DNA from: an uncultured Candidatus Saccharibacteria bacterium
GTDB taxonomy: Bacteria; Patescibacteriota; Minisyncoccia; Phycocordibacterales; DATDWN01
Length of the DNA stretch: 64,000 nucleotides
Reading direction: 5' to 3'
Assembly: GCA_964576615.1 (NCBI GenBank)
Contig: CAZNUU010000004.1
Location: 4,663 to 68,662, forward strand
Shown here: positions 1 to 64,000 of the stretch, piece by piece
Layout of the letters: each line of letters begins with the position of its first letter
Position numbering within the stretch: position 1 is the first letter of the stretch
Translations under genes and position numbers: made by a program
Notes under the pieces: model-generated
Database searches by the model: none
Told to the model about the DNA's origin: nothing
What the model saw: only the letters and a program-made list of their open reading frames with translations

Positions 1-400
1 CATTCGAAATATCCAATGCTCCTGATTTTGTTTCAAATGAGTAAGATAAATCTTTGTATCTTTCCCAGACTTTATTGAGACTTGCATGTGACACTAAGTA
101 GAGTTTCACTTCATAACCCTTACTTTTTATTTTTTCAATTGCTTCTTGTGTTTTAGGGTTATTGGGTGCGAGTACGCCAACACTTAAAACTCGGTTTACT
201 TCATTAAAAACAGCAAGTTGGGCTTCTCTTGTTTCAATCTCTGTTATTGCCCGTAGCGAGTCAATATCAATAGGTGTGACTGTAAGGTCAATGTAGGGGA
301 TACCATATCTATCAGATAAGGTTTGAGCTAGATTTTCCTCTTCTTGTTTTCGAAGGTCAGAGACACGTTTGTTCTGACTATCCTCGTCGAAAATAACCAT
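1..400 (-). CDS. Partial CDS (5' part, runs off the window start). The N-terminal domain of a type II secretion / type IV pilus assembly ATPase (GspE/PilB-like T2SSE_N).
   Basis: The reverse-strand translation from the ATG at complement 398-400 reads MVIFDEDSQNKRVSDLRKQEEENLAQTLSDRYGIPYIDLTVTPIDIDSLRAI... This resembles the N-terminal domain of GspE/PilB ATPases. It has no stop codon within the window, so it is absent from the ORF track. Confidence 0.45.
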   Translation of the reverse strand, partial: MVIFDEDSQNKRVSDLRKQEEENLAQTLSDRYGIPYIDLTVTPIDIDSLRAITEIETREAQLAVFNEVNRVLSVGVLAPNNPKTQEAIEKIKSKGYEVKLYLVSHASLNKVWERYKDLSYSFETKSGALDISN

Positions 401-467
401 ATCTAAATAATAACACACCTAATCCTAAGTAGGGTAAAAAAGCCTTTAAAATAAGGGCTTTTTCCGC

Positions 468-496
468 TTGACATAATATATTTTTTGGTATATAAT
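468..496 (+). promoter_or_regulatory. Sigma70-type consensus promoter for GC-rich cassette A: TTGACA, a 17-nt spacer, then TATAAT.
   Basis: TTGACA lies at 468-473, the spacer at 474-490 and TATAAT at 491-496. GGAGGT follows at 505-510 and the ATG at 516. Confidence 0.55.
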
Positions 497-515
497 TGGG
501 AACAGGAGGTGCGCA

Positions 516-1202
516 ATGACGCACAGATTGACATTGGTGGCCTTGGTGGCCTTGATTGCGTTCTCCGGGGCGGCGTATGCTCAGGAGAAGACGCCGGACG
601 CCTTGGAGGAGTTCATACTCGCAAAGAGTGTAACTCCGCAGGGCGAGACGCCGGAGGACAAGAAGGTCCGGATGCGGGCCATCGAACTTGCGGTGAAAGA
701 ACGCCTCGAACTTCTTGCGAAGGAGGCGCGCAAGTCCGAATCGCGCCTCGACAAAAAGGCGCGCGAGCAAGTCGAGAAGGAAGACAAGAACACTGCCAAG
801 CATGAGCATGAAGAGCGCAAGGCAATCTCACACGCGAACGTGGTCGGCTGTCCAGCAGACAGTGTCTGGGTCAGCTCGAATGCCGAGAACTACGATGTTT
901 TCAATGTCGGGGTGGAGCTGACCGTGGTCAACACGACGCCGCTTTACAAAGACATTCGAACATCGTTTCATGGTTTCGGCACCGTTGTTCGTGGGCTGTG
1001 CCCCGGCGGCTCGATCACGCTCTCCTTCAGACGCCAGATGGCGAAGGATAGCAGCAGCGTGCAAATACCGCTTGCTGCCGTGAGTGAACCGAATCCGGCT
1101 CAGGGGGTGATCGTCGAGGAGAGAAATTTCTACCTCAACGTATCCGACGTTCAGTACAATCGGGTGCGGAGCGAGACCTGGGAGCTCTACCGTCGTCAGT
1201 AA
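516..1202 (+). CDS. GC-rich secreted protein of unknown function (cassette A). It has a signal peptide, a Lys/Glu-rich coiled region and a C-terminal domain.
   Basis: A 228-aa ORF. Its N-terminus MTHRLTLVALVALIAFSGAAYAQE looks like a signal peptide. Its GC content is markedly higher than the flanking genes. It has its own consensus promoter and terminator. Confidence 0.6.
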   Translation: MTHRLTLVALVALIAFSGAAYAQEKTPDALEEFILAKSVTPQGETPEDKKVRMRAIELAVKERLELLAKEARKSESRLDKKAREQVEKEDKNTAKHEHEERKAISHANVVGCPADSVWVSSNAENYDVFNVGVELTVVNTTPLYKDIRTSFHGFGTVVRGLCPGGSITLSFRRQMAKDSSSVQIPLAAVSEPNPAQGVIVEERNFYLNVSDVQYNRVRSETWELYRRQ

Positions 1203-1214
1203 GTTCTTTGCACA

Positions 1215-1266
1215 CGCGGTGGCAATAGTGCCACCGCGAAGGTCGCCAGTAATGGCGGCTTTTTTC
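1215..1266 (+). terminator. Tandem hairpins ending in a T-run, serving as the terminator of cassette A.
   Basis: The first hairpin is cgcggtggc-aatagt-gccaccgcg at 1215-1238. The second is cgcca-gtaa-tggcg followed by cttttttcg at 1244-1266. Confidence 0.55.
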
Positions 1267-1293
1267 GTACTCTAAATATGCTAGTATTTTTTC

Positions 1294-1728
1294 ATGATTT
1301 ATACTTCCAATTCTCTCGAGGAAACAAAAAAAATAGCAGAGGATTTTGTCTCTAATCTTTCTCCAAAAGGTTCTGCAACAGTTGTCGGTCTTTATGGGAA
1401 TTTGGGTGCTGGTAAAACTACACTAACGCAGTTTTTAGCCAAAGCAGTAGGAATCGTTGAGACAGTAACTAGTCCAACTTTTGTAATAGAGAAAATTTAT
1501 GAGCTTCAAGATCAGAAATTTAAATTCCTGATTCACATCGATGCTTATCGCTTGGAAAAACCAGAAGAGTTGGTAAATCTGGGATGGAATAAAATTATTT
1601 CGGAAAGAGAGAACTTGATACTTATTGAATGGCCAGAAAATGTGCAGAATATTATGCCGGAGCATATAAAAATAAAATTAGAAACCCTTGAGGGTGAGAA
1701 TAAACGCCAAATAGAAATAGTAGATTAA
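1294..1728 (+). CDS. tsaE: tRNA threonylcarbamoyladenosine biosynthesis ATPase TsaE (YjeE).
   Basis: It has the P-loop GNLGAGKTT. Its size (144 aa) and the motif LIHIDAYRL are typical of TsaE. Confidence 0.75.
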   Translation: MIYTSNSLEETKKIAEDFVSNLSPKGSATVVGLYGNLGAGKTTLTQFLAKAVGIVETVTSPTFVIEKIYELQDQKFKFLIHIDAYRLEKPEELVNLGWNKIISERENLILIEWPENVQNIMPEHIKIKLETLEGENKRQIEIVD

Positions 1729-1737
1729 TGGAGTATC

Positions 1738-1800
1738 CCCTACACTAAGTTCAACATATTTTGCCAAACGAAGAAGTGATTTTTGTCTAAACTTAGTGTG
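1738..1800. repeat. Near-perfect 15-bp inverted repeat separated by ~33 nt, lying in the tsaE-polA intergenic region.
   Basis: cccctacactaagtt at 1738-1752 pairs with aacttagtgtggggg at 1786-1800. There is one mismatch. Confidence 0.4.
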
Positions 1801-1816
1801 GGGGTATACTTAGTTT

Positions 1817-4174
1817 GTGACCAAGTCTAAAGACAAAAAGACACTAGTCCTCCTCGATGTGCACGCCATAATTCATCGAGCTTATCATGCTCTGCCCGAG
1901 TTCCAATCCTCTCAGGGCGAGCCAACGGGAGCTCTCTATGGTCTTTGCACCATGCTCATCAAGTTGGTTAAGGATTTAAAACCGGACTATCTTATTGCTT
2001 GCTACGATTTACCGGGTGAGACTGTTAGGCACAAAGTTTATAAAGAATATAAAGGCACTAGAAAAGAGATTGATGATGCACTAATAACTCAGCTTGAAAA
2101 ATCAAAAGATGTTTTCAAGGCCCTAAATATTCCGATGTATTCTCATCCAGGTTTTGAGGCCGATGACATGCTCGGCACAATTACTCAGGCTGTTTCCAAA
2201 GATAAAAACATTGATGTAGTCATTGCTTCGGGAGATATGGATACGATGCAGCTCATATCTGGTGAGAAGGTAAGAGTTTATACTTTGCGCAAGGGAATAA
2301 AGGATACTGTCATTTATGACGAAAAAGGAATCATCGAGAGGTTTAAATTTCCACCCAAGTACTTTCCTGATTACAAAGGTTTACGTGGGGATCCATCGGA
2401 TAACATAATCGGCATAGCTGGCATTGGCGAAAAAACAGCCGAGGAACTCATCGTAAAGTTTGGTTCTATTGAAGATATTTATAAAAGACTAAGGAAAGGT
2501 GAGAAAGATTTTATTAAGGCAGGTATAAAACCAAGAATCATCGAGCTTTTAAAACAAGGTGAAGAAGAAGCCTTGTTTTCTAAGATGCTCGCAACTATTA
2601 GGCGAGATGCACCGATTAAATTTAAATTACCTGAAAAACCTTGGGAGGAAGATGTAGATATTCAAAAGGTTGAAAAGCTATTTGTGGAATTGGAGTTTAG
2701 AACACTGGCGACAAAAGTAGCCGAAGTTTTATCAATCGAAGTTGAAAAAAAGGAAGAAAAAGAAGAAAATCCGGATGAAGCTTATGATACTGCTCTCATG
2801 CTCTGGGTAGTTGATTCTAGTAAAACTACGCCAACTTTAGAGGATGCACTTTCTTATACCAGGACAAATACTCTATCTGATGCCAGAAAAGCCCTAGAGA
2901 AAATTATTAAAGACCAGGATCTCTCATTTGTTTTAGATAAGATCGAACGCCCTCTTATTCCGATAATAAAAGAGATGAAAGAAGTAGGCATAAAAATTGA
3001 TGCTGATTTTCTGGACGATTTATCCAAAAAATATCATAGAGAACTAAATAGTCTTGAAAAAAAAATCTGGAAAATAACAGGTGAAGAATTTAATATCGCT
3101 TCCCCAAAACAGTTGGGCGAGATGCTCTTTGTCAAAATGGGTATTAAAACAAAGGGTCAAAAAAAGACAGCCACTGGTGGATTTTCAACCAAGGAATCAG
3201 AATTGGAAAAACTAAAAGACGAGTATCCTATCGCCTCACTTGTACTAGATTATCGGGAATTGGCAAAGCTTTTGGGTACTTATATCGATACTATCCCAAA
3301 ACTTTTAGATAAAAATGAGAGGCTTCACCCAGAATTTTTGCAAGCCGGATCTGCTACAGGCAGAATGGCTAGCCAAAATCCGGGAGTTCAAAATATTCCG
3401 ATTAAAACAGAATTAGGCAGGGAAATTCGCAAGGCTTTTATTGCGGAGAAGGGTTACAAGATTGTTTCATTTGATTACTCCCAAATTGAACTTCGGATCG
3501 CCGCATTTCTGTCCGGTGATAAGAAATTAATTGAGATTTTCAAGAAAGGCGAAGATGTTCATACGGCTGTGGCGTGCGAAGTTTTTGGGGTTAATCCGGA
3601 TGAGGTAACCAAGGCCATGAGATCTCAAGCTAAAGTTATAAACTTTGGTGTCATGTATGGTATGGGGGTAACGGCACTGCAGAAAAATATTGGTACAAAT
3701 AGAGAAGAAGCGCAGAAGTTTTTAAATGAGTATTTCAAAAAATTCTCTGGTTTAGCGGAATATTTAGAGAAAATTAAAAGGCAGACAAGTCAAAAAGGTT
3801 ATACCGAAACGTTTTATGGCAGAAGAAGATATTTTCCAGAAATTCACTCCAGACTCCCATTTATGAAAGCCGCTGCAGAGAGAATGGCAGTTAACGCGCC
3901 TATTCAAGGTACAGAGGCAGACATAATCAAACTGGCCATGATTGAGATCGATAAGGTCCTAGCTTTCAAAAAAATAAAAAAAGATGTGAGACTTTTGCTT
4001 CAAGTTCACGATGAACTTGTCTACGAGATTAAGGTTGATCTGGTCGAAAAAATTGCACCGGAAATAAGGAATATAATGGAAAATGTCCTGCCGCCTGGTA
4101 AGGCTTCTGGAGTAGTCATGGCGGCTGAAGCCAATGCGGGGGATAATTGGGGTGAGTTGAAGAAGTTGCTATAA
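1817..4174 (+). CDS. polA: DNA polymerase I. It has a 5' nuclease domain and a family A polymerase domain, and is short (785 aa).
   Basis: The 5' nuclease N-terminus reads LLDVHAIIHRAYHAL. The polymerase motifs DYSQIELRIAAFLSGD and QVHDELV are present. It has a probable GTG start. Confidence 0.9.
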   Translation: MTKSKDKKTLVLLDVHAIIHRAYHALPEFQSSQGEPTGALYGLCTMLIKLVKDLKPDYLIACYDLPGETVRHKVYKEYKGTRKEIDDALITQLEKSKDVFKALNIPMYSHPGFEADDMLGTITQAVSKDKNIDVVIASGDMDTMQLISGEKVRVYTLRKGIKDTVIYDEKGIIERFKFPPKYFPDYKGLRGDPSDNIIGIAGIGEKTAEELIVKFGSIEDIYKRLRKGEKDFIKAGIKPRIIELLKQGEEEALFSKMLATIRRDAPIKFKLPEKPWEEDVDIQKVEKLFVELEFRTLATKVAEVLSIEVEKKEEKEENPDEAYDTALMLWVVDSSKTTPTLEDALSYTRTNTLSDARKALEKIIKDQDLSFVLDKIERPLIPIIKEMKEVGIKIDADFLDDLSKKYHRELNSLEKKIWKITGEEFNIASPKQLGEMLFVKMGIKTKGQKKTATGGFSTKESELEKLKDEYPIASLVLDYRELAKLLGTYIDTIPKLLDKNERLHPEFLQAGSATGRMASQNPGVQNIPIKTELGREIRKAFIAEKGYKIVSFDYSQIELRIAAFLSGDKKLIEIFKKGEDVHTAVACEVFGVNPDEVTKAMRSQAKVINFGVMYGMGVTALQKNIGTNREEAQKFLNEYFKKFSGLAEYLEKIKRQTSQKGYTETFYGRRRYFPEIHSRLPFMKAAAERMAVNAPIQGTEADIIKLAMIEIDKVLAFKKIKKDVRLLLQVHDELVYEIKVDLVEKIAPEIRNIMENVLPPGKASGVVMAAEANAGDNWGELKKLL

Positions 4175-4289
4175 TTCAGAGAGCAAAAACAAATTTTCTG
4201 GAGCACGGATATTTTCTTACTGGAAAATTCCTCGTGCTCGCGCCGTCGCGCTCCCAAGTCTCCAGAAAACTTATTTTTGCTCTCTGAAT
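4174..4289 (+). repeat. Copy 1 of the conserved-core element. A ~56-nt core is flanked by a 30-bp inverted repeat with 2 mismatches, and the element fills the entire polA-holA intergenic space.
   Basis: The left inverted repeat attcagagagcaaaaacaaattttctggag lies at 4174-4203. The core cacggatattttcttactggaaaattcctcgtgctcgcgccgtcgcgctcccaagt follows. The right inverted repeat ctccagaaaacttatttttgctctctgaat lies at 4260-4289. The next ATG is at 4290. Confidence 0.7.
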
Positions 4290-5012
4290 ATGCTTTATTT
4301 AATTTTCGGTACAGATACAGAAAAGTCTCGCAGAAAGCTCCATGAGCTTTTAGATTCGGCGCAGAAAAAAAGACCAGGCTCGGAGCTATTTAGGATGAAT
4401 ACAGAAAGTTGGGTCGAGGGCAGGTTTGATGAGCTAGTTGTCTCCCAGGGTTTGTTTGAACAGAAATACACTGTTGTTTTGGACAATTTATTTGAAAGAA
4501 AAGAAGTAAAGGATTATGTGTTGGATAGGATTAAGGAAGTGGCAGAATCAAAACAAGTATTCCTCATGCTGGAAAGCAAAATTGATGCGGCTACTCTAAC
4601 TAAAATAAAAAAGGTTGCAAAACAGGTCCAGGAATTTGAAAAAAAAGATGAAGATAAGTTTAGAAAACCAACTGGAAGTATATTTTCGATTGCAGATGGT
4701 TTAGTAAGTAAAGACAAGAAAAAACTTTGGACAAAATTTATTGATTTTATTTACAAAGGTACAGCTCCAGAGGAGATCCATGGAATTTTTTTCTGGCAAG
4801 TAAAAAATATGATTATCTCTCTTAAATCCAGTACTTTAGCAGAAACTGGTCTTTCTCCCTTTGTTTATAAAAATGCCTTAAACGGTTCAAAAAATTATAA
4901 AATAGAAGAACTCCAAAACATGTCTTCCGATTTGGTACAAATGACCCACAGAGTTCGTCAGGGTGAAGGGGATTTGGAAATTATGCTAGAGAAGTGGATA
5001 CTTTCACTTTAG
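4290..5012 (+). CDS. holA: Putative DNA polymerase III delta subunit (HolA-like).
   Basis: The N-terminus MLYLIFGTDTEKSRRKL resembles the HolA N-terminal LYLLYGE motif. Its position after polA fits. It is short (240 aa). Confidence 0.4.
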   Translation: MLYLIFGTDTEKSRRKLHELLDSAQKKRPGSELFRMNTESWVEGRFDELVVSQGLFEQKYTVVLDNLFERKEVKDYVLDRIKEVAESKQVFLMLESKIDAATLTKIKKVAKQVQEFEKKDEDKFRKPTGSIFSIADGLVSKDKKKLWTKFIDFIYKGTAPEEIHGIFFWQVKNMIISLKSSTLAETGLSPFVYKNALNGSKNYKIEELQNMSSDLVQMTHRVRQGEGDLEIMLEKWILSL

Positions 5013-5042
5013 TATGTTAACTTTTTTGAAGAGGTGGTATTT

Positions 5043-5234
5043 ATGCGCCGAGATCGGCAATTTGCGGTTACTCTGTCGTCAGAGGAGGAGAAGAGGGCCA
5101 TAAGGCTTCTAAAGGAAAGCGAGTTTTCCATAAAAGCCATCGCTGTGCGACTGGGGAAGAATGAGGCTCTGATCCGTGACTTAAACCACCGAGAGCAGAT
5201 CAGATCACAAGGGTGGCATGGTCCTTCATGTTAG
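5043..5234 (+). CDS. Small helix-turn-helix-like protein (63 aa) with moderately elevated GC, possibly another cassette (B).
   Basis: The RBS GAGGTGG lies 5 nt before the ATG at 5043. The segment FSIKAIAVRLGKNEALIRDL looks like an HTH. It is followed by a hairpin terminator. Confidence 0.4.
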   Translation: MRRDRQFAVTLSSEEEKRAIRLLKESEFSIKAIAVRLGKNEALIRDLNHREQIRSQGWHGPSC

Positions 5235-5243
5235 CTCTTATGC

Positions 5244-5279
5244 AATGCGGTCACTGAAAATGGCCGCATTCTCTTTTTG
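5244..5279 (+). terminator. Hairpin followed by a T-run.
   Basis: The hairpin is aatgcgg-(13 nt)-ccgcatt, followed by ctctttttg. Confidence 0.45.
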
Positions 5280-5467
5280 TTGATTTTTAGCCTTTTTTCT
5301 TGTATATTTTTCGAGTAGCTAAAGTAATCATGGTCAGGGATATTCTGTTCGCCGACGCGAACAGAATTCCACGACCCTGCCTCACTTGTTTTTTCTACTG
5401 AAAAAACATAGTTCCGGCTCGCATAAGTCTTTGAGAAATCAAAGCAGTTTGATTACTCAAAGCTTAT

Positions 5468-5540
5468 GCGCCCATAACTCAGCTGGTAGAGTAGCTCCCT
5501 TTTAAGGAGAAAGTCGCAGGTCCGATTCCTGCTGGGCGCA
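5468..5540 (+). tRNA. tRNA-Lys, anticodon UUU.
   Basis: The cloverleaf has the acceptor stem GCGCCCA/TGGGCGC and the anticodon loop CTTTTAA. The T-arm is GCAGG-TCCGATT-CCTGC. No CCA is encoded. Confidence 0.8.
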
Positions 5541-5544
5541 CACG

Positions 5545-5575
5545 ACGAATAAAATTCCCTGAACGGGAATTTTTT
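5545..5575 (+). terminator. Hairpin and T-run immediately after tRNA-Lys. It is the first part of the conserved tRNA tail.
   Basis: aaaattccct-gaac-gggaatttttt. Confidence 0.6.
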
Positions 5576-5679
5576 CGTACGTGTGCGAGACGGAGCGCGT
5601 CGTCTGCTCAGGCAGACCCACAAGCGAGTCCGGGTCGGGAAAGTTTTTAGTAAAAAACTATTCCTGACCACATGACTTT

Positions 5680-6378
5680 TTGATTCTATTTGATATAGTT
5701 TTGCTACAAATGAATCTAGAAGAATTTAAAAAGCAGTATGTTATTGGCGAGCTTGGTATAAGCAAGTCTTATGGAAAGATAATGACTGTTATAGATTTTG
5801 GGAATGTTAATTATTGGTTTAATGAGGATAGGCAAGATTCCGAGAATAAGCTTCTGAAAGACGATGAAAAATTTAGGATAAAATTACCAGCCCTTTATGA
5901 CTTTATATCTCTGTTTTCTGACCATGTGCGTTTTTATTATGGTCATGATCCTTCTAGACATGAATCTATTGGCTTTCTTTCAGCAACAAGATCTATATTT
6001 GGTAAAAAAGTATTTACAAAACCAATCCAAAAAGTCAGACATCATCTTTCGCCTGAAGAAATATTTTCAAATAAAAGGGACACATTTTCTGATGGTGAGG
6101 GTGTTTATGTGCATGTTCCAAAATGTAATTTTGATGTAGAAATATCAGTGGACTCGATGCGTCTTTTAGATCAATATGACACATTAGCCTTATTCTCTAG
6201 TGATGCTGATTTTATTAGTTTAATTCGCTTTTTAAAAGGAAAAGGTAAGAAAATTATTTTATTTAAGGGAGGGTTTATTTCTTCTGATTTAAGAAAAGGA
6301 GTTGATAAGATAATAAATGCTCAAAATATTAAGAGACACATTGCTGAGGTCGTAAAAAAGCAAAAACCTGGCATTTAG
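5680..6378 (+). CDS. NYN / LabA-like domain protein.
   Basis: The motif VIDFGNVNYW and the C-terminal LFSSDADFISLIRFLKGKGKKIILF are typical of NYN/LabA proteins (PF01936-like). The true start may be a downstream Met. Confidence 0.55.
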   Translation: MILFDIVLLQMNLEEFKKQYVIGELGISKSYGKIMTVIDFGNVNYWFNEDRQDSENKLLKDDEKFRIKLPALYDFISLFSDHVRFYYGHDPSRHESIGFLSATRSIFGKKVFTKPIQKVRHHLSPEEIFSNKRDTFSDGEGVYVHVPKCNFDVEISVDSMRLLDQYDTLALFSSDADFISLIRFLKGKGKKIILFKGGFISSDLRKGVDKIINAQNIKRHIAEVVKKQKPGI

Positions 6379-6390
6379 CCAGGTTTTGCG
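6364..6390 (+). terminator. Hairpin plus T-run overlapping the stop codon.
   Basis: aacctggc-attta-gccaggttttg. Confidence 0.55.
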
Positions 6391-6509
6391 AACCGATAAC
6401 CCGTATCCACGGGCAGGTATGTAAAGTCTATATCAGTTAAATGAAAATTTCAAGAAGTTGGGGATAATGAATATATTATAGACACAAAAACCCTAATTAT
6501 AAGCTATAT

Positions 6510-6564
6510 AACTTGTGGGGAAATTAAAATGGCTGTTACAGCCATTTTAATTTCCCCACAAGTT
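6510..6564. repeat. Perfect 26-bp palindrome with a 3-nt spacer. It spans the predicted ATG at 6529.
   Basis: acttgtggggaaattaaaatggctg-tta-cagccattttaatttccccacaagt. Confidence 0.8.
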
Positions 6565-7050
6565 GGTGTACAGCTCACAAGTACAAACATTTGTGTCGCA
6601 ATTAGAGATTTTGATATAGAAATTAATGATTTTTTAGAGGGCATCAAAGTTCTTATTAAGTATATCAAAAAACAGAGAAAAAATAAATTTATTGGTATAA
6701 TTAATTTGATGCCGAATAATAGACCTACTCCTCAAGTACTAGAATTAGTTGACGCTCTTAGAAAAAGAGGAGTGGAACTAGAAGTCGAACATTGGGATGG
6801 ACACAAACACATTGACGTCTACATTCCCAAAGATAATTTATATATCGAAGTCGATGGAATGCATCATACAACTAAACCTGAAACTATTATTTCCGATTTA
6901 AATCGTGACTATTTCTCATTTAAGGATGGATTTTTTACCAAACATATAACAAATGAAGCTATCGATACTCATTTAGATGAGATAGCTGATGCAATAGCCC
7001 ATGTCGCCAAAAACGCACCTAATAAAATTGGTGAAAACCTACATTCCTGA
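6529..7050 (+). CDS. DUF559 / Vsr-like (PD-(D/E)xK) endonuclease-domain protein. The N-terminal extent is uncertain.
   Basis: The C-terminal segment HKHIDVYIPKDNLYIEVDGMHH resembles the DUF559 endonuclease fold. The first 12 codons are encoded by the palindrome, so the real start may be a downstream Met, for example MPNNR. Confidence 0.4.
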   Translation: MAVTAILISPQVGVQLTSTNICVAIRDFDIEINDFLEGIKVLIKYIKKQRKNKFIGIINLMPNNRPTPQVLELVDALRKRGVELEVEHWDGHKHIDVYIPKDNLYIEVDGMHHTTKPETIISDLNRDYFSFKDGFFTKHITNEAIDTHLDEIADAIAHVAKNAPNKIGENLHS

Positions 7051-7053
7051 TAT

Positions 7054-7437
7054 CTACAATGGATAATCAAAAGCGAAAGCGCCTGGACCGGTAAGGAGAA
7101 GAGAGATTAAAATAAGTTCCATGAGGACCATAAGAGCAATTTTTTCCCGAGGAACGGGACCAGCTTTTCTTTCTGTCCAATAATCAAATTTGATTAACAG
7201 GATTGCAACCACTGCTGCGATCTGGGTATAAAGACCCACGATAATCATTATGCTGGAGACGATATAAAAGATCCCTGTCCAACCATAGTCTTTCCTACTT
7301 CTGTCCACACCTGCAAGAAGACGCAACCCCCCGATTCCTATTCGCAAAATCGTTGGAGCAAAAAAGCCATAATTTAGAAGTAGGGGAAAAACAGTAAGTA
7401 TATGCATAAAAATATTATATGTTATATTGCTTTCCAT
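7054..7437 (-). CDS. DoxX family membrane protein.
   Basis: Four predicted TM segments. The motif LRIGIGGLRLLAGVDRSRK is DoxX-like. Confidence 0.55.
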   Translation of the reverse strand: MESNITYNIFMHILTVFPLLLNYGFFAPTILRIGIGGLRLLAGVDRSRKDYGWTGIFYIVSSIMIIVGLYTQIAAVVAILLIKFDYWTERKAGPVPREKIALMVLMELILISLLLTGPGAFAFDYPL

Positions 7438-7915
7438 GACAAAGCCGAAAGAAGTTGTGGTTTTACTTCACAATATTCGTAGTACTCATAACGTTGGCTC
7501 TATTTTTCGAACATCTGACGCTCTAGGGGTATCAAAAATTTATATCTCAGGTTACACCCCAACCCCAATTGATAGATTTAATAGACCGAGAAAAGGTATT
7601 GCTAAGGTCTCTCTGGGTGCTGAAAAAAGTATTGCTTGGGAATACCTGAAAGACCCGAAGTCTATTTTAAAGAAGCTAAAGCAAGGAGGTTTTGAAATTG
7701 TGGCCTTGGAACAAGCTAAAGGTTCCAAAAACTATAAAAATATAAAAGTTAAAAATAAGACGGTTTTTGTTGTCGGAAACGAAGTCGAGGGTATCTCTCG
7801 AAACTTACTTAAACTGTCCGACATCATTGTCGAGATTCCAATGAAGGGTGAGAAGGAATCTCTAAATGTCTCTGTCGCCTTTGCAGTGGCACTTTTTCGG
7901 ATACTAGATCAATAA
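7427..7915 (+). CDS. SpoU/TrmH-class RNA 2'-O-methyltransferase.
   Basis: The motifs LLHNIRSTHNVGSIFRTSDALG and VVGNEVEGIS, and the SPOUT knot motifs, are present. 162 aa. Confidence 0.75.
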   Translation: MLSMTKPKEVVVLLHNIRSTHNVGSIFRTSDALGVSKIYISGYTPTPIDRFNRPRKGIAKVSLGAEKSIAWEYLKDPKSILKKLKQGGFEIVALEQAKGSKNYKNIKVKNKTVFVVGNEVEGISRNLLKLSDIIVEIPMKGEKESLNVSVAFAVALFRILDQ

Positions 7916-8793
7916 CTTATTGAATCCACTATTTTTCCTAGATTGTCATATAATGTAAGCGTCTCGCGGCGGTCCCTCCAAACGCTTCCCGTGTGTTTTA
8001 AATAAACTCTCCATTCATTGCCATAAAAATCGCGGTCGTTTTTGTGTCTATCGACGCAAGATGGATAATTAATTTTTGTATAGATAAAGTTGTTACATTC
8101 ATAGCTAAAACTTGGCGGCAAATTGTCAGTTTGGATTCGGCAAGATGGCATGGAATCAATATAGTCAAAACACGTATCATTTACCGGTGTATTTGGGATA
8201 GAGGAGAGGTCTTCATTTCTAGGAGCAGGACAAGAAGAAGTAATATATGGAATAAAAGTTTGAAATTGAGAAAGATAACCAGAGCATTTGTTTGATTTGA
8301 AGCCTACTCCTACTGGAGAAATTCCAGAGACAACATAGAGATAATCTCCTGAGTTCAGATAGATATTTTGTTCGGAGTTAATTGTAGATGTATAAAAGAG
8401 ATAAGCGCCTTTTGGAATTTGAACTGTTGTGTTGGTGGGGGATTCTTTAAGTGTCCAACCGGTTACGGGAATTGATTCGCTATCATAACTACTGTCTCTT
8501 ATAGCCACATATTCCTGAGATGGATCGTTTGCGTGGCTCACATATAGGAGGGAAACCTTACCTTTATAAACTGAATTTAGCTTTTTATCCTCCTCAACTT
8601 GGATTTTTTTCTGCAAATCTTCAACCTGGCTTTGAGCGTCGTTTACTCCCTCCTGGATGGTAACGTATTTTTGTTCAGGGGTTCTGGCTTCACCTGAGAC
8701 AAGACCATTGTGGTGGGCCCCAGTAGCTCCGCCAAAAAGTAGGGCAGCTATTACTATGCCTAAAATCAAAAGTCCTAATAGGCCATCGTTCAT
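7909..8793 (-). CDS. Membrane-anchored secreted protein with a Cys-rich C-terminal domain. Function unknown.
   Basis: An N-terminal TM segment (LLGLLILGIVIAALLF). Many Cys residues in the C-terminal half. Confidence 0.5.
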   Translation of the reverse strand: MNDGLLGLLILGIVIAALLFGGATGAHHNGLVSGEARTPEQKYVTIQEGVNDAQSQVEDLQKKIQVEEDKKLNSVYKGKVSLLYVSHANDPSQEYVAIRDSSYDSESIPVTGWTLKESPTNTTVQIPKGAYLFYTSTINSEQNIYLNSGDYLYVVSGISPVGVGFKSNKCSGYLSQFQTFIPYITSSCPAPRNEDLSSIPNTPVNDTCFDYIDSMPSCRIQTDNLPPSFSYECNNFIYTKINYPSCVDRHKNDRDFYGNEWRVYLKHTGSVWRDRRETLTLYDNLGKIVDSISY

Positions 8794-8816
8794 GAGTTAA
8801 TTTTATAACAGAATTT

Positions 8817-8916
8817 AACAAATTACATTATTTTGGAGACTTGCGAGCACGACGGCGCGAGCACGAGGAATTTTCTAGCAAGAAAATATCCGTGCTCCAA
8901 AATAATGTAATTTGTT
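8817..8916 (-). repeat. Copy 2 of the conserved-core element, in reverse orientation. It is flanked by a perfect 22-bp inverted repeat.
   Basis: aacaaattacattattttggag lies at 8817-8838 and ctccaaaataatgtaatttgtt at 8895-8916. Between them is the reverse complement of cacggatattttcttgctagaaaattcctcgtgctcgcgccgtcgtgctcgcaagt. Confidence 0.7.
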
Positions 8917-8920
8917 ATTG

Positions 8921-9817
8921 CTACTTTTGGCAATTCGGACAATAAACTGTTGTGCGCCCAGCAATTTTCGTCTCACTTAAAACATGTCCACACCTAAGGC
9001 ATTTTTCACCGCCCCGGCCATAAACTTTGTGCTCTCTCGCATAGTTACCCAAGCTTTCATCTAATAGACGGTAAGTTGCAACTGATGAGCCGCCGACTAA
9101 AATTGCCCTTTTTATTATTCTTAAAATTGCGGTATGGAGTCTTGCTGTCTCTTCACTTTTTAAGCTTCGGGCAACTCGATCTGGTCTGATTTTTGCCTCA
9201 AACAGGCTTTCATCCGTGTAGATATTGCCTAAACCTACCACCACACTCTGTCCCATGAGTACAGATTTTATTTTATCAGTGCTGCCTCCGAGAGATTTTT
9301 CGAAATAGCTTAACGTAAATTTCTTGTCTAATGGCTCTATACCAAGTGAGTCAAAATGATTTGTTTTCTCTAGATCTAGAAAAGATGGGTAGTAAAGCAA
9401 GTAGCCGAACATGCGCGTATCATTATAATAAAGTGTGCCTTTCTCAAGGTTGAAAATAACATGAGAGTGCTTGTTAGGCAGGATGCTTTCTGAAATTTCT
9501 ATAGGGTGTCCACCAACTACTTTTGTTTTGTCTTTTCCTTTATACACAAATTGGCCAGACATTTTAAGGTGAACAAGAAGTACTTTTCCGCTTCTGAATT
9601 TAATAATTAAATTTTTTGCTCTTCTTTCTATGGAATCGAACTCTTCTCCCTTAAGTTCCTTTTCAAACTCTATAACTTTTTTAGAGGATGAAGTACGGAT
9701 GTTGCCTTTACCAGAAACTAGTTTGGGTTTTCGAACATTAACGGACAGAATTTTTTGCCCAACAATATTTTTTTCAAGACCTCGCTTTAGATTTTCTACT
9801 TCAGGCAGCTCTGGCAT
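8921..9817 (-). CDS. mutM: Formamidopyrimidine-DNA glycosylase.
   Basis: The N-terminus is MPELPEVE. The C-terminal zinc finger reads CLRCG...CPNCQ. Confidence 0.9.
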   Translation of the reverse strand: MPELPEVENLKRGLEKNIVGQKILSVNVRKPKLVSGKGNIRTSSSKKVIEFEKELKGEEFDSIERRAKNLIIKFRSGKVLLVHLKMSGQFVYKGKDKTKVVGGHPIEISESILPNKHSHVIFNLEKGTLYYNDTRMFGYLLYYPSFLDLEKTNHFDSLGIEPLDKKFTLSYFEKSLGGSTDKIKSVLMGQSVVVGLGNIYTDESLFEAKIRPDRVARSLKSEETARLHTAILRIIKRAILVGGSSVATYRLLDESLGNYAREHKVYGRGGEKCLRCGHVLSETKIAGRTTVYCPNCQK

Positions 9818-10368
9818 TATGAAAGCAACTTTAATGCCTTTTTGACTTTTTCGCCAGTGTCCTTAACATCAGAGGCTTTTTTGAGTGCTTCTCTTGATTC
9901 TTGTTCACTGTAGCCGAGAGACTTAAGGGCTTCTAGAGCGTCGATATCACCAGAGAGGGAATGAGTTTCACCGGAGAGATCTTGGATTTTATCTTTTAAT
10001 TCTAAGACGATTTTTTCAGCATTCTTTTTACCAATGCCAGAAACCTTAGTTAAATGTCCTGTATCACCAGTTGCAATTGCTTTGCGCAAGTTGGAAAGGG
10101 AAGCCATTGAGAGTATTGCTATAGCTGACTTGGGTCCTATACCCGAGACGGAGAGAAGAAGTTCAAAGAAATCCAGTTCTTCTTTTTTAGAAAAACCGTA
10201 TAAATCTAGAGCATTTTCTTTTACGGCCAAATGTGTCCAAAATTCTGTATCTTTGCCTTTATTTAGACTGGCTGTTTTTGTATAAATCTTGTAGCCAATT
10301 CCAGAGACATCTAAAACAACTGATTTCAAATCCTTTTCAATGATTTTACCTTTGAGATAGCTGATCAT
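9817..10368 (-). CDS. ruvA: Holliday junction DNA helicase subunit RuvA.
   Basis: The helix-hairpin-helix repeats (LLSVSGIGPKSA, KVSGIGKKNAEKI) are present. The domain III tail is also present. Confidence 0.85.
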   Translation of the reverse strand: MISYLKGKIIEKDLKSVVLDVSGIGYKIYTKTASLNKGKDTEFWTHLAVKENALDLYGFSKKEELDFFELLLSVSGIGPKSAIAILSMASLSNLRKAIATGDTGHLTKVSGIGKKNAEKIVLELKDKIQDLSGETHSLSGDIDALEALKSLGYSEQESREALKKASDVKDTGEKVKKALKLLS

Positions 10369-10407
10369 GTGTGTATATGATACCAGTTTATAACGTTATT
10401 AATAAAA

Positions 10408-10436
10408 TTGACATTTATTCTAGGGTGGGGTTACAT
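10408..10436 (+). promoter_or_regulatory. Promoter of cassette C: TTGACA, a 17-nt spacer, then TTACAT.
   Basis: TTGACA lies at 10408-10413 and TTACAT at 10431-10436. GGGAGGTG lies at 10463-10470 before the ATG at 10476. Confidence 0.45.
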
Positions 10437-10475
10437 AAGCAATAGAAACCAGCAACATGCTGGGGAGGTGACGAC

Positions 10476-10982
10476 ATGCACAGGTTGTTATTGAAGTTCG
10501 CGATCTCAGTTGTTCTTGTCACTTTGTCAGGGTGGATCCTGTCGCTCTATTTCAGACCTGGGGTCCAGCCAAAGATGGAGGTTTTTACAAGAGGTGCTTC
10601 GGACATCTGGTTCGTGGCGCCGACCTGGGGCAATCCTCAGGTTTGCACCTGGTTTGATCGTGGTGACTTCCTGAAAATTGCCCATGGGCCGGTTGCAGTT
10701 ACCGGGCCAAGCGAAGACAATAAAATTTCGCTGCATGCCATCGATCGAAATGTGTGTCATGCCTGGACACCGGCCATTTCTCAAGAGGGCGATTTCGGTT
10801 ACGTAATCTCGGGAGTGGTCGTGACTACAGATTCAATCTCAGTCACTACTAGCAGAAGTTTCGCCCTTGTGTGGCTGTCTGCGTTCGTCTTTGTTGTCGC
10901 TCTCGGGTTCTTTTTGGCTTTTCTTGTGCAGCTGGTCGAGTATTTTCGTTATCGACCCAAATTGGCTGAGCCGGCCAACTAA
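10476..10982 (+). CDS. Membrane protein with N- and C-terminal TM segments, with elevated GC (cassette C).
   Basis: 168 aa. It has its own promoter, a strong SD and a terminator. Confidence 0.5.
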   Translation: MHRLLLKFAISVVLVTLSGWILSLYFRPGVQPKMEVFTRGASDIWFVAPTWGNPQVCTWFDRGDFLKIAHGPVAVTGPSEDNKISLHAIDRNVCHAWTPAISQEGDFGYVISGVVVTTDSISVTTSRSFALVWLSAFVFVVALGFFLAFLVQLVEYFRYRPKLAEPAN

Positions 10983-10989
10983 CCTACCC

Positions 10990-11027
10990 AGAGCCTTCGT
11001 GTGTAGCACGAAGGCTCTTTGCTTTTA
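10990..11027 (+). terminator. Hairpin followed by a T-run.
   Basis: gagccttcgtg-tgtag-cacgaaggctc, followed by tttgctttt. Confidence 0.6.
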
Positions 11028-11071
11028 TGTTGAGATTGATTTATTTTTTCAAATAGGATAGTATCGAAGCC

Positions 11072-11335
11072 ATGCCAATTACCACATCTGCTAAAAAAGC
11101 ACTCCGAGTTTCGCACAAAAAGCGAGTTTTTAATAATGCAAAAAAGGACCTCATCAACAAAACTATCAAGCAATTCAAAAAGCTTGTTTCAGAGAAGAAA
11201 ATAAAAGAGGCTAAGGAACAAATCAAGAATGTTCAAAAAGTTTTAGATAAATCAGTTAAAACTGGACTTATAAAATTAAATACAGCAGCAAGAAAGAAAT
11301 CGAGGTTAGTTAAAATGCTTAAGAAACTAGGTTAA
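11072..11335 (+). CDS. rpsT: 30S ribosomal protein S20.
   Basis: The N-terminus is MPITTSAKKALR and the C-terminus is TAARKKSRL. A TTGATT-N17-TAGTAT promoter lies upstream. Confidence 0.8.
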   Translation: MPITTSAKKALRVSHKKRVFNNAKKDLINKTIKQFKKLVSEKKIKEAKEQIKNVQKVLDKSVKTGLIKLNTAARKKSRLVKMLKKLG

Positions 11336-11336
11336 A

Positions 11337-11411
11337 TGGTGCTCCCGGCAGGAATCGAACCCACATTACAACCTCCGCAAGGTTGCGTCCTATCCATTGA
11401 ACGACGAGAGC
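11337..11411 (-). tRNA. tRNA-Arg, anticodon read as GCG. CCA is encoded.
   Basis: The cloverleaf has the acceptor stem GCTCTCG/CGGGAGC. The anticodon stem is CAACC/GGTTG with loop TTGCGGA. G37 is consistent with a CGN reader. A G34 anticodon is unusual for Arg. Confidence 0.65.
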
Positions 11412-11425
11412 TTGGCTTTACATTA

Positions 11426-11881
11426 TCAGAATCCCAAATAAAGCAAAACTTTTTCCAAAAAAGGTTCACGATGTTCCTCTTCTGGTAGGTATTGGCTTAG
11501 AAAAGTCTGGACCTCATCTGGTTTAACCTCTTCAATAAAAATTGTAATCAGGTGCATCACAAGTTTCTTTGATTTGATCAGAATTCTGGGATGAAATTCT
11601 CTTGTCTCAACCCAAAAGGATTCCAAACTGGAATAAGGATAAAGTGTTTTATTGATCATGATACCTCCTTCATTTAATTCTACTGCTATTACATGTGGTC
11701 TTCTGGATGCAAACAGAGCTAAGGTAAAAGAAGAGACAAGAATTAAAATTGCGAAAATCACATTGTTTAAAATAATAGAAATAATAGCTATTGAAACAGT
11801 TACAATTCCAACTATCCAATACCAGTCGGCTGTTTTTTCCGTATGAAAATACTCAACAGTCTCCCAGGATAATTTTTTCAT
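11426..11881 (-). CDS. Hypothetical membrane protein.
   Basis: Two TM segments near the N-terminus. No recognisable motif. Confidence 0.45.
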   Translation of the reverse strand: MKKLSWETVEYFHTEKTADWYWIVGIVTVSIAIISIILNNVIFAILILVSSFTLALFASRRPHVIAVELNEGGIMINKTLYPYSSLESFWVETREFHPRILIKSKKLVMHLITIFIEEVKPDEVQTFLSQYLPEEEHREPFLEKVLLYLGF

Positions 11882-11884
11882 AAG

Positions 11885-12328
11885 TTAGATTTGAGGGAGG
11901 TCGACTGGTCTTTTTGGCGACTCTATCGAGGCCCAAATAGTTAATGCACAGGCGATTAGTGCGATATTTTTTATTATGTACTGACCTTCTAGTGTCGGGA
12001 CCAGAAACTTTACCCAAACTTCTGACATAATAAAAATTGGTAGAACCGTTGTAATTATATGAATGAAAAACAAAATTAGTGCGTACTTTTCCTTCCCCGG
12101 TATTACAAACAGTATACCAATCAGCATTTCAAAAAGACCAAATAAAACAATAAAGGAGCTAAAGGGAAAGAACGGCATTGTTTTGGAAAGTAGGTGCTGA
12201 ATTAACTCTTTTAACTCGGGATTTGCTAGACCGATAACTTTTATTAGTCCAAACCAAAAATAGATTAAAAACAAGGAAACTCTTGATAAAAGAACAGAAT
12301 ATTGTCGAATGTTCATTCTCTGGTTCAT
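11885..12328 (-). CDS. Hypothetical multi-pass membrane protein. The start is probably an internal Met, to avoid overlapping the divergent DedA gene.
   Basis: A hydrophobic profile. Using the longest ORF would overlap the start of 12364. Confidence 0.4.
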   Translation of the reverse strand: MNQRMNIRQYSVLLSRVSLFLIYFWFGLIKVIGLANPELKELIQHLLSKTMPFFPFSSFIVLFGLFEMLIGILFVIPGKEKYALILFFIHIITTVLPIFIMSEVWVKFLVPTLEGQYIIKNIALIACALTIWASIESPKRPVDLPQI

Positions 12329-12363
12329 ATCATAATAATAACATCTCATGATAAAATAGGTAT

Positions 12364-12969
12364 ATGTCAGGATCTGTAGTTTCTCTTTTGCAGTATTATA
12401 AATACCCGATAATTTTTCCACTAGCTACTTTTGAGGGTCCGGTAGTTTCTCTGGCGGTCGGTTTCTTGGTTAGAGTCGGGGTATTTAAATTTTTACTGGC
12501 GTACCTTGTTATGATTACAGGAGACATTATCCCTGACAGCTTGTTTTATTTTATCGGTTATTATGGCAATGAGGCAAAAGTTGCCAAGAAGTATTTATCT
12601 AAATCTAAATTTTTTTCAAATCACTTTCCTGCAGTAGAGAGACTTTGGCTTGAGCATCCAGTAAAAATAATGTTTTTTGGTAAGCTGGCTTATGGTATGG
12701 CACTGCCTTTTTTAATCACAGCAGGAATGACCAAGATTCCGTATAAAAGATTTATAAAAATCGCTTTTCCTATTACACTTCTACAGTATTTTGTTCTAAT
12801 GGTGGTGGGGTATTACTTAGGATCTTTATATGGGGGAGCCACAAAATATGTTGAGTGGTTTTATTTCGTCTTTGCATTAGTCGTTGTTGTATTCATGTTG
12901 GTTTATCTAGTCAAATTTGCTAGGAGAAATATTGCCAAAATAGAAAAAGAGGCGGAGTTAGGGAAATAA
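12364..12969 (+). CDS. DedA / SNARE-associated family membrane protein.
   Basis: FEGPVVSLAVGFL ... ITGDIIPDSLFYFIGYYG matches the DedA signature. Confidence 0.65.
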   Translation: MSGSVVSLLQYYKYPIIFPLATFEGPVVSLAVGFLVRVGVFKFLLAYLVMITGDIIPDSLFYFIGYYGNEAKVAKKYLSKSKFFSNHFPAVERLWLEHPVKIMFFGKLAYGMALPFLITAGMTKIPYKRFIKIAFPITLLQYFVLMVVGYYLGSLYGGATKYVEWFYFVFALVVVVFMLVYLVKFARRNIAKIEKEAELGK

Positions 12970-12970
12970 C

Positions 12971-14380
12971 ATGAGTAAAAAAATATCCTGCATAATCCCG
13001 GCCTACAACGAAGAAAAAAGTATCGCAAAAGTTCTCTCTGTTGCTGGTTCCCTCCTTGGTTCACATATCTACGAAATAATCGTCATAGATGATAAATCAA
13101 AAGACAATACAAAAAAAATTGTTAAGACTTTCTCCCAAGTAAAATTAATTGAAAATCCAATAAACCAAGGTAAGAGTAAAAGTGTGGCGAATGCAATAAA
13201 ACAGTCACAAGGTGATTATATTTTCCTACTCGATGCAGACTTACTTTTTCTTAACCAAGAAAATATTAAAAATTTAATTGAGCCTATTATGTCCGGAGTA
13301 GCTGATGTAACAATAAGCTATAGAAAAAATGCGTGGCCACTTTTTCCATTTAAAGACATAGATTATTGTTCGGGCGAGAGAGTTTTTCCTAAAAAATATG
13401 TCACTCCTTTTTTAGATGCTATGTCGCGTTTACCGAGCTATGGGTTGGAGGTTTTTATCAATAGAAACATTATCATTTTAAATAAACTTCGTTTATTAGT
13501 AGTGAAATGGCCAAATGTTGAAAACGATTTTCATCACAAGAAAAAGAGTTTATTCGCTGGGATTTATGCAACATTAAGAATTTGGTTTCAGGTAATTAAG
13601 AGTTCGTCAATAATTGAAATTTATACTCAAAACATAATGATGAAGGGGCTCATGGTTAAGGAAAACAGATACAAGATAAGTCTTGTTATCTGTGCTCACA
13701 ATGAAGAAAATTATATTGCTCAATGTTTGGAGTATGTCTTAAAAAATTCTCACGGCAAATTTAATGAAATAATTGTTGTAAACAATGCCAGCACAGATAA
13801 AACAAAAGAGATTGCGGAGAAATACCCGGTTCGGGTCCTCGATGAGCCAAACAAGGGTCAGGTACGTGCGCGCCAGAGAAGTGTTGGAGAAGCCGGAGGA
13901 GATTTAATTGCATATATTGATGCGGACACTCGTATGCCTGAAAACTGGGTTGACTCTGCTATTTTTGAATTCGAAAAAGACAAAGACCTAGCTCTTTTAA
14001 GTGGTCCTTATATTTACTATGAATTCTCAAGTTGGGAGAATTTCCTAACGAAAATTTATTGGTATGTATTTGCTTACCCTACCTATTTATTTGTCGGTTA
14101 TATGGCGGTGGGAGGAAATTTTGTGATTAGAAAAGATGTATTAGATAAAATGAATGGTTTTGACACTAGCATTGAATTTTGGGGAGAAGATACAAATATT
14201 GCAAAAAGAGCCAGCCAATTCGGTAAGGTTAAGTTTAGTTTGCGTTTTTATATGTTGTCATCAGCTCGGCGCCTCAGACAATCTGGAATATTGAAAACAG
14301 CAGGGAATTATGTGGTAAACTTTCTAAGCCAGGTTTTTTTGAAAAAATCTGCCATGTCTTCCTATGAAGATATAAGATAG
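12971..14380 (+). CDS. Glycosyltransferase with two tandem family-2 (GT2) domains.
   Basis: The first domain has ISCIIPAYNEEKSI...VIDDKSKDNT. The second has SLVICAHNEENYI...VVNNASTDKT and DADTR. Confidence 0.7.
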   Translation: MSKKISCIIPAYNEEKSIAKVLSVAGSLLGSHIYEIIVIDDKSKDNTKKIVKTFSQVKLIENPINQGKSKSVANAIKQSQGDYIFLLDADLLFLNQENIKNLIEPIMSGVADVTISYRKNAWPLFPFKDIDYCSGERVFPKKYVTPFLDAMSRLPSYGLEVFINRNIIILNKLRLLVVKWPNVENDFHHKKKSLFAGIYATLRIWFQVIKSSSIIEIYTQNIMMKGLMVKENRYKISLVICAHNEENYIAQCLEYVLKNSHGKFNEIIVVNNASTDKTKEIAEKYPVRVLDEPNKGQVRARQRSVGEAGGDLIAYIDADTRMPENWVDSAIFEFEKDKDLALLSGPYIYYEFSSWENFLTKIYWYVFAYPTYLFVGYMAVGGNFVIRKDVLDKMNGFDTSIEFWGEDTNIAKRASQFGKVKFSLRFYMLSSARRLRQSGILKTAGNYVVNFLSQVFLKKSAMSSYEDIR

Positions 14381-14382
14381 AA

Positions 14383-15030
14383 ATGAAAGCCTTAGTAATA
14401 AAACATAAAAATTTATGGAACAACAGAACTTTTGTTGTTTCGGTTTCAGTATCCTTACTTCTTTTAATCATTAGTTTTTGTGTAAATTATGTTGCAGTCA
14501 AGGTTGCCACAGAAGACATAGGGAATTCTACAACCGATATTCTCCTCGATAACCTCCCTGTCGTTAATACTGATTTTATTGTGAGCGAAGGCGCGGCTAT
14601 TTTCACAGCCTTTATTGTATTTCTATGCATATTTGACCCAAAGATTATCCCTTTTTTGATTAAAAGCATTGCACTTTTTATTTTTATAAGGGCACTTTTT
14701 GTAGTAATGACCCATTTGGCTCCATTTCCAAACCACATCAATGCGGATTATAGCAATTTGAAGTATATAAGCTCTGGATCAGATTTATTTTTTTCAGGTC
14801 ATACCGGCATGCCTTTTTTACTCAGTTTAATTTTCTGGGATCATAAATTACTTCGATATGTTTTTCTCGCGATTTCGATCATTGCAGCCGTAGGAGTTAT
14901 TCTTGGACATCTACATTACACTATCGACGTTTTTTCAGCCTTTTTTATCACTTTTGGGATATACCATATGGTTTTGAAATTTTTCACAAAAGATTACAGA
15001 CTCTTTCTTCATGGTCCGGAAACCAACTAG
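14383..15030 (+). CDS. PAP2-family membrane phosphatase.
   Basis: The motifs SGHTG and GHLHYTIDV are the PAP2 signature. Confidence 0.55.
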   Translation: MKALVIKHKNLWNNRTFVVSVSVSLLLLIISFCVNYVAVKVATEDIGNSTTDILLDNLPVVNTDFIVSEGAAIFTAFIVFLCIFDPKIIPFLIKSIALFIFIRALFVVMTHLAPFPNHINADYSNLKYISSGSDLFFSGHTGMPFLLSLIFWDHKLLRYVFLAISIIAAVGVILGHLHYTIDVFSAFFITFGIYHMVLKFFTKDYRLFLHGPETN

Positions 15031-15031
15031 C

Positions 15032-15967
15032 TTATTTATAGTTTGAAAGAATATTTTTTACCGAATTGATTGGTATGGAAAAGCTAATACTATTTCCACC
15101 CTGGACTGTGGCCACATTTATTCCAACTATATCTCCGTTTAAATCAATAAGTGGACCGCCTGAATTTCCTGGATTGATCGCAGCATCTGTTTGAATAATA
15201 TTGGACAATGTCTCCGATTTGCCGGTTTCATCTTGGGCGGTGATACTTCTGTTTAGGCCAGAGACGATTCCAACAGAAACTGAATTGTCATATTCACCCA
15301 AAGCATTACCAATTGCCGCAACTGTTTGTCCAAGTTTTAGGCCGGAGGAGTCTCCAATTGATCCGATTGTTTTGTAACTTCCATCAATTTTTATTATGGC
15401 AATATCGTTATTTAAATCTCTGTATATGACTTTTGCTGTTTTTTGACTACCATTTGAAAGGAGAACAGTATATTGGGCCGAGGAGTCAAAGATGACATGT
15501 TTGTTAGTTACGATATATCCATCTTGTCTAAAAAGTATTCCCGTGCCAGCCCCGACCTTTTTAAGTGTGTTGCCGGTTTGGCGGTAAACTGGAATTCGGA
15601 AACCAGGGTCGGGTAAAGAAGGGTCGTCGCCAAATGGATTAACGTAAGCTACTTCGTATTGTGGTGCATATTGAGATATGACAATTGATACAACTGCTGG
15701 AGCAGTTTTTGCTACAGCCGAAGTCAGGAGCTGGTCTTGTGATTTTTGCACAACCTGTTTTCGATTCAGGAGTTCCTGGGCAGAAATCGCTGCAGCAAAA
15801 CTTCTCGAGCTAGATGCCAGAGACATCGTTTGGTTTTGTAGATTGCCAATTTCTCTTTGAAGCGTCAGGACTTTAGAGTTGAAAGACTGATTCTGTTTGA
15901 TATTCCAAAATACCTGAGTAGCCAGAGCAAGGACAAGAATAAATATAAATCCAATGGTTCTTTTCAT
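15032..15967 (-). CDS. Trypsin-like serine protease (HtrA/DegP-like S1C). It has no obvious PDZ domain.
   Basis: The motifs GNSGGPL, TNKHV and DIAIIKI are present. There is an N-terminal signal/anchor. Confidence 0.75.
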   Translation of the reverse strand: MKRTIGFIFILVLALATQVFWNIKQNQSFNSKVLTLQREIGNLQNQTMSLASSSRSFAAAISAQELLNRKQVVQKSQDQLLTSAVAKTAPAVVSIVISQYAPQYEVAYVNPFGDDPSLPDPGFRIPVYRQTGNTLKKVGAGTGILFRQDGYIVTNKHVIFDSSAQYTVLLSNGSQKTAKVIYRDLNNDIAIIKIDGSYKTIGSIGDSSGLKLGQTVAAIGNALGEYDNSVSVGIVSGLNRSITAQDETGKSETLSNIIQTDAAINPGNSGGPLIDLNGDIVGINVATVQGGNSISFSIPINSVKNILSNYK

Positions 15968-16032
15968 ACAATATTAATACGAAATATGGAGGGAAAAGTT
16001 CCCGATATTATAACACGTAGGTGGGGAAATTG

Positions 16033-16117
16033 CGGAGGCGGTGAGATTCGAACTCACGGTACCTTGCGGCACTCCCGTTTTCAAGACGGGTGCACTCGAC
16101 CACTATGCGACGCCTCC
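16033..16117 (-). tRNA. tRNA-Ser, anticodon UGA.
   Basis: The acceptor stem is GGAGGCG/CGCCTCC. The anticodon loop is CTTGAAA. There is a long variable arm. The T-arm is GTGAG-TTCGAAT-CTCAC. Confidence 0.8.
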
Positions 16118-16121
16118 AGTA

Positions 16122-16343
16122 TTACTTACTTTCTATTGTCTCTACAGTATACTTTTTAGCCACAAAGTATATGTAGATGATCTCTAAAATACCTAATGTG
16201 TTTATGATTAGCAAGGCGACAAACCATTTCTTGTGAGAGAGTCTAGCTGCTTTCCAAAGTGCCCAACCCTTCCAAGGCAGTGTCCAAAGGACAACAAGGG
16301 CGATGAGCCAAGCCGGAATGTTACTAAATGTATCTGGCGACAT
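16122..16343 (-). CDS. Small two-TM membrane protein.
   Basis: 73 aa. It carries a WKGWALWKAA motif. Confidence 0.45.
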   Translation of the reverse strand: MSPDTFSNIPAWLIALVVLWTLPWKGWALWKAARLSHKKWFVALLIINTLGILEIIYIYFVAKKYTVETIESK

Positions 16344-16407
16344 AATTAACTTATTTTAATTTACTTATTAATAGTAGCAAAAAACAGAAAAATGTTAAGA
16401 TAACCTA

Positions 16408-16809
16408 ATGAAGTATTTAGGCATTGACTATGGAGAAAAAAGAGTTGGCATAGCCATATCAGATGAGGAAGGAAAGTTAGCTTTCCCCTTTTCTGTCTCA
16501 GAAAACTCGGAGAAACTTATTTCTCAAATAGTTAATATATGTACTGAGAATAATATCTCGGAAATAATTGTGGGGGAGTCGAAAGATTTTATGCAAAATG
16601 AAAATACTATAATGGAGGAAATAAAAAAATTTGCGGAAGATCTAGGGAAAGAAATCAAGCTACCAATCCGTCTTCATCCTGAGTTTATGACTTCGGTCGA
16701 GGCGGAGAGAATCCAGGGTAAAAACGAAATGCTCGATGCTTCTGCTGCCGCTTTAATTTTAAGGCACTATTTAGATACAATTAATAACAAAAATAGTGAA
16801 AATGTATGA
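16408..16809 (+). CDS. ruvX: Putative Holliday junction resolvase / pre-16S rRNA nuclease YqgF.
   Basis: The N-terminus is MKYLGIDYGEKRVGIAISD. It is RNase H-like, 133 aa. Confidence 0.75.
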   Translation: MKYLGIDYGEKRVGIAISDEEGKLAFPFSVSENSEKLISQIVNICTENNISEIIVGESKDFMQNENTIMEEIKKFAEDLGKEIKLPIRLHPEFMTSVEAERIQGKNEMLDASAAALILRHYLDTINNKNSENV

Positions 16810-17195
16810 TTTCAATTGAAGATTTCAAAAAATTGGAAATAAAAATAGGGGAAATAAAAAGTGCTGAAAAAGTTCCTGAGACTGACAAATTACTCAAACT
16901 CTCCGTAGATTTTGGGCTAAAATCGCAAGGCGATTCGCCCGATCAGAACAGTAGTTCTGGTTTAGGGGAGAGAGAAATAAGACAGATTATTTCTGGGATA
17001 AGTGAGTTTTTCCCAGAACTAGAGAAACTAATTGGTAAGAAGTGTGCTTTTGCCTATAATCTCGAGCCGAGGACAATAAGAGGACTAGAGAGCCAGGGTA
17101 TGATTCTCGCAGTAAATGGTGGGGAGGGTGAAGAGAAATTCTTCTCGCTTTTGGAAGTTAATCCCGAGACAAAATCTGGCAGTAAAGTGAAGTAG
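16806..17195 (+). CDS. tRNA-binding (EMAPII / CsaA-like) domain protein.
   Basis: The motifs LEIKIGEIKSAEKVPETDKLLKLSVDFG, ISGISEFF, GKKCAFAYNLEP and GMILAV are present. Its ATG overlaps the ruvX stop in an ATGA arrangement. Confidence 0.6.
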   Translation: MISIEDFKKLEIKIGEIKSAEKVPETDKLLKLSVDFGLKSQGDSPDQNSSSGLGEREIRQIISGISEFFPELEKLIGKKCAFAYNLEPRTIRGLESQGMILAVNGGEGEEKFFSLLEVNPETKSGSKVK

Positions 17196-17239
17196 TTTTA
17201 CCTGTTTTTTTGGCTTCGCCTTGGTATAATTAAGCAAGT

Positions 17240-18205
17240 ATGTTTAATAAAATACTAGAGGCATTCCCACCGCCCAGGTTTTTAAGTTTGCCATTTTCGG
17301 GAGTTGCAATTTCTGACTCGGCTGTGAGATGTATACAGTTCGGTAGGCGTCACGGGTCTTTATATATTGAAAAATATGCAGAAAAAAAACTGCCTCCAGG
17401 CGTTGTAATCTCTGGAGAGATAAATAACCCAGATGAACTTATAAACACACTATCTAGTCTTAAAAAAGAGCTTAATTTAAATTATGTTCGGGTTTCCCTG
17501 CCAGAAGAGAGGGCCTACCTTTTCACTGCCAAGATTCCAATTGTGAAACAGAAGGAAGTTCGAAGTGCGATTGAGTCGAAAATGGAAGAAAATGTGCCGG
17601 TTTCTCCTACGGAATTAACTTATGACTACAAGCTATTTCATCATAAACAAAAACAACATTTAGACATTGTAGTATCCTGTCTACCAGTTAAGTTTATCGA
17701 TAATTATGTGGAAATAATAAAAAAAGCTGGTCTTTACCCGCTTTCACTGGAGATAGAATCTCAAGCAATTGTCAGGGCACTTCTGCCCCCAAATAGTTTT
17801 GGTACATCGCTCATCATACATTTCAATCCTGATAAAGTTGGCCTTTACGTCGAAAGTTTTGGGGTTGTAAGGTTTACCTCGACAATTCCACTAAAGGGGG
17901 AGTTGGCTACGGATCCGAATTTTCTTTCAGCAGAGATAAAAAAACTTTTTGTTTATTGGCATACCTTGAAAGAAAATATCGATAAGCCCGACAACAAAAT
18001 AACTAGAATCATTGCCTGTGGTGAGAATTTCGACGAGACGACGATTTCCTATCTCTCGGGCCACAATAAAACTGCAGCCTCGATTGGAAATGTCTGGATT
18101 AATGCTTTTAATATCGAAAAAAAACTGCCAGAAATTTCATTTAATGATTCACTAAAGTATACTGCAGCTGTTGGGCTTGCTCTTCCAACCGAGGCATTAA
18201 TATAA
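17240..18205 (+). CDS. pilM: Type IV pilus assembly protein PilM (actin-like ATPase).
   Basis: The length and position fit, and the sequence has PilM-like character. It is followed by PilN- and PilO-like genes. Confidence 0.6.
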   Translation: MFNKILEAFPPPRFLSLPFSGVAISDSAVRCIQFGRRHGSLYIEKYAEKKLPPGVVISGEINNPDELINTLSSLKKELNLNYVRVSLPEERAYLFTAKIPIVKQKEVRSAIESKMEENVPVSPTELTYDYKLFHHKQKQHLDIVVSCLPVKFIDNYVEIIKKAGLYPLSLEIESQAIVRALLPPNSFGTSLIIHFNPDKVGLYVESFGVVRFTSTIPLKGELATDPNFLSAEIKKLFVYWHTLKENIDKPDNKITRIIACGENFDETTISYLSGHNKTAASIGNVWINAFNIEKKLPEISFNDSLKYTAAVGLALPTEALI

Positions 18206-18208
18206 GCT

Positions 18209-18748
18209 ATGTTTAACGTACTTCCGGAAAATATAAAAAGAGAAATTAAGTCAAACTACAGGATGCGTTTGATAGTTGTGTGTCTGCTCATCATTATTGT
18301 AGTTCAGGTTTCTGCTTTAGTGTTCATGCTGCCTTCTTGGGTCAGTTCATACTATAGGCAAAAAGATGTCGCAAACAGAGCTGAAAAAATGAATCAAAAC
18401 TTGCCAGCCATTGATATGACGGCCATTGATTCAGAAATAAAATCGACCAACTTTAAATTAAAAATACTAACCTCAACCTTAGAATATCCAGAAATTATTC
18501 CGTATATTAACCTTATTTTAGAAAACAAGACTAACTCAATTAAATTAAATAGTCTTACTTATACTCTCCCAAATCAGTCTTCAGCCAAGTTTAACTTAAA
18601 CGGTGTAGCCGATTCTCGAGATGCTCTTCTAGCTTTTGTTAAAAATATTCAAAACACTGGAAAGTTTAAGGCGGTTGATCTGCCGATTTCGAACTTTGCT
18701 AAAGATAAGAATATTAGATTTTCACTTGATCTTACTATCAATTCATGA
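18209..18748 (+). CDS. pilN: PilN-like protein. It has one N-terminal TM segment and a periplasmic domain.
   Basis: The topology and its position in the operon. Confidence 0.5.
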   Translation: MFNVLPENIKREIKSNYRMRLIVVCLLIIIVVQVSALVFMLPSWVSSYYRQKDVANRAEKMNQNLPAIDMTAIDSEIKSTNFKLKILTSTLEYPEIIPYINLILENKTNSIKLNSLTYTLPNQSSAKFNLNGVADSRDALLAFVKNIQNTGKFKAVDLPISNFAKDKNIRFSLDLTINS

Positions 18749-19278
18749 AGTCTCTAAAAGTTACAATAGTAATACTGGCTCTAGTTTCTGCAGTACTTTT
18801 TTATGCGAAGTATTATATCTATCAAAATATAAAAGAGATTAATCAAAATGTCTCAGTCCTGGAGAACGGGCTCTCATCTTCGGACGAGAGAAGGGCATAC
18901 CAAATTGCAACTAAAAAAAATATAGCGAATCTTGAACCAGAAATAACCAAGATAAATAATTCAATCATCGCAAATGGTGAGGATGTTAAATTTATTGAAG
19001 ACTTGGAAGCCTTAGCCAACAGCAATGGTTTAAGTATCGATATAAGCTCCCTTTCCTTCGAGGACGATCCGAAAATCTCTTCCTCAACAATCACCACTTT
19101 TGTTATCAAAGCAAAAGCAAAGGGGGGGTGGGCCGGTAATTATACATTCCTCGCAGAGATGGAGTCCTTGCCCTTTAAGGTAAAGATCAATCGATTTGCA
19201 CTATCTAATATTGGCTTAGATAGCGGAGCAATTGGTTGGCAGTCAGATTTTGAAATGAGGGTCCTCAAATACAAATAA
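18745..19278 (+). CDS. pilO: PilO-like protein.
   Basis: An N-terminal TM segment, a coiled region, then a C-terminal domain. Its ATG overlaps the pilN stop in an ATGA arrangement. Confidence 0.45.
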   Translation: MKSLKVTIVILALVSAVLFYAKYYIYQNIKEINQNVSVLENGLSSSDERRAYQIATKKNIANLEPEITKINNSIIANGEDVKFIEDLEALANSNGLSIDISSLSFEDDPKISSSTITTFVIKAKAKGGWAGNYTFLAEMESLPFKVKINRFALSNIGLDSGAIGWQSDFEMRVLKYK

Positions 19279-19604
19279 TGAAAAAGATACTTGAAAAGTT
19301 AAAACCATATTTGGAAAAAATGAAGATGGGTAATTCCTATCGCAAGGAGGGAATTTGGCCAGAACGTGACTGGAAAATAATTCTGTCAGTTACTTTTATT
19401 GCTGTAATACTTGTCGGAGGGTTGTCAGTTTACTTTTACTTAGAAATTGATCAAGGCAACCTTTTTCAGGTTGAAAGCGCTGGGATGAATCAAGAATTAA
19501 AAATCGACGCTGGTCTACTTACGAAAACTATTGGCGAGATAAACTCAAGGCAGGATGCTCTCGCAAATATTAAGAATAATGTGCCGAAAGATCCGTCTCT
19601 TTAA
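19278..19604 (+). CDS. Small single-TM pilus-operon protein (PilP-like?).
   Basis: Its start overlaps the pilO stop in a TAATG arrangement. One TM segment. Confidence 0.35.
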   Translation: MKKILEKLKPYLEKMKMGNSYRKEGIWPERDWKIILSVTFIAVILVGGLSVYFYLEIDQGNLFQVESAGMNQELKIDAGLLTKTIGEINSRQDALANIKNNVPKDPSL

Positions 19605-19636
19605 TTCGAGTCAATTTTCTGATAATCTAAAGCCAC

Positions 19637-19708
19637 GCTCTCGTAGTTCAATGGATAGAACCGCGGACTTCTAAGCCGCTGATGTAAGTTCGATTCTTAC
19701 CGAGAGCA
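19637..19708 (+). tRNA. tRNA-Arg, anticodon UCU.
   Basis: The acceptor stem is GCTCTCG/CGAGAGC. The anticodon stem is GCGGA/GCCGC with loop CTTCTAA. The T-arm is GTAAG-TTCGATT-CTTAC. Confidence 0.8.
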
Positions 19709-19717
19709 CACAGACGA

Positions 19718-19746
19718 AATAATTCCCTTGAAGGGAATTTTTCGTA
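19718..19746 (+). terminator. Hairpin and T-run after tRNA-Arg. It is homologous to the hairpin after tRNA-Lys.
   Basis: ataattccct-tgaa-gggaattttt. Confidence 0.55.
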
Positions 19747-19820
19747 CTTGTGTGAGGCAGGCTGAGGGGCCGAGCCGGGGTCGCGGAAAATTTCAGGAGA
19801 AATTTATCTGTGACCAATAT

Positions 19821-20321
19821 TTATCCTCTTGAATCCGCACTTGGTCCGTAAATTGATGGCACTTTACCGCCCATTGGCCTAAGGTGTGTTGAAAGTTGGC
19901 CGCGGTGATGGACGAGGTCGAGTAAAAATCCCCAAACAATTTTTGCTTTGGTGTCTTCCCAGTCTGCCTTGCCGTTTGTAAGAAGGCTTACTTTCTTTTG
20001 CCAATCATCCTCTGACATTTTTGCTACCAGGCCTTCTACTGTTTTCATGTTATTAATAAAGACGTTTGCTATTTCTTCTGCCTTTTCCCATTTTGGCTCT
20101 GGCCATTTAACAAAATCAACTTCTCTACCTTCCACAATTGCAACCAACATATCGGATTCAACCCCAAACGTGTGTTTCATCAGCTCCAGAGTTGTTCTCG
20201 ATCTCTCATCATGTTTGTAGGAGTGTTTAGAATCTGGAGTTTCTTCCACCGCCTTAAAAACTCTTTCAAACCTAGGCATCTCGTCTTTTAATGTTTCTAA
20301 AAAAAATTGTTTGTCGGACAT
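19821..20321 (-). CDS. DinB/YfiT-like (DinB_2) metal-dependent hydrolase family protein.
   Basis: It has an HHRGQ motif. 166 aa. Confidence 0.55.
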   Translation of the reverse strand: MSDKQFFLETLKDEMPRFERVFKAVEETPDSKHSYKHDERSRTTLELMKHTFGVESDMLVAIVEGREVDFVKWPEPKWEKAEEIANVFINNMKTVEGLVAKMSEDDWQKKVSLLTNGKADWEDTKAKIVWGFLLDLVHHRGQLSTHLRPMGGKVPSIYGPSADSRG

Positions 20322-20485
20322 TGTTATAAAAATTAATTGTTAATGTGTAACAGAGGACTCGAGTCTTACAGACTCTGTATACCTTTTCTGTTTTTTGTTT
20401 CGTAAGCTCACAAAAAACTATCAAAGGTCTTCGAGTCCTCACGAAAATGCTCCCAGCATTTTCTCAGTGCGCACATGCACACATG

Positions 20486-20558
20486 TGCGCACTAGAGGAC
20501 TCGAACCTCTGACCTACCCGGTGTAAACGGGTTGCTCTACCAACTGAGCTAAGCGCGC
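20486..20558 (-). tRNA. tRNA-Val, anticodon UAC.
   Basis: The acceptor stem is GCGCGCT/AGTGCGC. The anticodon loop is TTTACAC. The T-arm is AGAGG-TTCGAGT-CCTCT. Confidence 0.8.
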
Positions 20559-20607
20559 AATAAAAGAAAGAATATAATACATTGTTTAAATTGTAAAATA
20601 ATGTAAA

Positions 20608-21306
20608 ATGGTCCAAATGAGTGGGAAAATTCCGGAGTGCCTTGGCATTATCATGGATGGCAATCGGCGCTGGGCCAAAAGTAAAAACCTTCATACTTTA
20701 AAGGGCCACAGTGCAGGAGGGGAGACTCTTAAAAACGTTGCCAAATGGGCCAAGGAGGTCGGTGTTAAGCATTTGATTCTTTATACTTTTTCGACAGAGA
20801 ACTGGAATAGGTCAGAGGAAGAGGTTTCATATCTTCTTAAATTAATCGGTGAAGTTATTGAAAAAGAGCTGCAAAACTTCAACAAGGAAGGTGGTGTTTT
20901 GCATTTTGTCGGTGATTTATCTAGGTTCTCAGAGGATCTTCAAGCAAAACTAATTAAAGCAAGGGATTATACTAAGAATAATCCTGGCCCTCATATTTAC
21001 TTTGCATTGAATTATGGGGGAAGACCAGAGATTCTTTCTGCGGTAAAAGAAATAGTAAAGGAAAATCCTAACCCCGATGCAATTACAGAAGAATATTTTG
21101 GCAAGCACCTGCAAACTTATCCTATGCCAGATCCAGATCTCATTATCCGAACCTCCGGAGAGATGAGATTGTCTGGCTTTCTGCCATGGCAGGGTGTTTA
21201 TAGTGAATTATTTTTTACAGATACTCTGTGGCCAGATTTTTCCAAGGATGAGTTTTTGAAAATTATCGAGGAGTATGGGAATCGGGAGAGAAGAAGGGGA
21301 AAATAA
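20608..21306 (+). CDS. uppS: Undecaprenyl diphosphate synthase (cis-isoprenyl transferase).
   Basis: The motifs HLGIIMDGNRRWAK, LILYTFSTENW and RTSGEMRLSGFLPWQ are present. Confidence 0.85.
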   Translation: MVQMSGKIPECLGIIMDGNRRWAKSKNLHTLKGHSAGGETLKNVAKWAKEVGVKHLILYTFSTENWNRSEEEVSYLLKLIGEVIEKELQNFNKEGGVLHFVGDLSRFSEDLQAKLIKARDYTKNNPGPHIYFALNYGGRPEILSAVKEIVKENPNPDAITEEYFGKHLQTYPMPDPDLIIRTSGEMRLSGFLPWQGVYSELFFTDTLWPDFSKDEFLKIIEEYGNRERRRGK

Positions 21307-22022
21307 TGGAACCAACTATTTTATATGAGGATAATGAAGTTTTGAGTATAAATAAGCCAGCTGGATTGGTTGTTCATTCTGATGGGAAAACTAGAGAGAT
21401 AAATCTAACTGATTGGATTCTAAAAAATTATCCGGAAATAAAAGATGTGGGCGAACCCGGGCGGACTTCTTCCGGCAAGATCATTTTGCGTCCAGGAATT
21501 GTTCACAGACTGGATCGCGAGACATCAGGTGTCATACTTATCGCAAAAACACAGAAGTCATTTGAAAATATAAAAAAACAATTCCAGAGTCATCAAATTG
21601 AAAAAATTTACCATGCCTTTGTCTTGGGAGAAATGAAAAATGACCAAGCTACTATCGATAGGTCAATCGGCAGAAGTTCAAAGGACTTCCGAATGTGGTC
21701 AGCACAAAGGGGAGCTCGAGGCGAGATGCGGGAGGCAATTACCGACTATAATGTCCTGGCTAAAAAGGATGGCTATTCTTTTGTAGAAATAAGACCAAAA
21801 ACTGGACGGACTCATCAAATCAGGGTTCACTTTAAGGCAATTAATTATCCTTTGGTTGGAGACTCTTTATATGCACCTAAAAGACCAAACAGCCTCGGTT
21901 TTAAGCGGCTAGCCCTGCACTCTCATCAAATTTCTTGGTCAGATTTAGATGGCAAAAAACACACTACAGTTGCTCCATACCCTGAGGATTTTGAAGAGGC
22001 AATAAAGATATTGCAAGTTTGA
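21306..22022 (+). CDS. RluA-family pseudouridine synthase.
   Basis: The catalytic Asp motif HRLDRETSGVILIAK is present. The N-terminal LVVH segment is also present. Confidence 0.8.
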   Translation: MEPTILYEDNEVLSINKPAGLVVHSDGKTREINLTDWILKNYPEIKDVGEPGRTSSGKIILRPGIVHRLDRETSGVILIAKTQKSFENIKKQFQSHQIEKIYHAFVLGEMKNDQATIDRSIGRSSKDFRMWSAQRGARGEMREAITDYNVLAKKDGYSFVEIRPKTGRTHQIRVHFKAINYPLVGDSLYAPKRPNSLGFKRLALHSHQISWSDLDGKKHTTVAPYPEDFEEAIKILQV

Positions 22023-22041
22023 ATTTCGTATGTTATCTTAA

Positions 22042-22458
22042 ATGCCTATGGAAATTAAGTCTCCAGTAAAAATAACTGAGAGAAAAGCACTAGATATAAG
22101 ATCTGGCGATACTATTCGTGTTTGGCAAAAAATTAAGGAAAAAGACAAAGTAAGACTCCAGGCTTTTGAAGGTTTAGTTATTGCAGTTAAACATGGCAAG
22201 GAAGCAGGAGCTACTTTTACTGTGAGACGGGTTGCATCTGGAGTCGGAGTTGAAAAAATTTTCCCACTATATTCTCCGATGATTGATTCAATTGAAACAG
22301 TGAAGAGATCAAAAGTTCGAAGAGCAAAACTTTACCATGTTCGGGAAAAAGCTGCTAAAGAAATCCGAAGACAGATGAGAAATATATTGGAAGTTCCTGA
22401 AATCGAAGAAGAAATCGCAGAGGAAAATACAGAAGTAAAAGAGGAAGTAAAAGAATAA
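22042..22458 (+). CDS. rplS: 50S ribosomal protein L19.
   Basis: [61 protein letters not shown] matches L19. It has an acidic C-terminal extension. Confidence 0.85.
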
Positions 22459-22462
22459 CTAG

Positions 22463-22544
22463 TGCCCAGGAGAGGACTCGAACCTCCACACCTTACGGCA
22501 CACCCACCTCAAGGGTGCTTGTCTACCAATTTCAACACCTGGGC
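22463..22544 (-). tRNA. tRNA-Leu, anticodon GAG.
   Basis: The acceptor stem is GCCCAGG/CCTGGGC. The anticodon stem is CACCC/GGGTG with loop TTGAGGT. There is a long variable arm. Confidence 0.75.
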
Positions 22545-22625
22545 GCACTAAGGAAGTATATTGAAATTAATATTTAATTTCAATCTAGATTTTAAGCCAG
22601 TTTTTTGCTATAAATTGGAAATAAT

Positions 22626-22698
22626 GGTGGCTATGGTGTAGTGGTAACACAGAGGCTTGTGGAGCCTTTATCTCCGGTTCGAATCCGGATAGCCACCC
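22626..22698 (+). tRNA. tRNA-His, anticodon GUG, with G-1 encoded.
   Basis: The 5' end GGTGGCTA carries the extra G that pairs with C73. The anticodon loop is TTGTGGA. Confidence 0.75.
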
Positions 22699-22780
22699 AA
22701 GAACTGCAGTGCATAACTTGTCTTTCGTATGTTTTTAAGGAGTTATTATTATATAAGGTTTATTATTAACTTATATCACT

Positions 22781-23137
22781 ATGACTAACAACAAAAAAGT
22801 AGAATGGCTTTTACGTGTTGGTGTTTTTGGTGAGTTTTTGGGACACGGTATGCTAGCTATAAATGGCAAAGCAGACTGGATTTCTTGGATAGTCAAACTT
22901 ATTCATGTAGATACCGGTACTGCTACAACACTACTTATGTTAATCGGTTTCTGTGATATTTTGGTTGCTATCATTGTTTTACTTAAGCCTCTTAATCCAG
23001 TCCTTTTGTGGGCAGCCTTCTGGGGATTTTGGACTGCATTAGTTAGGCCAATCGTTGGTGTAGGCTGGCTTGATTTTGTTGAGAGATCAGCAAACTGGGC
23101 AGCACCACTTGCTCTCTACTTTTTCAACAAAAAATAA
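22781..23137 (+). CDS. Hypothetical membrane protein.
   Basis: A hydrophobic 118-aa ORF. Confidence 0.45.
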   Translation: MTNNKKVEWLLRVGVFGEFLGHGMLAINGKADWISWIVKLIHVDTGTATTLLMLIGFCDILVAIIVLLKPLNPVLLWAAFWGFWTALVRPIVGVGWLDFVERSANWAAPLALYFFNKK

Positions 23138-23140
23138 TTA

Positions 23141-23482
23141 ATGAAGTCTCATCATAATTTATACGCTGCTATTGTTTTAGGTATTGTTGCGGGACTTTTG
23201 AGCACTTACCCTTTCCTTCTCGGTCCTTACGAAAGTTTCTTTTTGTGGGGAATGGTTGCTCTCGGTCTTGGGTTTTTTGCACACGGTAATAAACAAGCTA
23301 TGTGGAGTGGTGCTTACTACGGTTTCTTCTTGTCTTTATCTTTTCTTTATTCAAGATTTGGTGGTGGGAGTGAGAAGTTTTTGACTTATAGTGTTTTTGT
23401 TCTGGGTATGAGTGTCCTGGGAATTGTAGTTGGGGTCTTCACTTCTCTTGTGGGTTCAAAGCTAAAAGGTCTCAAACAGTAG
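23141..23482 (+). CDS. Hypothetical membrane protein.
   Basis: A hydrophobic 113-aa ORF. Confidence 0.45.
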   Translation: MKSHHNLYAAIVLGIVAGLLSTYPFLLGPYESFFLWGMVALGLGFFAHGNKQAMWSGAYYGFFLSLSFLYSRFGGGSEKFLTYSVFVLGMSVLGIVVGVFTSLVGSKLKGLKQ

Positions 23483-23494
23483 CTCAAAATAGAA

Positions 23495-23525
23495 GGAGCC
23501 GCACCCTCTGGTGCGGCTCCGTTTT
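23495..23525. terminator. Bidirectional GC-rich hairpin terminator. Its stem sequence is shared with the hairpin at 31965-31996.
   Basis: ggagccgcacc-ctctg-gtgcggctcc. It is flanked by T-rich runs on both strands. Confidence 0.6.
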
Positions 23526-23540
23526 GTCTGTCTTGAAGAT

Positions 23541-23888
23541 CTAGGCGCTCGGCTCCGGCTGGTCGGATGACCAGTTCACGTCGGTGCCGTCGGGCTGCCG
23601 GAATGCCGTCACACCTCGGATCGACCTGCACTTGGCCTCGAAATCGAAGCCAAGCTTGTCCTTGGCATAGGCTCGCATTTCTGGCCCCACACCCCCCTCG
23701 ACTTTCAGGCCGTGAGCCGCCTGAAAATCGGCGTTCCGTTTCGAGCCGGTTTCTCCGAACTCACCATCGACAAGGATTCCTTCGCCGAAGCCTCGCTCGA
23801 TCAAAAACTCAAGCCAGGGGTCGACGTGCGGCCCCTTCGAACCCACTTCCATGTATGGCGGTGGGGTAAAGCCATTAATGACAGCCAT
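23541..23888 (-). CDS. GC-rich small protein with a peptidoglycan-binding (PG_binding_1-like) domain (cassette D).
   Basis: A 115-aa protein from the ATG at complement 23886-23888, with AGGAGGT 4 nt upstream. The C-terminal half, ADFQAAHGLKVEGGVGPEMRAYA, resembles a PG-binding domain. The promoter TTGACT-N16-TAATAT lies at 23903-23933 on the minus strand. Confidence 0.55.
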   Translation of the reverse strand: MAVINGFTPPPYMEVGSKGPHVDPWLEFLIERGFGEGILVDGEFGETGSKRNADFQAAHGLKVEGGVGPEMRAYAKDKLGFDFEAKCRSIRGVTAFRQPDGTDVNWSSDQPEPSA

Positions 23889-23953
23889 CGCTACCTCCTG
23901 CGAGCATATTACTTGGGGATGCAATAAAGTCAAATAGATATATAATATTTCTC

Positions 23954-24481
23954 ATGTCAAAAGAATACTCGGTGCATCTTGAAACAAAAAAATATCAAAC
24001 TAAATACAGAACTGAATTTATTACAATCACAAAAGATGTAGAACACGCTATAAAAAGTTCTGGTATAAAAACTGGTACAGTTTTAATTCAAACTTATCAT
24101 ACTACTTGTGGTATTTGGGTAAACGAGGATGAAAAAAATTTAATAGGTCCAAGCGAAGTTTTAGGATACACCTCGGACTTGCGAAAAGTTTTAGATAGGT
24201 TTGCCGATCCCATGCATGACTATGGCCACAATGATGTTAACCATGCCCAAAACCCAAAAGGCAAACGGGATACTCATCTCTGTGAGCCAGATGAAAATGG
24301 GGTAATAAATGAATGTATAAATGGTCATGCTCATGCGCAAGCTCTGATGATCCATCCATCAATTTCTCTTATTGTAGAAGGCGGCAAGATCTTAAAAGGC
24401 AGATGGCAGGAAGTTATGTTAGTTGAGCTGGATCATGATAGGGAAAGGCAGGTGTCATTTCTGGTTAGTGGTATTAAGTAG
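23954..24481 (+). CDS. YjbQ/UPF0047 family protein.
   Basis: The motif TGTVLIQTYHTTCGIWVNEDE is present. The promoter TATAAT at 23940-23945 is very close to the ATG, so the transcript may be leaderless. Confidence 0.65.
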   Translation: MSKEYSVHLETKKYQTKYRTEFITITKDVEHAIKSSGIKTGTVLIQTYHTTCGIWVNEDEKNLIGPSEVLGYTSDLRKVLDRFADPMHDYGHNDVNHAQNPKGKRDTHLCEPDENGVINECINGHAHAQALMIHPSISLIVEGGKILKGRWQEVMLVELDHDRERQVSFLVSGIK

Positions 24482-24672
24482 CATAAATTCTCTTTCTCAT
24501 CATATTTCTCAGAGAGCACGGATATTTTCTTGCTGAAAATCTTCTTACAGAAGCTGTACACCTTTCGCTACTACGTGCTCAAGGTCTTGCGAAGCTTCCC
24601 TTCTCACCTCGTGATTGCGAAAGTGCGCTCCCAAGGCTCTCTTCGAAACATGATTCAACAAGATTTTATGCT
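24478..24672 (+). repeat. Copy 3 of the conserved-core element. It is an expanded variant with a ~100-nt internal insertion, flanked by an imperfect ~37-bp inverted repeat.
   Basis: The start of the core gagcacggatattttcttgctgaaaat lies at 24514. The end of the core gtgcgctcccaagg lies at about 24624-24637. The flanks agcataaattctctttctcatcatatttctcagagag and ctctcttcgaaacatgattcaacaagattttatgct are complementary at about 27 of 37 positions. Confidence 0.55.
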
Positions 24673-24687
24673 AAAATTACCATCATA

Positions 24688-25560
24688 ATGGAAAATGTTC
24701 TTGTTACAGAAAAATCTTCCGATTACGAACTACTAGATAGTGGGGATGAAGAAAAATTAGAAAGATACGGCAGTGTAATTTTATCCCGGCCCGATCCCCA
24801 AGCTATTTGGAAAAAAAATCTTGTCCCAGAGAGATGGCAGGAGGCTAGAGCAATATTTAACAGGAATGGTGCGTCTGGTAAGTGGAAAATAGAAAGAGAA
24901 ACTCCTGATCCTTGGCGGATTCACCTAAATGGTCTCACTTTTAATTTAAAACTTAATCCCTCAAAACATGTTGGTGTTTTTCCAGAACAATCTGCGCATT
25001 GGAAATGGTTGGAAGAGAAAATAAAAAAAGATTTTTCGGGACAAAAACTAAATATCCTGAATCTTTTTGGTCACACTGGTGGAGCATCACTTGCCTGTGC
25101 TCGAGCTGGGGCCAAAGTCACTCACGTTGATAGCTCCAAATTTGTGGTTGATTTTGCCCACAAGAATTTAATTGATTCGGGACTTTATGATAAACCGGTC
25201 AGGTTTATTGTGGATGACTGTCGAAAGTTTGTGGAAAGAGAGATACGGCGCAAGAGCAAGTATGATGTTATTATCCTCGATCCTCCCGTTTATGGTAAAG
25301 GTAAGAAAGGTGAGATCTGGAAAATAGAAAAAGATTTACCAGATTTTGTCCTGAGACTAAAGGGGATTCTTTCAGCAAAGCCAACTGCAATTGTTTTAAA
25401 CGGTTATTCTTCTTCGTATTCAAATATTACCTATGCCCAGATTCTTTCTCCACTAGTCTCGGATCTTGGTGGGGAAGTTTCCTCTGGAGAGCTGGGGATT
25501 AGGGAATCCAGTAGCTCACGCATTCTACCATCGGGTATTTTTGCTCGCTGGGAAAAATAA
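24688..25560 (+). CDS. Class I SAM-dependent RNA methyltransferase (RlmI/RlmK-like catalytic domain).
   Basis: The motifs LNLFGHTGGASLACARAGA, VTHVDSS and VIILDPP are present. Confidence 0.6.
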   Translation: MENVLVTEKSSDYELLDSGDEEKLERYGSVILSRPDPQAIWKKNLVPERWQEARAIFNRNGASGKWKIERETPDPWRIHLNGLTFNLKLNPSKHVGVFPEQSAHWKWLEEKIKKDFSGQKLNILNLFGHTGGASLACARAGAKVTHVDSSKFVVDFAHKNLIDSGLYDKPVRFIVDDCRKFVEREIRRKSKYDVIILDPPVYGKGKKGEIWKIEKDLPDFVLRLKGILSAKPTAIVLNGYSSSYSNITYAQILSPLVSDLGGEVSSGELGIRESSSSRILPSGIFARWEK

Positions 25561-25561
25561 A

Positions 25562-26092
25562 ATGTACGGAATTGATATTTTTGTTCAACGGTATTTATCA
25601 TCGACCCCAACACCATCTTGGGTCGAGTTTTACTATTTAATCACTGGTCTTTTTGATTTCTCACTAGCATTTATTCTTGTTTCGATCCTGGTTTCATTTT
25701 TAATATATTTGATTAGGGGTGTTCGTTACTCACTTCTTTTTCTGGTAACCGTAATTTCAGGCGGGGTTATTGTATACCTACTCAAAATCTTCTTTAATGT
25801 GCAGCGGCCGCTTCAATCCATAATCACAGCTTTTGGTCCAAGTTTCCCTAGCTATCATGCTACGATCTCAACTATCTTTTTTGTCATGCTTATGTATATT
25901 TTTGACCAGTATTATAAGGGCTTTTGGCGATATCTGTTTAATGCTTTTTGTATTTCTTCTGTAATTCTGGTTGGTTTGAGCCGTCTGTATTTGGGAGTTC
26001 ATTGGCTAAGCGATGTGCTCTTTGGAATATTTTTAGGGATTTTAATAGCTTATTTTGCCGTTATAATTTTTAGAAATGTGCTAAAATATTAA
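25562..26092 (+). CDS. PAP2-family membrane phosphatase (BcrC/UppP-like).
   Basis: The motifs PSYHAT and SRLYLGVHWLSDV are present. The start was chosen at 25562 to avoid overlapping the upstream gene. Confidence 0.55.
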   Translation: MYGIDIFVQRYLSSTPTPSWVEFYYLITGLFDFSLAFILVSILVSFLIYLIRGVRYSLLFLVTVISGGVIVYLLKIFFNVQRPLQSIITAFGPSFPSYHATISTIFFVMLMYIFDQYYKGFWRYLFNAFCISSVILVGLSRLYLGVHWLSDVLFGIFLGILIAYFAVIIFRNVLKY

Positions 26093-26118
26093 GTAAATTA
26101 TTAAGTAACAATATTTAA

Positions 26119-26925
26119 ATGCTGTTTCAAAACCTAAGTGATTCACAGAAGCAAAATCTTTACAGGGCTTTTCTTGCTACCGTAGTTCTCCTCGCAGTAT
26201 TTTTGGGGGTTAAAGTATTAAGCTCTCTTAAGGAATTAGAATATATTGGTCGAGGCACATCTGCGGCCAACGTTATTGCGGTCTCTGGTAGTGGCGAGGT
26301 TTACGCTGTGCCAGATGTCGGTTCCTTCTCTTTTTCGGTTGTGGAAGAAGGCAAAACTGTAAAAGAAGCTCAGGACAAAGCTTCTAAAAAAGTAAATAGT
26401 GTTATCGATGCGATTAAGAAAATGGGCATTGAGGAGAAAGATATAAAAACAACCGGATACAATTCTTATCCAAAATATGAATATTCCCAAGCCCAGATCT
26501 GTACCAATGGTTACTGTCCGCCATCCAGGCAGACTCTAATCGGTTATGAAGTAAATCAGAATATAACTGTAAAAGTCCGAAAAACCGATCAAGCTGGAGA
26601 TGTGCTAACAAAGGTTGGGTCTCTGGAAGTTTCTAATATAAGTGGACTTGATTTTGTGATTGATGATATGGACAAGGTTCAAAGCGAAGCGCGCGACAAG
26701 GCAGTTCAGGATGCAAAAGAAAAAGCCAAAGTTTTATCAAGAACACTTGGAGTTAAGCTAAAAAGGATTGTTAATTATTACGAATCGGGGAATCAGCCAC
26801 CGATCTATTATGGTATGGAAGCTAAGGCAATGGGGGGGACCGATATGATGCCTACTGTTCCAGAAATTCCAACCGGGGAGAATAAGGTGGTTAGTAATGT
26901 AGTTATTACCTACGAAATAGAGTAA
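26119..26925 (+). CDS. SIMPL (DUF541) domain protein.
   Basis: An N-terminal TM segment. The sequence is typical of the DUF541/SIMPL family. Confidence 0.6.
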   Translation: MLFQNLSDSQKQNLYRAFLATVVLLAVFLGVKVLSSLKELEYIGRGTSAANVIAVSGSGEVYAVPDVGSFSFSVVEEGKTVKEAQDKASKKVNSVIDAIKKMGIEEKDIKTTGYNSYPKYEYSQAQICTNGYCPPSRQTLIGYEVNQNITVKVRKTDQAGDVLTKVGSLEVSNISGLDFVIDDMDKVQSEARDKAVQDAKEKAKVLSRTLGVKLKRIVNYYESGNQPPIYYGMEAKAMGGTDMMPTVPEIPTGENKVVSNVVITYEIE

Positions 26926-26926
26926 A

Positions 26927-26952
26927 ACTTCCAAATTTGGAAGTTTTGTGGA
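26927..26952 (+). terminator. Perfect 10-bp palindrome followed by a T-run, after the SIMPL gene.
   Basis: aacttccaaa-tttggaagtt, followed by ttgtgg. Confidence 0.5.
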
Positions 26953-26953
26953 T

Positions 26954-26982
26954 TGACATTCAATCTTTTTTAAGATATAAAG
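26954..26982 (+). promoter_or_regulatory. Promoter of cassette E: TTGACA, a 17-nt spacer, then TATAAA.
   Basis: TTGACA lies at 26954-26959 and TATAAA at 26977-26982. GAGGTG lies at 26991-26996 before the ATG at 27002. Confidence 0.5.
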
Positions 26983-27001
26983 CTTCAGCAGAGGTGCTTT
27001 C

Positions 27002-27319
27002 ATGAAGAGAGAAGATTTTTTGGCCGCACTGGCCGATATCATCCAAGACCTTCAAGGTCTGGATTTCGGTCAGAGTCACGAAGATCTGTTTGGCTACGTA
27101 ACTCGGATTCTCCGATCCCGTAGCCTGCTCGCCTGGGAAGATTCCGATGCGGCCCAAGCAGGTCATAACGAGCTTGTGAGGGCTGTCGTCTCGATGTATC
27201 ATCTGCCGTCGGACACTCATCCGGTTGTAACGGCACTGAAGGTTCGGCGACTCGAAGAGAAAGCGTGGAACTATTACCACGACCAGTTCACTTATCATGA
27301 GGTGGTACAGCACGGTTGA
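27002..27319 (+). CDS. GC-rich small cytoplasmic protein of unknown function (cassette E).
   Basis: 105 aa. It has its own promoter, SD and terminator. Confidence 0.5.
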   Translation: MKREDFLAALADIIQDLQGLDFGQSHEDLFGYVTRILRSRSLLAWEDSDAAQAGHNELVRAVVSMYHLPSDTHPVVTALKVRRLEEKAWNYYHDQFTYHEVVQHG

Positions 27320-27326
27320 GATGGTG

Positions 27327-27358
27327 GGGCGACTAGGCAGATGCCGATGTCGCCCTTT
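27327..27358 (+). terminator. GC-rich hairpin followed by a T-run. Its stem is shared with the hairpin at 52228-52258.
   Basis: gggcgac-(15 nt)-gtcgccc, followed by ttt. Confidence 0.55.
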
Positions 27359-27458
27359 GACATTTAGAAATAAAAGAGTACTATGTGAACAAGCCCTTCG
27401 GGGGTTTTTTATTACCAACGCAGCGCGAAAGAAATGAAAGTAATCTTACTTTCATTTC
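27357..27458 (+). promoter_or_regulatory. secE-nusG promoter and structured leader.
   Basis: The promoter is TTGACA at 27357-27362, a 16-nt spacer, then TACTAT at 27379-27384. It is followed by the hairpin aagccc-ttcg-gggg plus T6. A perfect 12-bp hairpin gaaatgaaagta-atct-tactttcatttc follows at 27431-27458. Confidence 0.4.
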
Positions 27459-27480
27459 CGAGCCAAGACAGGTAATATGG

Positions 27481-27687
27481 ATGTTAAAGATAATAACAGA
27501 GACTATTATGTCACTAATTACATATCTAAAGGATACTCAAGGAGAATTGAAACATGTTTCCTGGCCAACTAGAAATCAGGCCATTGCATTTACAATTGTT
27601 GTCATAATCATTTCAATTTTTGTCTCTTTTTTCTTGGGGTTTTTTGACTATCTATTTAAGTTAATTTTGCAGAAGTTCGTTATATAA
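27481..27687 (+). CDS. secE: Preprotein translocase subunit SecE. The alternative start is at 27508.
   Basis: The C-terminal ELKHVSWPTRNQAIAFTIVVIIISIFVSFFLGFFD matches SecE. It lies directly upstream of nusG. Confidence 0.6.
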   Translation: MLKIITETIMSLITYLKDTQGELKHVSWPTRNQAIAFTIVVIIISIFVSFFLGFFDYLFKLILQKFVI

Positions 27688-27698
27688 ACTAGACAAAA

Positions 27699-28244
27699 AT
27701 GTCAAAGCAACAAGTTCGTAGCGAAAGAAACTGGTACGCAATCCACACTTATGCTGGATATGAAAACGCTGTGATGCGAAATCTAAAACAGCGTATAGAA
27801 TCCCTTGGCATGGAGGATAAAATTTTTGATGTGATTGTTCCAACCGAAAGAAAGATAAAAATAAAAGCCGGCAAGCGTGTAGAAGAGGAAGAGAAAATTT
27901 ATCCTGGTTATATTCTTGTGGACATGATTGTAACCGAGGATTCTTGGTATGTGGTTAGAAACACTCCGCGCGTAACTGGCTTCGTGGGCTCTGGGGTTTA
28001 CCCTGTGCCTATAGATAAAAAAGAAATTGATGAACTTTTCTCCCGCATGAATGCCCAGGATGTTAAGCATAAAATTGATCTGTCCCAAAACGATGCTGTG
28101 CGAATAGTGGACGGTCCATTTAAAGATCTTGAAGGAAAAGTAAGCGAAGTGGACGAGGAAAGGGGTAAGGTGAAGGTTTTAGTTGCAATGTTCGGGCGAG
28201 AAACGCCGGTGGAACTGGACTTCCTTCAAGTAAAGAAAATTTAG
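27699..28244 (+). CDS. nusG: Transcription termination/antitermination factor NusG.
   Basis: The NGN domain (WYAIHTYAGYENAV) and the KOW domain (VRIVDGPFKDLEGKV) are present. Confidence 0.9.
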   Translation: MSKQQVRSERNWYAIHTYAGYENAVMRNLKQRIESLGMEDKIFDVIVPTERKIKIKAGKRVEEEEKIYPGYILVDMIVTEDSWYVVRNTPRVTGFVGSGVYPVPIDKKEIDELFSRMNAQDVKHKIDLSQNDAVRIVDGPFKDLEGKVSEVDEERGKVKVLVAMFGRETPVELDFLQVKKI

Positions 28245-28422
28245 AAAATTAAGGAGTGAAACGACTATAATTTACTTAACCCAAGCACCACTTTATTGAT
28301 TTAAAAAAAGAAGTATGATAACTTTCAAGAGCGAAATTATATCGAGAAATGGCACTTACTTGGTGTATAAAGTGGTGCTGGGTAATGATTTTTATAGTCA
28401 CTACGCTCGTTAAAAATCAACC
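28245..28422 (+). promoter_or_regulatory. Structured leader element, copy 1. It has conserved 5' and 3' modules, a covarying long stem and a possible 32-codon uORF. It ends 9 nt upstream of the rplK ATG.
   Basis: The 5' module aaaattaaggagtgaaacgactataatttacttaaccca lies at 28245-28283. The stem arms cccaagcaccacttta at 28280-28296 and aaagtggtgctgggt at 28369-28383 pair. The 3' module tgatttttatagtcactacgctcgttaaaaatcaacc follows. The uORF runs 28315-28413. Confidence 0.55.
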
Positions 28423-28848
28423 ATGGCAAAGAAAGTAGTTAAAAAATTAAGACTTATTCTCACTGCAGGTAAGGCAACTCCTGCTCCTCCAGCTGGCCCT
28501 ATTTTAGGTCAGGCCGGGGTTAATATTGGAGAATTTGTTAAGCAGTTTAATGATGCATCTGCAAAAATGGCAGGGGATTTAACACCTGTTTCTGTTTCTG
28601 TTTACGACGATAGGTCTTTTACTTTCAAACTAAAAACTCCTCCAGCTTCCAATCTAATTTTAAAAGCTGCAAACAAAGATAAAGGTTCCGGTAAAAATAC
28701 AGTTTCAAAGGCAGGTAGTATTACCAAAGCCCAACTAAAAGCAATTGCGGAAAAGAAAATGCCAGACTTGAGTGCGAACGATATTGAAGCCGCAATGAAA
28801 ATTATTGCAGGTAGTGCTCGTTCGATGGGGATTGAGGTTAAGGGATAA
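28423..28848 (+). CDS. rplK: 50S ribosomal protein L11.
   Basis: [35 protein letters not shown] matches L11. Confidence 0.9.
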
Positions 28849-28865
28849 TACCGAAAAACCTAAAT

Positions 28866-28895
28866 GAAAAAAGACACTTATGTAAAGTGTCTTTT
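28866..28895 (+). terminator. Hairpin followed by a T-run, after rplK.
   Basis: aagacactt-atgtaa-agtgtctt, followed by ttttct. Confidence 0.55.
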
Positions 28896-28954
28896 TTCTT
28901 GTTTTCGTGATAGTACAAGGTCAGACGTTAACAGTTTTTTGAAAGGAAGAAACG

Positions 28955-29584
28955 ATGTCAGCCAAGAACATTCTGTCCAATGGGATTTGTTTGTCGGACC
29001 GATACATTCCGAACTACGACAAACTCCAAGAAGTACTGAGGGTGATGCGTTCTCTGGGACACACAATTTCGATGACCCAGGGCGTTTACGACCTCATCCA
29101 CCCCGGGCACACCCGGTATCTCGAGAAGGCGAAATCCTTCGGGGATATCTTGGTCGTGGCTGTGGATACGGATGAGTACACCCGACTGCGCAAGCAGAGG
29201 GAAAATGAGCGTCGGCCAGTTGTGCCGTTCGAAGAGAGGCTGGAACTTCTAGCCAACCTGCGCACAGTCGACATACTGACTGTGCGGGACGTAACGGAAC
29301 ACGAGAAGGATCCGACACACGTAATAAAGATCGTACAACCGGATGTTCTCGTCATGTCGCGATCAACGAAGGATGTGGGGAAAGATTGGTACGACGAGCT
29401 TCGCAAACTCTGCGGACGTCTCGAGGTACTCGAGCCGCAGTCAACGGGCTCAACAACCAAACAACTTCGTGATCTCATGATGGACGGGGCTTCTGGACTT
29501 GTCGATCACCTCCGTGAGACGATCGACAATTACTTCAGGGCGGCCGGCCGAGAGGTGACGTTTGGTAAAAGGAGGGATGGATGA
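28955..29584 (+). CDS. Cytidylyltransferase-like (HxGH) nucleotidyltransferase. It is GC-rich.
   Basis: GVYDLIHPGHTRYL ... ILVVAVDTDEYTRLRK ... RPVVPFEERLELLANLRTVD matches the TagD / RfaE-domain-II style nucleotidyltransferase fold. It is the first gene of a GC-rich island. Confidence 0.55.
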   Translation: MSAKNILSNGICLSDRYIPNYDKLQEVLRVMRSLGHTISMTQGVYDLIHPGHTRYLEKAKSFGDILVVAVDTDEYTRLRKQRENERRPVVPFEERLELLANLRTVDILTVRDVTEHEKDPTHVIKIVQPDVLVMSRSTKDVGKDWYDELRKLCGRLEVLEPQSTGSTTKQLRDLMMDGASGLVDHLRETIDNYFRAAGREVTFGKRRDG

Positions 29585-30441
29585 GGGCATTACTCGCCTA
29601 CGTTCCTGTCTTGAACCAACGTCACGTTGATTGGTTCAAGAGACATGAGGAGAGTCCGCTCTACCTCATACCGCAAGAGATGGCGGTGGGTTTCTTACCG
29701 CGACTCTCTCGAAATATTGCGGCTGTTTCTCCCGAGACGACCGCAACATCGATCAGATTCAACGGGTTGATACGAGAGGTGGCAATATTCAATCCCGAAA
29801 ACTGGGATCCGCGTTTGGCAAAAGACAGTGGGTGGAAAGATTGGGTTTTGCCAGACGAGGATATCTCACACGAAGTAGCTGAGAGGTACCTCAAACCGAT
29901 CGGAGCTTCGTGCCTCTTCGAAGAAATCTGGGCACGTTGGGATATGACCGCTGTACAAAAAATGCAGCCGGTCATTCCAGATGTGATAGTCAGCGAGTCC
30001 GAATTTGACCAAGTTCGGATGAGGTTAGCTGAGTGCCGAAAGACAGACAGCCCGGATTGGTGGCGGCAGATTGGTGCGGTATTGTTTGATGCGGGAGGTG
30101 AACCGATTTCATCTGCCTGCAACTTACACATGCCGAACGAATACGAGACGTATATCTTCGGAGATCCACGTCTCAATGTTGATGCCGGTCAGATCGGCAA
30201 GTACACCTCGCTTCACGCCGAGAAGGCTGTCATTGTTTTGGCGGCCAGGCTGGGTCGTCCGACGAACGGCGGATCGATGTATGTCACAGTTTTTCCTTGC
30301 GAGGACTGTGCCAGAGAGATCGCGTTCGCCGGGATTTCCAAAGTGTTCTTTCGTGAAGGGTACTCTGCTCTCAATGCTCGAGAAGTCTTTCGATCATGGG
30401 GAGTGGAAGTGGTCCAAGTCAAAGGCCCCGAGTCCGCGTAA
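29581..30441 (+). CDS. Two-domain protein. The N-terminal domain (~180 aa) is unknown. The C-terminal domain is a CMP/dCMP deaminase zinc-binding domain. It is GC-rich.
   Basis: The C-terminal SLHAEKAVIVLAARLG ... VFPCEDCAREIAFAGI gives the HAE...PCxxC deaminase signature. It overlaps the previous gene in an ATGA arrangement. Confidence 0.55.
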   Translation: MRALLAYVPVLNQRHVDWFKRHEESPLYLIPQEMAVGFLPRLSRNIAAVSPETTATSIRFNGLIREVAIFNPENWDPRLAKDSGWKDWVLPDEDISHEVAERYLKPIGASCLFEEIWARWDMTAVQKMQPVIPDVIVSESEFDQVRMRLAECRKTDSPDWWRQIGAVLFDAGGEPISSACNLHMPNEYETYIFGDPRLNVDAGQIGKYTSLHAEKAVIVLAARLGRPTNGGSMYVTVFPCEDCAREIAFAGISKVFFREGYSALNAREVFRSWGVEVVQVKGPESA

Positions 30442-30457
30442 GCGGCCGGGGCCTTGT

Positions 30458-30913
30458 CTATTTCTTCCAGCCGAGAGTCACCAGAAGACGGTTTTCGGCA
30501 GTCATGTCTTCTGTTTTTTTCTCGCCAACAAGAAAATGAAAGTGCAAGTGGTCTAGAGTGGCGCCTGTATACTCCATGTCCCCTGACCTTGCAAACATAG
30601 AGTACCCAGTTACTCCGAGATGGTCCTCGAGCCAAGCGAGAAGTTCAAAAAGTTCCACTATCTCTCTCGTGTCTAGCTCGCTAGCTCTCTTCATGTGCCT
30701 CTTTGGCACGAGCAAGTAATGGTGAACACTCCCCAGGTAGGGGAAGTTGTTGGGACAGACGTACCACCACTCCGTTTCATGGATAGTGGTCGGGAGTGTC
30801 TGCTCTTCTTCCGATCCACCTCGACAGAAGTAGCAGATACCAGCGTCAATCAATTTCTGCATTCTTCTTCTTTGTTCTGGATCACGCGAGTTACTCATAT
30901 TCACTTGAGACAT
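30458..30913 (-). CDS. HIT (histidine triad) family protein. It is GC-rich.
   Basis: The histidine triad LDHLHFHFLVG is present. A CYFC zinc-binding-like motif lies near the N-terminus. Confidence 0.65.
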   Translation of the reverse strand: MSQVNMSNSRDPEQRRRMQKLIDAGICYFCRGGSEEEQTLPTTIHETEWWYVCPNNFPYLGSVHHYLLVPKRHMKRASELDTREIVELFELLAWLEDHLGVTGYSMFARSGDMEYTGATLDHLHFHFLVGEKKTEDMTAENRLLVTLGWKK

Positions 30914-30998
30914 GCGTTATACCTCTTTCGGATTTCTAACATTTTAAATATAAAAAGCAAGTCGCCCCAGAATTTTGGGGCGACTCAGTGCAGAAGGA

Positions 30999-31908
30999 CT
31001 AGACCGTGACCGGGATGTCGTTCATCACTTCTCCCGGGTGATACTCACGCAGCTCGAAGTGATTGGGTCGAAAATCGAACAGGTCACTGACCCTCTCTCC
31101 TTCTTCGGTGAGATACATCGTCGGAAACTGTCGTGTCTCTCGCTCCACAATTTTCTTTGCAGCTTCCATCTGGTCTTCGTAGATGTGGCTGTTGTGGGTT
31201 GAGTGAACAAACAGGTGCGGCTCGTAACCAAGCACATGTCCGAGCATCATGGTGAGCGCTGCGTACTGGATGGTGTTCGACGGTACGCCGATGGGGAAAT
31301 CGGCAGACCTTTGATCCATACGCAAGCTGAGTCGCTTGTTCATCACGGTGATTTCAATGTCACCGTGACATGGTGCGACGACAACTTTCCTCTTACGGCC
31401 TAAGTGTTGGATCGCGTAGTGTGGAATCCAGGAGGTGATCTTGTGAGTGATCACATCGGGGTAGTCACGAATCTGCTCGATCACTTCTCGGAACTGATTA
31501 AAGGTCCCGCCGTCGGGTGTCGTGTACTGGAACGCGCCGCCATACGAACCCGGACCCATATCGTACGGCTCAAGGTCGAAGTCGGCACATTTCTCTGGTG
31601 TGGCCCATTTCTCCATCCACCAGTTGACTCCCCACTTCTCAGCGAGTTCACGTGCGTCGCGGACACCGTGAATGAAACCGAGAAGCTCGCCGATCGGTTT
31701 TCGCCAGAAGCCCACCTTTCGTTCGGTGAGTACTGGGAAGCCGTTCGAGAGGATGTAACTCATCGGTGCGAGGTCGAGGACAACGTAACGCCCGGTCCTC
31801 TGGAATGGATTCTTGGCGTACTCGCCGCTTGCCAGAATCTGTGCCAGGAAATTCTTGTACTGCGTATCCGGCGTACGAAGGCTATACGGTCGATAATTCG
31901 GATGCATG
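30999..31908 (-). CDS. thyA: Thymidylate synthase (ThyA family). It is GC-rich.
   Basis: The catalytic VVAPCHGDIEI (PCH motif) is present. QRSADFPIGVPSNTIQYAALT retains the Asn equivalent of E. coli N177, indicating dUMP specificity. The start was chosen at the Met preceded by AAAGGA (MHPNYR). Confidence 0.7.
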
Positions 31909-31964
31909 CTAGTCCTTTCAAAAAAGCAGATCTTTTGTGATACTAGCATCTAACTTTTTTAAGT

Positions 31965-31996
31965 CAAAGGAAGAGCCGCACCCACTGGTGCGGCCC
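31965..31996. terminator. GC-rich hairpin between folA and thyA. It shares its stem sequence with the hairpin at 23495-23525.
   Basis: agagccgcacc-cactg-gtgcggccc. Confidence 0.45.
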
Positions 31997-31999
31997 AAG

Positions 32000-32491
32000 T
32001 TATCGTCGGTACTCGACGACATTGAACGAGAATTCGTTCTCTTTGTCAGCATCATGTCGAAAGAGGGAGGAGCCGACGTATTCCCTGGGAATTTCTGGGA
32101 AAAATGTGTCACCTCCCTCGATCTCAGTTTCAACGTGGGTTACGACAAGTCGTTCCACGGCAGAAAGGAAGAGTGAGTAAATCTCTCTTCCACCCATCAC
32201 GAAGACTTCGCGTGTTCTTGAGAGTCTTTGAATCTCAGCGAGATGCAGACCCAACATGGTGTGGCAGCCTGCGGCCCTAAATGTCGGGTCGTTGGTCAGG
32301 ACGATGTTCTCTCTACCAGGTAGGGGTTTGTACGCCGCTGGGATTGACTTGTAGGTTTTTCTGCCCATGACAACCACATGACCCATGGTCGTGTTCTTGA
32401 AGTGATCCATGTCTGCCTTGAGGTGCCAAGGGATGTTGTCTTTCTTGCCAATCACACGATTGGCATCCATTGCCACGATAATACTGAGCAT
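32000..32491 (-). CDS. folA: Dihydrofolate reductase. It is GC-rich.
   Basis: The N-terminus MLSIIVAMDANRVIGKKDNIPWHLKADMDHFKNTTMGHVVVMGRKTY matches DHFR. AAGGAG lies 7 nt upstream of the chosen ATG (complement 32489-32491). Confidence 0.8.
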   Translation of the reverse strand: MLSIIVAMDANRVIGKKDNIPWHLKADMDHFKNTTMGHVVVMGRKTYKSIPAAYKPLPGRENIVLTNDPTFRAAGCHTMLGLHLAEIQRLSRTREVFVMGGREIYSLFLSAVERLVVTHVETEIEGGDTFFPEIPREYVGSSLFRHDADKENEFSFNVVEYRR

Positions 32492-32549
32492 GAGAGACTC
32501 CTTTTCTATCGCGATACTACTCTTTATAAAGGCTAGGGTCAATGTTAAG

Positions 32550-34235
32550 ATGAAAGAAATGAAAGATCTCTTAGGATCAGTAATTTTAGAAGAGTTGAAG
32601 GCTCGTGGTGTTGAAAATGCGATAGTGAATTTCGATTACCCAACTCACATGGAAATGGGCGATTTGTCTACTAATGTGGCCATGGTTTCTGCGGGGAAAT
32701 TGAAAACCAGCCCCATCGATTTAGCAAATGAGATAAAAGAGGCAATTCAAATTAAAGGAGTTAAACATATCAAAAGAGTTGATGTGATTAAACCAGGTTT
32801 TATCAATTTTTTCTTTGATGAACATTATTTCGCGAAAAATGTAGATGAGATTTTGAATAAAAAAGAGGAATTTGGGAAAAATAACAGATTTGGTGGAGAG
32901 AAGGTAACTATCGAATATACCGATCCGAATATTTTCAAAGAATTTCATATTGGACACCTAATGCCAAATGTTGTGGGGGAGTCTCTCTCTAGAATAATTG
33001 AAAATAGTGGGGCAAAAGTTAAGAGGGTAAATTATCAAAGTGACATTGGGCTTAATGTTGCAAAGGCGGTCTGGGCAGCCCAGAAAGGGATAAAAGTGGA
33101 AGAAGCCTATGCCTATGGTCATAAAGAGTATGAGGAAAATGAAGAAGCTAAAGGAGAAATTATAGAAATAAACAAAAAGATTTACGAAAAAAGTGATAGT
33201 GAGATAAATAAAATTTACGAAAAAGGGAGAAAGGAGTCACTCAATTATTTCGAGAAGATCTATAAATTGCTTGGTACAAAATTTGATCATTATTTCTTTG
33301 AAAGCGAAGTAGCGGAGTTTGGTAAAGAAACGGTGGAAAAAAATATTGGTAAGGTATTTGAAAAATCCGAAGGTGCCGTTGTCTTCAAAGGTGAAAAATT
33401 CGATAAATCACTTCATACTAGAGTTTTTATCAATAAAGAGAATTTGCCAACTTACGAAGCAAAGGAACTTGGCTTAGCTAAAATAAAATATGATGTTTCG
33501 CCGTATGATTTATCAATAATTGTTACAGGTGACGAGATAAATGAATATTTTAGAGTTTTGATTAAAGCTATGTTATTAGTTTTCCCAGATTTAGCAGCGA
33601 AAACAAAACACATTTCCCACGGAATGCTAAAACTTTCGACTGGCAAGATGTCGTCGAGGACCGGTAATGTTATCACAGCCGAAAGTTTAATTGCTGAGGT
33701 TAAGGAGAAAGTCTTACATAAGATGAAGAACCCTTCTTTATCTGAATATTCAGAAAATTTAGTTAAGGGATTCTCCGAGAGTGAACTCAGTGATATTGCC
33801 GAAGTTGTTTCTATTGGGGCAATAAAATACTCCATCCTTCATCAAGCCATTGGAGGAGATATAATTTTTGATTTCGATAAATCGATTTCATTTGTCGGAG
33901 ACTCTGGTCCCTACCTCCAGTATTCAACTGTTAGAGCTAATTCGATATTAAGAAAATCAGAAGGGAAATCAGGGGAGATGCCGAGTGATTGGGAAACAAC
34001 AAATCTGGAGAGGTTTTTGGAGAGGTTCCCAGGTGTTGTGGAAAAAGCAGGGAAGGAATATGCATCACACTACATTGCGACGTACCTCATTAATTTAGCT
34101 GGAGAATTTAATTCTTTTTATTCTGGTGAAAAGATTTCTGGTTCACCTTATCGTCTGGCTTTAACTGAAGCTTTTATCCAAGTAATGAATTCTGGGCTTT
34201 ATTTACTAGGTATCAAAGTTCCAGAAAGAATGTAA
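32550..34235 (+). CDS. argS: Arginine--tRNA ligase.
   Basis: The HIGH-type motif HIGHLMPNVVGESL is present. The C-terminal DALR domain with SGPYLQYSTVRANSILRK is present. The start was placed at 32550, because the longer ORF would overlap folA. Confidence 0.8.
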   Translation: MKEMKDLLGSVILEELKARGVENAIVNFDYPTHMEMGDLSTNVAMVSAGKLKTSPIDLANEIKEAIQIKGVKHIKRVDVIKPGFINFFFDEHYFAKNVDEILNKKEEFGKNNRFGGEKVTIEYTDPNIFKEFHIGHLMPNVVGESLSRIIENSGAKVKRVNYQSDIGLNVAKAVWAAQKGIKVEEAYAYGHKEYEENEEAKGEIIEINKKIYEKSDSEINKIYEKGRKESLNYFEKIYKLLGTKFDHYFFESEVAEFGKETVEKNIGKVFEKSEGAVVFKGEKFDKSLHTRVFINKENLPTYEAKELGLAKIKYDVSPYDLSIIVTGDEINEYFRVLIKAMLLVFPDLAAKTKHISHGMLKLSTGKMSSRTGNVITAESLIAEVKEKVLHKMKNPSLSEYSENLVKGFSESELSDIAEVVSIGAIKYSILHQAIGGDIIFDFDKSISFVGDSGPYLQYSTVRANSILRKSEGKSGEMPSDWETTNLERFLERFPGVVEKAGKEYASHYIATYLINLAGEFNSFYSGEKISGSPYRLALTEAFIQVMNSGLYLLGIKVPERM

Positions 34236-34261
34236 ATGTGTTATATTGAGGCTATCTAGGA

Positions 34262-34460
34262 GCCTAATCACCTCCGATTAATCGGGAAGAAGTTCGTCTG
34301 ATTTACGAATGTAGAACCCGACGGGTAAGCCCGTTATAGCAGTAATGAGAAACCCTAAGCCTAAACAAGATTACTTGTCGGCCGGGTAAAGCAAGGTGGT
34401 ACCACGGTTCGAGTTATCTCACCGTCCTTGCACGGAGTTTCCGTGTAAGGAATTTTTTAT
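34262..34460 (+). promoter_or_regulatory. Candidate T-box riboswitch leader upstream of ileS.
   Basis: The T-box-like sequence aagcaAGGTGGTACCaCGG lies at 34389-34408. It is followed by the terminator hairpin ccttgcacgg-agttt-ccgtgtaagg and aatttttt at 34427-34458. The leader is short, so stem I is not fully resolved. Confidence 0.5.
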
Positions 34461-34533
34461 TACCTGTCCCGTACTAAATTTTTGATTAGGTAATAAAAAA
34501 TTCATATGAACTGTTTAAAATTTTAGTACTGGG

Positions 34534-37500
34534 ATGGAAAAAGAAGAAAAAAAATTAGGCAAATCAGATGTGGCTTTGAAAGAAGAAGCTATTTTAGAGT
34601 CCTGGCAAAAAAATAGAATATTTGAAAAGACTTTGGAAAAAAATTCCCCGAAGGGTGAGTTTGTTTTTTATGATGGGCCACCTTTTGCCACGGGCTTACC
34701 TCACTACGGTAGTTTACTTGGCTCCATCGCTAAAGATCTTTTTCCGCGTTACAAAACCATGCAAGGCTATTATGTACGCCGTCGCTGGGGCTGGGATTGT
34801 CACGGGCTTCCAATTGAAAATTTGGTGGAAAAGAAATTAGGCCTTAAACACAAAAAAGACATTGAGGTTCTGGGTATAGAGAAATTTAACGAGGAATGTC
34901 GGAGCCAGGTTCTAACTTATGTACACGATTGGAAAAAGTACATTGATCGGGTAGCTCGCTGGGTTGATTTTGATGGCTCCTACAAAACCATGGATGCCAG
35001 TTTTACTGAAAGTGTCTGGTGGGCACTTTCCGAAATGAATGAAAAAGGACTTCTCTACGAAGGTCGTAAGGTCTTACTTTATTGTCCGCACTGCGAAACT
35101 CCTCTGGCCAAGGCCGAGATTGCTATGGATAACTCTTACAAGGACATAACAGAGGAGGCTGTGACAGTAGAATTCAAGCTAAAAGATGACCCTAAGACTT
35201 CTATTCTCGCCTGGACAACAACACCGTGGACTCTCCCAGGTAACGTGGCGTTGGCAGTTCATCCTGATATTGATTACGTAGTAATAGAGAAGAAAGATAT
35301 GGGTGTGGGGGACTTGGTTCGATTTATTCTAGCTAAAAAAAAGCTCGAGGATATTTTTGGTAAAGACGAATATAGGGTTGTTGAAGAAAAAAAAGGAAGG
35401 GATTTAGTTGGCCTTGAATATGAACCTCTCTATGAAATTGAAGCAGTTAAAAAAACAGGTAAAAAAGCTTGGTATGTGACTGGAGCGGATTTTGTTAACA
35501 CGGAAGAGGGAACAGGTGTAGTTCATACAGCTGTAATTTATGGGGAGGACGATTTTAATCTAGGCCAGAAAATTGATTTACCGATGGTGCCCCTACTTTT
35601 GCCAAATGGAAATTTTAACCTGGAGGCACCAGAGTTTATTAGAGGTGTCTATCTAAAAAAAGCAGAGGGTTTGATAAAAGAAGATCTCGAGAAGCGTGGG
35701 CTTTTATTCGATAAGAAAATGAATACCCACTCCTATCCGCATTGTTACAGGTGTGGCACGCCACTCATATACAATGCACTTTCTAGCTGGTTCATTGATG
35801 TTCAGAAGATAAAGGACAAAATAATTTCGACAAACGAAAACATTAATTGGATGCCAGATCACCTGAAACACGGACGTTTTCTAGATATCATGACTAACGC
35901 GCCAGATTGGGCAATAAGCCGAAATCGTTTTTGGGCTTCACCTTTGCCGATTTGGAAAGATAGCCAAGGGAATATAACAGTTGTAAGTGGTTTGGAAGAT
36001 TTGAAAAAGCATCTTAGGAAAACTGGCAATAAATTCTTTTTAATAAGACACGGAGGGTCACTCAGCAATGAAAAAAATGTAAGCAGTTTAGTGCCGGGTG
36101 AAGAAAATGATTGCCTCACGAAAAAAGGCGAAGATCAGGTTAGAAAATCAGCCAAAGAGTTTAAAGACAAGGTTGATTTAATTATTACCTCTAATTTTAG
36201 AAGGACGCAAAAAACAGCCGAAATTTTCGCTGAAGAAAAAGGATTAAGTAAGGAGGATATCGTGGTTGATGATAGCCTGCATGAATTTATTGATGAGGGT
36301 GACCGGGCTGAAAATTATGCAGATGTCAGAAAGAGGATGGTTCATGTTCTCTCGCGTTTAGACAAAGAATATTCGGATAAAAATATTCTGGTCGTTTCTC
36401 ACGAGTATCCATTGCGAGTCCTGCTTTCCTCCCACGAATCTCTCGACGATTTTGAAGAGAGTGAAAACTTTAATAATAAATTTACTTACCTGGATAATGC
36501 CAAAATTACCCCAATAAATTTTATTTCGCTACCCCGAAATATCTTTGCTCAAGTTGATTTTCACCGACCTTATATTGATGAGGTTCAGTTATACAACGAT
36601 ATAGGGGATTCTATATATAGAATTCCGGAGGTAATTGATTGTTGGGTAGAGTCAGGCTCCATGCCTTTTGCAGAATATAATTATCCTTTTGCGCATAAGA
36701 AAGAATTTGAAAAGAGAAGCCCTGCAGATTTTATAGCAGAGTACATACCCCAAACACGTACCTGGTTTTACTATATGCATGTCGTTTCCAACGCTTTGTT
36801 TGGGCATGAAGCATTTAAAAACGTTGTCACGACGGGGAATGTTCTTGCGATAGATGGTAGCAAAATGAGTAAATCAAAAAATAATTATACCGATCCGCTT
36901 ATATTAATGGATAAATTTGGCGCAGATTCGTTACGCTACTATTTGACGACCAGTGTAGTGATGCAAGCAGAAGATTTGGCTTTTTCGGATAAGGATGTGC
37001 AAGAAATTCACCAGAGGCTTCTAAATATTTTGAGAAATGTTGCGGTATTTTACGAGACTTATAAAAGTGATTCAGAGCCAAAATTAAATCACGAGAATGT
37101 TTTAGACAAATGGATATCTATGCGCCTCAAACAATTGAGGGATGAAACCACGGTAAATTTAGATAGATTTGATTCAATCCGAGCTGGCAGACCGCTTAAG
37201 CAGCTTGTGGATGATTTGTCTACTTGGTATTTGAGAAGATCTAGAGAGCGTTTAAAGATGGGCGGAGAAGAGGGGGAGAAAGCACTCCAGCATTTAGCCT
37301 TTATTCTCGGGGAGCTATCAAAGCTTATTGCACCGTTTGTGCCGTATGTTGCTGAGGAAATTTACCAGAAAGTTAAAGGCAAAAGAGGCCTACAAAGTGT
37401 GCATTTAGAAAGTTGGCCAGAAATGAGGGATGTAAATGTTGAACCAGATTTTCTAGCTATCATGTCTAATACCAGAGAAATAGTAACTCAAGCTCTCGAG

Positions 37501-37914
37501 TTAAGGCAGGAGGCTAATATAAAGGTGCGTCAACCCCTGGCGTCACTCACTATTCCTGAGAGTTTGCCAAAAGAGTTTTTGGAAATTTTACGAGATGAAG
37601 TTAATGTCAAAGAGGTAAAAGTTGGTGGTGATTTAAATCTTGATACTAATTTAACCCCCGAACTTCTCGCGGAGGGGCTGGTACGGGATGTTATAAGAGG
37701 GATTCAAGATGTGAGAAAAACAGAAGGTTTAAATCCAAATCAAAAGATAAAGATAGTTGCTCATGCCGATAAGGAGTTAGAAAAAATGATTAATTCAAAT
37801 TTAAGCCAAATTAAACAGCCGACTCAGGTATCTGGCGTTTCTTTCTCGAGAGAAGAACAAAAACATAAAATTGCACTTGAAAAAAACAAACTCTCTGTTT
37901 CAATAGAGAAGTAA
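34534..37914 (+). CDS. ileS: Isoleucine--tRNA ligase with an inserted histidine-phosphatase (PGAM-like) domain.
   Basis: The HIGH-class motif PHYGS and the KMSKS motif are present. WAISRNRFWASPLPIW is present. The insert between that and DCWVESGSMPFA carries FLIRHGGSLSNEKN and VVSHEYPLRVLL, which are the RHG and SH motifs of histidine phosphatases. Confidence 0.85.
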   Translation: MEKEEKKLGKSDVALKEEAILESWQKNRIFEKTLEKNSPKGEFVFYDGPPFATGLPHYGSLLGSIAKDLFPRYKTMQGYYVRRRWGWDCHGLPIENLVEKKLGLKHKKDIEVLGIEKFNEECRSQVLTYVHDWKKYIDRVARWVDFDGSYKTMDASFTESVWWALSEMNEKGLLYEGRKVLLYCPHCETPLAKAEIAMDNSYKDITEEAVTVEFKLKDDPKTSILAWTTTPWTLPGNVALAVHPDIDYVVIEKKDMGVGDLVRFILAKKKLEDIFGKDEYRVVEEKKGRDLVGLEYEPLYEIEAVKKTGKKAWYVTGADFVNTEEGTGVVHTAVIYGEDDFNLGQKIDLPMVPLLLPNGNFNLEAPEFIRGVYLKKAEGLIKEDLEKRGLLFDKKMNTHSYPHCYRCGTPLIYNALSSWFIDVQKIKDKIISTNENINWMPDHLKHGRFLDIMTNAPDWAISRNRFWASPLPIWKDSQGNITVVSGLEDLKKHLRKTGNKFFLIRHGGSLSNEKNVSSLVPGEENDCLTKKGEDQVRKSAKEFKDKVDLIITSNFRRTQKTAEIFAEEKGLSKEDIVVDDSLHEFIDEGDRAENYADVRKRMVHVLSRLDKEYSDKNILVVSHEYPLRVLLSSHESLDDFEESENFNNKFTYLDNAKITPINFISLPRNIFAQVDFHRPYIDEVQLYNDIGDSIYRIPEVIDCWVESGSMPFAEYNYPFAHKKEFEKRSPADFIAEYIPQTRTWFYYMHVVSNALFGHEAFKNVVTTGNVLAIDGSKMSKSKNNYTDPLILMDKFGADSLRYYLTTSVVMQAEDLAFSDKDVQEIHQRLLNILRNVAVFYETYKSDSEPKLNHENVLDKWISMRLKQLRDETTVNLDRFDSIRAGRPLKQLVDDLSTWYLRRSRERLKMGGEEGEKALQHLAFILGELSKLIAPFVPYVAEEIYQKVKGKRGLQSVHLESWPEMRDVNVEPDFLAIMSNTREIVTQALELRQEANIKVRQPLASLTIPESLPKEFLEILRDEVNVKEVKVGGDLNLDTNLTPELLAEGLVRDVIRGIQDVRKTEGLNPNQKIKIVAHADKELEKMINSNLSQIKQPTQVSGVSFSREEQKHKIALEKNKLSVSIEK

Positions 37915-38498
37915 TGTCGTATCACATATATTCTACAGAAGGGATTATCTTAAAACGCATACCCCAGGGCGAAGCCAGTGCTACTTTTTATATTTTGACC
38001 GAAAAATTTGGTCTTATTATTGCTTCGGCAAGGTCAGTAAGAGTGATGGTCTCAAAACTTCGTCCAGCCCTTCAAGAGTTTGAAAACATAAACCTGTCTT
38101 GCATTAAAGGGAAAAATGGTTGGAAGGTGACAAATGTAGTTAGTTTGGGGAGTTATTTTTTTGAGAGTCAAGATTTTGCTAAAAAGATACTTGCTCAAAT
38201 CTCTTCTTTTTTGATGCGGACAATAACGGGAGAGTTACCTCATCCTAAAATATTTGAGACGGTAAAAAGTGGATTTGAGTTTCTTCGGACTCTTAACAAA
38301 AAAGAAGTTTCTAATTTTGAGGTCTTAATTATGCTGAGGATCCTATTTGAGCTAGGTTACGTTGAGAAAAATCCAGATATTAGAATCTATCTTGATGATT
38401 TAACAAAGTGGAGTACTGGTTTACTGGAGAAAATTGAAGAAAACAAGCTTGAAACCATCGCCATAATTAACAAGGCCTTGAAAGAGAGCCATTTGTAA
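37914..38498 (+). CDS. recO: DNA repair protein RecO (short form).
   Basis: The N-terminal OB-fold region reads STEGIILKRIPQGEASATFYILTEKFG. 194 aa. Confidence 0.6.
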   Translation: MSYHIYSTEGIILKRIPQGEASATFYILTEKFGLIIASARSVRVMVSKLRPALQEFENINLSCIKGKNGWKVTNVVSLGSYFFESQDFAKKILAQISSFLMRTITGELPHPKIFETVKSGFEFLRTLNKKEVSNFEVLIMLRILFELGYVEKNPDIRIYLDDLTKWSTGLLEKIEENKLETIAIINKALKESHL

Positions 38499-38655
38499 AA
38501 TCTATGGTATTTTTTGCGAATTTCTGCGTTACTCGCTCCGTTTGCTCCACGCGCAGTATTACTCATACAGCTTGGTCGCAATACTCGCTCGTGCCTTGAA
38601 CTTCACAAAAAATCCTCATAGCTTTCCTGATTACGGTTCATGATATAATTTAAAT

Positions 38656-40551
38656 ATGGATGAAGAAGAGAGTAGTATAGAGCGCCTGAAAAAATCGCTA
38701 TATACCAGGAATGAAAAACTTGTTCCTAAAGAAAAAAGGACACCAGTTTCTCCCCATGAAGTTGAGGCGCCGCCAGATTGGGGTGGTAAGAGGACATTTG
38801 ATTATTCTCCAGAGGTTGTAATAAAAAGAAATAATTCTTTTTTCAATAAATTTTTAATCGGCAGCCTTGTCTTTTTTACCCTATCTTTAGCTATTGCTCT
38901 CTTTATCTTTTTTGGTGGTCTTAACATGATTTCATCTAATAATCTCACTCTCGAGATTACTGCACCAAGTTCGGTTTCCTCTGGCGAAGAATTAGACATT
39001 GGTTTAACCATAACCAATCAAAATAGAACGGATCTGGAAGAAGCCTCCCTCATTATTGATTATCCGGAAGGTGCACAATCTGTGGGGGATAATAATAAAC
39101 CTTTGGTTCACGAAAAAATTGATCTTGGTACAATCGCCAAACATGACAAAACAAATTACACCGTGAGAGCGCTACTTTTTGGCGATAAAGACGTAACAAA
39201 GACGTTTAATTTCAGAATTGAGTACAAAGTTAAGGGTTCAAATGCCGTTTTCTCAAAAGAGAAATCCTTCGATGTTCTAATCGGTTCTTCACCGTTACTT
39301 CTCAATGTAAGCTACCCAACTCAGATTACTTCAGGCGATACAATTACTTTAAAATTAGAAATTACCTCAAACTCGTCTGTGCCCATTAGGAATGCTCTGG
39401 TGAAAATTGAATATCCATACGGGTTTACGTATAAAACTTCAAATGTGAAACCACTGCGCAGTAATTCTGTTTGGAACATAGGGGACTTGAAAAACGGGGA
39501 CAAGAAAACACTGACAGTTACAGGGGTTCTCATTGGCCAGAATCAAGAGGATAGATCATTTAGAATTTCTGCTGGAACGCCTGATTCAGGCTCGAACGAT
39601 TTTACTGAAAGCCTAGCTCAAACTATTGTTACTTTAGGTATAAGAAAATCGTTTTTCGATTTGGGAATAAACCTGGTTGGGGGGACTGTAGTTCATCCCA
39701 ATGAAAATATACAAATGCAAGTCATGTGGGAGAATACTTTACCGGACAGAGTCCTTAACAATGTTATTTTAGTTAAGCTCTCTGGAAATGCTATTGATCG
39801 GTCCCTCATAAGTGTTAATAATGGAGGGTTTTACAGATCTGGCGATGACACTATTACTTGGGACAAAAACGGCGATAATGATCTACAAGAACTATCTCCG
39901 GGGGATCATAATCAAGTGACATTTTCACTACATTCCCTACAGGATAATTTAAATAGGCTCGTAAAAAATCCCCATATCGATGTGAATGTGGTTATGACCG
40001 GAGACAGGTCTGGAACAAATGTAGAGAGCATATCTTCAGTTGCTGATTACTCAGTTAAAATTTCCTCCACTCTTACTCTGGTAGGCAAAACATACAGAAG
40101 TGTCGGTCCGTTCTCAAACACCGGCTCGATACCGCCTCGGGTTGATAAAGAAAGCACTTATACTATTTATTGGTCTGTTTCTAACACAACGAATGACTTA
40201 AAAAATACTCTGGTTACGGCAACTCTACCTCCGGGAGCAGTTTGGAAAAACGAGACTTCAGCTGGTACCGGCAGTATTTCATATGATCCAGATAGTAGGT
40301 TAGTAACTTGGAATATCGGGAATGTCTCAGCAGGAGTTGGGTATAGCTACCCTGTTCTAGAAGCATATTTTAAAGTTGGCCTAACGCCAAGTGCAAACCA
40401 AGTCGGCTCGCCGGCAGTGGTTATAAACGAATCTAAACTTGAGGCGCTAGATACATATAGTGGCAATACTTTAACAGAAGGTATAACTACTTTAACCACC
40501 CATTACGCTGATCCGGATTTTTCTACTGGTAAGGATAATGTGACAAAGTAA
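38656..40551 (+). CDS. Single-pass membrane protein with a large extracellular beta-sandwich repeat region (CARDB/DUF11-like). Function unknown.
   Basis: The topology is a cytoplasmic N-terminus, then the TM segment FLIGSLVFFTLSLAIALFIFF, then ~540 aa of repetitive extracellular sequence. Confidence 0.45.
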   Translation: MDEEESSIERLKKSLYTRNEKLVPKEKRTPVSPHEVEAPPDWGGKRTFDYSPEVVIKRNNSFFNKFLIGSLVFFTLSLAIALFIFFGGLNMISSNNLTLEITAPSSVSSGEELDIGLTITNQNRTDLEEASLIIDYPEGAQSVGDNNKPLVHEKIDLGTIAKHDKTNYTVRALLFGDKDVTKTFNFRIEYKVKGSNAVFSKEKSFDVLIGSSPLLLNVSYPTQITSGDTITLKLEITSNSSVPIRNALVKIEYPYGFTYKTSNVKPLRSNSVWNIGDLKNGDKKTLTVTGVLIGQNQEDRSFRISAGTPDSGSNDFTESLAQTIVTLGIRKSFFDLGINLVGGTVVHPNENIQMQVMWENTLPDRVLNNVILVKLSGNAIDRSLISVNNGGFYRSGDDTITWDKNGDNDLQELSPGDHNQVTFSLHSLQDNLNRLVKNPHIDVNVVMTGDRSGTNVESISSVADYSVKISSTLTLVGKTYRSVGPFSNTGSIPPRVDKESTYTIYWSVSNTTNDLKNTLVTATLPPGAVWKNETSAGTGSISYDPDSRLVTWNIGNVSAGVGYSYPVLEAYFKVGLTPSANQVGSPAVVINESKLEALDTYSGNTLTEGITTLTTHYADPDFSTGKDNVTK

Positions 40552-40574
40552 TATTAATTCTATATATTAAGAAA

Positions 40575-41885
40575 ATGAAAAAAGACGAGGCCTTGATGGA
40601 AAAAATAGTTTCTTTGTGTAAACGTAGAGGCTTTGTTTTGGCCAGTTCTGAAATCTACGGTGGACTCTCCGGTGTTTGGGATTATGGTCACTATGGTCAA
40701 GCTCTAGCGCACAATGTAAAAGATCTTTGGTGGAAACACTTTGTCACGGAGCAAGAAAACATGTTCGGTCTGTCGACTTCCACTTTAATGCCTGAAGCTG
40801 TCTGGAAGGCGAGTGGACATTTGGATGGGTTTTCAGATCCAATGGTAGTTTGCAAAAATGGTCATGCTTTTAGGGAAGACCAACTAGAGGATTCTAAAAA
40901 ATGTCCAGAATGTGGAGCTGAATTTACTCAAAGTAGCAATTTCAACTTAATGTTTCCAGTTTCGATGGGAGCAAATAAAGATAGCAAAAATCAAGCATAT
41001 CTCCGAGGGGAAATCGCCCAAGGTATGTTTGTAAATTTTAAAAATATTCTCGATACCATGCATCCTAAGCTCCCTTTTGGGATTGCCCAAATCGGTAGAG
41101 CATACAGAAATGAGATTGCGCCCAGAGATTTTCTTTTTCGAGTTCGTGAGTTTGATCTTATGGAATTTGAATATTTTGTTCGGGAGTCGGATTGGGAAAA
41201 ATATTTTGAAATGTGGAGAGATCAAATGTGGCATTGGATAGAGCGAGTAGGTATAGACAAACATAGAGTCACTGAGCTTGAGGTGAGGGCCGAAGACAGA
41301 GCACATTATTCCAAAAGAACAATTGATTTTGAATTCGAATATCCTTTTGGCAAGAAAGAGCTCTATGGTTTGGCTTATAGAACTGATTATGATCTAAAAA
41401 ATCATTCGGCTGCATCTGGGGTGGAGCTTTCTTACTTTGATGAGGAAAATAAAGACAAGTTTATTCCACATGTTATTGAGCCGACATTTGGTCACGGCAG
41501 AACAATTCTCTCGGTTATCTTGTCTGCATACAGAGAGGATGAAATGGGAGGAGAATCCAGAAATTATCTTGCCTTTAGGCCTAGTATAGCTCCAGTCAAA
41601 GTAGCTGTTTTCCCATTACTTAAGAACAAACCTGAATTAGTCGAGAAAGCTCGCGAAATTTACAAAAAACTGAAAAAGGAATTTGGCGATGTTGAATTTG
41701 ATGATAATGGCAACATCGGCAAACGTTACAGAAGACAAGATGAGATTGGCACACCCTGGTGCATTACCGTTGATTTTGAAACCATCGAGAAAGATGCGGG
41801 AGTTACGGTGCGGGATCGTGATACAGGTAAGCAAGACAGGATGCAGGTAGAAGAACTCATCTCCTATATAAAAGAGAGACTATAA
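40575..41885 (+). CDS. glyQS: Glycine--tRNA ligase (alpha2 dimeric type).
   Basis: The N-terminus IVSLCKRRGFVLASSEIYGGLSGVWDYGHYG is present. Class II motifs and a C-terminal anticodon-binding domain are present. Confidence 0.85.
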   Translation: MKKDEALMEKIVSLCKRRGFVLASSEIYGGLSGVWDYGHYGQALAHNVKDLWWKHFVTEQENMFGLSTSTLMPEAVWKASGHLDGFSDPMVVCKNGHAFREDQLEDSKKCPECGAEFTQSSNFNLMFPVSMGANKDSKNQAYLRGEIAQGMFVNFKNILDTMHPKLPFGIAQIGRAYRNEIAPRDFLFRVREFDLMEFEYFVRESDWEKYFEMWRDQMWHWIERVGIDKHRVTELEVRAEDRAHYSKRTIDFEFEYPFGKKELYGLAYRTDYDLKNHSAASGVELSYFDEENKDKFIPHVIEPTFGHGRTILSVILSAYREDEMGGESRNYLAFRPSIAPVKVAVFPLLKNKPELVEKAREIYKKLKKEFGDVEFDDNGNIGKRYRRQDEIGTPWCITVDFETIEKDAGVTVRDRDTGKQDRMQVEELISYIKERL

Positions 41886-41926
41886 ATTACTTTGTTTTTG
41901 GTTTGGGGTTGTGCTATATTCAGCTG

Positions 41927-43195
41927 ATGAATTTTAAGAAAAAAACGTTCAAAAATGGAATGCGGGCCGTTGTTGTCTCTATGCCAGAGTCTCCCTCTGT
42001 CACGGTAATGTCGATGATTGAGACAGGTTCGGAATATGAAAAAAAGAATAAAAACGGCATATCTCACTTTTTGGAGCATATGTTTTTCAAAGGTACAAAA
42101 AATCGCAAAACTTCTCTAGATATTTCTAAGGAATTTGATGGGATGGGAGCACAGCACAATGCTTTCACTTCGAACGAGGTAACTGCTTACTATGGTAAGG
42201 CAGCAAACAAAAATTTTGGGAAGATTCTGGATATTATTTCCGATATGTATTTAAATCCTACTTTTCCAGAGAAAGAATTAGAAAAAGAGAAGGGGGTAAT
42301 AATCGAGGAGATAAATATGTACGAGGATCTCCCTCAGAGACATGTGCACGAAGTATTTCAAGAACTTCTGTATGGTGATACACCTCATGGTTGGACTGTC
42401 TTGGGGCCAAAGGAAAACATTAGAGGAATGAAACAAAAAGATTTCATCGATTACCGGAAGACCCACTATGTTGCTAAGAAAACTCTAGTTGTAGTGGCAG
42501 GCAATGTCGCTCCCGAAGACGCCTTTAATAAAATCGAGAAAGCTTTCAAGAATATCCCTACCGGAAAAGTGGTTGGTAAAGAGAAGCTGTTGGAAAAACA
42601 AAACAAACCTGAAATAAAGATAAAGCACAAGGATACTGATCAAATGCATATAATCATCGGTTTTAGAACTTTCGATCTCTATGATAAGAGAATGCCAACT
42701 TTGAAGGTTTTAAATACTGTTCTAGGTAGAGGAATGAGTTCGAGGCTTTTCCAAAAAATGAGAGAGGAATTAGGCATTTGCTATTATATTCGTTCATACA
42801 TTAACGACCTAACAGATCATGGCAATTTTATTATTACTGCGGGTGTAGATAAGACGCGGCTGGACCAAGCTATCGTCGGCATACTTGAGGAAGTCAAAAA
42901 AATGGTAAACGAGACAGTAAAGGGAGAGGAGTTAAAAAAAGCAAAGGATTTCTTAATCGGCAATATGCATCTTAATCTAGAAGCTTCTGATGATGTTGCA
43001 AATTTTTACGGATTTCAAGAGATAATGCGGGAGATAGTAAAAACACCTGCCCAGATAGAAAAAGACATGAATAAAGTTAAGGCTGGGGACATTCAAAGAC
43101 TCGCAAAACAGATTTTTAAGAATGGCAATTTAAACCTTGCAATTGTTGGCAACGTTAAGGATGAAAAGCCTTTACGAAAAATTCTTCATTTTTAA
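41927..43195 (+). CDS. M16-family zinc peptidase (insulinase-like).
   Basis: The inverted zinc motif HFLEHMFFKGT (HxxEH) is present. The start was taken at MNFKKKTF. Confidence 0.75.
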   Translation: MNFKKKTFKNGMRAVVVSMPESPSVTVMSMIETGSEYEKKNKNGISHFLEHMFFKGTKNRKTSLDISKEFDGMGAQHNAFTSNEVTAYYGKAANKNFGKILDIISDMYLNPTFPEKELEKEKGVIIEEINMYEDLPQRHVHEVFQELLYGDTPHGWTVLGPKENIRGMKQKDFIDYRKTHYVAKKTLVVVAGNVAPEDAFNKIEKAFKNIPTGKVVGKEKLLEKQNKPEIKIKHKDTDQMHIIIGFRTFDLYDKRMPTLKVLNTVLGRGMSSRLFQKMREELGICYYIRSYINDLTDHGNFIITAGVDKTRLDQAIVGILEEVKKMVNETVKGEELKKAKDFLIGNMHLNLEASDDVANFYGFQEIMREIVKTPAQIEKDMNKVKAGDIQRLAKQIFKNGNLNLAIVGNVKDEKPLRKILHF

Positions 43196-43244
43196 TTCAT
43201 TCTCCCTTGTGTTATTATGTTTTTAGTGTTATTTTTCTATTTCC

Positions 43245-44324
43245 ATGGAAATTAGAGAACAAACTATTCACATAAGTGCGGGTTCCATAGCAAAAGCCAT
43301 TTTTGTATTGCTACTTTTTGCTGCTCTATTTTTACTTAAAGATTTAGTTCTAGTTCTCTTAATGTCTATTGTTATTGCTTCAGCTATGGAGCCAGCAACC
43401 CAGTGGTTTACCAGAAGGGGCTTGCCCAGACTTTTTGCTGTCATCCTGATTTATTTCACTATTGCTATCTGTCTTATTGCAATTGTTTTCTTTTTGCTCA
43501 TTCCACTTCTTTCGGAAACCTCCGATTTCTTAAAAAATCTTCCATCTTATCTCAATGCCAGGGTGGTTGAGAGAACTATCGCAAATAGTGAGTTCTTATC
43601 TTCTCAACCATTCGTTGCCGGTCTTACAGACAGTATAAACATCTCGCATATAATTACTGAGGTAAATGATTTGATAGTTACAATTTCTTCAAATGCGTTC
43701 GGGGCAGTGACGACTATCTTCGGAGGAATTTTAAGTTTTATTTTGATGATCGTCATATCGTTTTATTTGTCCGTCGAGGACGATGGAGTAGGGAAGTTCC
43801 TTAAGGCGATCACACCTTTAAAGCATGAGAAGTACATGGTTGCCCTCTGGAAGAGATCCCAGAGGAAAATAGGTCTTTGGATGCAGGGGCAGTTTGTGTT
43901 GGCTATTATAATCGGAATGCTAGTTTATCTCGGTCTCCTAATCCTAAATGTGCCAAATGCCTTACTTTTGGCTGCTCTAGCTGCTGCATTTGAAATTATC
44001 CCTCTTTTTGGGCCTATTTTGGCCTCAATACCAGCAATTGGCATAGCTTTCTCAAGTGGGGGGTTGGCCCTGGCCTTACTTGTGGTAGGTCTTTACGTTA
44101 TCATCCATCAGTTCGAAAATCAGCTGATTTACCCCCTTGTGGTGAAGAAAGTTGTGGGGGTCTCTCCAGTAATTTCAATTGTGGCCTTAATTGCTGGCTT
44201 TAAATTAGCTGGGTTTTTAGGCTTAGTACTCTCTGTTCCAATTGCGACCGCTGTTATAGAATTTGTCAGTGACTTTGAAAAAGACAAAATAGAGAAATTT
44301 GAAAGGATGCAATCTGCCGAGTAA
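43245..44324 (+). CDS. AI-2E family transporter (PerM/UPF0118).
   Basis: An eight-TM profile. The C-terminal conserved region reads YVIIHQFENQLIYPLVVKKVVGVSPV. Confidence 0.7.
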   Translation: MEIREQTIHISAGSIAKAIFVLLLFAALFLLKDLVLVLLMSIVIASAMEPATQWFTRRGLPRLFAVILIYFTIAICLIAIVFFLLIPLLSETSDFLKNLPSYLNARVVERTIANSEFLSSQPFVAGLTDSINISHIITEVNDLIVTISSNAFGAVTTIFGGILSFILMIVISFYLSVEDDGVGKFLKAITPLKHEKYMVALWKRSQRKIGLWMQGQFVLAIIIGMLVYLGLLILNVPNALLLAALAAAFEIIPLFGPILASIPAIGIAFSSGGLALALLVVGLYVIIHQFENQLIYPLVVKKVVGVSPVISIVALIAGFKLAGFLGLVLSVPIATAVIEFVSDFEKDKIEKFERMQSAE

Positions 44325-44339
44325 TTTTCTCTGGATTAG

Positions 44340-45767
44340 ATGAAAAAGACTTTCTATATCACAACTACTTTGCCATATATAAATGCTGATCCGCATATCG
44401 GTTTTGCTATGGAGATAATTCAGGCTGATGTCATTAATCGAGCAAAAGTCCTTCAAGGTTTTGAGACTTTCTTCAATACTGGCAGTGACGAACACGGTCA
44501 AAAAATGTACAAGAAAGCTCTGGAGGCCAAGAAAGAACCTAAGGTTTACATGGACGAATTTGCAGAAAAATTTAGGAATCTTAAATCACTCTTAAATCTA
44601 AGTGAAAATTTAAAGTTCATTAGAACAACTGATGATTATCACAAAAAAGCGGCACAAGAATTTTGGAAGAGGTGTGAGGTGAACGGAGATATATATCAAA
44701 AAGAGTACAAGATTAAATATTGTGTCGGCTGCGAGCTTGAGAAAACAGATTCAGAACTTGTAGATGGAAAATGTCCTATTCATCCTGATAAGGAGCTGGA
44801 GTTAATTGATGAAATAAATTATTTTTTTAGGTTTTCAAAATACAGCGAAAAATTACTTGAGCTTTATAGAAATAATCCAGAATTTGTAAAACCAGATTAT
44901 AGATTAAACGAGATAAAAGCTTTAATTCGCAGAGGTTTGGAGGATTTTAGTGTTTCTCGGGTTGCAAAGAAAATGCCTTGGGGAGTTCCAGTTCCAGGAG
45001 ATGAGAGTCAAGTTATGTACGTGTGGTTCGATGCTTTAGTTAATTATGTCTCGACTATTGGTTGGCCAAATGACTTAGATAGTTTCAGTAAATGGTGGCC
45101 AGTCGTTCAATTCGCAGGTAAAGACCAAGTTCGTCAGCAGGCGGCAATGTGGCAGGCTATGCTTCTCTCAGCCGGGCTTACACCGTCGGAAAAAATTGTG
45201 ATCCATGGATTTATAAATATTGGTGGTGAAAAAATGTCAAAAAGTGTCGGTAATGTCGTCGGTCCAGTTGAGTTAGTTAACGAATACGGGGTTGATGCAC
45301 TTAGGTATTACCTGACTCGTGAAGTTAATCAGTTTGAGGATAGTGATTTCACGAAAGAGAGATTTAAGGAGGCCTATAATGCCAATCTGGCCAATGGCTT
45401 GGGGAACCTAGTCTCAAGAGTGATGAAAATGGCCCAGGACAACCTAGAAGAACCTGTTGAGGTGCCAGAATTTGAGAACATGGAGTCTTATTTCACTTTT
45501 CTAAATGCTTTTGATATCAATAAGGCGGTCAATTTCGTATGGGAAGAGATTAGTAAGATGGATAAATTCATTCAAGACAGTGAGCCCTTCAAGGTTGTTA
45601 AGGAAGACAAAGAAAAAGGTAAGAAAATGATCAAGGATTTGGTCACAAGGCTCTATAGTGTGGCTAGAATGTTAAATCCAATAATGCCTGAGACGTCAAA
45701 TAAGATAAAGGAGCTTATCAAATCAAATAAATCACCGGAAAAACCACTCTTTCTTCGCAAAGACTAA
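44340..45767 (+). CDS. metG: Methionine--tRNA ligase (short form).
   Basis: The HIGH-type motif PYINADPHIGFA is present. KMSKSVGN and the anticodon-binding domain are present. Confidence 0.9.
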   Translation: MKKTFYITTTLPYINADPHIGFAMEIIQADVINRAKVLQGFETFFNTGSDEHGQKMYKKALEAKKEPKVYMDEFAEKFRNLKSLLNLSENLKFIRTTDDYHKKAAQEFWKRCEVNGDIYQKEYKIKYCVGCELEKTDSELVDGKCPIHPDKELELIDEINYFFRFSKYSEKLLELYRNNPEFVKPDYRLNEIKALIRRGLEDFSVSRVAKKMPWGVPVPGDESQVMYVWFDALVNYVSTIGWPNDLDSFSKWWPVVQFAGKDQVRQQAAMWQAMLLSAGLTPSEKIVIHGFINIGGEKMSKSVGNVVGPVELVNEYGVDALRYYLTREVNQFEDSDFTKERFKEAYNANLANGLGNLVSRVMKMAQDNLEEPVEVPEFENMESYFTFLNAFDINKAVNFVWEEISKMDKFIQDSEPFKVVKEDKEKGKKMIKDLVTRLYSVARMLNPIMPETSNKIKELIKSNKSPEKPLFLRKD

Positions 45768-45768
45768 A

Positions 45769-46563
45769 ATGTACGAATATTTTGATATTCATTCTCACAT
45801 TTATTCTCCCGAATTCGACAATGATAGGGAAGAGGAAATTGAGAAGTTAAAGAAAGCAAAAATTGGGACGATAACTATTGGCGCAGATCTTGAGACATCC
45901 AAGCAGGCAATCGAACTTGCGGACAAACATGAGAATATTTTTGCGACTATCGGACAAATTCCAAGTGACCTAAATAACAATTCTGTCTTTGAAGAGAAGT
46001 TAGAGATCCTTGTCCAAAATAAAAAAGTAGTAGCTATAGGGGAATGTGGGCTGGATTATTTTCGAGATGAATCTCCAGATCTAAAAAATATTCAAAAAAC
46101 AATTTTTGAATATCACATTGATCTTGCCCTTTCATCGGAACTTCCACTTATGTTACATGTCCGGGATAAGCGCGGATCATTTTTGGCGTATAAGGATACT
46201 CTGGATGTTTTAGAGCATCATGCAAAATTAGCAGGTAGTCGTTTGCGAGGGAATGCGCATTTTTTTGCAGGTAATATGGATACTCTAAAAAGATTTCTTG
46301 CAATTGGTTTTACCGTTTCCTTTACTGGGGTTATCACTTTTACTCAGGACTATGATGAGCTTATCCAATTTGTACCTCTCAATATGATAATGGCGGAAAC
46401 CGATGCACCATTTGTTGCTCCAGTGCCATACAGAGGGAAGAGGAACTCGCCACTTTATGTAGCAGAAGTAGTAAAGAAAATTGCAGAGATAAGAAGTGAA
46501 CCACTCATGCATGTAAAAAAAGCTCTACTAGAGAATACTTTTTCAAGCTTCAAATTGGGCTAA
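45769..46563 (+). CDS. tatD: TatD-family metal-dependent hydrolase.
   Basis: The motifs FDIHSHI, GECGLDY and METDAPF are present. Confidence 0.85.
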   Translation: MYEYFDIHSHIYSPEFDNDREEEIEKLKKAKIGTITIGADLETSKQAIELADKHENIFATIGQIPSDLNNNSVFEEKLEILVQNKKVVAIGECGLDYFRDESPDLKNIQKTIFEYHIDLALSSELPLMLHVRDKRGSFLAYKDTLDVLEHHAKLAGSRLRGNAHFFAGNMDTLKRFLAIGFTVSFTGVITFTQDYDELIQFVPLNMIMAETDAPFVAPVPYRGKRNSPLYVAEVVKKIAEIRSEPLMHVKKALLENTFSSFKLG

Positions 46564-46595
46564 TTCGACCCTGGTTATCCACAGAGAGGGGAAGT

Positions 46596-46650
46596 ATGGA
46601 TGGTCAGGAGTGGTAACGATCAGTGTCACATTTCCATCCATTTTTTTTTG
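46596..46650 (+). terminator. Hairpin with a long loop, followed by T9.
   Basis: atggatgg-(27 nt)-ccatccat, followed by ttttttttt. Confidence 0.45.
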
Positions 46651-46979
46651 CTGATTTTTGCAATCTTTTATCTCAAAGTAATTCTCAAAGGAGGTCTAAA
46701 AATGGCCGTTTGAACTATATGCAACATTACTAAACCTTAATAGGTCTCATGAAAAAATATAGATATTTTTTTGATGGTCTTTTTTTGAAAATTTTTTCAG
46801 AATTCATAACTTTTGGACTCACTAGTTTAGTTTTTTTAATTAGATTTGAGCCAAAAAAATACCTAAATTTTCCAACATTTTCTTAGGGGGTCTTTTTACC
46901 AAAAAAAGGCTTATTTATAGGCAAATAAGTGATAAAATATATATAAATCGCTGTCCGTTGGACCGATATTAATTCACTC

Positions 46980-49900
46980 ATGATCGGCGATGCAGTAAAA
47001 AGAATAGTGAGAAAAGAATTTCCTACTGGAAAAACTGTTTTTTCTTCACTCTTAATTTCTCTGTTAGCCCTCTCGCCCCTGCCACTTTTTGCCTCTACTT
47101 ATCAAACTTTAGCCTACCAAGACGTACACAAAGACAGATACCTATTTGCCTTTAATTTGATTTCAAGTGTTCAGAATTCTCTTGCGAATTTAAGTGATGG
47201 CCAGATAGGAAGTAAGTTTTCAGATGAGGAAAATCAGTTAATTTCAGCGAGCCAGCAGAACGCAGATAAGTTAGGAGAATTAATTAATGAAAAAATAGAT
47301 TACTTGGGTTATTCAATAAACCAGGGTTCAGCAGATTTGGTGTACCAAGGAGAATTATTTTTTGAATATATTTTTGGTTTATCTTTGAATAATAATCCAA
47401 GCGGTAATTATAATTTCAAATCACCGATAAGTGGAGGAGTGTCTTTGAGCAATCTTTTTGAAGGCAAAGTGATTTCAAAGTTTAGAAATTTATTTGGTAA
47501 TGGGATCAATTTTCCAAAAGTTGCTGAAGCAAAAAAAATAGTAGAAAAGAAATCGGAACAGATTTCAGAAAAAACGAAAGCTGCCGAAGTTGCAGTTTCA
47601 AATAAACCAGAGCCAAAAGTTTTGGCTGCAAATATTTCTGTTCCAACAAGTGCAATAAAAAAAGTTATAAATAATTATTTGGCTCCAACTCCTAAACAGG
47701 ATGCGGCACTTAGTATTTTACCTAACTACGTAACAAAAAAAGATTTAGACAGTCGCTTGAAGTTATTATCTGAAGAATTTATTAAAAAAATATCGGCAAT
47801 TAACATTAATCCCGTAAGTGGTGACGATTTGGCAAACATATACAGGCAGATCGCTCTAACCCAGAGGATAGACCAAATTTCAAATGTAACCATCAATAAT
47901 TCCTACATTAGCAGCGGTAGTGTCGGGGGTGTCTCTGTGACCAACATTGTTTCAAATACTGGCTCAACAAGTATCCCGAATCTAGTAGTAAACAACACCT
48001 CTACCTCTACATTTGCCGGGGGGGTAGCTATTACAGGCGGATGTATAAGTGTAAATGGTACATGTGTGGGTGGCGGTGGGGGTAGTGGTACACCCGGAGG
48101 TAGTGATGGCCAGATCCAATTTAACAGTGGAGGGACATCATTCGGAGGGTCGTCCAGTTTGGTCTGGGATAATACTAACTTGAGGCTGGGTGTTGGTACA
48201 ACATCACCATACGCTCCACTTTCAGTTGTGGGGCAAATTGTTGCAGCCTATTTTACGGCAACAACAACATTGGTAAATACATTTCCTTATGCTTCAACCA
48301 CAGCTCTGTCGGTTTCCAGTGGACTGACATTGAATACTTCAACTAATGGTCCACTTCAAGCAGTTGGTGGAATTGTTTCAGCTACCACATCGATTGGTGT
48401 TGCGTACGGTGGTACCGGTTGGGCATCTCTTCAATCAAACGCAGTTCTTCTTGGAAATGGTTCAGGGAAAATTGCAACAACATCAGCTGGTACCGACGGG
48501 CAAGTCTTGGCATTAGTAAACGGGGTACCAACCTGGCAATCGACTACAACACTTTCTACAATTACTGGAACACTTACAGTAGGGAAGGGTGGTACTAATG
48601 CAACATCTTTCTCAGCTAACTCGATTGTGGTTTCTGATGCTGCCGGGACAACTCTAATTGCTACTGGGTCGAAACTAACCATTGGCTCACTCCTTTCTAC
48701 CACAACCGCAACATCCACATTTTCTGGAGCACTAGGAATTGGCACGACATCACCTTGGGCAGTATTTTCTGTTAACCCAACGGGAGGTACAGCAGCTGCA
48801 CAATTTGTAGTTGGATCCTCATCTGCAACAAATCTAATCGTGTTAAACTCGGGATTTGTTGGTATTTCCAGTACAACCCCGACATCTAGATTTGGAGTAA
48901 ACCCTCAAGCCGGAGATATAGTAGCTTTTGCAGTAGGTTCTTCAACTAAATCACTTCTCTCCATCTCGACTGAAGGTTTTGGCACCACAACCCTTGCTGG
49001 TCTTAACGTAAATGCTACAGCCACTTCTACATCAAATGTTGGCTGGAATATAAGTAATGGTTGTTATGCTATTTCTGGAACCTGTCTTTCTCTTTCTAAT
49101 TTGGCTGGAACACTTGCTGTCTCCAAGGGCGGAACAAATGCTACTTCTTTTGCAGCTAACTCCATCATTGTCTCTGATGCTGCTGGCACAACTCTCATTG
49201 CAACAACATCAAACAACTTCACACTCGGATCGTTTATTGCCACCTCCACCACACTTAACTCCTACTCACTTAATAACTGGACAGGTTTTGGCACAAGTAC
49301 GCCGGTATACGAAGTTACAATCTCATCTTCTACAGCGCCCCAGTTAGCTTTATCTGCAGGCTCGGGTATAGCGCAGTGGGTATTTAGAAACGGTGGGGGT
49401 GATCTTTATCTCGCGACTACAACTGTCGCGGGAACTGCTACTACCTCAATCACAGCTCTAACCATATCTGGTAGTGGCTTCGGTACCACAACAATCCGCG
49501 GCCTAACTATTGCTAACGGCCAAGCAACTTCTACCTCCAACGTCGGTTGGTCAATCACAAATGGTTGTTACGCTATAGGTACGACCTGTCTATCACTTTC
49601 ATCACTTACTGGAACACTCGCGGTTGCAAGTGGTGGTACTAACTCGACATCTTTTGCGGCTAACTCGATTATCACATCTGATGCCGCCGGAACTACACTC
49701 ATTGCAACAACATCAAACAACTTCACACTCGGATCATTTATTGCCACCTCCACCACACTTAACTCCTACTCACTTAATAACTGGATTGGTTTTGGTACCA
49801 CAACATCGAAGTACCCCTTAACAATTTCATCTTCGACGGCATCTCAACTTGCTCTCTCAGCTAGCTCTGGTTTTGCTCAGGTGGTGTTTAGAAATGATGG

Positions 49901-50801
49901 CACTAACTTTTACATTGCCACAACCACTACTGCTGGTACAGCTACCACTTCAACTCCGGCGATGCAGATAGCAATATCTACTGGTAATGTTGGTTTTGGT
50001 ACAACAACTTCTCTTGGGCCGCTCACCATGAACTCTGGTGCGTTTGTGACAACAGGAGGTACATGGACAAACGCGTCAGATCGAAACTTGAAGGAAAATT
50101 TTGTGGAGCTAGATATTAACGATATCTTAAACAAGATTATGCAGTTGCCGATAACACAGTGGAATTATAAATCTGAAAATATTAACATTCCTCACATCGG
50201 TCCAGTTGCTCAAGATTTCCATGCAATATTTGGTCTTGGTAATTCTGATACATCAATCTCGACCATTGACCCTGCCGGTGTAGCACTTGTGGGTATAAAA
50301 GCTTTATATAAAAAAATCGAAGACATTGGCAAATATTTTGCAGATAATGTTCTTAAAATAAACAAAGTCTCTACGGAAAACCTTTGTGTAAGTGATGATG
50401 AAGGTGAGACGTGTATCACTAGGGCAGAACTTCTAGCACTTCTTTCAAAATCAAAAGGGCAAAGCAGTAATACTCCTCCTCCAACGGCTTCGACAACTCT
50501 GTCTGTCCCGCAAGACACTTCCGCTCCAGTTATTACTATTTTGGGGGATAACCCAGCACAGATAGTTGTTGGCTCAACTTATTCCGACATGGGTGCCACA
50601 GTTTCTGATACCAACGCAGATGGAAGTGTAAATAATAATCTGGGTCTGCACTACACTGTAAATGGTCTAAGTACAGATTCTGTTTCGATTGATACGGCTA
50701 CTTCATCAAGTCACACCGTCGTATATTCGGCAGTAGATTCGTCAGGAAACTGGGGCTATGCAACTCGAACTGTAGAGGTAAAAGAAGCTGTTGCGCCGTA
50801 A
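46980..50801 (+). CDS. Giant secreted protein (1273 aa) resembling a tail fibre. It has a signal peptide, Thr/Ser/Gly-rich beta repeats, a C-terminal intramolecular-chaperone (peptidase S74-like) module, and a DUF5011-like Ig domain.
   Basis: The signal peptide is FSSLLISLLALSPLPLFAS. A ~170-aa unit is repeated (GTLAVSKGGTNATSFAANSI...). The chaperone-like block is LPITQWNYKSENINIPHIGPVAQDFHAIFG...VALVGIKALYKKIEDI. The C-terminal PVITILGDNPAQIVVGSTYSDMGATVSDTNADGS is DUF5011-like. Confidence 0.6.
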   Translation: MIGDAVKRIVRKEFPTGKTVFSSLLISLLALSPLPLFASTYQTLAYQDVHKDRYLFAFNLISSVQNSLANLSDGQIGSKFSDEENQLISASQQNADKLGELINEKIDYLGYSINQGSADLVYQGELFFEYIFGLSLNNNPSGNYNFKSPISGGVSLSNLFEGKVISKFRNLFGNGINFPKVAEAKKIVEKKSEQISEKTKAAEVAVSNKPEPKVLAANISVPTSAIKKVINNYLAPTPKQDAALSILPNYVTKKDLDSRLKLLSEEFIKKISAININPVSGDDLANIYRQIALTQRIDQISNVTINNSYISSGSVGGVSVTNIVSNTGSTSIPNLVVNNTSTSTFAGGVAITGGCISVNGTCVGGGGGSGTPGGSDGQIQFNSGGTSFGGSSSLVWDNTNLRLGVGTTSPYAPLSVVGQIVAAYFTATTTLVNTFPYASTTALSVSSGLTLNTSTNGPLQAVGGIVSATTSIGVAYGGTGWASLQSNAVLLGNGSGKIATTSAGTDGQVLALVNGVPTWQSTTTLSTITGTLTVGKGGTNATSFSANSIVVSDAAGTTLIATGSKLTIGSLLSTTTATSTFSGALGIGTTSPWAVFSVNPTGGTAAAQFVVGSSSATNLIVLNSGFVGISSTTPTSRFGVNPQAGDIVAFAVGSSTKSLLSISTEGFGTTTLAGLNVNATATSTSNVGWNISNGCYAISGTCLSLSNLAGTLAVSKGGTNATSFAANSIIVSDAAGTTLIATTSNNFTLGSFIATSTTLNSYSLNNWTGFGTSTPVYEVTISSSTAPQLALSAGSGIAQWVFRNGGGDLYLATTTVAGTATTSITALTISGSGFGTTTIRGLTIANGQATSTSNVGWSITNGCYAIGTTCLSLSSLTGTLAVASGGTNSTSFAANSIITSDAAGTTLIATTSNNFTLGSFIATSTTLNSYSLNNWIGFGTTTSKYPLTISSSTASQLALSASSGFAQVVFRNDGTNFYIATTTTAGTATTSTPAMQIAISTGNVGFGTTTSLGPLTMNSGAFVTTGGTWTNASDRNLKENFVELDINDILNKIMQLPITQWNYKSENINIPHIGPVAQDFHAIFGLGNSDTSISTIDPAGVALVGIKALYKKIEDIGKYFADNVLKINKVSTENLCVSDDEGETCITRAELLALLSKSKGQSSNTPPPTASTTLSVPQDTSAPVITILGDNPAQIVVGSTYSDMGATVSDTNADGSVNNNLGLHYTVNGLSTDSVSIDTATSSSHTVVYSAVDSSGNWGYATRTVEVKEAVAP
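48570..49800 (+). repeat. Intragenic tandem repeats with a period of about 510-540 nt. The last two units are almost identical over ~130 nt.
   Basis: The segment at 49141-49270 is near-identical to the segment at 49651-49780 (...tcattgcaacaacatcaaacaacttcacactcggatc...). Mirror ORFs appear on the minus strand at 49064-49252 and 49568-49756. Confidence 0.75.
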
Positions 50802-50826
50802 ATCGTCCTATGGTAGTCTTTTTGGA

Positions 50827-51354
50827 ATGGAAGGGGATTTTAACAAGGAAAAACAAGGCAAAAATGACGAGGTTCTAGTTTATGAAGTCTCGTATATTCT
50901 CCTACCTCATATAAATTCCGGGGATGTTCCAGCAAAAGCGGATTCACTAAAGAACGAAATAATCTCCCTGGGCGGCGAGATTATTTCAGGAGAGAACCCA
51001 GTCCTAATTGAACTGTCTTATCCAATGGTCAAAACCGTTGGTGCTACTCGTAATAAAGTTACATCTGGTTATTTTGGCTGGCTAAAGTTTGAACTAAAAA
51101 GAGGGGAGGAGGCGGGGATATTAAAGGTGAAGAAAATGTTAGATGGCAATAGTGATATTGTTCGATTTCTCCTAATAAACACTGTTAGAGAAAACACACT
51201 GCTTAACGGCAAGATGGTTTTAGTAAATGAGGAGAAAGAAAAGAAATCTCCAGACGAAGAGGTGCCTTATGAAGGCGAAAGTACAGAAGTAGTTGAAGAG
51301 AAAAGTACAACCGAAGATATTGATAAGAGTATTGATGATTTAGTAATTGTTTAG
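50827..51354 (+). CDS. rpsF: 30S ribosomal protein S6, with a C-terminal acidic extension.
   Basis: YEVSYILLPHINSGDVPAKADSLKNEI...LIELSYPM is S6-like. The start was taken at MEGDF, because the longer ORF overlaps the upstream gene. Confidence 0.7.
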   Translation: MEGDFNKEKQGKNDEVLVYEVSYILLPHINSGDVPAKADSLKNEIISLGGEIISGENPVLIELSYPMVKTVGATRNKVTSGYFGWLKFELKRGEEAGILKVKKMLDGNSDIVRFLLINTVRENTLLNGKMVLVNEEKEKKSPDEEVPYEGESTEVVEEKSTTEDIDKSIDDLVIV

Positions 51355-51571
51355 AAAATTAAGGAGTGAAACGACTATAATTTACTTAACCCAGCCCCAC
51401 TTTTGGTAAAAAATGAAACAAAATATAAAACAAACAAATAGTGAAAAAATCTCTAGCGACGCGCGAAGGAATACTTCGGCCCTATTCGGGCCAGCGTCGA
51501 GGAATAGTTTACTAGCAAAAGTGGGGCTGGGTGAAGATTTTTATAATCGCTTCGCTCATTAAAAATCAATC
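51355..51571 (+). promoter_or_regulatory. Structured leader element, copy 2. It has the same 5' and 3' modules as 28245-28422, and a possible 49-codon uORF at 51413-51562. It ends 9 nt upstream of the ssb ATG.
   Basis: The 5' module aaaattaaggagtgaaacgactataatttacttaaccca lies at 51355-51393. The covarying arms cccagccccactttt and aaaagtggggctggg pair. The 3' module agatttttataatcgcttcgctcattaaaaatcaatc follows. Confidence 0.55.
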
Positions 51572-52009
51572 ATGTATTTAAACAAAGCACTGATTATAGG
51601 AAATTTAACTAGGGATCCAGAGATGAGGTCTTTGCCGTCTGGCGTAAAAGTATCGAGCTTTTCGGTGGCCACAAACCGAGTCTGGAAAGATAAAAACGGT
51701 GTTAAACAAGAAAATGTTGATTATCACAACGTGGTTGTCTTTGGAAAACAAGCGGATATTGTTTCGCAATATTTGAAAAAAGGATCTTCGATTTTAGTGG
51801 AAGGACGAATGCAGACTCGCAGTTGGGACGATGCTTCGGGGGTGAAAAAATATAGAACGGAAATAATTGCAGAAAGAATCCAGTTTGGACCAAAGAGGGA
51901 AGGTTCAGGTGGCTACGCTGTGCCAATGCCGGAACATGAAGAAAAAAAGGCAATTGATACGATCGAGTATCCCGAAGAAGAAATTAATCCAGATGATATT
52001 CCATTTTAG
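51572..52009 (+). CDS. ssb: Single-stranded DNA-binding protein.
   Basis: The OB fold NKALIIGNLTRDPEMR is present. The acidic C-terminal tip DDIPF is present. Confidence 0.85.
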   Translation: MYLNKALIIGNLTRDPEMRSLPSGVKVSSFSVATNRVWKDKNGVKQENVDYHNVVVFGKQADIVSQYLKKGSSILVEGRMQTRSWDDASGVKKYRTEIIAERIQFGPKREGSGGYAVPMPEHEEKKAIDTIEYPEEEINPDDIPF

Positions 52010-52019
52010 GTGAAATTTT

Positions 52020-52220
52020 ATGAAACAAGATTATTTTAACGAAAACAATATAAAATACATTGACTACAAAGACGTGGATCTTCTTAAGAAGTTTTTAAAT
52101 CCGCATGCCAGGGTAATGTCTCGTAGACGAACTGGGGTTAGTGCAAAAAATCAAAGACTGTTAGCAAATGCCGTAAAGAGGGCTCGCTTCATGGGCCTAC
52201 TTCCTTTTGTAAGCAGATAA
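52020..52220 (+). CDS. rpsR: 30S ribosomal protein S18.
   Basis: [50 protein letters not shown] matches S18. Confidence 0.85.
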
Positions 52221-52227
52221 TCAAGAT

Positions 52228-52258
52228 AGGAAAGGGGCGACCAGCAAGTCGCCCTCTT
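52228..52258. terminator. Bidirectional GC-rich hairpin. Its stem gggcgac/gtcgccc is shared with the hairpin at 27327-27358.
   Basis: aggggcgac-cagcaa-gtcgccctc. Confidence 0.55.
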
Positions 52259-52260
52259 CT

Positions 52261-52467
52261 TTACCCAACCATCCCTTCTATTCTTGCGATCAAGGCGATG
52301 ACGTGCATTCTCACTATCTCGGGTTCGATGTAGCCCCAATCCGTACGATTCCGCATTGTCTCGAGGTACCTTCGTAGTTCCTCCAAGCGGGCCTTCTTGT
52401 CGAATCCGGCTGCAAGACCTGAAACGAATCGCATCTCGTCTCCAGTCGAATAAATGAAATCGCTCAT
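52261..52467 (-). CDS. GC-rich 68-aa protein of unknown function (cassette G).
   Basis: The minus-strand promoter TTGAAA-N17-TACTAT lies at 52482-52511. GGAGGC lies 3 nt before the ATG. Confidence 0.45.
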   Translation of the reverse strand: MSDFIYSTGDEMRFVSGLAAGFDKKARLEELRRYLETMRNRTDWGYIEPEIVRMHVIALIARIEGMVG

Positions 52468-52512
52468 AGAGCCTCCAGCGCAATAGTAATATTTTAAAGC
52501 TCAGATTTCAAG

Positions 52513-53094
52513 TTAGAAATTTGCACCACCAACTCTTTCTGTGTATTCGCCAGACTCGGTGTTAATTCGGATAGTATCTCCTTCTTTTATAAACATAGGC
52601 ACTTGAAGTTCTACTCCAGTTTCTACCTTTACACTCTTTGTGCCGCCTTGAGCTGTGTTACCTTTTACTGCAGGATGAGCCTCGATAACCTTAAGTTCTA
52701 CTTTTATTGGCATATCGACTCCAATCATCTTTTCTCCAAAGTACATTATCTCAATAACTGTGTTTGGTTTTAGAAATTTTCCTCGTGGTCCAATGACATC
52801 CTCCTTTAACGAAAATCTTTTGGATGGATCTTTTGGGTCGCAGAACCAGTATTCACCTCTGTTGTTGTATAGGTATTTTGCTTCTTTGGAATCAATTTCT
52901 GCTTCCTCTACCTTTTCAGACACATGAAAAGATCTCTCGGTTACTTTGCCAGTAATAAGATTTTTTAGTTTCGTAGCGTTAACTGGTTTTCTTTGCTGTT
53001 TTCTAAAAACATGGGCGTCAATAACTTCCCATGGTTCTCCATCGAGAACTATGTATTTTCGAAGTGTAACCTCACTGTAATCTAGCATTGCCAT
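52513..53094 (-). CDS. efp: Elongation factor P.
   Basis: RKYIVLDGEPWEVIDAHVFRKQQRKPVNATKLKNLITGKV matches EF-P, including the KPG/KNL loop region. Confidence 0.9.
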   Translation of the reverse strand: MAMLDYSEVTLRKYIVLDGEPWEVIDAHVFRKQQRKPVNATKLKNLITGKVTERSFHVSEKVEEAEIDSKEAKYLYNNRGEYWFCDPKDPSKRFSLKEDVIGPRGKFLKPNTVIEIMYFGEKMIGVDMPIKVELKVIEAHPAVKGNTAQGGTKSVKVETGVELQVPMFIKEGDTIRINTESGEYTERVGGANF

Positions 53095-53199
53095 CCCATT
53101 AGAGATTTAAAATAATAAATTTCCCGGTCGATCTTCGTTAGCTGAATCTCTAACGGGACAAGTAGGGGAATAATAGCTAATTTAAGCCATTTTATCTAC

Positions 53200-53235
53200 T
53201 TGACATTTTATAATATATATTTACAATGTGGTTTA
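53200..53235 (+). promoter_or_regulatory. Promoter of cassette H: TTGACA, a 16-nt spacer, then TACAAT.
   Basis: TTGACA lies at 53200-53205. The -10 element is TACAAT. GGAGGT lies before the ATG at 53248. Confidence 0.5.
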
Positions 53236-53247
53236 GGAGGTCGAAGT

Positions 53248-53436
53248 ATGAGATGGTTCGTAAAACGCATTCGTGGTGCCCAGGAGCACGTTGTGGGATT
53301 CGCAAACGACCACAATCTCAAACCGGGCGAGCTACTCGTCATCTCGTCAGATCCAGGAGAGTACAGCCGCTTTGGCGGTGGTCGGGAAGCTTCGGTTCTG
53401 CTAATGTACTACGCAGAAAAGGAGCTCGAGTCATGA
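53248..53436 (+). CDS. GC-rich 62-aa protein, first gene of cassette H.
   Basis: The protein reads MRWFVKRIRGAQEHVVGFANDHNLKPGELLVISSDPGEYSRF... Its stop overlaps the next ATG in an ATGA arrangement. Confidence 0.45.
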   Translation: MRWFVKRIRGAQEHVVGFANDHNLKPGELLVISSDPGEYSRFGGGREASVLLMYYAEKELES

Positions 53437-53591
53437 CTCGAAGAATTGTCGGAGGATTTCTCGTCCTCGGTGCGATCATTATGGGAGTCATTCAGTATCG
53501 AACAGACAATCGTGATCTCATCGTGATCGGTGGTCTCACACTCGGTGTCGGGCTCATTCTGCTCTTCCCCAAAAGACAAGGCGTCTTGTAG
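53433..53591 (+). CDS. GC-rich 52-aa two-TM membrane peptide, second gene of cassette H.
   Basis: The protein reads MTRRIVGGFLVLGAIIMGVIQYRTDNRDLIVIGGLTLGVGLILLFPKRQGVL. Confidence 0.45.
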   Translation: MTRRIVGGFLVLGAIIMGVIQYRTDNRDLIVIGGLTLGVGLILLFPKRQGVL

Positions 53592-53856
53592 CCGGTCAGG
53601 CAGAAGCTTGCAAAGCGAGTTTCATAGCTTGGCCGGTTTTCTGCATTTAAATACTTGAGTGAAAATACTCTTTTATAAAACATTGCACAGGAGCTTAGAA
53701 AATAAAAGCAAATTAGAAAGCTGAAGGCATTGTTTGAGCGTAGCGAGTTTGCCGAGAAGCTCAGTCTAATTTGCGCATTATTTTCTTGAGCGACGAGCAT
53801 GGTAAAACTTCAGTAGAAGTTTATACGCGTTTTGCAAAAGAGTATTTGAACGACTA

Positions 53857-54972
53857 TTAGCCCTCGGCTTCCATCCCACCAGTACCTGGAACCATTGATC
53901 CACCGTTTTTCTTTAATCCAGCACGGATTTCTTTTAATATTGAGTCAGCAACTTTTTTATTTTCTTTATCTTTCAAAAATTGTCGTGTAGCATCGTAACC
54001 GCGGCCAAGTTTAACTTCACCAAACGAGTAGCTTGTGCCAGTTTTAGAAATTATGCCCATTTTCTCACCTAGGGCAATAAGTTCACCCTCACGCGAAATT
54101 CCTTCGTTATACATGAGGTCAAACTCTGTTTGTTTAAATGGTGCTGCCACTTTGTTTTTAACAACTTTAACTCTTATGCGTCCACCCATGACTTCTTCAC
54201 CTTTTTTTATTTGGGCAATTCGGCGGATATCTAATCGAACAGATGTGTAAAATTTGAGAGCTTTTCCGCCTGGAGTTGTCTCCGGATTACCAAACATTAC
54301 TCCTATCTGCATCCTGATCTGATTGAGGAAAATAACTATTGTTTTAGACTTGGCTACGATGGCGGTTAATTTGCGTAGAGCTTGAGACATTAGTCTGGCC
54401 TGCTTACCAACATGATGAGCTCCCATATCTCCCTCGATTTCATCTTTTGGTGTCAGAGCCGCAACAGAGTCAACAACAATTACATCGATTTTCCCGGAGC
54501 GAACAAGTGAATCCACGATTTCCAGGGCTTGTTCGCCATTATCCGGTTGAGAAATAAGTAAGTGATCTATATTTACACCGATTCTCTTGGCATATTCTGG
54601 ATCCATAGCATGTTCTGCGTCTATGAAGGCACAAATACCATCTTTTTTTTGAGCCTCGGCTATTACGTGAAGTGAAAGTGTTGTTTTACCAGATGATTCC
54701 GGCCCAAAAATCTCAATTATCCTCCCACGTGGCAGACCACCAACTCCAAGTGCCGCATCCAGACCAATTGACCCAGTTGATACTGCGTTTATATCGACAT
54801 GTGGCTTTTCGCCGAGCATCATGATGGAGTCATCGCCAAATTTTGTTTTTATTTCGCGAAGGGTATTATCAATGCTCACTTTTTCACCTCGACTAGGCAT
54901 TTCCCCGCCTGCGCGGGCAGTTTTTTCTGATTTTTGTTTTGATTTCATTTTTTTAGGATTTCGTTGAGCCAT
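53857..54972 (-). CDS. recA: Recombinase A.
   Basis: The Walker A motif [13 protein letters not shown] is present. [36 protein letters not shown] is present. The start was set at MAQRN (complement 54970-54972). The longer ORF would run through the repeat element. Confidence 0.9.
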
Positions 54973-55060
54973 AATTTTTCTGGCGCCTTGGGAGCGCGAC
55001 GGCGCGAGCACGAGGAATTTTCTAGCAAGAAAATATCCGTGCGCAAGAAAAATTATGGGG
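54969..55060 (-). repeat. Copy 4 of the conserved-core element, in reverse orientation. It is flanked by an 18-bp inverted repeat with 1 mismatch. The recA start codon lies inside the element end.
   Basis: ccataatttttctggcgc lies at 54969-54986 and gcgcaagaaaaattatgg at 55043-55060. The core is the reverse complement of acggatattttcttgctagaaaattcctcgtgctcgcgccgtcgcgctcccaag. Confidence 0.7.
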
Positions 55061-55082
55061 AGAAAGAAATCCGATTAAACTT

Positions 55083-55436
55083 TTAATATTCCTTTAAAAT
55101 CACTTGTAGTTTCTTTTCAGTGTAAGTTTTGAACTTATCACGTGCGTCTAGTTTTATTATATTAAGGCCAGGCGACAGAAGCAACTTCTCCTTAAAGTAG
55201 CCATTTTTATCCGTAAATATGGGTCGATCGTCAAGGTTTAGATACGCGGCATTCTGGGCACGGCCTTCTATTTCAATAAGCGTCTGGTTGTAAACCGCAC
55301 CATCCTGCGGAGTATTAACTTGGATCACTGGACCAGTTAGAAGCTTTTTAGCTTGAAACAATGTATAGCCTACAATAATAACTACAAATAACGAGATTAG
55401 GGTTAACCTAATAATAGTTCTAGCATTTCTGGTCAT
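55083..55436 (-). CDS. Small membrane-anchored protein of unknown function.
   Basis: An N-terminal TM segment (LTLISLFVVIIVGYTLF). 117 aa. Confidence 0.4.
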   Translation of the reverse strand: MTRNARTIIRLTLISLFVVIIVGYTLFQAKKLLTGPVIQVNTPQDGAVYNQTLIEIEGRAQNAAYLNLDDRPIFTDKNGYFKEKLLLSPGLNIIKLDARDKFKTYTEKKLQVILKEY

Positions 55437-55438
55437 AT

Positions 55439-57649
55439 TTATTGTGGTTCTTCCGTTGTCGAAGCTGTTGCTCCAATGACTTCTCTTGGCTTTGCCCCTG
55501 ATCCAGGTCCAACGACTCCACGTTCTTCTAGCATGTCAATTAATCTAGCTGCTCTAGCATAACCAACTCCTAGTTTTCTCTGGAGATACGAAGTCGAGGC
55601 CTTGCCCGCCTCCAAGACAGTTTGTTTTGCCTCCTCGTACAAATCATCATCGTCTTCCATACTTTCGTTTTCTAACGTCGCCTCAAAGATACTATTTTTC
55701 TCCACCTGCCCGGTAATGTTTATCTCGCTAGGTATTTCGTCAGCATACGTATCAACCAAGTACTTCACGACCGCTTTTGTTTCTGTTTCTGATATGTAAG
55801 CTGATTGAATTCTGGTCGGTTGGGACATTTCACCCGAAAGATAGAGCATGTCGCCGGCACCCAAGAGCTTTTCAGCTCCGCTCATATCCAAGATTGTTCG
55901 AGAGTCGATCTGGGAGGCCACTTGAAGTGCAATACGTGAAGGAATATTGGCTTTAATAAGACCGGTTATCACGTTAACAGACGGTCTTTGAGTTGAAAGA
56001 ATGAGGTGAATTCCCACTGCTCGGGACATCTGAGCAAGTCGAACAATTGTGGCTTCAAGCTCTCTGGGATAGGCTGACATAATATCTGCAAGTTCATCGA
56101 TGACGATGACGATATACGGCATAGTATCGATTGGCTTATCATCTTCACTTTTTTTGCCCTTAGCCTTTTTTAGCTCTGGTTCCAAAACATTTTTATGATA
56201 CGAAGCAATATTTTGAAGCCCTTCTGCTTGTAGCACGTCGTAGCGTCTGTCCATCTCTTTGGCCGCCCACTTTAAAGCCAGAATGGTTTTCTTTGCATCA
56301 GTAATAACTGGAGTAAGTAAATGTGGAATTTTATTATACAACGTTAACTCGACTCTCTTCGGATCAATCATTATAAATTTTAAGTTATCTGGGGAATTTC
56401 TGTATAAAAGCGAAGTGATAAGTGCGTGAATTGTGATGGACTTACCTGAGCCTGTAGCTCCGGCAATCAAAATATGAGGAGCTTTGGCTAAGTTTTCAAA
56501 ATAGGAAATGCCAGAAATTCCTCGGCCAAGCGACATTAGAAGTGGTTTATCTGAGTTCTTAAAATCATCTGTATCTAATAGTGTACCGAGCCCAACTGTG
56601 GTTTTTATACTGTTTGGTATTTCGATTCCAACTAGTGATTTTCCCGGAATTGGGGCTTCTATTCTGATTGGATGTGCAGCTAAGGCTAAAGACAAATCAT
56701 TCTGAAGTCCGACTATTCTAGAAAGTTTTACTCCCTCAGCTGGTTTCAAAGCATATCTGGTTATGGAAGGTCCAATTGAGATCTCATCCATCTCCACATT
56801 TATGCCGAAATTGGCTAAAGTTCTTTTTATAATATTTGAATTAGCTTTAATATCGCCAACTCCAGGTTTGCCCTTATCACCTTGTAGCAGCGAAAGTGGT
56901 GGCGGAGTATATTCTCTGTTCCATAGGAGTGGACTTATACCGAACTCGTCTTTCTGGGTAGATTTCTGAACTGGCGCAACTGCTGCCTCGGGTGGGGGTT
57001 CACTTTTTTGAAAGAATGATTTTGCAGTTTCAACTACAGGATTCAACTGCTCCGGATTTGTTATTAATAATTCTGGCTCAGCATCCTCCCCTTCTTCCAA
57101 CTTCTTTTTTCTAAAGAGTGAAGTGAGGAGTTCAATGTTTATTGTTGCATCAAATATTACCAGAATAGAAATAACAATAAGCGCAATCAGGATCACAATA
57201 CTTAGGGGAGTATCGAATAATTTAATGAGTGGGGAAGAGGTGTAACTTCCAACCAATCCTCCCTTATCTGGCATGGAAATACTGATAAGCGAAAGGCTAG
57301 AAATAAAAAAGATTAACCCTCCGATGCTATGTGTCAGAGCCAATTTTTTGTGAAGTGAACGTAAAAATGAGATGCCGAGGATTACAAATAAGATAGGCAA
57401 GAGGTAGTATCCGACACCAAACAGATAATGAAAAAAGCTATAAGTTTCCGCACCCACAACACCACCTTTGCCTATTGGCCCAGAAGAGAGTACAAGAAGC
57501 ACGCTTAAGACAAAAAAAACAACTGCTGATATAGCTCTCATGGTCTCATCTCGAAGGTAATTTCCAAGTGATAGTTCCGACTCACTCTTGCCCCGTTTCT
57601 TATCAGCCTTTTTTTGTCTTGCCATCCTAGATATTCTAACAGATTCCAA
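55439..57649 (-). CDS. ftsK: DNA translocase FtsK.
   Basis: An N-terminal membrane domain is present. The Walker A motif HILIAGATGSGKS is present. A C-terminal gamma (winged-helix) domain is present. Confidence 0.9.
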   Translation of the reverse strand: MESVRISRMARQKKADKKRGKSESELSLGNYLRDETMRAISAVVFFVLSVLLVLSSGPIGKGGVVGAETYSFFHYLFGVGYYLLPILFVILGISFLRSLHKKLALTHSIGGLIFFISSLSLISISMPDKGGLVGSYTSSPLIKLFDTPLSIVILIALIVISILVIFDATINIELLTSLFRKKKLEEGEDAEPELLITNPEQLNPVVETAKSFFQKSEPPPEAAVAPVQKSTQKDEFGISPLLWNREYTPPPLSLLQGDKGKPGVGDIKANSNIIKRTLANFGINVEMDEISIGPSITRYALKPAEGVKLSRIVGLQNDLSLALAAHPIRIEAPIPGKSLVGIEIPNSIKTTVGLGTLLDTDDFKNSDKPLLMSLGRGISGISYFENLAKAPHILIAGATGSGKSITIHALITSLLYRNSPDNLKFIMIDPKRVELTLYNKIPHLLTPVITDAKKTILALKWAAKEMDRRYDVLQAEGLQNIASYHKNVLEPELKKAKGKKSEDDKPIDTMPYIVIVIDELADIMSAYPRELEATIVRLAQMSRAVGIHLILSTQRPSVNVITGLIKANIPSRIALQVASQIDSRTILDMSGAEKLLGAGDMLYLSGEMSQPTRIQSAYISETETKAVVKYLVDTYADEIPSEINITGQVEKNSIFEATLENESMEDDDDLYEEAKQTVLEAGKASTSYLQRKLGVGYARAARLIDMLEERGVVGPGSGAKPREVIGATASTTEEPQ

Positions 57650-57714
57650 AATGATGGGAAATTTTAGTTAGAATAGAAATAATAGGATATGTAAAGTAGG
57701 GAAGTCTTGATTCC

Positions 57715-57818
57715 GTGTCCTTTAAAGCATATAATAGACATGACCTTGACGATATAAAAGACACGTGATATTATAAAGGACATTTAAGGACAGTCAAATT
57801 TATAAAGGACATTTAAGT
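57715..57818. promoter_or_regulatory. Operator-like repeats upstream of the regulator gene. Two direct 17-bp repeats are accompanied by an inverted partial copy.
   Basis: tataaaggacatttaag occurs at 57772-57788 and again at 57801-57817. The inverted partial copy gtgtcctttaaag lies at 57715-57727. Confidence 0.45.
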
Positions 57819-57836
57819 TAGCCATATAATGCACAA

Positions 57837-58547
57837 ATGGAGCAGGAAAAAAACTTGCCAGTTCAAAAAGTAGAAAAAAACCTCGAGCCAGTCTCATTTT
57901 TTGAGAATGATGCTGATTTTGTATTTGCCTTCAAAAAGACAGAAAAGTTAGTTTCTGCCATATACATGGTTACTGGTTTGTTTTCAGAAAATGAACCAAT
58001 GAAGTGGGCTCTAAGGAAGAAGGCTTCAGATCTTTTGTCTTTTACTGCTACATATAAAGATACTAATGAACACAGGGGTGCAGATTTTGTGTATACACTT
58101 AAGAGTCAGGTGTTGGAGGTGGTTTCTTTCTTAGAGGTCTGTTTTAGAGGGGGAATGGTCTCTGAAATGAATCTATCTATTTTAAAACAAGAATTTGTTA
58201 GCGTTGTATCAGTATTTGAATCTGGGGTTAGTAGAACTAGAGTCTCACACAGAACTGTCATCACACCTAGTTATCTTAAGGTTGATCCTGTAGTAAAGGA
58301 CAAGAGAAGTTATACGGAGGAGATAAAGGACAGTGTACCTGTCGAAACCAATTTCAAAAGATCGAACAGACAAAACATTATCCTCGGGTTGCTCAAAAAG
58401 AAAAAAGAACTAACAATTAATGATATTGCTGAAGTTATAAAAGATTGTAGTGAAAAAACTATTCAAAGAGAGCTTATCTCTTTTATTGCTGCTGGGGTAA
58501 TAAAGCGAACTGGTGAGAGGAGATGGAGTAAATATTCCTTAAAATAA
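57837..58547 (+). CDS. Putative transcriptional regulator. It has an unknown N-terminal domain and a C-terminal winged helix-turn-helix.
   Basis: The C-terminal LTINDIAEVIKDCSEKTIQRELISFIAAGVIKRTGERRWSKYSL is winged-HTH-like. Confidence 0.45.
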   Translation: MEQEKNLPVQKVEKNLEPVSFFENDADFVFAFKKTEKLVSAIYMVTGLFSENEPMKWALRKKASDLLSFTATYKDTNEHRGADFVYTLKSQVLEVVSFLEVCFRGGMVSEMNLSILKQEFVSVVSVFESGVSRTRVSHRTVITPSYLKVDPVVKDKRSYTEEIKDSVPVETNFKRSNRQNIILGLLKKKKELTINDIAEVIKDCSEKTIQRELISFIAAGVIKRTGERRWSKYSLK

Positions 58548-59137
58548 GGCTTTTTTGGTGTTTGTAACTAAAAGATCGTCTTTACGTCTAAATGCTTGGT
58601 CTTCCTAAAGAATTATATAAAGTTGACTTTTTAAGCCATTTTATGAAATAATGGCTTAAATTCGTGGCCAAGCAATTTAGGTGTTTTATGACATAAAACG
58701 CTAAAAAAGCTATGGTTATCCACACGGATGTTTGAAAGGATGAACTCGAGAATATATAATACGTCTAATGCATGGCATTTGCTGTGCATAGACCCGTATT
58801 CTCATAATTCAGACCGAAAAAGTACGTTGACAATTTAATATGGATTTTATGCACGTTTTAGTGCACGCAGATATACTGTCAATCCCTTGACGAAAGAAAT
58901 CGGAAACTCAGTCCAAATTCGCATCTATCCGTCTTTTTTGTGTCGAGTTGCTCGGCTCTGCCTACATGTGGAGATATGAGTAAAATATAAAAAGGGCGGG
59001 TTAGTATGAAGATAAGATGAAGAAAGATCTTTCTCTTCTTATCTGGAAATTATAAGTTCGGTTAACCGTTTTCAATAACTGGTCTCGAATAATTATTAAT
59101 AGTAAAAGAGACAAGTTGTTTTATTAAAAACATATAT

Positions 59138-62100
59138 ATGAATCTAAACAAATCAAAAACTGCAAAGTTGGCTGCCGGAGTAGTCGGACTTGCTATGGCG
59201 GTTTCAGTATTTATGCCAGTAATGGCTTCTGCTGATACAGCTTCAGATTTGCAAGCGCAAATCAATAGCTTAATGGCTACAATCGCTTCGCTTCAAGCAA
59301 AGCTTGCGGCATCGACAGGTGGCTCAATGTCAACTGGCTACACATTCAACGTAAACTTGACTGTCGGTAGTACAGGAGCAGATGTTATGAATCTACAAAA
59401 GGTTCTTAACATGTCTGCAGACACACAAGTTGCAGCTTCAGGTACTGGATCACCAGGTCATGAATCATCATACTTCGGTGCTCTAACAAAGGCCGCTGTT
59501 GTTAAATTCCAAACAAAAAATGGAATTTCTCCAGCTGCTGGTTATGTAGGTCCAATCACTCGAGCGAAACTTAATTCAATGGGCGGTGGTACAACCACAG
59601 TTCCTCCAGTAGGAACAGGCGCTCTATCAGTTTCAGCTGGAGTTCAGCCTGCTAACTCGCTTGCACCTCAAAGTGCAGCTCGAGTTCCTTTCACAACAGT
59701 TGTCCTCACAGCAGGATCAGCTGATGTGACTGTAAACTCAATCACAGTTGAAAAAGCTGGCCTAGGTCAGGATGCTGTATTTAGTGGCGTCGTTCTTCTA
59801 AGATCAGACGGTACTCAAATCGGTATCGCAAAGACACTTAACTCAAATCACCAAGCAATGGTTGGTGAACCATTTGTGGTTAAGGCTGGTACTTCAATGA
59901 CAGTTACAGTTGCTGGTAACATGGCATCTTCTCTTGCAACATATGCAGGACAGGTTCTTGGTCTAAACGTTGTCGCAGTTAACGCTGCCGGCACAGTTTC
60001 AGGCTCTCTACCTATAAGTGGTGCAATGCATACTATCAACGCAACACTTACACTAGGTTCAGTTACTGTTGGTACTTCTTCTTATGATCCTGGTTCATCC
60101 CAGAGTAAGGAAATTGGTACAACTGGTTACAAATTCGCTGGCTTCAGACTTACAGCTGGTTCAGCTGAACAAGTAAGACTATGGTCAGTAAGATTTAACC
60201 AAACAGGTAGTGCTGCATCAGGCGACCTTGCAAACGTAATGGTCGTTATCGATGGCACATCTTACCCAACAACAGTTTCTGCTGATGGTAAGTACTACAC
60301 AGCGATGTTCCCAGGCGGACTACTTATTGATAAGGGTCTTTCTAAGGACGTCTACATTCAGGGTGATATCGTAGGAACAGGTGCTGCAGGACGAACTGTA
60401 AAGTTTGATCTCTACAAGCAAACTGATCTATACGTATCTGGAGTAACATATGGTTACGGAATTACACCTCCAGCAGGTTCAAACTCTGTAGTTACATGTT
60501 CAACTACCCAGGCTTGTGGTAACTTCACTACAGGTACACCTTGGTTCCAAGCAAATATACTTACAGTTTCAGCTGGTTCGGTTACAACAATCAACAAGGC
60601 AACATCAGTGCCTTCACAAAACATTGCTGTAAACGTTCCTAACCAAGTTCTCGGTGGATTTACAACAGATATTAAGGGTGAACCAATATCAGTACAGTCA
60701 ATGGTCTTCACTATTGCTACAACTGGTACATGGACATCTTCAACTGGCATTACCAACATCACTATCGTCGATTCAAACGGCGCAGTTGTTGCTGGTCCAA
60801 TTGATGAGGCTACATCTTGTACATCTGGTTGTTCAATCACATTCACTGACACAGTTACATTCCCAGTTGGTCCAAGGACTTACACTTTGAAAGGTAAAAT
60901 CCCTTCTGGTGCACCTAATGGAGCAACAGTTACAGTTTCGGCTACACCTTCATCAGGTTGGACAAACGTAACAGGACAAGTTACTGGAAACACAATCAGT
61001 CTCTCAGGAGCTGGTGCGTTCTCAATGAATGCTATGACTGTTAAAGCAGCCGCTCTATCGATTGCAGTATCAGCTACACCTGCTGCTCAGTCAGTAGTTG
61101 CTGGTTCTCAAGGCTTCGTATTTGCTAACTATCAATTCGATGCTTCTCAATCAGGTGAAGATCTAAGATTCTCATCTATTGGACTTCTGTATGATGGTGC
61201 AAACCAAAGCTTAGCTGCAGATCCATCATCCCAAACAGCTTGTCAGTTGTTCGATAGCTCTACAGCTTTGAACACTGGTTCAAACACTGTTAACCCAACA
61301 AATGGTGGTACAGCAACTTCGTCTAACACAACAGGTTACTCATCTACATTCACGTTCGATCAATCTCTCGTAGTTCCAAAAGGAACTGTCAAGACTTTGA
61401 CTCTAAAATGTAATGTATCTGCTTCGGCAAACAGTAACTCTGTATTCCAGTGGGGCATCGCTGCTTCACCTTCGATCACAGTCACTGGCGTAACTTCTGG
61501 AAACACAGTTTCATCAGTTGTTACTTCATCTAACGGTCAGGCAATGACAGTTGCTAATGGTTACCTAACAGTAACTACAGATCCGTCATCACCTTCATAC
61601 GCCGTTGTTGCAGGAGGTACAACAGGAAATGTTGTGGGAGTTTACAAGATTCGTGCATCAAACGATTCTGTAAATCTAACAACACTTGGTCTTAAACTTA
61701 CTAACACAGCTTCATCTTCAGCTTCTGATCTAGTTCAGGTCACAGTCTGGGATGGTGCTACTCAAGTAGGTTCAGCAGTCTTCACAGGTAGTAACACAGT
61801 AGCTACGTCAACATTGACACTAGCTTCACCTTCTGGAGTATTGCTTACAAAGGACACAGATAAGCTCTTGACTATCAAGGCTGATCTTACAAATATCGGG
61901 ACTTCACAGCCTGGTACACAAGGTCACTTGATTGCAATTGATATAAACGCAAACGACACAACAGGTACACAAGGTACAGGTATTGGCTCGGGTGCAACAA
62001 TCAACCTTGCAACTTCAGGTTCCACAGCTTCAACAGCTGTAGCTGGAGTAAGAGTCTTTAGGTCATACCCAACATTCGCTAAATTATCAGTACCTACAAA

Positions 62101-62680
62101 CACTCTAAACAATGGTACTCAATCATTGTTAAGATTTAAGGTCACTGCTAACGCAGCTGGTGATGTCGGTATCTACAAGTTCACATTGAATGTTGCTACA
62201 TCAACTGCAACTGTAACTAACATCAACATAAAGGCTTACACTGATTCAGGCTTCTCAACACCAGTTTCTGGTTTGAGTGCTGACGGATCGATGCTTGTTA
62301 CACCACTTACGGGTACAGCATGGGCTGCATCAAACACTGATCTAGAAGTATTTGCACAGAATTCTTCTGCTGCCTCTACAACAGTTCAGGTTCCAGCAGG
62401 TCAGACACGTTACTTTGATGTAACTGGTACTGTCGCCGGCGCCGCAACAGGTGCTTCTGTACAGACCCAACTTCAAGGTGATGCTGCTTACCCAGTCAAC
62501 CAGTATGTATCTAACTTTATGGCAACATCAACTGCTGTAAACAACGATACAAACAACGACTTTATCTGGTCACCAAACGCTACATCAACATCAGTTGTCT
62601 CATCTAACGACTGGACAAACGGATTTGGTCTAGTTGGTCTACCAGCAGTTAACATGTCACCAGAGGTATTATCTAGGTAA
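59138..62680 (+). CDS. Large secreted surface protein (1180 aa). It has a signal peptide, a coiled segment, a peptidoglycan-binding-like domain and long Thr/Ser/Gly/Val-rich beta-sandwich repeats.
   Basis: The signal peptide is MNLNKSKTAKLAAGVVGLAMAVSVFMPVMASA. The PG_binding_1-like block is GADVMNLQKVLN...YFGALTKAAVVKFQTKNGISPAAGYVGPITRAKL. Confidence 0.55.
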   Translation: MNLNKSKTAKLAAGVVGLAMAVSVFMPVMASADTASDLQAQINSLMATIASLQAKLAASTGGSMSTGYTFNVNLTVGSTGADVMNLQKVLNMSADTQVAASGTGSPGHESSYFGALTKAAVVKFQTKNGISPAAGYVGPITRAKLNSMGGGTTTVPPVGTGALSVSAGVQPANSLAPQSAARVPFTTVVLTAGSADVTVNSITVEKAGLGQDAVFSGVVLLRSDGTQIGIAKTLNSNHQAMVGEPFVVKAGTSMTVTVAGNMASSLATYAGQVLGLNVVAVNAAGTVSGSLPISGAMHTINATLTLGSVTVGTSSYDPGSSQSKEIGTTGYKFAGFRLTAGSAEQVRLWSVRFNQTGSAASGDLANVMVVIDGTSYPTTVSADGKYYTAMFPGGLLIDKGLSKDVYIQGDIVGTGAAGRTVKFDLYKQTDLYVSGVTYGYGITPPAGSNSVVTCSTTQACGNFTTGTPWFQANILTVSAGSVTTINKATSVPSQNIAVNVPNQVLGGFTTDIKGEPISVQSMVFTIATTGTWTSSTGITNITIVDSNGAVVAGPIDEATSCTSGCSITFTDTVTFPVGPRTYTLKGKIPSGAPNGATVTVSATPSSGWTNVTGQVTGNTISLSGAGAFSMNAMTVKAAALSIAVSATPAAQSVVAGSQGFVFANYQFDASQSGEDLRFSSIGLLYDGANQSLAADPSSQTACQLFDSSTALNTGSNTVNPTNGGTATSSNTTGYSSTFTFDQSLVVPKGTVKTLTLKCNVSASANSNSVFQWGIAASPSITVTGVTSGNTVSSVVTSSNGQAMTVANGYLTVTTDPSSPSYAVVAGGTTGNVVGVYKIRASNDSVNLTTLGLKLTNTASSSASDLVQVTVWDGATQVGSAVFTGSNTVATSTLTLASPSGVLLTKDTDKLLTIKADLTNIGTSQPGTQGHLIAIDINANDTTGTQGTGIGSGATINLATSGSTASTAVAGVRVFRSYPTFAKLSVPTNTLNNGTQSLLRFKVTANAAGDVGIYKFTLNVATSTATVTNINIKAYTDSGFSTPVSGLSADGSMLVTPLTGTAWAASNTDLEVFAQNSSAASTTVQVPAGQTRYFDVTGTVAGAATGASVQTQLQGDAAYPVNQYVSNFMATSTAVNNDTNNDFIWSPNATSTSVVSSNDWTNGFGLVGLPAVNMSPEVLSR

Positions 62681-62715
62681 TCAATTTACTCAGAGATACT
62701 AAGTTGACATAAGTC

Positions 62716-62748
62716 GCAAAAACCACCCCGAGAGGGGTGGTTTTTGCT
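62716..62748 (+). terminator. Hairpin followed by a T-run.
   Basis: caaaaaccacccc-gagag-gggtggtttttg. Confidence 0.65.
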
Positions 62749-62848
62749 ATCTACAATTTATTAACATTTTGTCAACAAAATTACTTCCTACAAAACTCCA
62801 TGTGATGGATAATTATAAAGTTTAAATTATTCATTCTTTTTAATCCTT

Positions 62849-64000
62849 ATGAGAAAAATAAATGTAGTTATATTACTAAGTCTATTCTTGCCTATGACTG
62901 TGTTGGCGACAACTGATACTTTTACATCATCAGGTACTTGGGTTGCACCAGGCGGAGTGACATCAGTAGATATTGATGTTTGGGGTGCAGGAGGAGGGGG
63001 TGGTGGGTCCCGAGGAGGTGTTGCAGGATGCGAAGGTTCAGGTGGGGGTGGTGGAGCTTATTCAAAAAAATTATCAGCTTCCGTGATTCCAAGTAATAGT
63101 TACACTGTTACTGTAGGGGCTGGGGGTTCAGGAGGAAGTTACGGATTTGGAGGTACAGATGGAGTAGACGGAGGAGATTCATGGTTTGATGCTTCAACAA
63201 CTATTCTTGCAAAGGGTGGTTCAGGTGGGGGTTCTGGTTCTGGATGTAACCCAGGAGGAACTGGGGGGTCTTCAGTTTCTGGTATAGGAGATACAAAATA
63301 TTCTGGTGGAAATGGTGGAAATGGGCAAACATATGCTGGTAATAGTGCAGGAGGGGGAGGGGGTGCTGGAAATGCTAGTGATGGATCTAATGGAAATAAT
63401 GGAAATTTAGGTGGTGGAGGGGGTTCAGGGGGGAGTGCCTTAGGCGGTAATGGAGGAAATGGGGTAGTGTATTCTGGTGGAAATGACGGCTCAACTATTG
63501 GTGGCGGAGCATCTGGAGGAGCTGGTAATGCAGGGTATACAGGCGCAAGAGGAGAAATCAGAATCACTTACTTTCTTACCCCTGTCGTATCTTTTTCAGC
63601 TAACCCAACCTCGGTAGATTACAATGCTTCCACAACTTTAACCTGGAGTTCCACTGATTCAACATTATGTACAGCTTCAGGAGATTGGTCTGGGAATAAA
63701 CCAACTACAGGAAGTGAAGCACAGAATAATCTTATGTCTAACAAATTATACGTGCTTTCTTGTACTGGCCCTGCGGGGTCGGCAACAAGCACTATCAATG
63801 TGATTGTAGGTGCACCATCAATCCAGGGTTCGGGAGACATAAATAGACTTTCTAAATTTATAGCTACCTCAACACTTGGTGACTCTCTGTTATCAGATGA
63901 CGGGTTTAATACGACTTTAGTTTCTGGTAATTTATTTATGCCTATTAACTCAATAATTGACTCCATAAATTCTGGAGGAATTAATTTCGGTATATCGACA
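62849..64000 (+). CDS. Glycine-rich-domain secreted protein. It is partial and runs off the window end.
   Basis: The signal peptide is MRKINVVILLSLFLPMTVLA. It is followed by FTSSGTWVAPGGVTSVDIDVWGAGGGGGG, the hallmark start of glycine-rich-domain proteins. The minus-strand ORFs at 63139-63567 and 63619-63966 are mirror artefacts. Confidence 0.6.
   Translation, partial: MRKINVVILLSLFLPMTVLATTDTFTSSGTWVAPGGVTSVDIDVWGAGGGGGGSRGGVAGCEGSGGGGGAYSKKLSASVIPSNSYTVTVGAGGSGGSYGFGGTDGVDGGDSWFDASTTILAKGGSGGGSGSGCNPGGTGGSSVSGIGDTKYSGGNGGNGQTYAGNSAGGGGGAGNASDGSNGNNGNLGGGGGSGGSALGGNGGNGVVYSGGNDGSTIGGGASGGAGNAGYTGARGEIRITYFLTPVVSFSANPTSVDYNASTTLTWSSTDSTLCTASGDWSGNKPTTGSEAQNNLMSNKLYVLSCTGPAGSATSTINVIVGAPSIQGSGDINRLSKFIATSTLGDSLLSDDGFNTTLVSGNLFMPINSIIDSINSGGINFGIST

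Follow-up and report, generated by a model that had tools for sequence, protein, structure and literature searches.

On the forward strand of the 64-kb stretch of DNA analysed here (64,000 nucleotides, hereafter the window), two aminoacyl-tRNA synthetase genes stand in tandem and are separated by a spacer of 298 nt (from the end of argS at 34235 to the start of ileS at 34534), a length already given correctly in a preliminary description of this DNA. From its first residues on, the N-terminus of the ileS protein agrees with its relatives.

32409-34235, + strand: argS, arginine--tRNA ligase, the upstream neighbour of ileS (NCBIfam TIGR00456, 313.7 bits; ORF list)
34233-34235, + strand: TAA stop codon of argS (ORF list)
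34534-37914, + strand: ileS, isoleucine--tRNA ligase of 1126 aa, the regulated gene (NCBIfam TIGR00392, 803 bits)

Between these genes lies what we consider, with good confidence, to be a reduced tRNA-Ile-responsive T-box riboswitch (34254-34458) that controls ileS by transcription attenuation. The order of argS, T-box, and ileS is also found in four related loci (L001, L021, L122, and L134), and homologous leaders occur at the same position in many genomes. The modules of the leader, together with a predicted promoter, are the following.

34239-34247, + strand: predicted extended -10 promoter TGtTATATT (inferred from motif position across relatives rather than mapped)
34254-34278, + strand: ultrashort Stem I, AUC-ua-GGAG [CCUAAUCAC] CUCC-GAU (class model and covariation in relatives)
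34267-34270, + strand: specifier codon AUC (Ile) and conserved 3' purine A (invariant ATC; apical loop of Stem I)
34283-34320, + strand: Stem II (helix covariation; S-turn by motif only)
34322-34336, + strand: Stem IIA hairpin and F-box (aligned with the Rfam T-box consensus CGguuauuucCGUUA)
34337-34351, + strand: linker with purine string UAGCAGUAAUGAGAA (conserved as AGCnGUAAUGAGAAG in relatives)
34352-34387, + strand: Stem III (minimum-free-energy fold of the spacer)
34392-34430, + strand: antiterminator (minimum-free-energy fold of 34390-34430, -10.8 kcal/mol; covariation)
34425-34458, + strand: intrinsic terminator (fold of -19.0 kcal/mol, z = -5.98)

The T-box core (AAGCAAGGTGGTACCACGG) is located at 34389-34407, and the pattern AANNNRGGTGGNACCRCG has a single match in the 64 kb, with 0 mismatches, as compared with a mean of 0.03 matches in shuffled sequences even when 1 mismatch is allowed. 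Against the T-box consensus AGGGUGGNACCGCG, the window sequence AAGGUGGUACCACG at 34393-34406 agrees at 12 of 14 positions, and both mismatches are predicted to retain standard pairs with their partners in the antiterminator helices A1 or A2. In fact, every sequence feature quoted in the preliminary description was found in its place, though the element begins upstream of the start once proposed for it (34262), with Stem I running from ~34254. The Rfam T-box model (RF00230) aligns over its whole length (positions 1-219 of the model) with 34234-34432 (local E = 2.2e-6), with a Stem I reduced to 17 nt versus 74 unprinted consensus positions, and gives it 35.1 bits, which does not reach the gathering score of 93. 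A score under this threshold, combined with the lack of any drawable exclusive antiterminator, had been named beforehand as grounds for abandoning the T-box; the score does fall short, but the refutation fails on its second part, as the leader can be folded into an antiterminator that takes up the terminator's CCUUG. Moreover, the RF00230 cut-off does not discriminate for the reduced class, because all 15 CPR relatives compared (30-71 bits) remain below it, as do the ileS leaders of Actinomyces/Schaalia (at most 36 bits, or undetected), which we take to be the known short-Stem-I actinobacterial class. The threshold mirrors the seed sequences, in which Stem I is long.

For a closer comparison, a class covariance model (R1) was built from 18 CPR ileS leaders with the window left out. 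This model matched 34241-34430 with 83.1 bits (E = 2.1e-17 for the 64-kb window), a score below the 100-149 bits of most relatives, and this ileS leader was the sole significant match in the 64 kb, the next one having E = 0.2. On the Chloroflexi, Kryptonia, Bacteroidota, Ignavibacteriaceae, and archaeal ileS loci scanned, the class model found no match. Across 58 aligned leaders, 95.1% of the pair cells are paired, as against 54% when the partners are slid by one column, and double changes are seen at 21 of the 24 pairs; none of 500 shuffles reached the observed values.

Stem I spans only ~25 nt and is without a K-turn, a distal tRNA-elbow platform, or a GA motif. Its helix has 4-7 bp, and the core of this (34259-62 with 34272-75), where the class model pairs GGAG with CUCC in the upper Stem I helix, closes an apical loop of 9 nt. 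In relatives, the upper helix covaries (GGGG/CCCC, GAGG/CCUC, GGAG/CUCC, AGAG/CUCU, and GCGG/CCGC). The lower Stem I helix (assigned by the model to 34249-52 with 34279-82) is absent in the window, since three of its four pairs are non-standard. Besides the window, the K-turn is missing in L001, L010, L021, L099, and L134, while it is present in most other CPR members. These five K-turn-less relatives have a Stem I loop of 7-9 nt (9 nt in four), and the helix is GGAG/CUCC in the window and L010 and AGAG/CUCU in L021, L099, and L134; such compensated changes among the K-turn-less members imply selection.

The preliminary description had advised a search of the apical loop for an AUC or AUU specifier, and here an AUC is found at 34267-69, followed by A34270. 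The ATC is invariant in the 18-leader alignments, and all 38 leaders that carry AUC at the loop apex, and for which enough downstream DNA is available, precede IleRS genes. Among the well-aligned leaders, none upstream of IleRS has a non-AUC loop, and GAC and AAC specifier loops are instead located upstream of AspRS-type genes. Another AUC (34254-56), which starts the 7-nt loop of an AGGCU/AGCCU hairpin (the preferred fold of 34248-78), was rejected as specifier because the comparative alignment puts the invariant AUC at 34267-69, because its loop position misfits the NNAUCR pattern, and because transcription from the predicted start site would not include the 5' arm.

As for the promoter, the motif TGnTAnnnT lies exactly 17 nt upstream of the Stem I base in ~22 related leaders, and in the window and L010 it lies 10-11 nt upstream of the same Stem I base position, a spacing that fits the absence of the lower Stem I helix. 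A two-hexamer sigma-70 scan of the spacer returned no promoter on the + strand, and the extended -10 is recognised only via its fixed position across relatives. Judged from this position, transcription would start at about 34253-34256.

Downstream of Stem I, the base helix of Stem II (CGGG 34283-86 with CCCG 34317-20) is 99.6% paired in the 58 leaders, with CG, UA, GC, and AU exchanged for one another, while its upper helix (GUUCGU 34292-97 with ACGAAU 34305-10) is compensated in relatives as GCA/UGC, GCC/GGC, UCC/GGA, GGA/UCC, and UCU/AGA. Between the two helices, AAGAA (34287-91) faces GUAGAA (34311-16) in what resembles an S-turn, an assignment made by motif (AGUA/GAA) only. Stem IIA consists of CGGG (34322-25), the loop UAAG, and CCCG (34330-33), with the F-box CCGUUA at 34331-36, and its helix is 98% paired but nearly invariant in the 58 leaders. 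By-eye inspection of the relatives' alignments for a IIB pseudoknot, or covariation between the Stem IIA loop and the linker, did not establish such pairs. A purine string of the form RRRxG has been described 5' of Stem III (PMC7583486), and the linker UAGCAGUAAUGAGAA appears from its sequence to correspond to it. Stem III itself (ACCC/GGGU outer, GCC/GGC and CAAG/CUUG inner) varies in length among relatives and is absent in at least eight.

The antiterminator is composed of helix A1 (CAAGG 34392-96 with CCUUG 34426-30), a 7-nt T-box bulge (UGGUACC, 34397-34403), and helix A2 (ACGGU 34404-08 with ACCGU 34421-25), whose base pair is A-U in the window as against the canonical G-U. In the 58 leaders, pairing in A1 and A2 reaches 99-100%, and each of their 8 pairs has double changes. 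Bacterial tRNA-Ile generally has a GAU anticodon and A73, and the UGGU of the bulge (34397-34400) fits an ACCA end with A73. Since a scan of the 64-kb window and of 40 related loci found no tRNA-Ile gene, the match of anticodon and discriminator rests on general bacterial tRNA-Ile. Bulges with UGGC (G73-type) are found in both AAC leaders and in one GAC leader (L093), and UGGU in the GAC leaders L117 and L106.

The terminator had been described as a 10-bp hairpin with a T-run, and these arms (CCTTGCACGG, 34426-35, and CCGTGTAAGG, 34441-50) are indeed present; the stem in fact reaches 12 bp (34425-36 with 34440-51), with a 3-nt loop (GUU), and is followed by an A and six U (34453-58). Antiterminator (-10.8 kcal/mol) and terminator (-19.0 kcal/mol) compete for UCCUUG (34425/6-34430). 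Their overlap is only 5-6 nt, and the terminated fold leaves room for helix A2 to stay paired. Both energies fall inside the database-wide T-box values of -7.4 ± 4.2 and -19.5 ± 7.9 kcal/mol (TBDB preprint). In relatives, the equivalent terminator hairpin shows compensatory changes at 13 of 18 pairs, and all complete GGUGGUACC-type relatives have a hairpin of about -13 to -30 kcal/mol and then 5-8 U. A simple terminator scan showed no enrichment over shuffles (21 versus 17.8), which leaves only the strongest sites informative; when the terminator-like sites in 20 kb are ranked by strength, the terminator of the leader comes within the first five, and of these it has the longest T run. Altogether, the analysis shows the modules, their covariation, a specifier that agrees with the gene downstream, and two folds that exclude each other, and the T-box of reduced type and isoleucine specificity that the preliminary description had proposed is supported by the class model, the covariation, and the specifier.

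Following the U-tract, 75 nt of structured RNA precede the AUG in the window, as against 0-50 nt in relatives (the distance from terminator to AUG is 0-30 nt in most class members), and here there are two further hairpins.

34450-34503, + strand: perfect 16-bp inverted repeat GAAUUUUUUAUUACCU / AGGUAAUAAAAAAUUC (fold of -16.0 kcal/mol, z = -5.4)
34464-34537, + strand: long hairpin that pairs the AUG (minimum-free-energy folds of 34450-34545 and 34466-34545)

The arms of the 16-nt repeat (34450-65 with 34488-503) enclose a loop of 22 nt and include the U-tract of the terminator. Among the perfect spaced inverted repeats of the 64-kb window it ranks second in length, and it is a stronger feature that the preliminary description had missed. 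The outer stem of the longer hairpin (34464-78 with 34522-37) has 15 bp and one bulge, and covers the ileS AUG along with the preceding 12 nt; the fold energies are -24.5 kcal/mol (z = -3.9) for 34450-34545 and -21.4 kcal/mol (z = -5.0) for 34466-34545. This hairpin and the 16-bp repeat are mutually non-nesting. An inverted repeat of 8-9 bp had previously been placed 4 nt upstream of the ATG, where it does end, but it is perfect over 8 bp (GTACTAAA 34471-78 with TTTAGTAC 34522-29) and not 9; the additional translational control suggested for it is structurally possible, the AUG being paired, but no relative shares the repeat, and the AUG-pairing stem is thus without comparative support. The segment 34450-34533 has no copy elsewhere in the window, which means that it does not belong to a local repeat family, and both the 34450-34503 repeat and the AUG-pairing hairpin are absent from the relatives compared. 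These downstream hairpins (34450-34537) are real and specific to the window.

The window is a member, at 83 bits, of a CPR reduced T-box class that comprises L001, L010, L021, L023, L024, and ~40 metagenomic contigs, and it shares with this class the promoter motif, the apical AUC, Stem II/IIA, the purine linker, the T-box, and the terminator with its U-run. A T-box in a CPR genome had been thought noteworthy, but T-boxes are no rarity in CPR, and the same class is found in dozens of metagenomic contigs. The window differs in that most members have a lower Stem I helix, a K-turn (GUUGAA ... NGA), and a 6-nt loop, whereas it has neither lower helix nor K-turn, a loop of 9 nt, and 75 nt with two extra hairpins between terminator and AUG.

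Among known systems, PMC7583486 cites ileS T-boxes with short or ultrashort Stem I in the actinobacteria Mycobacterium tuberculosis, M. smegmatis, and Nocardia farcinica (PDB ID: 6UFG and 6UFM). A likeness to these, as the preliminary description had seen it, is upheld for the decoding half. Shared are a very short Stem I that has no elbow platform and carries AUC plus purine in its apical loop, a Stem II (GGAAGAA ... UAGAAC S-turn motif) directly followed by Stem IIA/F-box, and the same UGGUACC bulge. Moreover, the CPR model scores Actinomyces/Schaalia leaders at 33-55 bits, the sequences align motif for motif, and the N-terminal 400 aa of the window IleRS are 38-46% identical to Actinomyces/Schaalia IleRS. 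In contrast, the output of the window is a hairpin with a U-tract (an intrinsic terminator), which lacks a Shine-Dalgarno sequence and ends 82 nt upstream of the AUG, whereas theirs is a Shine-Dalgarno sequestrator, and the hosts of the class are CPR (Paceibacterota-like) of ~40% G+C with genes mostly without Shine-Dalgarno sequences. With the Bacillota transcriptional T-boxes (B. subtilis tyrS and glyQS; RF00230), the window shares the T-box sequence, the competition of antiterminator and terminator, the U-tract, and fold energies in the usual range, and with tyrS-type leaders also Stem II, the IIA hairpin of IIA/B, and Stem III. However, its Stem I of ~25 nt, as opposed to ~90, is without distal loops, AG bulge, and K-turn, its specifier is found in a terminal rather than an internal loop, and it scores 35 bits with RF00230 as against 85-118 for the ileS leaders of Bacilli. 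An actinobacterial-like decoding half joined to an intrinsic terminator output appears to be a new combination. Transcriptional T-boxes generally need a long Stem I platform for fast tRNA capture, while an ultrashort Stem I is linked with translational control; the K-turn and Stem III are treated as indispensable, and short Stem I/Stem II constructs are reported to bind tRNA only with a K-turn at the base of Stem I (PMC7583486). A terminator-coupled ultrashort Stem I opposes the expectation of a long one for transcriptional T-boxes.

For the working of the leader, the binding of tRNA, the promoter with its start site, and termination by the host polymerase are all inferred. Transcription probably starts at ~34254 from the extended -10 directly 3' of the argS stop codon. 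The apical loop of Stem I would then offer AUC (34267-69) to the GAU anticodon, with Stem II (S-turn) and Stem IIA/F-box supporting the codon-anticodon helix and replacing the missing elbow platform, as in actinobacterial ileS T-boxes. If the tRNA is uncharged, its 3' ACCA would pair with UGGU (34397-34400) and stabilise A1 and A2, and with the antiterminator so stabilised RNA polymerase would read into ileS. If the tRNA is charged or absent, UCCUUG (34425-30) would enter the 12-bp terminator (34425-51), and transcription would end in the U-tract at ~34456-58, that is, stop early when isoleucine is plentiful.

We regard it as improbable that the T-box acts on translation instead, with the hairpin at 34425-51, or the AUG-pairing hairpin, as a sequestrator of the initiation region and not a terminator. 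Here, the actinobacterial type of the decoding half, the link of ultrashort Stem I with translational control (PMC7583486), and the pairing of the window's AUG by the stem 34464-78 with 34522-37 speak for such a mode, and many relatives have just 0-16 nt between the end of the hairpin with its U-run and the AUG, which would place a re-formed hairpin inside the ribosome footprint. Yet six U follow the hairpin here, and 5-8 U in all complete relatives, and no such run is found in Actinomyces/Schaalia. Moreover, the hairpin includes no Shine-Dalgarno sequence in a genome that hardly uses one (5 of 31 starts versus a 14% background), 82 nt separate the end of the window's switchable hairpin from the AUG, and the AUG-pairing hairpin has no strand in common with the antiterminator, leaving no obvious flip by tRNA binding. 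Compatible with T-box attenuation, though on the whole unlikely, would be a second, tRNA-independent layer, in which 34450-34537 alternates between two folds, the 16-bp hairpin leaving the AUG free and the longer hairpin pairing it, and so tunes translation or stability of the read-through mRNA. Both non-nesting folds are far stabler than shuffles (z = -5.4; -3.9 to -5.0), and only one perfect spaced repeat in the 64 kb is longer, but the segment occurs in no relative, and hence shows neither covariation nor conservation, such stems form easily in AT-rich sequence, and the frequent hairpin-like insertions of related leaders resemble passive passengers.

That the leader is instead a decaying relic, having lost tRNA binding with the K-turn and lower Stem I, so that the terminator merely ends argS transcripts and ileS has its promoter further downstream, seems highly improbable. 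The conserved nucleotides of the specifier loop, S-turn, F-box, purine string, and T-box bulge are all intact, five relatives have the same K-turn-less architecture with compensated helix changes, and as Stem I became shorter, the conserved promoter motif shifted along with it; these weigh against the unformed lower helix (three of four model-assigned pairs flagged), the missing K-turn motif, a score among the lower ones of the class ileS leaders, and a possible promoter TAAAAT at 34516-21, 12 nt upstream of the ileS ATG, in a window where many genes have a -10-like hexamer 6-10 nt upstream of the ATG. A chance resemblance, with an ordinary argS terminator adjoining a GGTGGTACC string, might be read from the RF00230 score under the gathering cut-off, but it is refuted by the leave-one-out class model (E = 2e-17) and the covariation, and with the full module set in canonical order, and homologous leaders in the same position in many genomes, its probability is negligible.

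Beyond this locus, we tentatively suggest, as a possibility that could well prove right or wrong, that a minimal T-box class of ~135-190 nt, with an ultrashort Stem I and apical specifier, is widespread in CPR bacteria, is as yet undescribed, and acts through intrinsic terminators; as part of this suggestion, some members would lack the K-turn (the window included) and others Stem III, and the terminators would often abut start codons that have no Shine-Dalgarno sequence. A full-text literature search gave no match for T-box together with a CPR taxon name, in a coverage that did not extend to Vitreschak 2008 or to Sherwood 2015, the latter reportedly being the source for actinobacterial ileS T-boxes. 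T-boxes serve as a model of RNA-RNA recognition and are also a target for antibiotics. If the suggestion is true, co-transcriptional tRNA sensing would be possible without a tRNA-elbow platform, K-turn, or Stem III hairpin, and the window leader would rank among the most reduced T-boxes that occur in nature. Members without K-turn or Stem III retain the flanking conserved purines, and would thus offer natural tests of what a T-box minimally needs. Since the entire class escapes detection at the RF00230 threshold, CPR genomes probably have more T-box regulation than their annotation shows. With their tiny genomes, CPR bacteria presumably depend on imported amino acids, and tRNA charging would be monitored to set the level of aminoacyl-tRNA synthetase, which in relatives extends to AspRS and some membrane proteins.

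The T-box feature ahead of ileS is real. The argS-ileS spacer measures 298 nt from the ORF coordinates, as the preliminary description had it, and the T-box sequence reported there, AAGCAAGGTGGTACCACGG, is present at 34389-34407, the only match in 64 kb to a degenerate pattern of the core (0.03 expected by chance). Moreover, the whole spacer folds with z = -5.6 versus shuffles. Among GTDB genomes, the nearest IleRS relatives are MAGs, the majority labelled CPR (candidate-phyla-radiation bacteria) or Patescibacteria, with identities of 81% and 75% for Candidatus Paceibacterota and 58-68% for Uhrbacteria, Kaiserbacteria, and Magasanikbacteria; the G+C content is ~40%. The features are as follows.

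32409-34235, argS (NCBIfam TIGR00456, 313.7 bits)
34259-62 with 34272-75, upper helix of Stem I, GGAG with CUCC, 9-nt loop CCUAAUCAC (placed by the covariance model R1)
34267-69, specifier AUC, then A 34270, in the apical loop of Stem I
34283-86 with 34317-20, base helix of Stem II, CGGG with CCCG
within Stem II, S-turn motif, AAGAA opposite GUAGAA, matching AGUA/GAA
34292-97 with 34305-10, upper helix of Stem II
34322-33, Stem IIA, CGGG-UAAG-CCCG, F-box CCGUUA
between Stem IIA and Stem III, purine-rich linker
34352-87, Stem III
34392-96 with 34426-30, antiterminator helix A1
34397-403, T-box bulge UGGUACC
34404-08 with 34421-25, antiterminator helix A2
34425-36 with 34440-51, terminator, 12-bp hairpin followed by A and six T (-19.0 kcal/mol, z = -5.98)
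34450-65 with 34488-503, perfect 16-bp inverted repeat, U-tract included (-16.0 kcal/mol, z = -5.4)
34464-78 with 34522-37, longer hairpin pairing A34534, U34535, and G34536 (-21 to -24.5 kcal/mol, z = -3.9 to -5.0)
34534-37914, ileS (NCBIfam TIGR00392, 803 bits)

The Rfam T-box model RF00230, put forward as a check in the preliminary description, aligned end to end with 34234-34432 when hits were reported by E-value, but its 35.1 bits fall short of the gathering score, 93. In this alignment, Stem I shrinks to 17 nt, in place of 74 unshown consensus positions. Five CPR ileS loci were likewise all sub-threshold (61.1, 52.6, 47.3, 45.0, and 29.9 bits), ten more metagenomic relatives gave 59-71 bits, and ileS leaders of Bacilli gave 85-118 bits. 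Among four ileS leaders of Actinomyces and Schaalia, which we take to be of the short-Stem-I class known in other Actinobacteria, one scored 36 bits and three went undetected. Because CPR relatives and these controls also fall short, the RF00230 threshold is uninformative for the ileS leader, in which every testable mark of a T-box was found save the Rfam cut-off and a long Stem I.

A DNA pattern from the Stem II/IIA region led to 58 metagenomic contigs and from these to 38 unique leaders. R1, a covariance model of the reduced CPR ileS T-box class annotated with Stem I (lower and upper), Stem II, IIA, III, A1, and A2, was built from 18 aligned CPR ileS leaders with the window left out, and gave a single significant match in the window (34241-34430, 83.1 bits, E = 2.1e-17; next E = 0.2). 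R1 scores set the groups apart: most CPR-type leaders score 60-149 bits, GGAUGG-type and a few divergent ones 32-75 bits, those of Actinomyces and Schaalia 33-55 bits, and those of Bacilli 21-42 bits, while the scanned ileS loci of Chloroflexi, Kryptonia, Bacteroidota, Ignavibacteriaceae, and archaea gave no match. In 88 sources, R1 found 58 leaders, whose alignment has standard pairs in 95.1% of pair cells (54% with partners slid by one column) and both-sided changes at 21 of 24 pairs, the observed pairing values being reached by 0 of 500 shuffles. This alignment was fitted to R1 and is thus biased towards its structure, yet real conservation is indicated both by the slid controls and by how varied the pair types are (for example CG, UA, GC, and AU in the base helix of Stem II).

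The AUC or AUU specifier that the preliminary description could not place was located as AUC at 34267-69, and neither 18-sequence alignment shows any variation at this ATC. The ileS leaders in the 58-leader table have an apical loop of the form NNAUCR, and the 4-bp helix below it varies with compensation. An IleRS gene follows each of the 38 AUC leaders whose downstream DNA is long enough, a small ORF intervening in four (related loci L124 8004-8180(-), encoding an 86-aa membrane-like protein, L092 623-837, L111 7568-7782(-), and L129 1171-1389). AAC or GAC apical loops occur in the same class (L119, L102 1144-1331, L117, L093, L106, and L137), and these non-AUC leaders behave as expected: the AAC leader L119 8818-9005(-) lies ahead of a non-discriminating AspRS (aspartate--tRNA(Asn) ligase model, 437 bits) and the GAC leader L117 1122-1299 ahead of an AspRS fragment. 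A UGGC bulge, as expected for tRNAs with G73, is found in both AAC leaders and the GAC leader L093; among the six loci, UGGC occurs in L093, L102, L119, and L137, and UGGU in the GAC leaders L117 and L106. Experiments aside, this codon-gene link is the strongest evidence of function. The leaders of L138 and L112 precede two homologous uncharacterised ORFs, that of L138 without an NCBIfam match.

As for output, the antiterminator is the minimum-free-energy fold of 34390-34430 (-10.8 kcal/mol), and the terminator hairpin, described earlier as 10 bp, exists with 12 bp. Since its 5' arm is 34425-36, CCUUG is confined to one helix at a time, and the mutually exclusive folds on which the preliminary description hinged, both needing CCUUG, could be drawn. 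The two energies lie within the ranges for 22,524 putative transcriptional T-boxes (-7.4 +/- 4.2 and -19.5 +/- 7.9 kcal/mol; T-box database (TBDB) preprint). All complete GGUGGUACC-type relatives carry a hairpin of about -13 to -30 kcal/mol (all but one -19 to -33) followed by 5-8 U, its 5' arm being the 3' strand of A2 and A1, and 13 of its 18 pairs show compensatory changes (RNAalifold). A U-run is lacking from the Actinomyces and Schaalia leaders. Moreover, Shine-Dalgarno-like motifs precede 5 of 31 starts in the window against a 14% background (first ATG of long ORFs), and at such background levels there is no Shine-Dalgarno sequence for sequestering. From the U-runs of the relatives, their lack in Actinomyces and Schaalia, and this background, we take intrinsic termination, rather than translational control, to be the primary output. 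A re-formed hairpin near the AUG could also hinder initiation in the many relatives with 0-16 nt from U-run end to AUG; in the window, with 75 nt between the two, this secondary effect does not directly apply. With good confidence, we regard predicted tRNA-Ile-dependent antitermination as the most likely mode of action. A second group of ileS leaders joins a short AUC Stem I to a GGAUGGUACC-type T-box (L081, L088, L089, L094, L096, L107, L114, L127, L128, L135, and L015). Their downstream arrangement differs, several having AGGAG ahead of the start and reusing the Stem III region in a hairpin; nine of the 11 yielded no terminator in a simple search, and their output mechanism may be different.

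An apical-loop specifier on a short Stem I is a feature of actinobacterial translational T-boxes (2020 review, PMC7583486), from which the CPR class differs in joining this short decoder to a terminator. Unlike reviewed T-boxes, it includes a K-turn-less sub-family (the window, L001, L010, L021, L099, and L134) and, although Stem III is held indispensable (PMC7583486), members without the Stem III hairpin that keep the flanking purines AGAAG-U-AA. This hairpin is missing from L021, L082, L084, L085, L087, L099, L109, L116, and L134, where only ~12-24 nt lie between the F-box linker and the T-box. What is new here is the output coupled to a decoder of known type, its further reduction, and the lineage. 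Full-text literature yielded no T-box report in CPR, Patescibacteria, Parcubacteria, or Saccharibacteria; key comparative papers lay outside this coverage and an earlier description is possible. While no new principle is involved, the leader is of direct relevance to acknowledged open questions on the minimal T-box.

The K-turn of most relatives (GUUGAA ... NGA) is missing from the window, and three of the four pairs of their lower Stem I helix (AAGC with GCUU) are non-standard there at the R1-assigned positions; AUC 34254-56 can add pairing with GAU 34276-78. In ~22 leaders, a TGnTAnnnT motif starts exactly 17 nt ahead of the Stem I base, and the motifs of the window (TGTTATATT, 34239-47) and L010 lie 10-11 nt ahead of the corresponding model position. 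We infer that this motif is a promoter with transcription starting near 34254, in which case the lower-helix strand would stay untranscribed. Such a promoter shift, coherent with K-turn loss, speaks for a shortened Stem I that is maintained and not decaying. In many window ORFs, just 6-10 nt separate the ATG from a TATAAT-like hexamer upstream of it (starts examined for motifs include 8793(-), 12364, 17240, 24688, 38656, 40575, 41927, and 57837). Together with the background-level Shine-Dalgarno-like motifs, this points to frequent leaderless mRNAs in this genome, among which an ileS leader of ~280 nt would be exceptional.

Downstream of the terminator, the inverted repeat earlier given as 8-9 bp does end 4 nt before the ATG, but only 8 bp are perfect (GTACTAAA 34471-78 with TTTAGTAC 34522-29). 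The 16-bp repeat and the longer hairpin cannot be nested, and neither has a strand in common with the antiterminator. Because this tail has no second copy in the window and none in any relative, a role in translation or stability is speculation. A passive insertion would be a reasonable alternative reading, given that hairpin insertions are frequent in related leaders, some of them present in duplicate, in Stem II and again in Stem III. The same ~41-nt segment occurs in both stems of L129 1171-1389, GATCCTGAAACAAGTTCAG in both stems of L090, and CCGCCGTCGTTAAAACTATGGCG in L086 8487-8673(-) and L124 8004-8180(-), with similar reuse in L120; these insertions look like small mobile palindromic elements. 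The tail also holds a six-codon ORF (34506-34526, ATG AAC TGT TTA AAA TTT TAG) and a TAAAAT hexamer (34516-21, 12 nt upstream of the ileS start codon), each of which could be a chance occurrence. The longest inverted repeat of the window is elsewhere, a perfect 27 + 27 nt palindrome at 6510-6564 (AACTTGTGGGGAAATTAAAATGGCTGT / ACAGCCATTTTAATTTCCCCACAAGTT, 1-nt gap).

The IleRS itself carries an inserted domain of ~190 aa (~residues 495-690, window 36016-36600), which is missing from L003, L004, L016, and L019 (983-1017 aa long). It belongs to the histidine-phosphatase / phosphoglycerate-mutase family, with the RHG signature FFLIRHGGSLSNEKN and a dPGM_arch match (E = 8.8e-16), and homologous insertions of 30-39% identity are found in L001, L002, L005, L014, L021, L023, and L024.

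What the first reader, a model, noticed from the sequence alone, without database searches (positions are those of the whole stretch)
36000..36560. IleRS carries a complete histidine-phosphatase (PGAM-like) domain inserted in the catalytic core
Between the conserved WAISRNRFWASPLPIW and DCWVESGSMPFA segments of IleRS there are ~260 residues. Canonical enzymes have roughly 40-70 here.

The extra segment contains FLIRHGGSLSNEKN, the RHG catalytic motif. It also contains LTKKGEDQ, IITSNFRRTQKTAEI, and VVSHEYPLRVLL, the second catalytic His motif. Together these are the full signature of a phosphoglycerate-mutase-type histidine phosphatase.

IleRS is the target of natural inhibitors and carries editing insertions. 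A fused phosphatase could be a moonlighting, proofreading or regulatory module.
Basis: partly seen in the sequence, partly recalled or inferred. Interest (0 to 1): 0.6.

Follow-up and report, generated by a model that had tools for sequence, protein, structure and literature searches.

The report
Phosphatase domain nested inside IleRS
This candidate-phyla-radiation (CPR) bacterium's isoleucyl-tRNA synthetase carries a complete-looking histidine phosphatase enzyme folded into one of its surface loops; the same pairing recurs in well over a hundred related species (as a nested domain or as a neighbouring gene) and seems never to have been described or tested.

Summary

The insert sits in the peripheral CP3 subdomain, replacing a loop of about 6 residues.

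It is not a one-off:
- All 120 closest homologues carry it.
- An exhaustive search found it in most of the top 150 50%-identity clusters.
- At least 117 GTDB species genomes have it, nearly all Patescibacteria/CPR.

R505, H506, R557, E593 and H623 are invariant. E584 is kept in 93%, so the domain is probably catalytically active.

The closest stand-alone relatives (~190 aa) lie immediately upstream of insert-less ileS genes. Of 70 evaluable metagenome loci, 50 are adjacent and 12 nested. Some IleRS carry extra copies at other sites.

The window's copy has lost about 24 residues of the substrate cap. Another subclade lost it too.

The substrate and the link to aminoacylation remain unknown. It is not a phosphoglycerate mutase by NCBIfam cut-offs. 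I found no literature on it.

The parts
34234..34432 (+). Divergent T-box-like leader in the ArgRS-IleRS spacer (tentative)
   Evidence: RF00230 scores 35.1 bits (gathering 93), E 2.7e-6, over model positions 1-219, with the motif AAGGUGGUACCACGG. It was not seen in the gathering scan or in 8 related nested-type loci.
34425..34451 (+). Terminator-like hairpin (12 pairs) plus T-run, right after the T-box motif
34534..37914 (+). ileS gene, 1126 aa, type-2 (eukaryote/MupA-like) isoleucyl-tRNA synthetase with the nested phosphatase
   Evidence: ORF. TIGR00392 ileS scores 803 bits against a cut-off of 621. Pfam finds tRNA-synt_1, Anticodon_1 and DUF5915. Best PDB matches are IleRS2 8c8v and TtIleRS 1ile.
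34702..34713 (+). HIGH signature, here H57-Y-G-S60 (HxGS variant)
   Evidence: HxGS is typical of this subclade only.
34534..35907 (+). Rossmann first half, CP core, CP1 editing domain (WTTTPWTLP 227-235, GTGVVH 326-331, D340 conserved) and CP2 (aa 1-458)
   Evidence: invariant columns
35908..36015 (+). CP2-3 linker and N-terminal arm of CP3 (aa 459-494), including WAISRNRFWASPLPIW
   Evidence: The homologous linker in ScIleRS is ARDWNVSRNRYWG 453-465.
36016..36549 (+). Nested histidine phosphatase domain (aa 495-672), His_Phos_1 / PGAM superfamily branch 1
36046..36054 (+). RHG motif: R505, nucleophile H506, G507
   Evidence: R and H are 100% conserved in 91 diverse and 120 close relatives.
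36202..36204 (+). R557, second phosphate-binding arginine (SxxxRxxxTA motif)
   Evidence: 100% conserved
36283..36285 (+). E584, predicted proton donor
   Evidence: 93% E, the rest mostly D
36286..36309 (+). Truncated cap segment: 8 residues (FIDEGDRA) where the family mode is 32
   Evidence: The nearest relative P0189 has 33.
36400..36402 (+). H623, second catalytic histidine (VVSHE)
   Evidence: 100% conserved
36550..36636 (+). C-terminal arm of CP3 (aa 673-701), VDFHRPYIDE...; lacks the CxxC zinc ligands present in many relatives
36637..37083 (+). Rossmann second half with DCWVESGSMPFA and KMSKS (aa 777-781, nt 36862-36876)
37084..37911 (+). Anticodon-binding and C-terminal domains (Anticodon_1, DUF5915)
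32409..34235 (+). ArgRS gene upstream (conserved synteny ArgRS-[phosphatase]-IleRS-RecO)
37914..38498 (+). RecO-like gene downstream (conserved synteny)

Best explanation
The insert is a genuine, independently folding and very probably catalytically active branch-1 histidine phosphatase. It sits in the CP3 connective-peptide subdomain of a type-2 isoleucyl-tRNA synthetase. It is the single-polypeptide version of a conserved phosphatase-ileS partnership in Patescibacteria (CPR): some lineages encode a ~190-aa phosphatase of the same clade directly upstream of an insert-less ileS, and others, including this one, carry it inside CP3. Chemistry, inferred from the superfamily: H506 attacks a phosphomonoester to form a phospho-histidine intermediate; R505, R557, H623 and N512 hold the phosphate; E584 acts as the acid/base. 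The IleRS part keeps its HIGH-type and KMSKS motifs, its editing-site motifs and its anticodon-binding domains, so it should still charge tRNA-Ile. I infer that the phosphatase works as a tethered accessory enzyme for IleRS. It would remove a phosphate from something that IleRS meets, makes or is modified by, rather than changing the aminoacylation chemistry. Shown: domain identity, fold, conservation, distribution and gene linkage. Inferred: catalytic activity and functional coupling. Unknown: the substrate.
For: Identity and fold:
- Pfam His_Phos_1 E 2e-22.
- The full-length model (pLDDT 83) keeps the domain folded within IleRS.

Selection on catalysis:
- R505, H506, S553, R557, E593 and H623 are 100% conserved, R601 98%, E584 93%, N512 89% across 91 sequences from different 50%-identity clusters.
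- The signature RHNREERH is present in 101 of 120 close relatives.
- The insert overall is only about 40% identical between members, against about 70% for the IleRS core.

Distribution:
- All 120 best full-length homologues carry PF00300.
- Most of the top 150 cluster representatives are IleRS with the insert.

Linkage:
- The closest stand-alone relatives sit 1-9 nt upstream of insert-less ileS.
- Of 70 evaluable metagenome loci of that clade, 50 are adjacent and 12 nested.
- Additional copies of the same phosphatase lie at other IleRS sites in P0142 and P0166, and P0058 has 4 in tandem.

IleRS integrity: TIGR00392 scores above its cut-off, and KMSKS and the editing motifs are conserved.
Against: - No activity has been measured and no IleRS-specific phospho-substrate is known.
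- The nearest folds are ordinary small-molecule phosphatases.
- CP3 is a variable, permissive surface subdomain, so a passenger domain would be tolerated there.
- The whole ArgRS-IleRS-RecO neighbourhood is syntenic across these lineages. Adjacency may therefore be partly inherited gene order rather than repeated selection.
- One stand-alone relative (P0170) is not next to ileS.
- Loss of the cap in this copy and in a subclade could mean relaxed specificity or decay.
- I could not read model coordinates, so I do not know whether the phosphatase pocket faces the synthetic site, the editing site or the tRNA.
Confidence: 0.6

Rival explanations
1. Passenger enzyme. The domain is an ordinary housekeeping small-molecule phosphatase (PhoE/PspA/CobC-like) with no mechanistic link to IleRS. 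Its gene happened to lie upstream of ileS. A tandem duplication plus deletion then dropped it into the permissive CP3 loop. It persists because the cell needs the phosphatase and an essential, constitutively expressed host gene is a safe place for it.
For: The closest structures are all small-molecule phosphatases. The typical family cap length (~32 aa) equals that of such enzymes. The insert evolves faster than the host. CP3 is variable between IleRS types. Adjacency offers a simple duplication route, and P0058 (IleRS N-half plus phosphatase repeats) looks like such an intermediate.
Against: About 89% of the clade's loci are tied to ileS. The pairing holds across phosphatases only 42-63% identical. 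The same phosphatase type was inserted again at two other IleRS sites. The cap that defines small-molecule specificity is dispensable in two lineages while the catalytic residues stay.
Confidence: 0.25
2. Non-catalytic module. The domain binds a phosphorylated ligand or acts as a scaffold or regulatory sensor for IleRS, as a pseudo-enzyme, without turning substrate over.
For: The cap is lost in the window's copy and in 26 of 120 relatives. Phosphate-binding residues would also be conserved in a sensor. In vertebrate IARS1, CP3 is a protein-docking surface.
Against: The nucleophile H506, H623 and the proton donor E584 are all kept (100%, 100%, 93%). Pseudo-enzymes of this fold usually lose at least one of them.
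Confidence: 0.08
3. It is a cofactor-dependent phosphoglycerate mutase, supplying a missing glycolytic step in a reduced CPR genome.
For: The best NCBIfam hit for the insert is dPGM_arch (63.9 bits). Several PDB neighbours are annotated as PGM.
Against: The score is far below the equivalog cut-off (63.9 against 225; other dPGM models score 17-30 against 81.7-366). At 150-200 aa the domain lacks the longer mutase cap and C-terminal tail. The window's copy has almost no cap.
Confidence: 0.05
4. Artefact or selfish element: a misassembled chimeric ORF, or an intein-like mobile insertion that is removed after translation.
For: The insertion is in a conserved essential gene. The C-terminal junction often reads ...PLPHN, superficially like an intein's terminal HN.
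Against: The architecture is in frame in 117 independent species genomes and hundreds of metagenome contigs. The fold is purely His_Phos. There is no Hint-domain match. The residue after N is not C, S or T. The window itself reads PRN.
Confidence: 0.02

Closest known systems
Type-2 (eukaryote/archaeal-like) IleRS: Priestia megaterium IleRS2 (8c8v), Thermus thermophilus IleRS (1ile), MupA/MupB, yeast/Candida IleRS
   Same: Full domain set: Rossmann fold, CP core, CP1 editing, CP2, CP3, anticodon-binding and C-terminal domains. PDB matches have E about 1e-199, and TIGR00392 scores above its cut-off.
   Different: 178 extra residues forming a phosphatase domain at the tip of CP3, where 8c8v has about 6 residues. 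The CP3 zinc ligands are absent here. The HIGH motif reads HYGS.
Histidine phosphatase superfamily branch 1 (PF00300): PhoE/YhfR, PspA phosphoserine phosphatase, CobC, riboflavin-pathway HFP, SixA
   Different: The domain is nested inside another enzyme. The family has its own N-x-Y-x3-RHG start, shared with the ileS-adjacent stand-alone clade. The window's copy has a SixA-like minimal core without a cap. No specific equivalog model is met.
Synthetases or nucleic-acid enzymes carrying an extra catalytic domain: NCBIfam NF040702 'ileS_w_GNAT'; Rv2228c-type bifunctional RNase H/acid phosphatase (PRK07238); TFIIIC tau55 histidine phosphatase domain
   Different: Those are end-to-end fusions or separate subunits. 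Here the domain is inserted within a loop of the synthetase's catalytic body, and it also exists as an operon partner. None of them involves IleRS plus a phosphatase.
Lineage-specific insertion modules of class Ia synthetases (LeuRS leucine-specific domain, zinc knuckles in CP regions)
   Same: Insertion into connective-peptide loops of the split Rossmann fold. CP3 is already known to vary (zinc motif in TtIleRS, absent in Ca/SaIleRS).
   Different: Known modules are small, non-enzymatic structural or tRNA-contacting elements. This one is a whole enzyme with an intact active site.

Membership tests
Isoleucyl-tRNA synthetase (TIGR00392 ileS equivalog) | Whole-protein score above the curated equivalog cut-off | tested here: met
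   803.2 bits against a cut-off of 621.4, in two stretches split by the insert
Isoleucyl-tRNA synthetase | Class I signature motifs HIGH and KMSKS | tested here: met
   KMSKS at 777-781. HIGH is present as HYGS, with the fourth His replaced by Ser as in about 100 of 120 close relatives.
Isoleucyl-tRNA synthetase | CP1 editing domain with the Thr-rich and GTGxVH/Asp motifs | tested here: met
   W227-T-T-T-P-W-T-x-P235, G326-T-G-x-V-H331 and D340 are invariant in the 64-sequence alignment.
Isoleucyl-tRNA synthetase | Aminoacylation of tRNA-Ile | not testable with these tools
   Needs an enzyme assay.
Histidine phosphatase superfamily, branch 1 (Pfam PF00300) | Profile score above the gathering threshold | tested here: met
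   80.2 bits, E 2.1e-22, against a cut-off of 21.7
Histidine phosphatase superfamily, branch 1 | Catalytic core: RHG His nucleophile, two Arg, second His, acidic proton donor | tested here: met
   R505, H506, R557, H623 and E584 are present in the window and 93-100% conserved in the family.
Histidine phosphatase superfamily, branch 1 | Alpha/beta PGM fold | tested here: met
Histidine phosphatase superfamily, branch 1 | Phosphomonoesterase activity through a phospho-histidine intermediate | not testable with these tools
   Needs an assay of wild type against H506A.
2,3-BPG-dependent phosphoglycerate mutase (dPGM equivalogs NF038349, TIGR01258 and others) | Score above the equivalog or subfamily cut-off | tested here: not met
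   63.9 against 225 (NF038349); 24.2 against 81.7 (TIGR01258)
Phosphohistidine phosphatase SixA (TIGR00249) | Score above the equivalog cut-off | tested here: not met
Phosphoserine phosphatase PspA (NF045917) and alpha-ribazole phosphatase CobC (TIGR03162) | Score above the equivalog cut-off | tested here: not met
   42.8 against 350, and 46.9 against 162.9
Intein / Hint self-splicing element | Hint-domain profile match and a C/S/T residue at the +1 junction position | tested here: not met
   No Hint family in the Pfam scans. The junction residues do not fit.

The most novel reading that the evidence does not exclude
The phosphatase is a dedicated IleRS accessory activity of a kind not described for any aminoacyl-tRNA synthetase. 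It would act on a macromolecular or IleRS-bound substrate. Examples: clearing a 3'-phosphate from damaged tRNA-Ile before charging; reversing an inhibitory phosphorylation of IleRS, such as one made by a HipA-type kinase toxin; or destroying a phosphorylated IleRS-directed inhibitor. That would make the CPR phosphatase-IleRS pair a new translation quality-control or self-defence module. The repeated loss of the small-molecule cap with retention of the catalytic core, the repeated insertions into IleRS, and the operon form are compatible with this but do not prove it.
Probability: 0.2. Interest if true: 0.85.

Novelty: new variant of a known kind. Interest (0 to 1): 0.68.

Why it matters
Aminoacyl-tRNA synthetases are among the most conserved enzymes. 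A complete, apparently active second enzyme inside the catalytic body of a bacterial one is unusual. Here it is a rule for a large part of the Patescibacteria (CPR), a huge and poorly understood radiation of tiny symbiotic bacteria.

The same phosphatase clade also exists as a tightly packed upstream gene. This gives a natural fused-versus-separate comparison that makes the partnership directly testable.

If the phosphatase serves IleRS, it defines a new accessory activity in translation. If it is only a passenger, it is a clear example of how reduced genomes nest genes within essential genes.

There is also a practical point. NCBI names these proteins only 'class I tRNA ligase family protein'. 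The insert may therefore be degrading automatic annotation of an essential marker gene in CPR genomes.

Tried and rejected
- The search for related loci with a 25-sequence insert alignment failed because it had no conserved 7-10 column stretch. I replaced it with a hand-made junction DNA pattern.
- The listing of cluster members for the stand-alone relatives returned no names.
- Model coordinates are not exposed. I could not measure the distance or orientation of the phosphatase pocket relative to the synthetic site, the editing site or the tRNA path.
- A neighbour-joining tree of nested and stand-alone phosphatases did not separate the two cleanly: 14 stand-alone plus 5 nested sequences fell in one clade. 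The order of events, gene first or insert first, is left open.
- I considered whether the unusual HxGS HIGH motif is linked to the phosphatase and rejected it. It is specific to the subclade; diverse nested IleRS and insert-less partners mostly have HxGH.
- I looked for a remnant of a stand-alone phosphatase gene in the ArgRS-IleRS spacer and found none.
- I looked for another His_Phos gene in the window and found none.
- I looked for the T-box-like leader in two-gene loci and in 8 other nested-type loci and found none.
- The intein idea was rejected (no Hint match, wrong junction residues).
- The first ArgRS-synteny count was invalid because of a frame error and is not used.
- Six literature searches found nothing on IleRS or any synthetase with a histidine-phosphatase/PGAM domain. 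The library lacks most subscription journals, so absence is not proof.
Full report
**1. The observation**

The window encodes a 1126-aa ORF at 34534-37914 on the + strand.
- WAISRNRFWASPLPIW, aa 459-474
- FLIRHGGSLSNEKN, aa 502-515 (R505-H506-G507)
- LTKKGEDQ, aa 528-535
- IITSNFRRTQKTAEI, aa 550-564 (R557)
- VVSHEYPLRVLL, aa 620-631 (H623)
- DCWVESGSMPFA, aa 702-713
- KMSKS, aa 777-781

The two IleRS motifs are separated by 227 residues rather than about 260. A close relative without the insert (P0001) has 61 there.

Pfam scores the whole protein as tRNA-synt_1 + His_Phos_1 + Anticodon_1 + DUF5915. His_Phos_1 scores 74 bits (E 1.6e-20) against a cut-off of 21.7. The insert alone scores 80 bits, E 2.1e-22.

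Alignment to solved IleRS2 of Priestia megaterium (8c8v) matches query 16-494 to chain 13-478 and query 673-1033 to chain 485-852. So aa 495-672 (nt 36016-36549) replace about six residues.

**2. What the host protein is**

NCBIfam TIGR00392 (ileS) scores 803 bits against a cut-off of 621. The next-best models are the MupA/MupB type-2 enzymes. KMSKS is canonical. The editing-site motifs (WTTTPWTLP, GTGxVH, D340) are invariant in a 64-sequence family alignment. The HIGH motif reads HYGS. That is a peculiarity of this subclade, not of phosphatase-bearing IleRS in general.

Structural papers place the site as follows. The segment after the CP2-3 linker (ScIleRS 453-ARDWNVSRNRYWG-465, equal to window 456-468) is the CP3 subdomain: ScIleRS 459-526, CaIleRS 473-534. 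CP3 is peripheral and variable, and it carries a zinc motif in T. thermophilus IleRS but not in the Candida or S. aureus enzymes (PMC7955072; PMC7191050). In human IARS1 it is a docking surface for LARS1 (PMC13439101).

The phosphatase is therefore nested in CP3, not in the Rossmann core proper. Many relatives keep CxxC...CxxC around the insert. The window's protein has lost those cysteines.

**3. What the insert is**

Every specific NCBIfam model falls far below its cut-off: dPGM 63.9 against 225, CobC 46.9 against 162.9, PspA 42.8 against 350, SixA 31.4 against 74.5. So 'PGAM-like' is right at superfamily level, but the domain is not a recognisable mutase or any named phosphatase.

**4. It is a lineage-wide architecture**

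- An exhaustive HMMER search of 1.84 billion cluster representatives, using aa 480-695, found 1245 hits at E <= 1e-3 and 173 at E <= 1e-10. Most of the top 150 are IleRS, full length (~1130-1200 aa) or fragments. In these, RHG lies about 44 residues after SRxRxW and KMSKS about 300 residues further on.
- All 120 best full-length homologues (52-67% identity) carry PF00300. Their names, where given, are 'class I tRNA ligase family protein' or 'isoleucyl-tRNA synthetase', from Paceibacterota, Zambryskibacteria, Parcubacteria and Campbellbacteria.
Their titles are almost all Patescibacteria: Paceibacteria, Yanofsky-, Nomura-, Giovannoni-, Jorgensen-, Zambryski-, Falkow-, Magasanik- and Sungiibacteria. 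Of these, 117 encode the nested domain.
- A GC-rich relative (L001) has the same ArgRS-IleRS-RecO order, with the gene broken by frameshifts.

**5. Selection on the active site**

In 91 sequences from different 50%-identity clusters:
- R505, H506, S553, R557, E593 and H623 are invariant.
- R601 is 98% conserved, E584 93%, G507 90% and N512 89%.

Among the 120 close relatives the eight-residue signature RHNREERH is intact in 101. By contrast, the insert as a whole is only about 40% identical between members, against about 70% for the IleRS core. This pattern fits an active enzyme rather than a decaying or purely structural insert.

**6. The window's copy is a trimmed variant**

Between E584 and E593 the family mode is 32 residues. 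This is the segment that forms the substrate cap in small-molecule phosphatases. The window has 8. Its nearest relative (P0189, 67% identity) has 33, so the deletion is recent and independent. A separate subclade (26 of 120, including Zambryskibacteria) has only 3-4 residues there. Both keep the catalytic residues. The cap is thus dispensable, as it is in SixA, which acts on a protein substrate. This is suggestive only.

**7. A two-gene counterpart**

The closest stand-alone relatives are about 190 aa. They start MK[LF]NN-Y...RHG, the same N-x-Y-x3-RHG signature as the insert, and they end right after the last strand.

Three of the four I looked up lie immediately upstream of an insert-less ileS (931-962 aa), with gaps of 1-9 nt, in the order ArgRS-phosphatase-IleRS-(x)-RecO. 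One (P0170) lies elsewhere. The partner IleRS has a compact zinc-knuckle CP3, with 63-69 residues between the flanking motifs.

A metagenome scan with this stand-alone clade found 401 relatives, of which the best 80 were kept. Of the 70 with enough downstream sequence:
- 50 have ileS starting within -33 to +82 nt of the phosphatase's end.
- 12 have the phosphatase about 2 kb inside ileS, which is the nested form.
- 5 have ileS 0.5-3 kb away.
- 3 have none.

About 89% of this phosphatase clade is therefore physically tied to ileS.

One caveat applies. The whole neighbourhood is syntenic across these lineages, so part of this figure reflects inherited gene order.

**8. Repeated recruitment**

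- P0142 (1419 aa) has a second copy of the same phosphatase type (129 bits to the insert HMM) in a different loop, between the post-KMSKS helix and the anticodon-binding domain.
- P0166 has a copy between DxWxxSG and KMSKS in addition to the CP3 one.
- P0058 has the IleRS N-terminal half followed by four copies.

These come from single metagenome clusters and have not been validated. If real, they are independent events placing this phosphatase in IleRS.

**9. Mechanism**

Shown: a folded branch-1 histidine phosphatase with an intact catalytic set, nested in CP3 of an otherwise complete type-2 IleRS; wide distribution in CPR; linkage to ileS both in cis and in trans.

Inferred from the superfamily mechanism: H506 is the nucleophile, R505, R557, H623 and N512 bind the phosphate, and E584 is the acid/base.

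Inferred from linkage: the phosphatase serves IleRS as a tethered accessory enzyme.

Unknown: the substrate, and whether the pocket faces the tRNA or the active sites.

I put 0.6 on this reading. The rivals are:
- Passenger phosphatase with no mechanistic link, 0.25.
- Non-catalytic sensor or scaffold, 0.08.
- True phosphoglycerate mutase, 0.05.
- Artefact or intein-like element, 0.02.

A plausible route from the adjacent gene to the nested domain is a tandem duplication joining the IleRS N-half to the phosphatase, followed by an in-frame deletion. The distance tree does not resolve the direction.

**10. Novelty**

The architecture is visible in precomputed Pfam annotations, and one member is in UniRef. 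Six full-text searches found no paper describing an IleRS, or any synthetase, with a histidine-phosphatase/PGAM domain. I class it as a new variant of a known kind: a synthetase with an accreted domain, here a whole enzyme nested in CP3 with an operon counterpart.

**11. Side observations**

- The ArgRS-IleRS spacer holds a divergent, full-length T-box match (34234-34432; 35 bits, E 2.7e-6) followed by a 12-bp terminator hairpin. It is absent from the related loci I checked.
- The window carries no other His_Phos gene.
- Four synthetase genes cluster within 13 kb.

Noticed in passing
window 34234-34451 (+): The ArgRS-IleRS spacer matches the whole T-box leader model (RF00230, 35 bits, well below the gathering score of 93; E 2.7e-6). 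It has a very short Stem I region and the motif AAGGUGGUACCACGG, followed by a 12-pair terminator hairpin and a T-run. A T-box in a CPR bacterium would be of interest in itself.
   Followed up: partly
window 34702-34713 (aa 57-60): The class I HIGH signature reads HYGS, with the fourth His replaced by Ser. About 100 of 120 close relatives have HxGS, whereas diverse nested IleRS and insert-less partners mostly have HxGH. It is therefore specific to the subclade and unrelated to the phosphatase.
   Followed up: yes
P0142, P0166, P0058 (proteins): Some IleRS variants carry extra copies of the same phosphatase at other sites: between the post-KMSKS helix and the anticodon-binding domain, between DxWxxSG and KMSKS, or four in tandem after the N-terminal half.
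   Followed up: partly
P0140 (protein): A 1066-aa IleRS-like ORF has an IS200-like transposase match inside the N-terminal half (340-461), the CP3 phosphatase, and a C-terminal GNAT acetyltransferase. It may be a chimera or misassembly. NCBIfam does have an 'ileS_w_GNAT' model (NF040702).
   Followed up: no
L001 4242-7787: In a 63% GC relative (GCA_037975565.1, 107-kb contig) the orthologous ileS with phosphatase is split into three ORFs by frameshifts, one of them in a CCC run inside the phosphatase. This is either sequencing error or a pseudogene.
   Followed up: partly
window 32409-45767: Four aminoacyl-tRNA synthetase genes cluster within about 13 kb: ArgRS 32409-34235, IleRS, a class II tRNA-synt_2b/HGTP enzyme 40575-41885, and MetRS 44340-45767. 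They are interspersed with RecO, a DUF11 surface protein, an M16 peptidase and an AI-2E transporter.
   Followed up: no
window 28000-32000: A locally GC-rich stretch (0.46-0.52 against about 0.39 elsewhere) covers a cytidylyltransferase-like gene, a dCMP/cytidine deaminase and thymidylate synthase (30999-31949, minus strand). It has several overlapping ORFs on both strands and may have been acquired horizontally.
   Followed up: no
L124 (GCA_041550235.1), 348-5579: The one stand-alone phosphatase of this clade that is not next to ileS (P0170) lies about 3.5 kb from an RtcB RNA ligase gene and a TGT gene on the opposite strand. This is probably coincidental.
   Followed up: no
L122, L130, L132, L136, L137 upstream regions: In the two-gene loci, tmRNA and SmpB, IF3 and L20 (plus L35 in L123) lie just upstream of the ArgRS-phosphatase-IleRS block, so the phosphatase sits in a dense translation-factor neighbourhood.
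   Followed up: no

Follow-up and report, generated by a model that had tools for sequence, protein, structure and literature searches.

A probable chromosomal gene of a Patescibacteria bacterium for a Sec-exported, fibre-like surface protein with an internal phage-type S74 chaperone domain

On the most probable reading, the window, the 64,000-nucleotide stretch of DNA analysed here, includes a gene from the chromosome of a Zambryskibacteria-like member of the Patescibacteria (CPR). The gene would encode a Sec-exported, fibre-like surface protein that uses a phage-type S74 chaperone for its assembly. Bacteria of this group are tiny and symbiotic, and their cultivated relatives live attached to other microbes. 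As given in the preliminary description, the ORF list and translation yielded a 1273-aa protein at 46980..50801 of the + strand (1273 codons plus stop, ATG start), and the database search returned a protein 100% identical to it (P0001). At least 277 homologues were found in the protein database at E<=1e-5, among which the Patescibacteria label predominates where a name is given. With relatives reaching about 2000-5000 aa, the protein is a typical, rather short member of its family, for which the earlier epithet "giant" was an overstatement. The features of the gene are as follows.

46980..50801, + strand: whole gene, Sec-exported fibre-like protein with internal S74 chaperone domain (ORF list, translation, homologues, GC3)
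46564..46979, + strand: AT-rich intergenic region of 416 nt upstream of the fibre gene (sequence reading)
46980..47093, + strand: signal peptide, aa 1-38, MIGDAVKRIVRKEFPTGKTVFSSLLISLLALSPLPLFA followed by ST (hydrophobicity; cleavage predicted from motif)
47094..47723, + strand: N-terminal region, aa 39-248, possible envelope-proximal or attachment part (no domain recognised)
47724..47900, + strand: "neck", aa 249-307, YVTKKDLDSRL...IYRQIALTQRIDQISNVTINN, start of the shaft (motif conserved in homologues)
47901..48566, + strand: proximal shaft, aa 308-529, Gly/Ser/Thr-rich, with C355/C362 and the GGTG...GQVLALVNGVPTW motif (composition, Cys positions, orthologue identity)
48567..49106, + strand: shaft repeat 1, aa 530-709, ending ...ATSTSNVGWNISNGCYAISGTC with C695/C702 (repeat comparison, profile A5)
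49107..49610, + strand: shaft repeat 2, aa 710-877, ending with C863/C870 (repeat comparison)
49611..50075, + strand: shaft repeat 3, aa 878-1032, truncated and running into the chaperone, ...GPLTMNSGAFVTTGGTWTNA (repeat comparison)
50076..50354, + strand: Peptidase_S74 intramolecular chaperone/auto-processing domain, aa 1033-1125
50076-50078 (Ser1033) and 50091-50093 (Lys1038), + strand: dyad, with the predicted scissile bond between Ala1032 and Ser1033
50379..50456, + strand: Cys-hairpin and helix module, aa 1134-1159, LCVSDDEGETCITRAELLALLSKS, C1136/C1145 (AF2, conservation)
50457..50531, + strand: Ser/Thr/Pro-rich linker, aa 1160-1184 (sequence)
50532..50780, + strand: PF16403 (DUF5011) bacterial surface Ig-like domain, aa 1185-1267

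The intramolecular chaperone domain (ICD) had been proposed from a C-terminal block resembling that of phage fibres. In the scan against Pfam-A, Peptidase_S74 (PF13884) matched aa 1033-1084 over model positions 1-53 of 58 (E 1.2e-12, 48.3 bits; gathering score 22 bits), and the peptides quoted earlier, LPITQWNYKSENINIPHIGPVAQDFHAIFG and GVALVGIKALYKKIEDI, were located at aa 1056-1116. In its predicted fold the domain resembles both the chaperone of endoNF from phage K1F (3gw6) and the ICA domain of MyRF, with the beta "donut" around the scissile strand and the C-terminal helix that forms the trimeric coiled coil in such domains. Besides, a profile of the family C-termini matched the solved ICDs 8jov (tail fiber, 4.9e-19), MyRF ICA 7dc3 (5.5e-13), T5-type L-shaped fibre 8hqz (3e-11), 6f45 (6e-10) and 3gud (1e-3), so that the suggested likeness to the K1F and T5 proteins appeared by predicted fold for the one and by profile for the other. 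The Ser-Lys dyad, which was also to be looked for, is intact as S1033-D-R-N-L-K1038, with the Lys five residues past the Ser at the N-terminal edge of the domain. Both residues are at least 90% conserved (family alignment A2) and the dyad is retained in 62 of 65 homologues, the other three (P0055, P0056 and P0021) having lost it with the rest of the module in place. In the profile alignments the family Ser column coincides with S587A of 7dc3 and with the Ser of TSGIEYK (T5-type) and of SSDRRIK (6f45), the family Lys with K592, and the MyRF cleavage-hole residues Y615, Y617, I637 and Q639 with W1061, Y1063, V1076 and Q1078. S587/K592 of MyRF is equivalent to S911/K916 of endoNF and indispensable for cleavage, the cut falling just before the Ser (PMC8326128). 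The dyad of characterised S74 proteins serves cleavage and not folding: S-to-A mutants, of which 3gw6 and 7dc3 are structures, keep the ability to fold and to form trimers (PMC8326128). On the basis of this homology the fibre protein is predicted to trimerise and to cleave itself.

About 148 residues lie beyond the ICD, comprising a Cys-hairpin/helix module, a linker and an Ig domain. The Cys-hairpin/helix (aa 1134-1159) has no Pfam model and was predicted by AF2 as two strands and a helix (pLDDT about 80); its second Cys, C1145, is at least 90% conserved (A2), and the motif is present behind the ICD of 35 of the 65 homologues. Part of the linker (aa 1161-1168) has a pLDDT below 50. The DUF5011-like Ig domain expected after the chaperone was recovered as PF16403 (Bact_surface_Ig-like), named DUF5011 by NCBI in several homologues, which matched aa 1185-1267 in Pfam-A (E 1.1e-8, 35.5 bits) above its gathering score of 27 bits, with an Ig-like beta-sandwich as the predicted fold. 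Similarity to both profiles on which the preliminary description depended, S74 and DUF5011, is thus clear, and many database homologues carry the precomputed pair PF13884 and PF16403.

Judged from the residues, the N-terminus has the layout of a type-I signal peptide, which agrees with the secretion claimed earlier: a basic n-region is followed by a 19-aa hydrophobic core (aa 20-38, Kyte-Doolittle 2.0), the most hydrophobic segment of the whole protein, ending ...SPLPLFA before ST. An orthologue in a Zambryskibacteria MAG, read with its in-frame upstream extension, has the signal peptide MKLRKYKSLKGRYALCLITFFLGSFLLSPSSVFA followed by AP, and both are of the cleavable type ending (L/V)FA. All eight cysteines, the first at aa 355, are paired as C-x6-C or C-x8-C, as expected of an extracellular protein. 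No hydrophobic segment after aa 38 reached transmembrane (TM) strength (best 1.49 at aa 414). Sequence reading and Pfam revealed no LPXTG, no lipobox Cys (the signal peptide ends LFA before ST, with no Cys) and no YadA-type C-terminal beta-barrel, the C-terminus being ...RTVEVKEAVAP. If the signal peptide is cleaved, no anchor is therefore recognisable in the mature fibre and simple release is possible. Residues 39-248 matched nothing in Pfam, PHROG or NCBIfam, and aa 145-502 are 52% identical to the Zambryskibacteria orthologue. The neck motif DLxxRLxxL...QRIDxLxN recurs in 12 other homologues at 140-440 aa from the N-terminus, a count that leaves out a 13th regex match, P0014, in which the motif is absent. 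At least nine homologues have a cytoplasmic HTH, then a single TM helix and then the fibre, among them P0012 with the same S74, hairpin and Ig end as the window protein, which places the N-terminus next to the membrane in this family. In six paralogues (P0109, P0010, P0114, P0042, P0064 and P0024) a hydrophobic helix follows the ICD, and the chain ends in a basic tail. From the signal peptide and the N-terminally membrane-anchored paralogues we infer a cell-surface appendage, as had been suggested.

The three repeats of about 170 aa described earlier are real, since the motif GTL(A/T)V..GGTN(A/S)TSF starts at aa 530, 710 and 878 and delimits units of 180, 168 and 155 aa. Repeat 2 has an identity of 54% with repeat 1 and of 72% with repeat 3, the DNA of the copies is 76% identical at spacings of 540 and 504 nt, and the end-module profile A5 matches four stretches of the protein. 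The G/T/S-rich region was likewise evident in aa 301-1000, where Thr, Ser and Gly are the top three residues of each 100-aa block, except for Ala in two blocks. Modelled as monomers, a shaft repeat did not fold (pLDDT 61) and the repeat 3 segment was of very low confidence (pLDDT <45); a triple-stranded shaft is assumed because the ICD is present, the repeat not having folded alone. Residues 330-1032 had no sequence match in the PDB and five segments had no PHROG match below E 0.01, and no relative of the shaft was thus detected among solved fibres or phage families. Among 2.9 million viral contigs the shaft module was essentially absent, with a single match, a protein with a signal peptide and one weak phage-family match among seven neighbouring ORFs. 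The term "domesticated fibre" consequently suits the phage-like ICD and not the shaft or its repeats; as only the ICD is demonstrably phage-like, "cellular fibre using a phage-type chaperone" is the better description, and the direction of transfer is left out of our claim. Residues 947-1267 are 65% identical between the two orthologues and the middle of the shaft is swapped. Conservation of the would-be tip next to a swapped middle is unlike a rapidly evolving receptor-binding tip and counts against the mechanism proposed below.

We consider the following course of assembly more likely than not. The N-terminal signal peptide would take the precursor through Sec. Outside the membrane the C-proximal chaperone (aa 1033-1125) would put three chains in register, its C-terminal helix trimerising and templating the folding of the Gly/Thr/Ser-rich shaft. 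After trimer formation the Ser1033/Lys1038 dyad would cut between Ala1032 and Ser1033. The mature fibre would then consist of aa 39-1032, about 990 residues, and the chaperone, Cys-hairpin/helix, linker and Ig domain would make up a C-terminal fragment of 241 residues. The N-terminus would be cell-proximal and the cut end (repeat 3) the distal tip, and the function of the fibre is most likely attachment to a host cell or surface.

It is also possible, though at a low probability, that the fibre does not cleave, the S74 domain only trimerising and folding it and staying in the mature protein, with the Ig domain as a functional distal tip, for instance a head that binds a ligand or glycan. The ICD has an internal position, the Ig domain behind it is predicted to fold with confidence and is of the kind common in adhesins and glycan-binding surface proteins (BT2262, SraP, Rib, Big_3), and placing such a well-folded domain on a fragment to be discarded seems wasteful, which counts against the cleavage scheme and favours a non-cleaving fibre. 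The three homologues lacking the dyad point the same way, as does the reported gating of MyRF cleavage by other factors (PMC8326128). Against it stand the conservation of the dyad together with the residues lining the cleavage site, and its role in cleavage in all characterised S74 proteins. Release of the fibre or of the ICD-Ig fragment into the medium, where it would act away from the cell as a soluble lectin, as part of a matrix or biofilm, or by decoying phages with similar fibres, would fit the cleavable signal peptides of both orthologues and the lack of a recognisable membrane or cell-wall anchor; we consider it unlikely, as paralogues with the same shaft and C-terminal module have a TM helix, either N-terminal or after the ICD, which points to a cell-associated family, and the conserved N-terminal region is as expected of an envelope-attachment part.

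It is very improbable that the gene comes from a phage, either as a tail-fibre gene of a prophage, integrated or degraded, or through mis-assembly of a viral contig into the genome. S74 domains are known above all from phage fibres and spikes, the only PHROG match of the whole protein is a weak one to 8003 "virion structural protein" (E 4.8e-5) spanning the ICD region, and the same ICD subtype occurs on four IMG/VR contigs at 48-54% identity. However, the genuine phage versions are about 440 aa with the ICD at the end, as on viral contigs, where the ICD subtype ends a 444-aa protein amid tail and virion genes (the genuine phage relative L083 lies among PHROG tail and virion genes), and the closest cultured-phage ICDs are only about 28-34% identical. 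The fibre gene lies downstream of genes for IleRS, RecO, a class-II aaRS, an M16 peptidase, an AI-2E transporter, MetRS and TatD and upstream of those for S6, SSB, EF-P, RecA and FtsK, and none of the 30 window ORFs compared with Pfam matched a phage family, which bears out the housekeeping context described earlier. The Zambryskibacteria MAG has its orthologue in the identical slot (TatD, fibre, S6-SSB), and three more Patescibacteria homologues lie between S12-S7 and EF-G, beside AlaRS and an IF1-L36-S13 block, and beside GatB/Obg. The GC3 of the gene (0.308) is that of its neighbours (0.30-0.39), its GC being raised at codon position 2, at which the codons of Gly, Ala, Thr and Ser are rich in G+C. 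By GC3, synteny and the absence of phage genes nearby, the gene is native to the chromosome. To our knowledge virion proteins have no Sec signal peptide. A phage tail fibre or tailspike was rejected on the housekeeping neighbours, conserved synteny, signal peptide, 148 residues past the ICD and unrelated shaft. The gene presumably has its own promoter in the 416-nt upstream region, although a scan for promoter and terminator consensus sites near it found them no more numerous than in shuffled sequence.

Among known proteins, the closest are database entries of Patescibacteria, Parcubacteria and Paceibacterota MAGs named "tail fiber domain-containing protein", "DUF5011 domain-containing protein" or "immunoglobulin-like domain-containing protein", which have the shaft modules, Cys pairs, ICD and Cys-hairpin/helix in common with the window protein and do not differ from it in kind. 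The family is thus present in databases under automatic names only and unstudied; in the searchable library no paper was found linking S74, tail fibres or DUF5011 to Patescibacteria. In the phage K1F endosialidase (endoNF; 3gw6), T5 L-shaped tail fibre pb1, phi29/GA-1 neck appendage gp12 and K5 lyase, S74 is the last domain, and these are virion components assembled in the cytoplasm, whereas the window protein has a signal peptide, its residues after the ICD, a chromosomal housekeeping setting and a shaft unrelated in sequence. Short S74-ended proteins of Nitrospirota/Magnetobacterium, Planctomycetota, Ignavibacteriales, Zixibacteria and others carry the same ICD subtype (30-65% identity) on chromosomal MAG contigs; they are 170-870 aa long and mostly end, phage-like, 88-135 residues past the ICD start (exceptions L009, L041, L042 and L077), and some may be prophage genes. 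Counted from the ICD start, the protein runs on for 87-97 residues in viral loci and for 169-424 in Patescibacteria-labelled ones, an unlabelled MAG going up to 445. What is new here is that the Patescibacteria proteins extend past the ICD, where the phage and most other sampled bacterial versions stop. These modules, Cys-hairpin/helix and Ig here and a TM helix in some paralogues, appear to be a lineage-specific adaptation, and in our view they may keep the chaperone at the cell surface while the fibre assembles outside the cell. The Ig domains of BT2262, Big_3 2kpn, Rib, SraP and the Sap S-layer serve as spacers or for binding in adhesins or lipoproteins that are monomeric, and unlike that of the window protein none is downstream of an auto-processing chaperone.

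MYRF and MrfA are eukaryotic membrane-tethered transcription factors with an ICA domain (PDB 7dc3); in MYRF a TM helix follows the ICD, and what cleavage sets free, inside the cell, is a trimer of the N-terminal DNA-binding part. The window protein, in contrast, has no TM helix after the ICD and is predicted to be wholly extracellular. The MYRF-like order of ICD and then TM helix is found in the six paralogues, but with an extracellular fibre in place of the transcription factor. On a more far-reaching reading, to which we give a low probability, Patescibacteria use the phage chaperone as a device that builds trimeric fibres outside the cell after Sec export. The modules behind it, a disulfide hairpin/helix with an Ig domain here and a TM helix in paralogues, would tether it to the surface and so let three chains meet, and self-cleavage would free the distal tip of a host-attachment fibre. 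The six paralogues would then correspond in prokaryotes to the MYRF architecture and might even be its evolutionary source, and in the HTH-TM-fibre paralogues a DNA-binding domain in the cytoplasm would be linked directly to a fibre on the surface.

The open reading frame at 46980-50801 (+) is genuine by the ORF list and by translation, and encodes the 1273-aa fibre-like protein of the preliminary description. The proposed order of an S74-type chaperone block followed by a DUF5011-like Ig domain also holds, with both domains above their Pfam-A gathering scores: Peptidase_S74 (PF13884, 'chaperone of endosialidase') scores 48.3 bits (gathering score 22) at aa 1033-1084, and PF16403 (Bact_surface_Ig-like, named DUF5011 by NCBI) scores 35.5 bits (gathering score 27) at aa 1185-1267. 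NCBIfam returned no family for the protein, and PHROGs just one weak 'virion structural protein' family over the S74/Ig C-terminal stretch. The layout of the protein is as follows.

aa 1-38: signal peptide with a basic n-region and a 19-residue hydrophobic core, ending ...SPLPLFA|ST
aa 39-248: region without a domain recognisable by Pfam, PHROGs or NCBIfam
aa 249-307: conserved 'neck' (DLDSRL...IYRQIALTQRIDQISNVTINN), also present in 12 other homologues
aa 308-1032: Gly/Thr/Ser-rich shaft including three repeats (sequence composition, repeat comparison)
aa 1033-1125: S74 intramolecular chaperone domain, ICD (Pfam, family-profile match to PDB)
aa 1134-1159: hairpin and helix, LCVSDDEGETCITRAELLALL (C-terminal family alignment A2, AF2)
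aa 1160-1184: Ser/Thr/Pro linker (sequence)
aa 1185-1267: Ig domain (Pfam, AF2)

All eight cysteines are paired as C-x6-C or C-x8-C (355/362, 695/702, 863/870 and 1136/1145), the pattern expected for disulfide-stapled hairpins in an exported protein. The gene is native, and its product combines an export signal and paired cysteines with an S74 domain that is complete, catalytic residues included, and is followed by an Ig domain.

The ICD opens with A1032-S1033-D-R-N-L-K1038-E-N-F. The last 323 aa searched by single-sequence phmmer gave no match among PDB sequences, and solved ICDs were reached only by the profile of alignment A2, in which the C-terminal 304 residues were aligned with 23 homologues. 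This profile matched a tail fibre (8jov, E 4.9e-19), the MyRF ICA domain (7dc3, E 5.5e-13), the T5-type L-shaped tail fibre (8hqz, E 3e-11), a long tail fibre (6f45, E 6e-10) and the phi29-type gp12 (3gud, E 1e-3), which bears out the resemblance to phage fibre chaperones suggested earlier. In the profile alignments the family Ser is matched with position S587A of 7dc3 and with the Ser in TSGIEYK and SSDRRIK, the family Lys is matched with K592, and the MyRF cleavage-hole residues Y615, Y617, I637 and Q639 align with W1061, Y1063, V1076 and Q1078. MyRF S587 and K592 are the equivalents of endoNF S911 and K916, the indispensable catalytic dyad, and MyRF is cleaved at the bond immediately before the Ser, for which the trimer is required (PMC8326128). 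The Ser-Lys dyad named beforehand as the mark of S74 is thus found in Ser1033/Lys1038, which occupy the known catalytic positions and are at least 90% conserved in A2, where G1074 is invariant.

The three shaft repeats were described accurately from the sequence; they start at aa 530, 710 and 878, and each opens with GTL(A/T)V..GGTN(A/S)TSF. Repeats 1 and 2 terminate in ...ATSTSNVG(W)xIxNGCYAIxxTC. At a spacing of 540 and 504 nt, they have diverged to pairwise identities of 43-72% in protein and 76% in DNA and are therefore old duplications. The shaft at aa 330-1032 had no match among PDB sequences, none of five fibre segments matched PHROGs better than E 0.01, and a profile of the shaft end module (alignment A5), run against 1.84 billion proteins, recovered just 297 cluster representatives, of which many are 2000-5000 aa long. 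The AF2 monomer model of a single repeat (aa 700-880, 24-row alignment) reached a pLDDT of 61 with almost no secondary structure, and the 62 residues preceding the ICD stayed below 45; these low-confidence models are compatible with an obligate oligomer without proving one. The closest homologue, P0002 from a Candidatus Zambryskibacteria MAG (PPGI01000004.1), is 52% identical over aa 145-502 and 65% over aa 947-1267 but has different repeats in the middle, so the shaft is modular. Judged by these comparisons, the fibre and phages appear to have only the chaperone in common, and the fibre body would be a cellular invention of this lineage.

The fibre gene sits between TatD and S6-SSB, with IleRS, RecO, a DUF11 protein, a class-II aaRS, an M16 peptidase, an AI-2E transporter and MetRS upstream and EF-P, RecA and FtsK downstream; further genes sampled in the window include PolA, Fpg, UppS, ThyA, a GT2 glycosyltransferase and PilM. 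A housekeeping setting devoid of phage structural genes had been noted at the outset, and Pfam indeed detected no phage gene among the 30 window ORFs scanned. The gene for P0002 occupies the identical slot in an otherwise collinear block, and a 96%-identical fragment is present in a MAG labelled Saccharibacteria (L002). Of three further homologues with S74 and Ig domains, one lies 3' of S12-S7 and immediately 5' of EF-G, another between AlaRS and (two genes on) an IF1-L36-S13-S11-S4-RpoA block, and the third just downstream of GatB and Obg. The conserved slot and these similar settings indicate a resident chromosomal gene family, repeatedly found beside core housekeeping genes, and in the members examined the gene adjoins ribosomal-protein, translation-factor or aaRS genes and is read in the same direction. 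The GC3 of the fibre gene is 0.308, with neighbours at 0.30-0.39, and its local GC rise is due to Gly, Ala, Thr and Ser codons and falls at codon position 2. A promoter and terminator scan found sites no more numerous than in shuffled sequence. The gene was also considered, in a light test, as a target of a diversity-generating retroelement and rejected: its C-terminus is an Ig domain, the 30 scanned ORFs include no reverse transcriptase, and the direct repeats, looked for at 46.5-51.5 kb only, are the in-frame protein repeats. Other features of the window were observed as follows.

16408-19604 (+): PilM-like gene (17240-18205) among consecutive small ORFs all read in one direction, probably a cluster for type IV pilus assembly
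29581-31949: GC peak of 0.52 against about 0.39, coinciding with a thymidylate synthase gene (30999-31949, minus) and a dCMP-deaminase-like gene (29581-30441), two nucleotide-metabolism genes that may have been acquired horizontally as a pair
34534-37914 (+): isoleucyl-tRNA synthetase (1126 aa) with a His_Phos_1 (histidine-phosphatase) insert at about aa 502-585, the same insert being present in the Zambryskibacteria orthologue
38656-40551 (+): large putative envelope protein, 631 aa, DUF11
59138-62680 (+): putative envelope protein, 1180 aa, PG_binding_1, GC2-rich and GC3-poor like the fibre, its position kept in the orthologous contig

The two putative envelope proteins have no sequence in common with the fibre. 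Type IV pili have been implicated before in the attachment and motility of Patescibacteria.

The database search yielded 277 homologues at E<=1e-5, those with names being nearly all Patescibacteria, Parcubacteria or Paceibacterota MAG proteins under the automatic names 'tail fiber domain-containing', 'DUF5011 domain-containing' or 'immunoglobulin-like domain-containing'. The annotated start of P0002 is too late, as an in-frame upstream extension (9839-10000 of its locus, L001) encodes a canonical signal peptide. Scanned with the narrower alignment A3 in one genome per species, the ICD subtype occurs in many Patescibacteria classes and also in Nitrospirota, Planctomycetota, Ignavibacteriales, Zixibacteria, Bacteroidota and others by the depositors' own taxon labels, some of which (e.g. 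Bryobacterales L009) may be mis-binned. It is also carried by four IMG/VR contigs at 48-54% identity; the fibre protein as a single query found no relative in the viral-contig search. From ICD start to protein end there are 87-97 residues on viral contigs (proteins of about 350-450 aa, two running off the contig), 88-135 in most non-CPR bacteria (170-870 aa; exceptions L009, L041, L042 and L077), 169-424 in labelled Patescibacteria (about 670-3750 aa, complete ORFs) and 445 in the unlabelled MAG L017. On viral contig L083 the ICD is carried by a protein of 444 aa amid PHROG tail and virion genes. The shaft end module turned up on a sole 'viral' contig, L091 (IMGVR_UViG_3300033067_001864). The family member encoded there carries a Sec signal peptide and is accompanied by a 1589-aa protein, PHROGs gave a weak match for just one of seven ORFs nearby, and the contig is probably a piece of CPR genome wrongly classed as viral.

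Of 65 homologues with an ICD, 35 have the Cys-hairpin/helix next, at least 17 of these with an Ig domain (the hairpin and Ig counts being regular-expression matches and so lower bounds), 11 have a Cys-loop module of another type (GITLYD...C) there, and eight end shortly after the ICD. In six homologues (P0109, P0010, P0114, P0042, P0064 and P0024) the ICD leads directly into a hydrophobic helix flanked by Trp, and the chain finishes with a basic tail. At least nine (P0005, P0012, P0031, P0033, P0043, P0046, P0047, P0053 and P0069) begin with an HTH_17-like domain and one TM helix at about aa 110-170, followed by neck, shaft and S74 end, and in P0012 the C-terminal module is the same as that of the fibre protein; P0052 is a tenth HTH-type homologue, without a clear TM helix. 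This architecture hints at a DNA-binding domain fused through the membrane to an extracellular fibre, linking surface contact to transcription. Tandem chaperone domains, two S74 matches about 135 aa apart each with its own Ser...Lys motif, were seen in P0052 and in L017 (JBAXTI010000002.1, ORF of about 3759 aa). P0055, P0056 and P0021 are without the Ser/Lys dyad (AKAKRSLMEN, AAADRNLLTG), with the remainder of the ICD and the GITLYD-Cys module kept, and are possibly natural non-cleaving variants.

By analogy with S74 proteins (PMC8326128 and work cited there), the ICD would trimerise through its C-terminal helix, the trimer would template the upstream fibre, and the ICD would then cut at A1032|S1033. 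Cleavage would release a 241-aa fragment with ICD, hairpin, linker and Ig domain, and leave aa 39-1032 as the mature fibre. As at least nine homologues start with a cytoplasmic HTH domain and one TM helix, the N-terminus is likely to be membrane-side and the ICD end distal. The fibre may serve attachment to a host or surface, a role suggested by two things, its architecture and the episymbiotic lifestyle that PMC12206443 and PMC11665869 report for cultivated Patescibacteria. The chains would leave Sec one at a time, so the Ig domain or TM helix behind the chaperone could hold the ICD at the surface until three chains meet; this tether is the most speculative step of the mechanism. Phage fibres are folded in a crowded cytoplasm; an exported S74 protein poses the question of how a chaperone templates trimerisation beyond it.

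A fibre that is not cleaved and has its Ig domain as the functional tip would account for a good domain placed after the ICD and for the dyad loss in three members, but it leaves unexplained why residues whose sole known role is cleavage are retained in 62 of the 65 homologues, and we consider it unlikely. The protein has no recognisable anchor once the signal peptide is removed, as would suit a shed product rather than an anchored fibre, a reading to which we give little credence. That the gene belongs to a prophage is very unlikely, as this is contradicted by its context and synteny, by its composition, and by the signal peptide and architecture of its product. For the cleaved, surface-held fibre, the domain logic allows sharp and cheap predictions on where the chain is cut, on two point mutants and on an SDS-stable trimer. 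Apart from type IV pili, little is known of how CPR/Patescibacteria recognise and attach to their hosts (PMC12206443, PMC11665869). The main value of the fibre, whose family is widespread in these bacteria within core chromosomal blocks, is as a concrete, testable candidate for their cell-surface attachment apparatus; if the fibres bind hosts, modular shafts and alternative ends would be candidate host-range determinants in a major uncultured radiation.

The S74 domain family is well known and the homologues are already in databases under automatic names, so the fibre is no new kind of thing. Besides eukaryotic MYRF, ICA homologues had previously been found only in phages (PMC8326128), and no paper linking S74, tail fibres or DUF5011 with Patescibacteria/CPR was found in the library searched. 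Cultured-phage ICDs are at most about 34% identical to that of the fibre, and phage carriers end 87-97 residues after the ICD start whereas Patescibacteria carriers continue for 169-424. MYRF has an ICD-then-TM order, which recurs in the six homologues ending in a hydrophobic helix. The known settings of S74, phage virion proteins and MYRF, are hereby extended to an exported bacterial protein with lineage-specific modules behind the chaperone. Set against the phage and MYRF cases described so far, the novelty lies in the combination of Sec export, a lineage-specific modular shaft, a core-genome location, and an internal ICD that has behind it an Ig domain and a Cys-hairpin/helix, the latter conserved but as yet without annotation.
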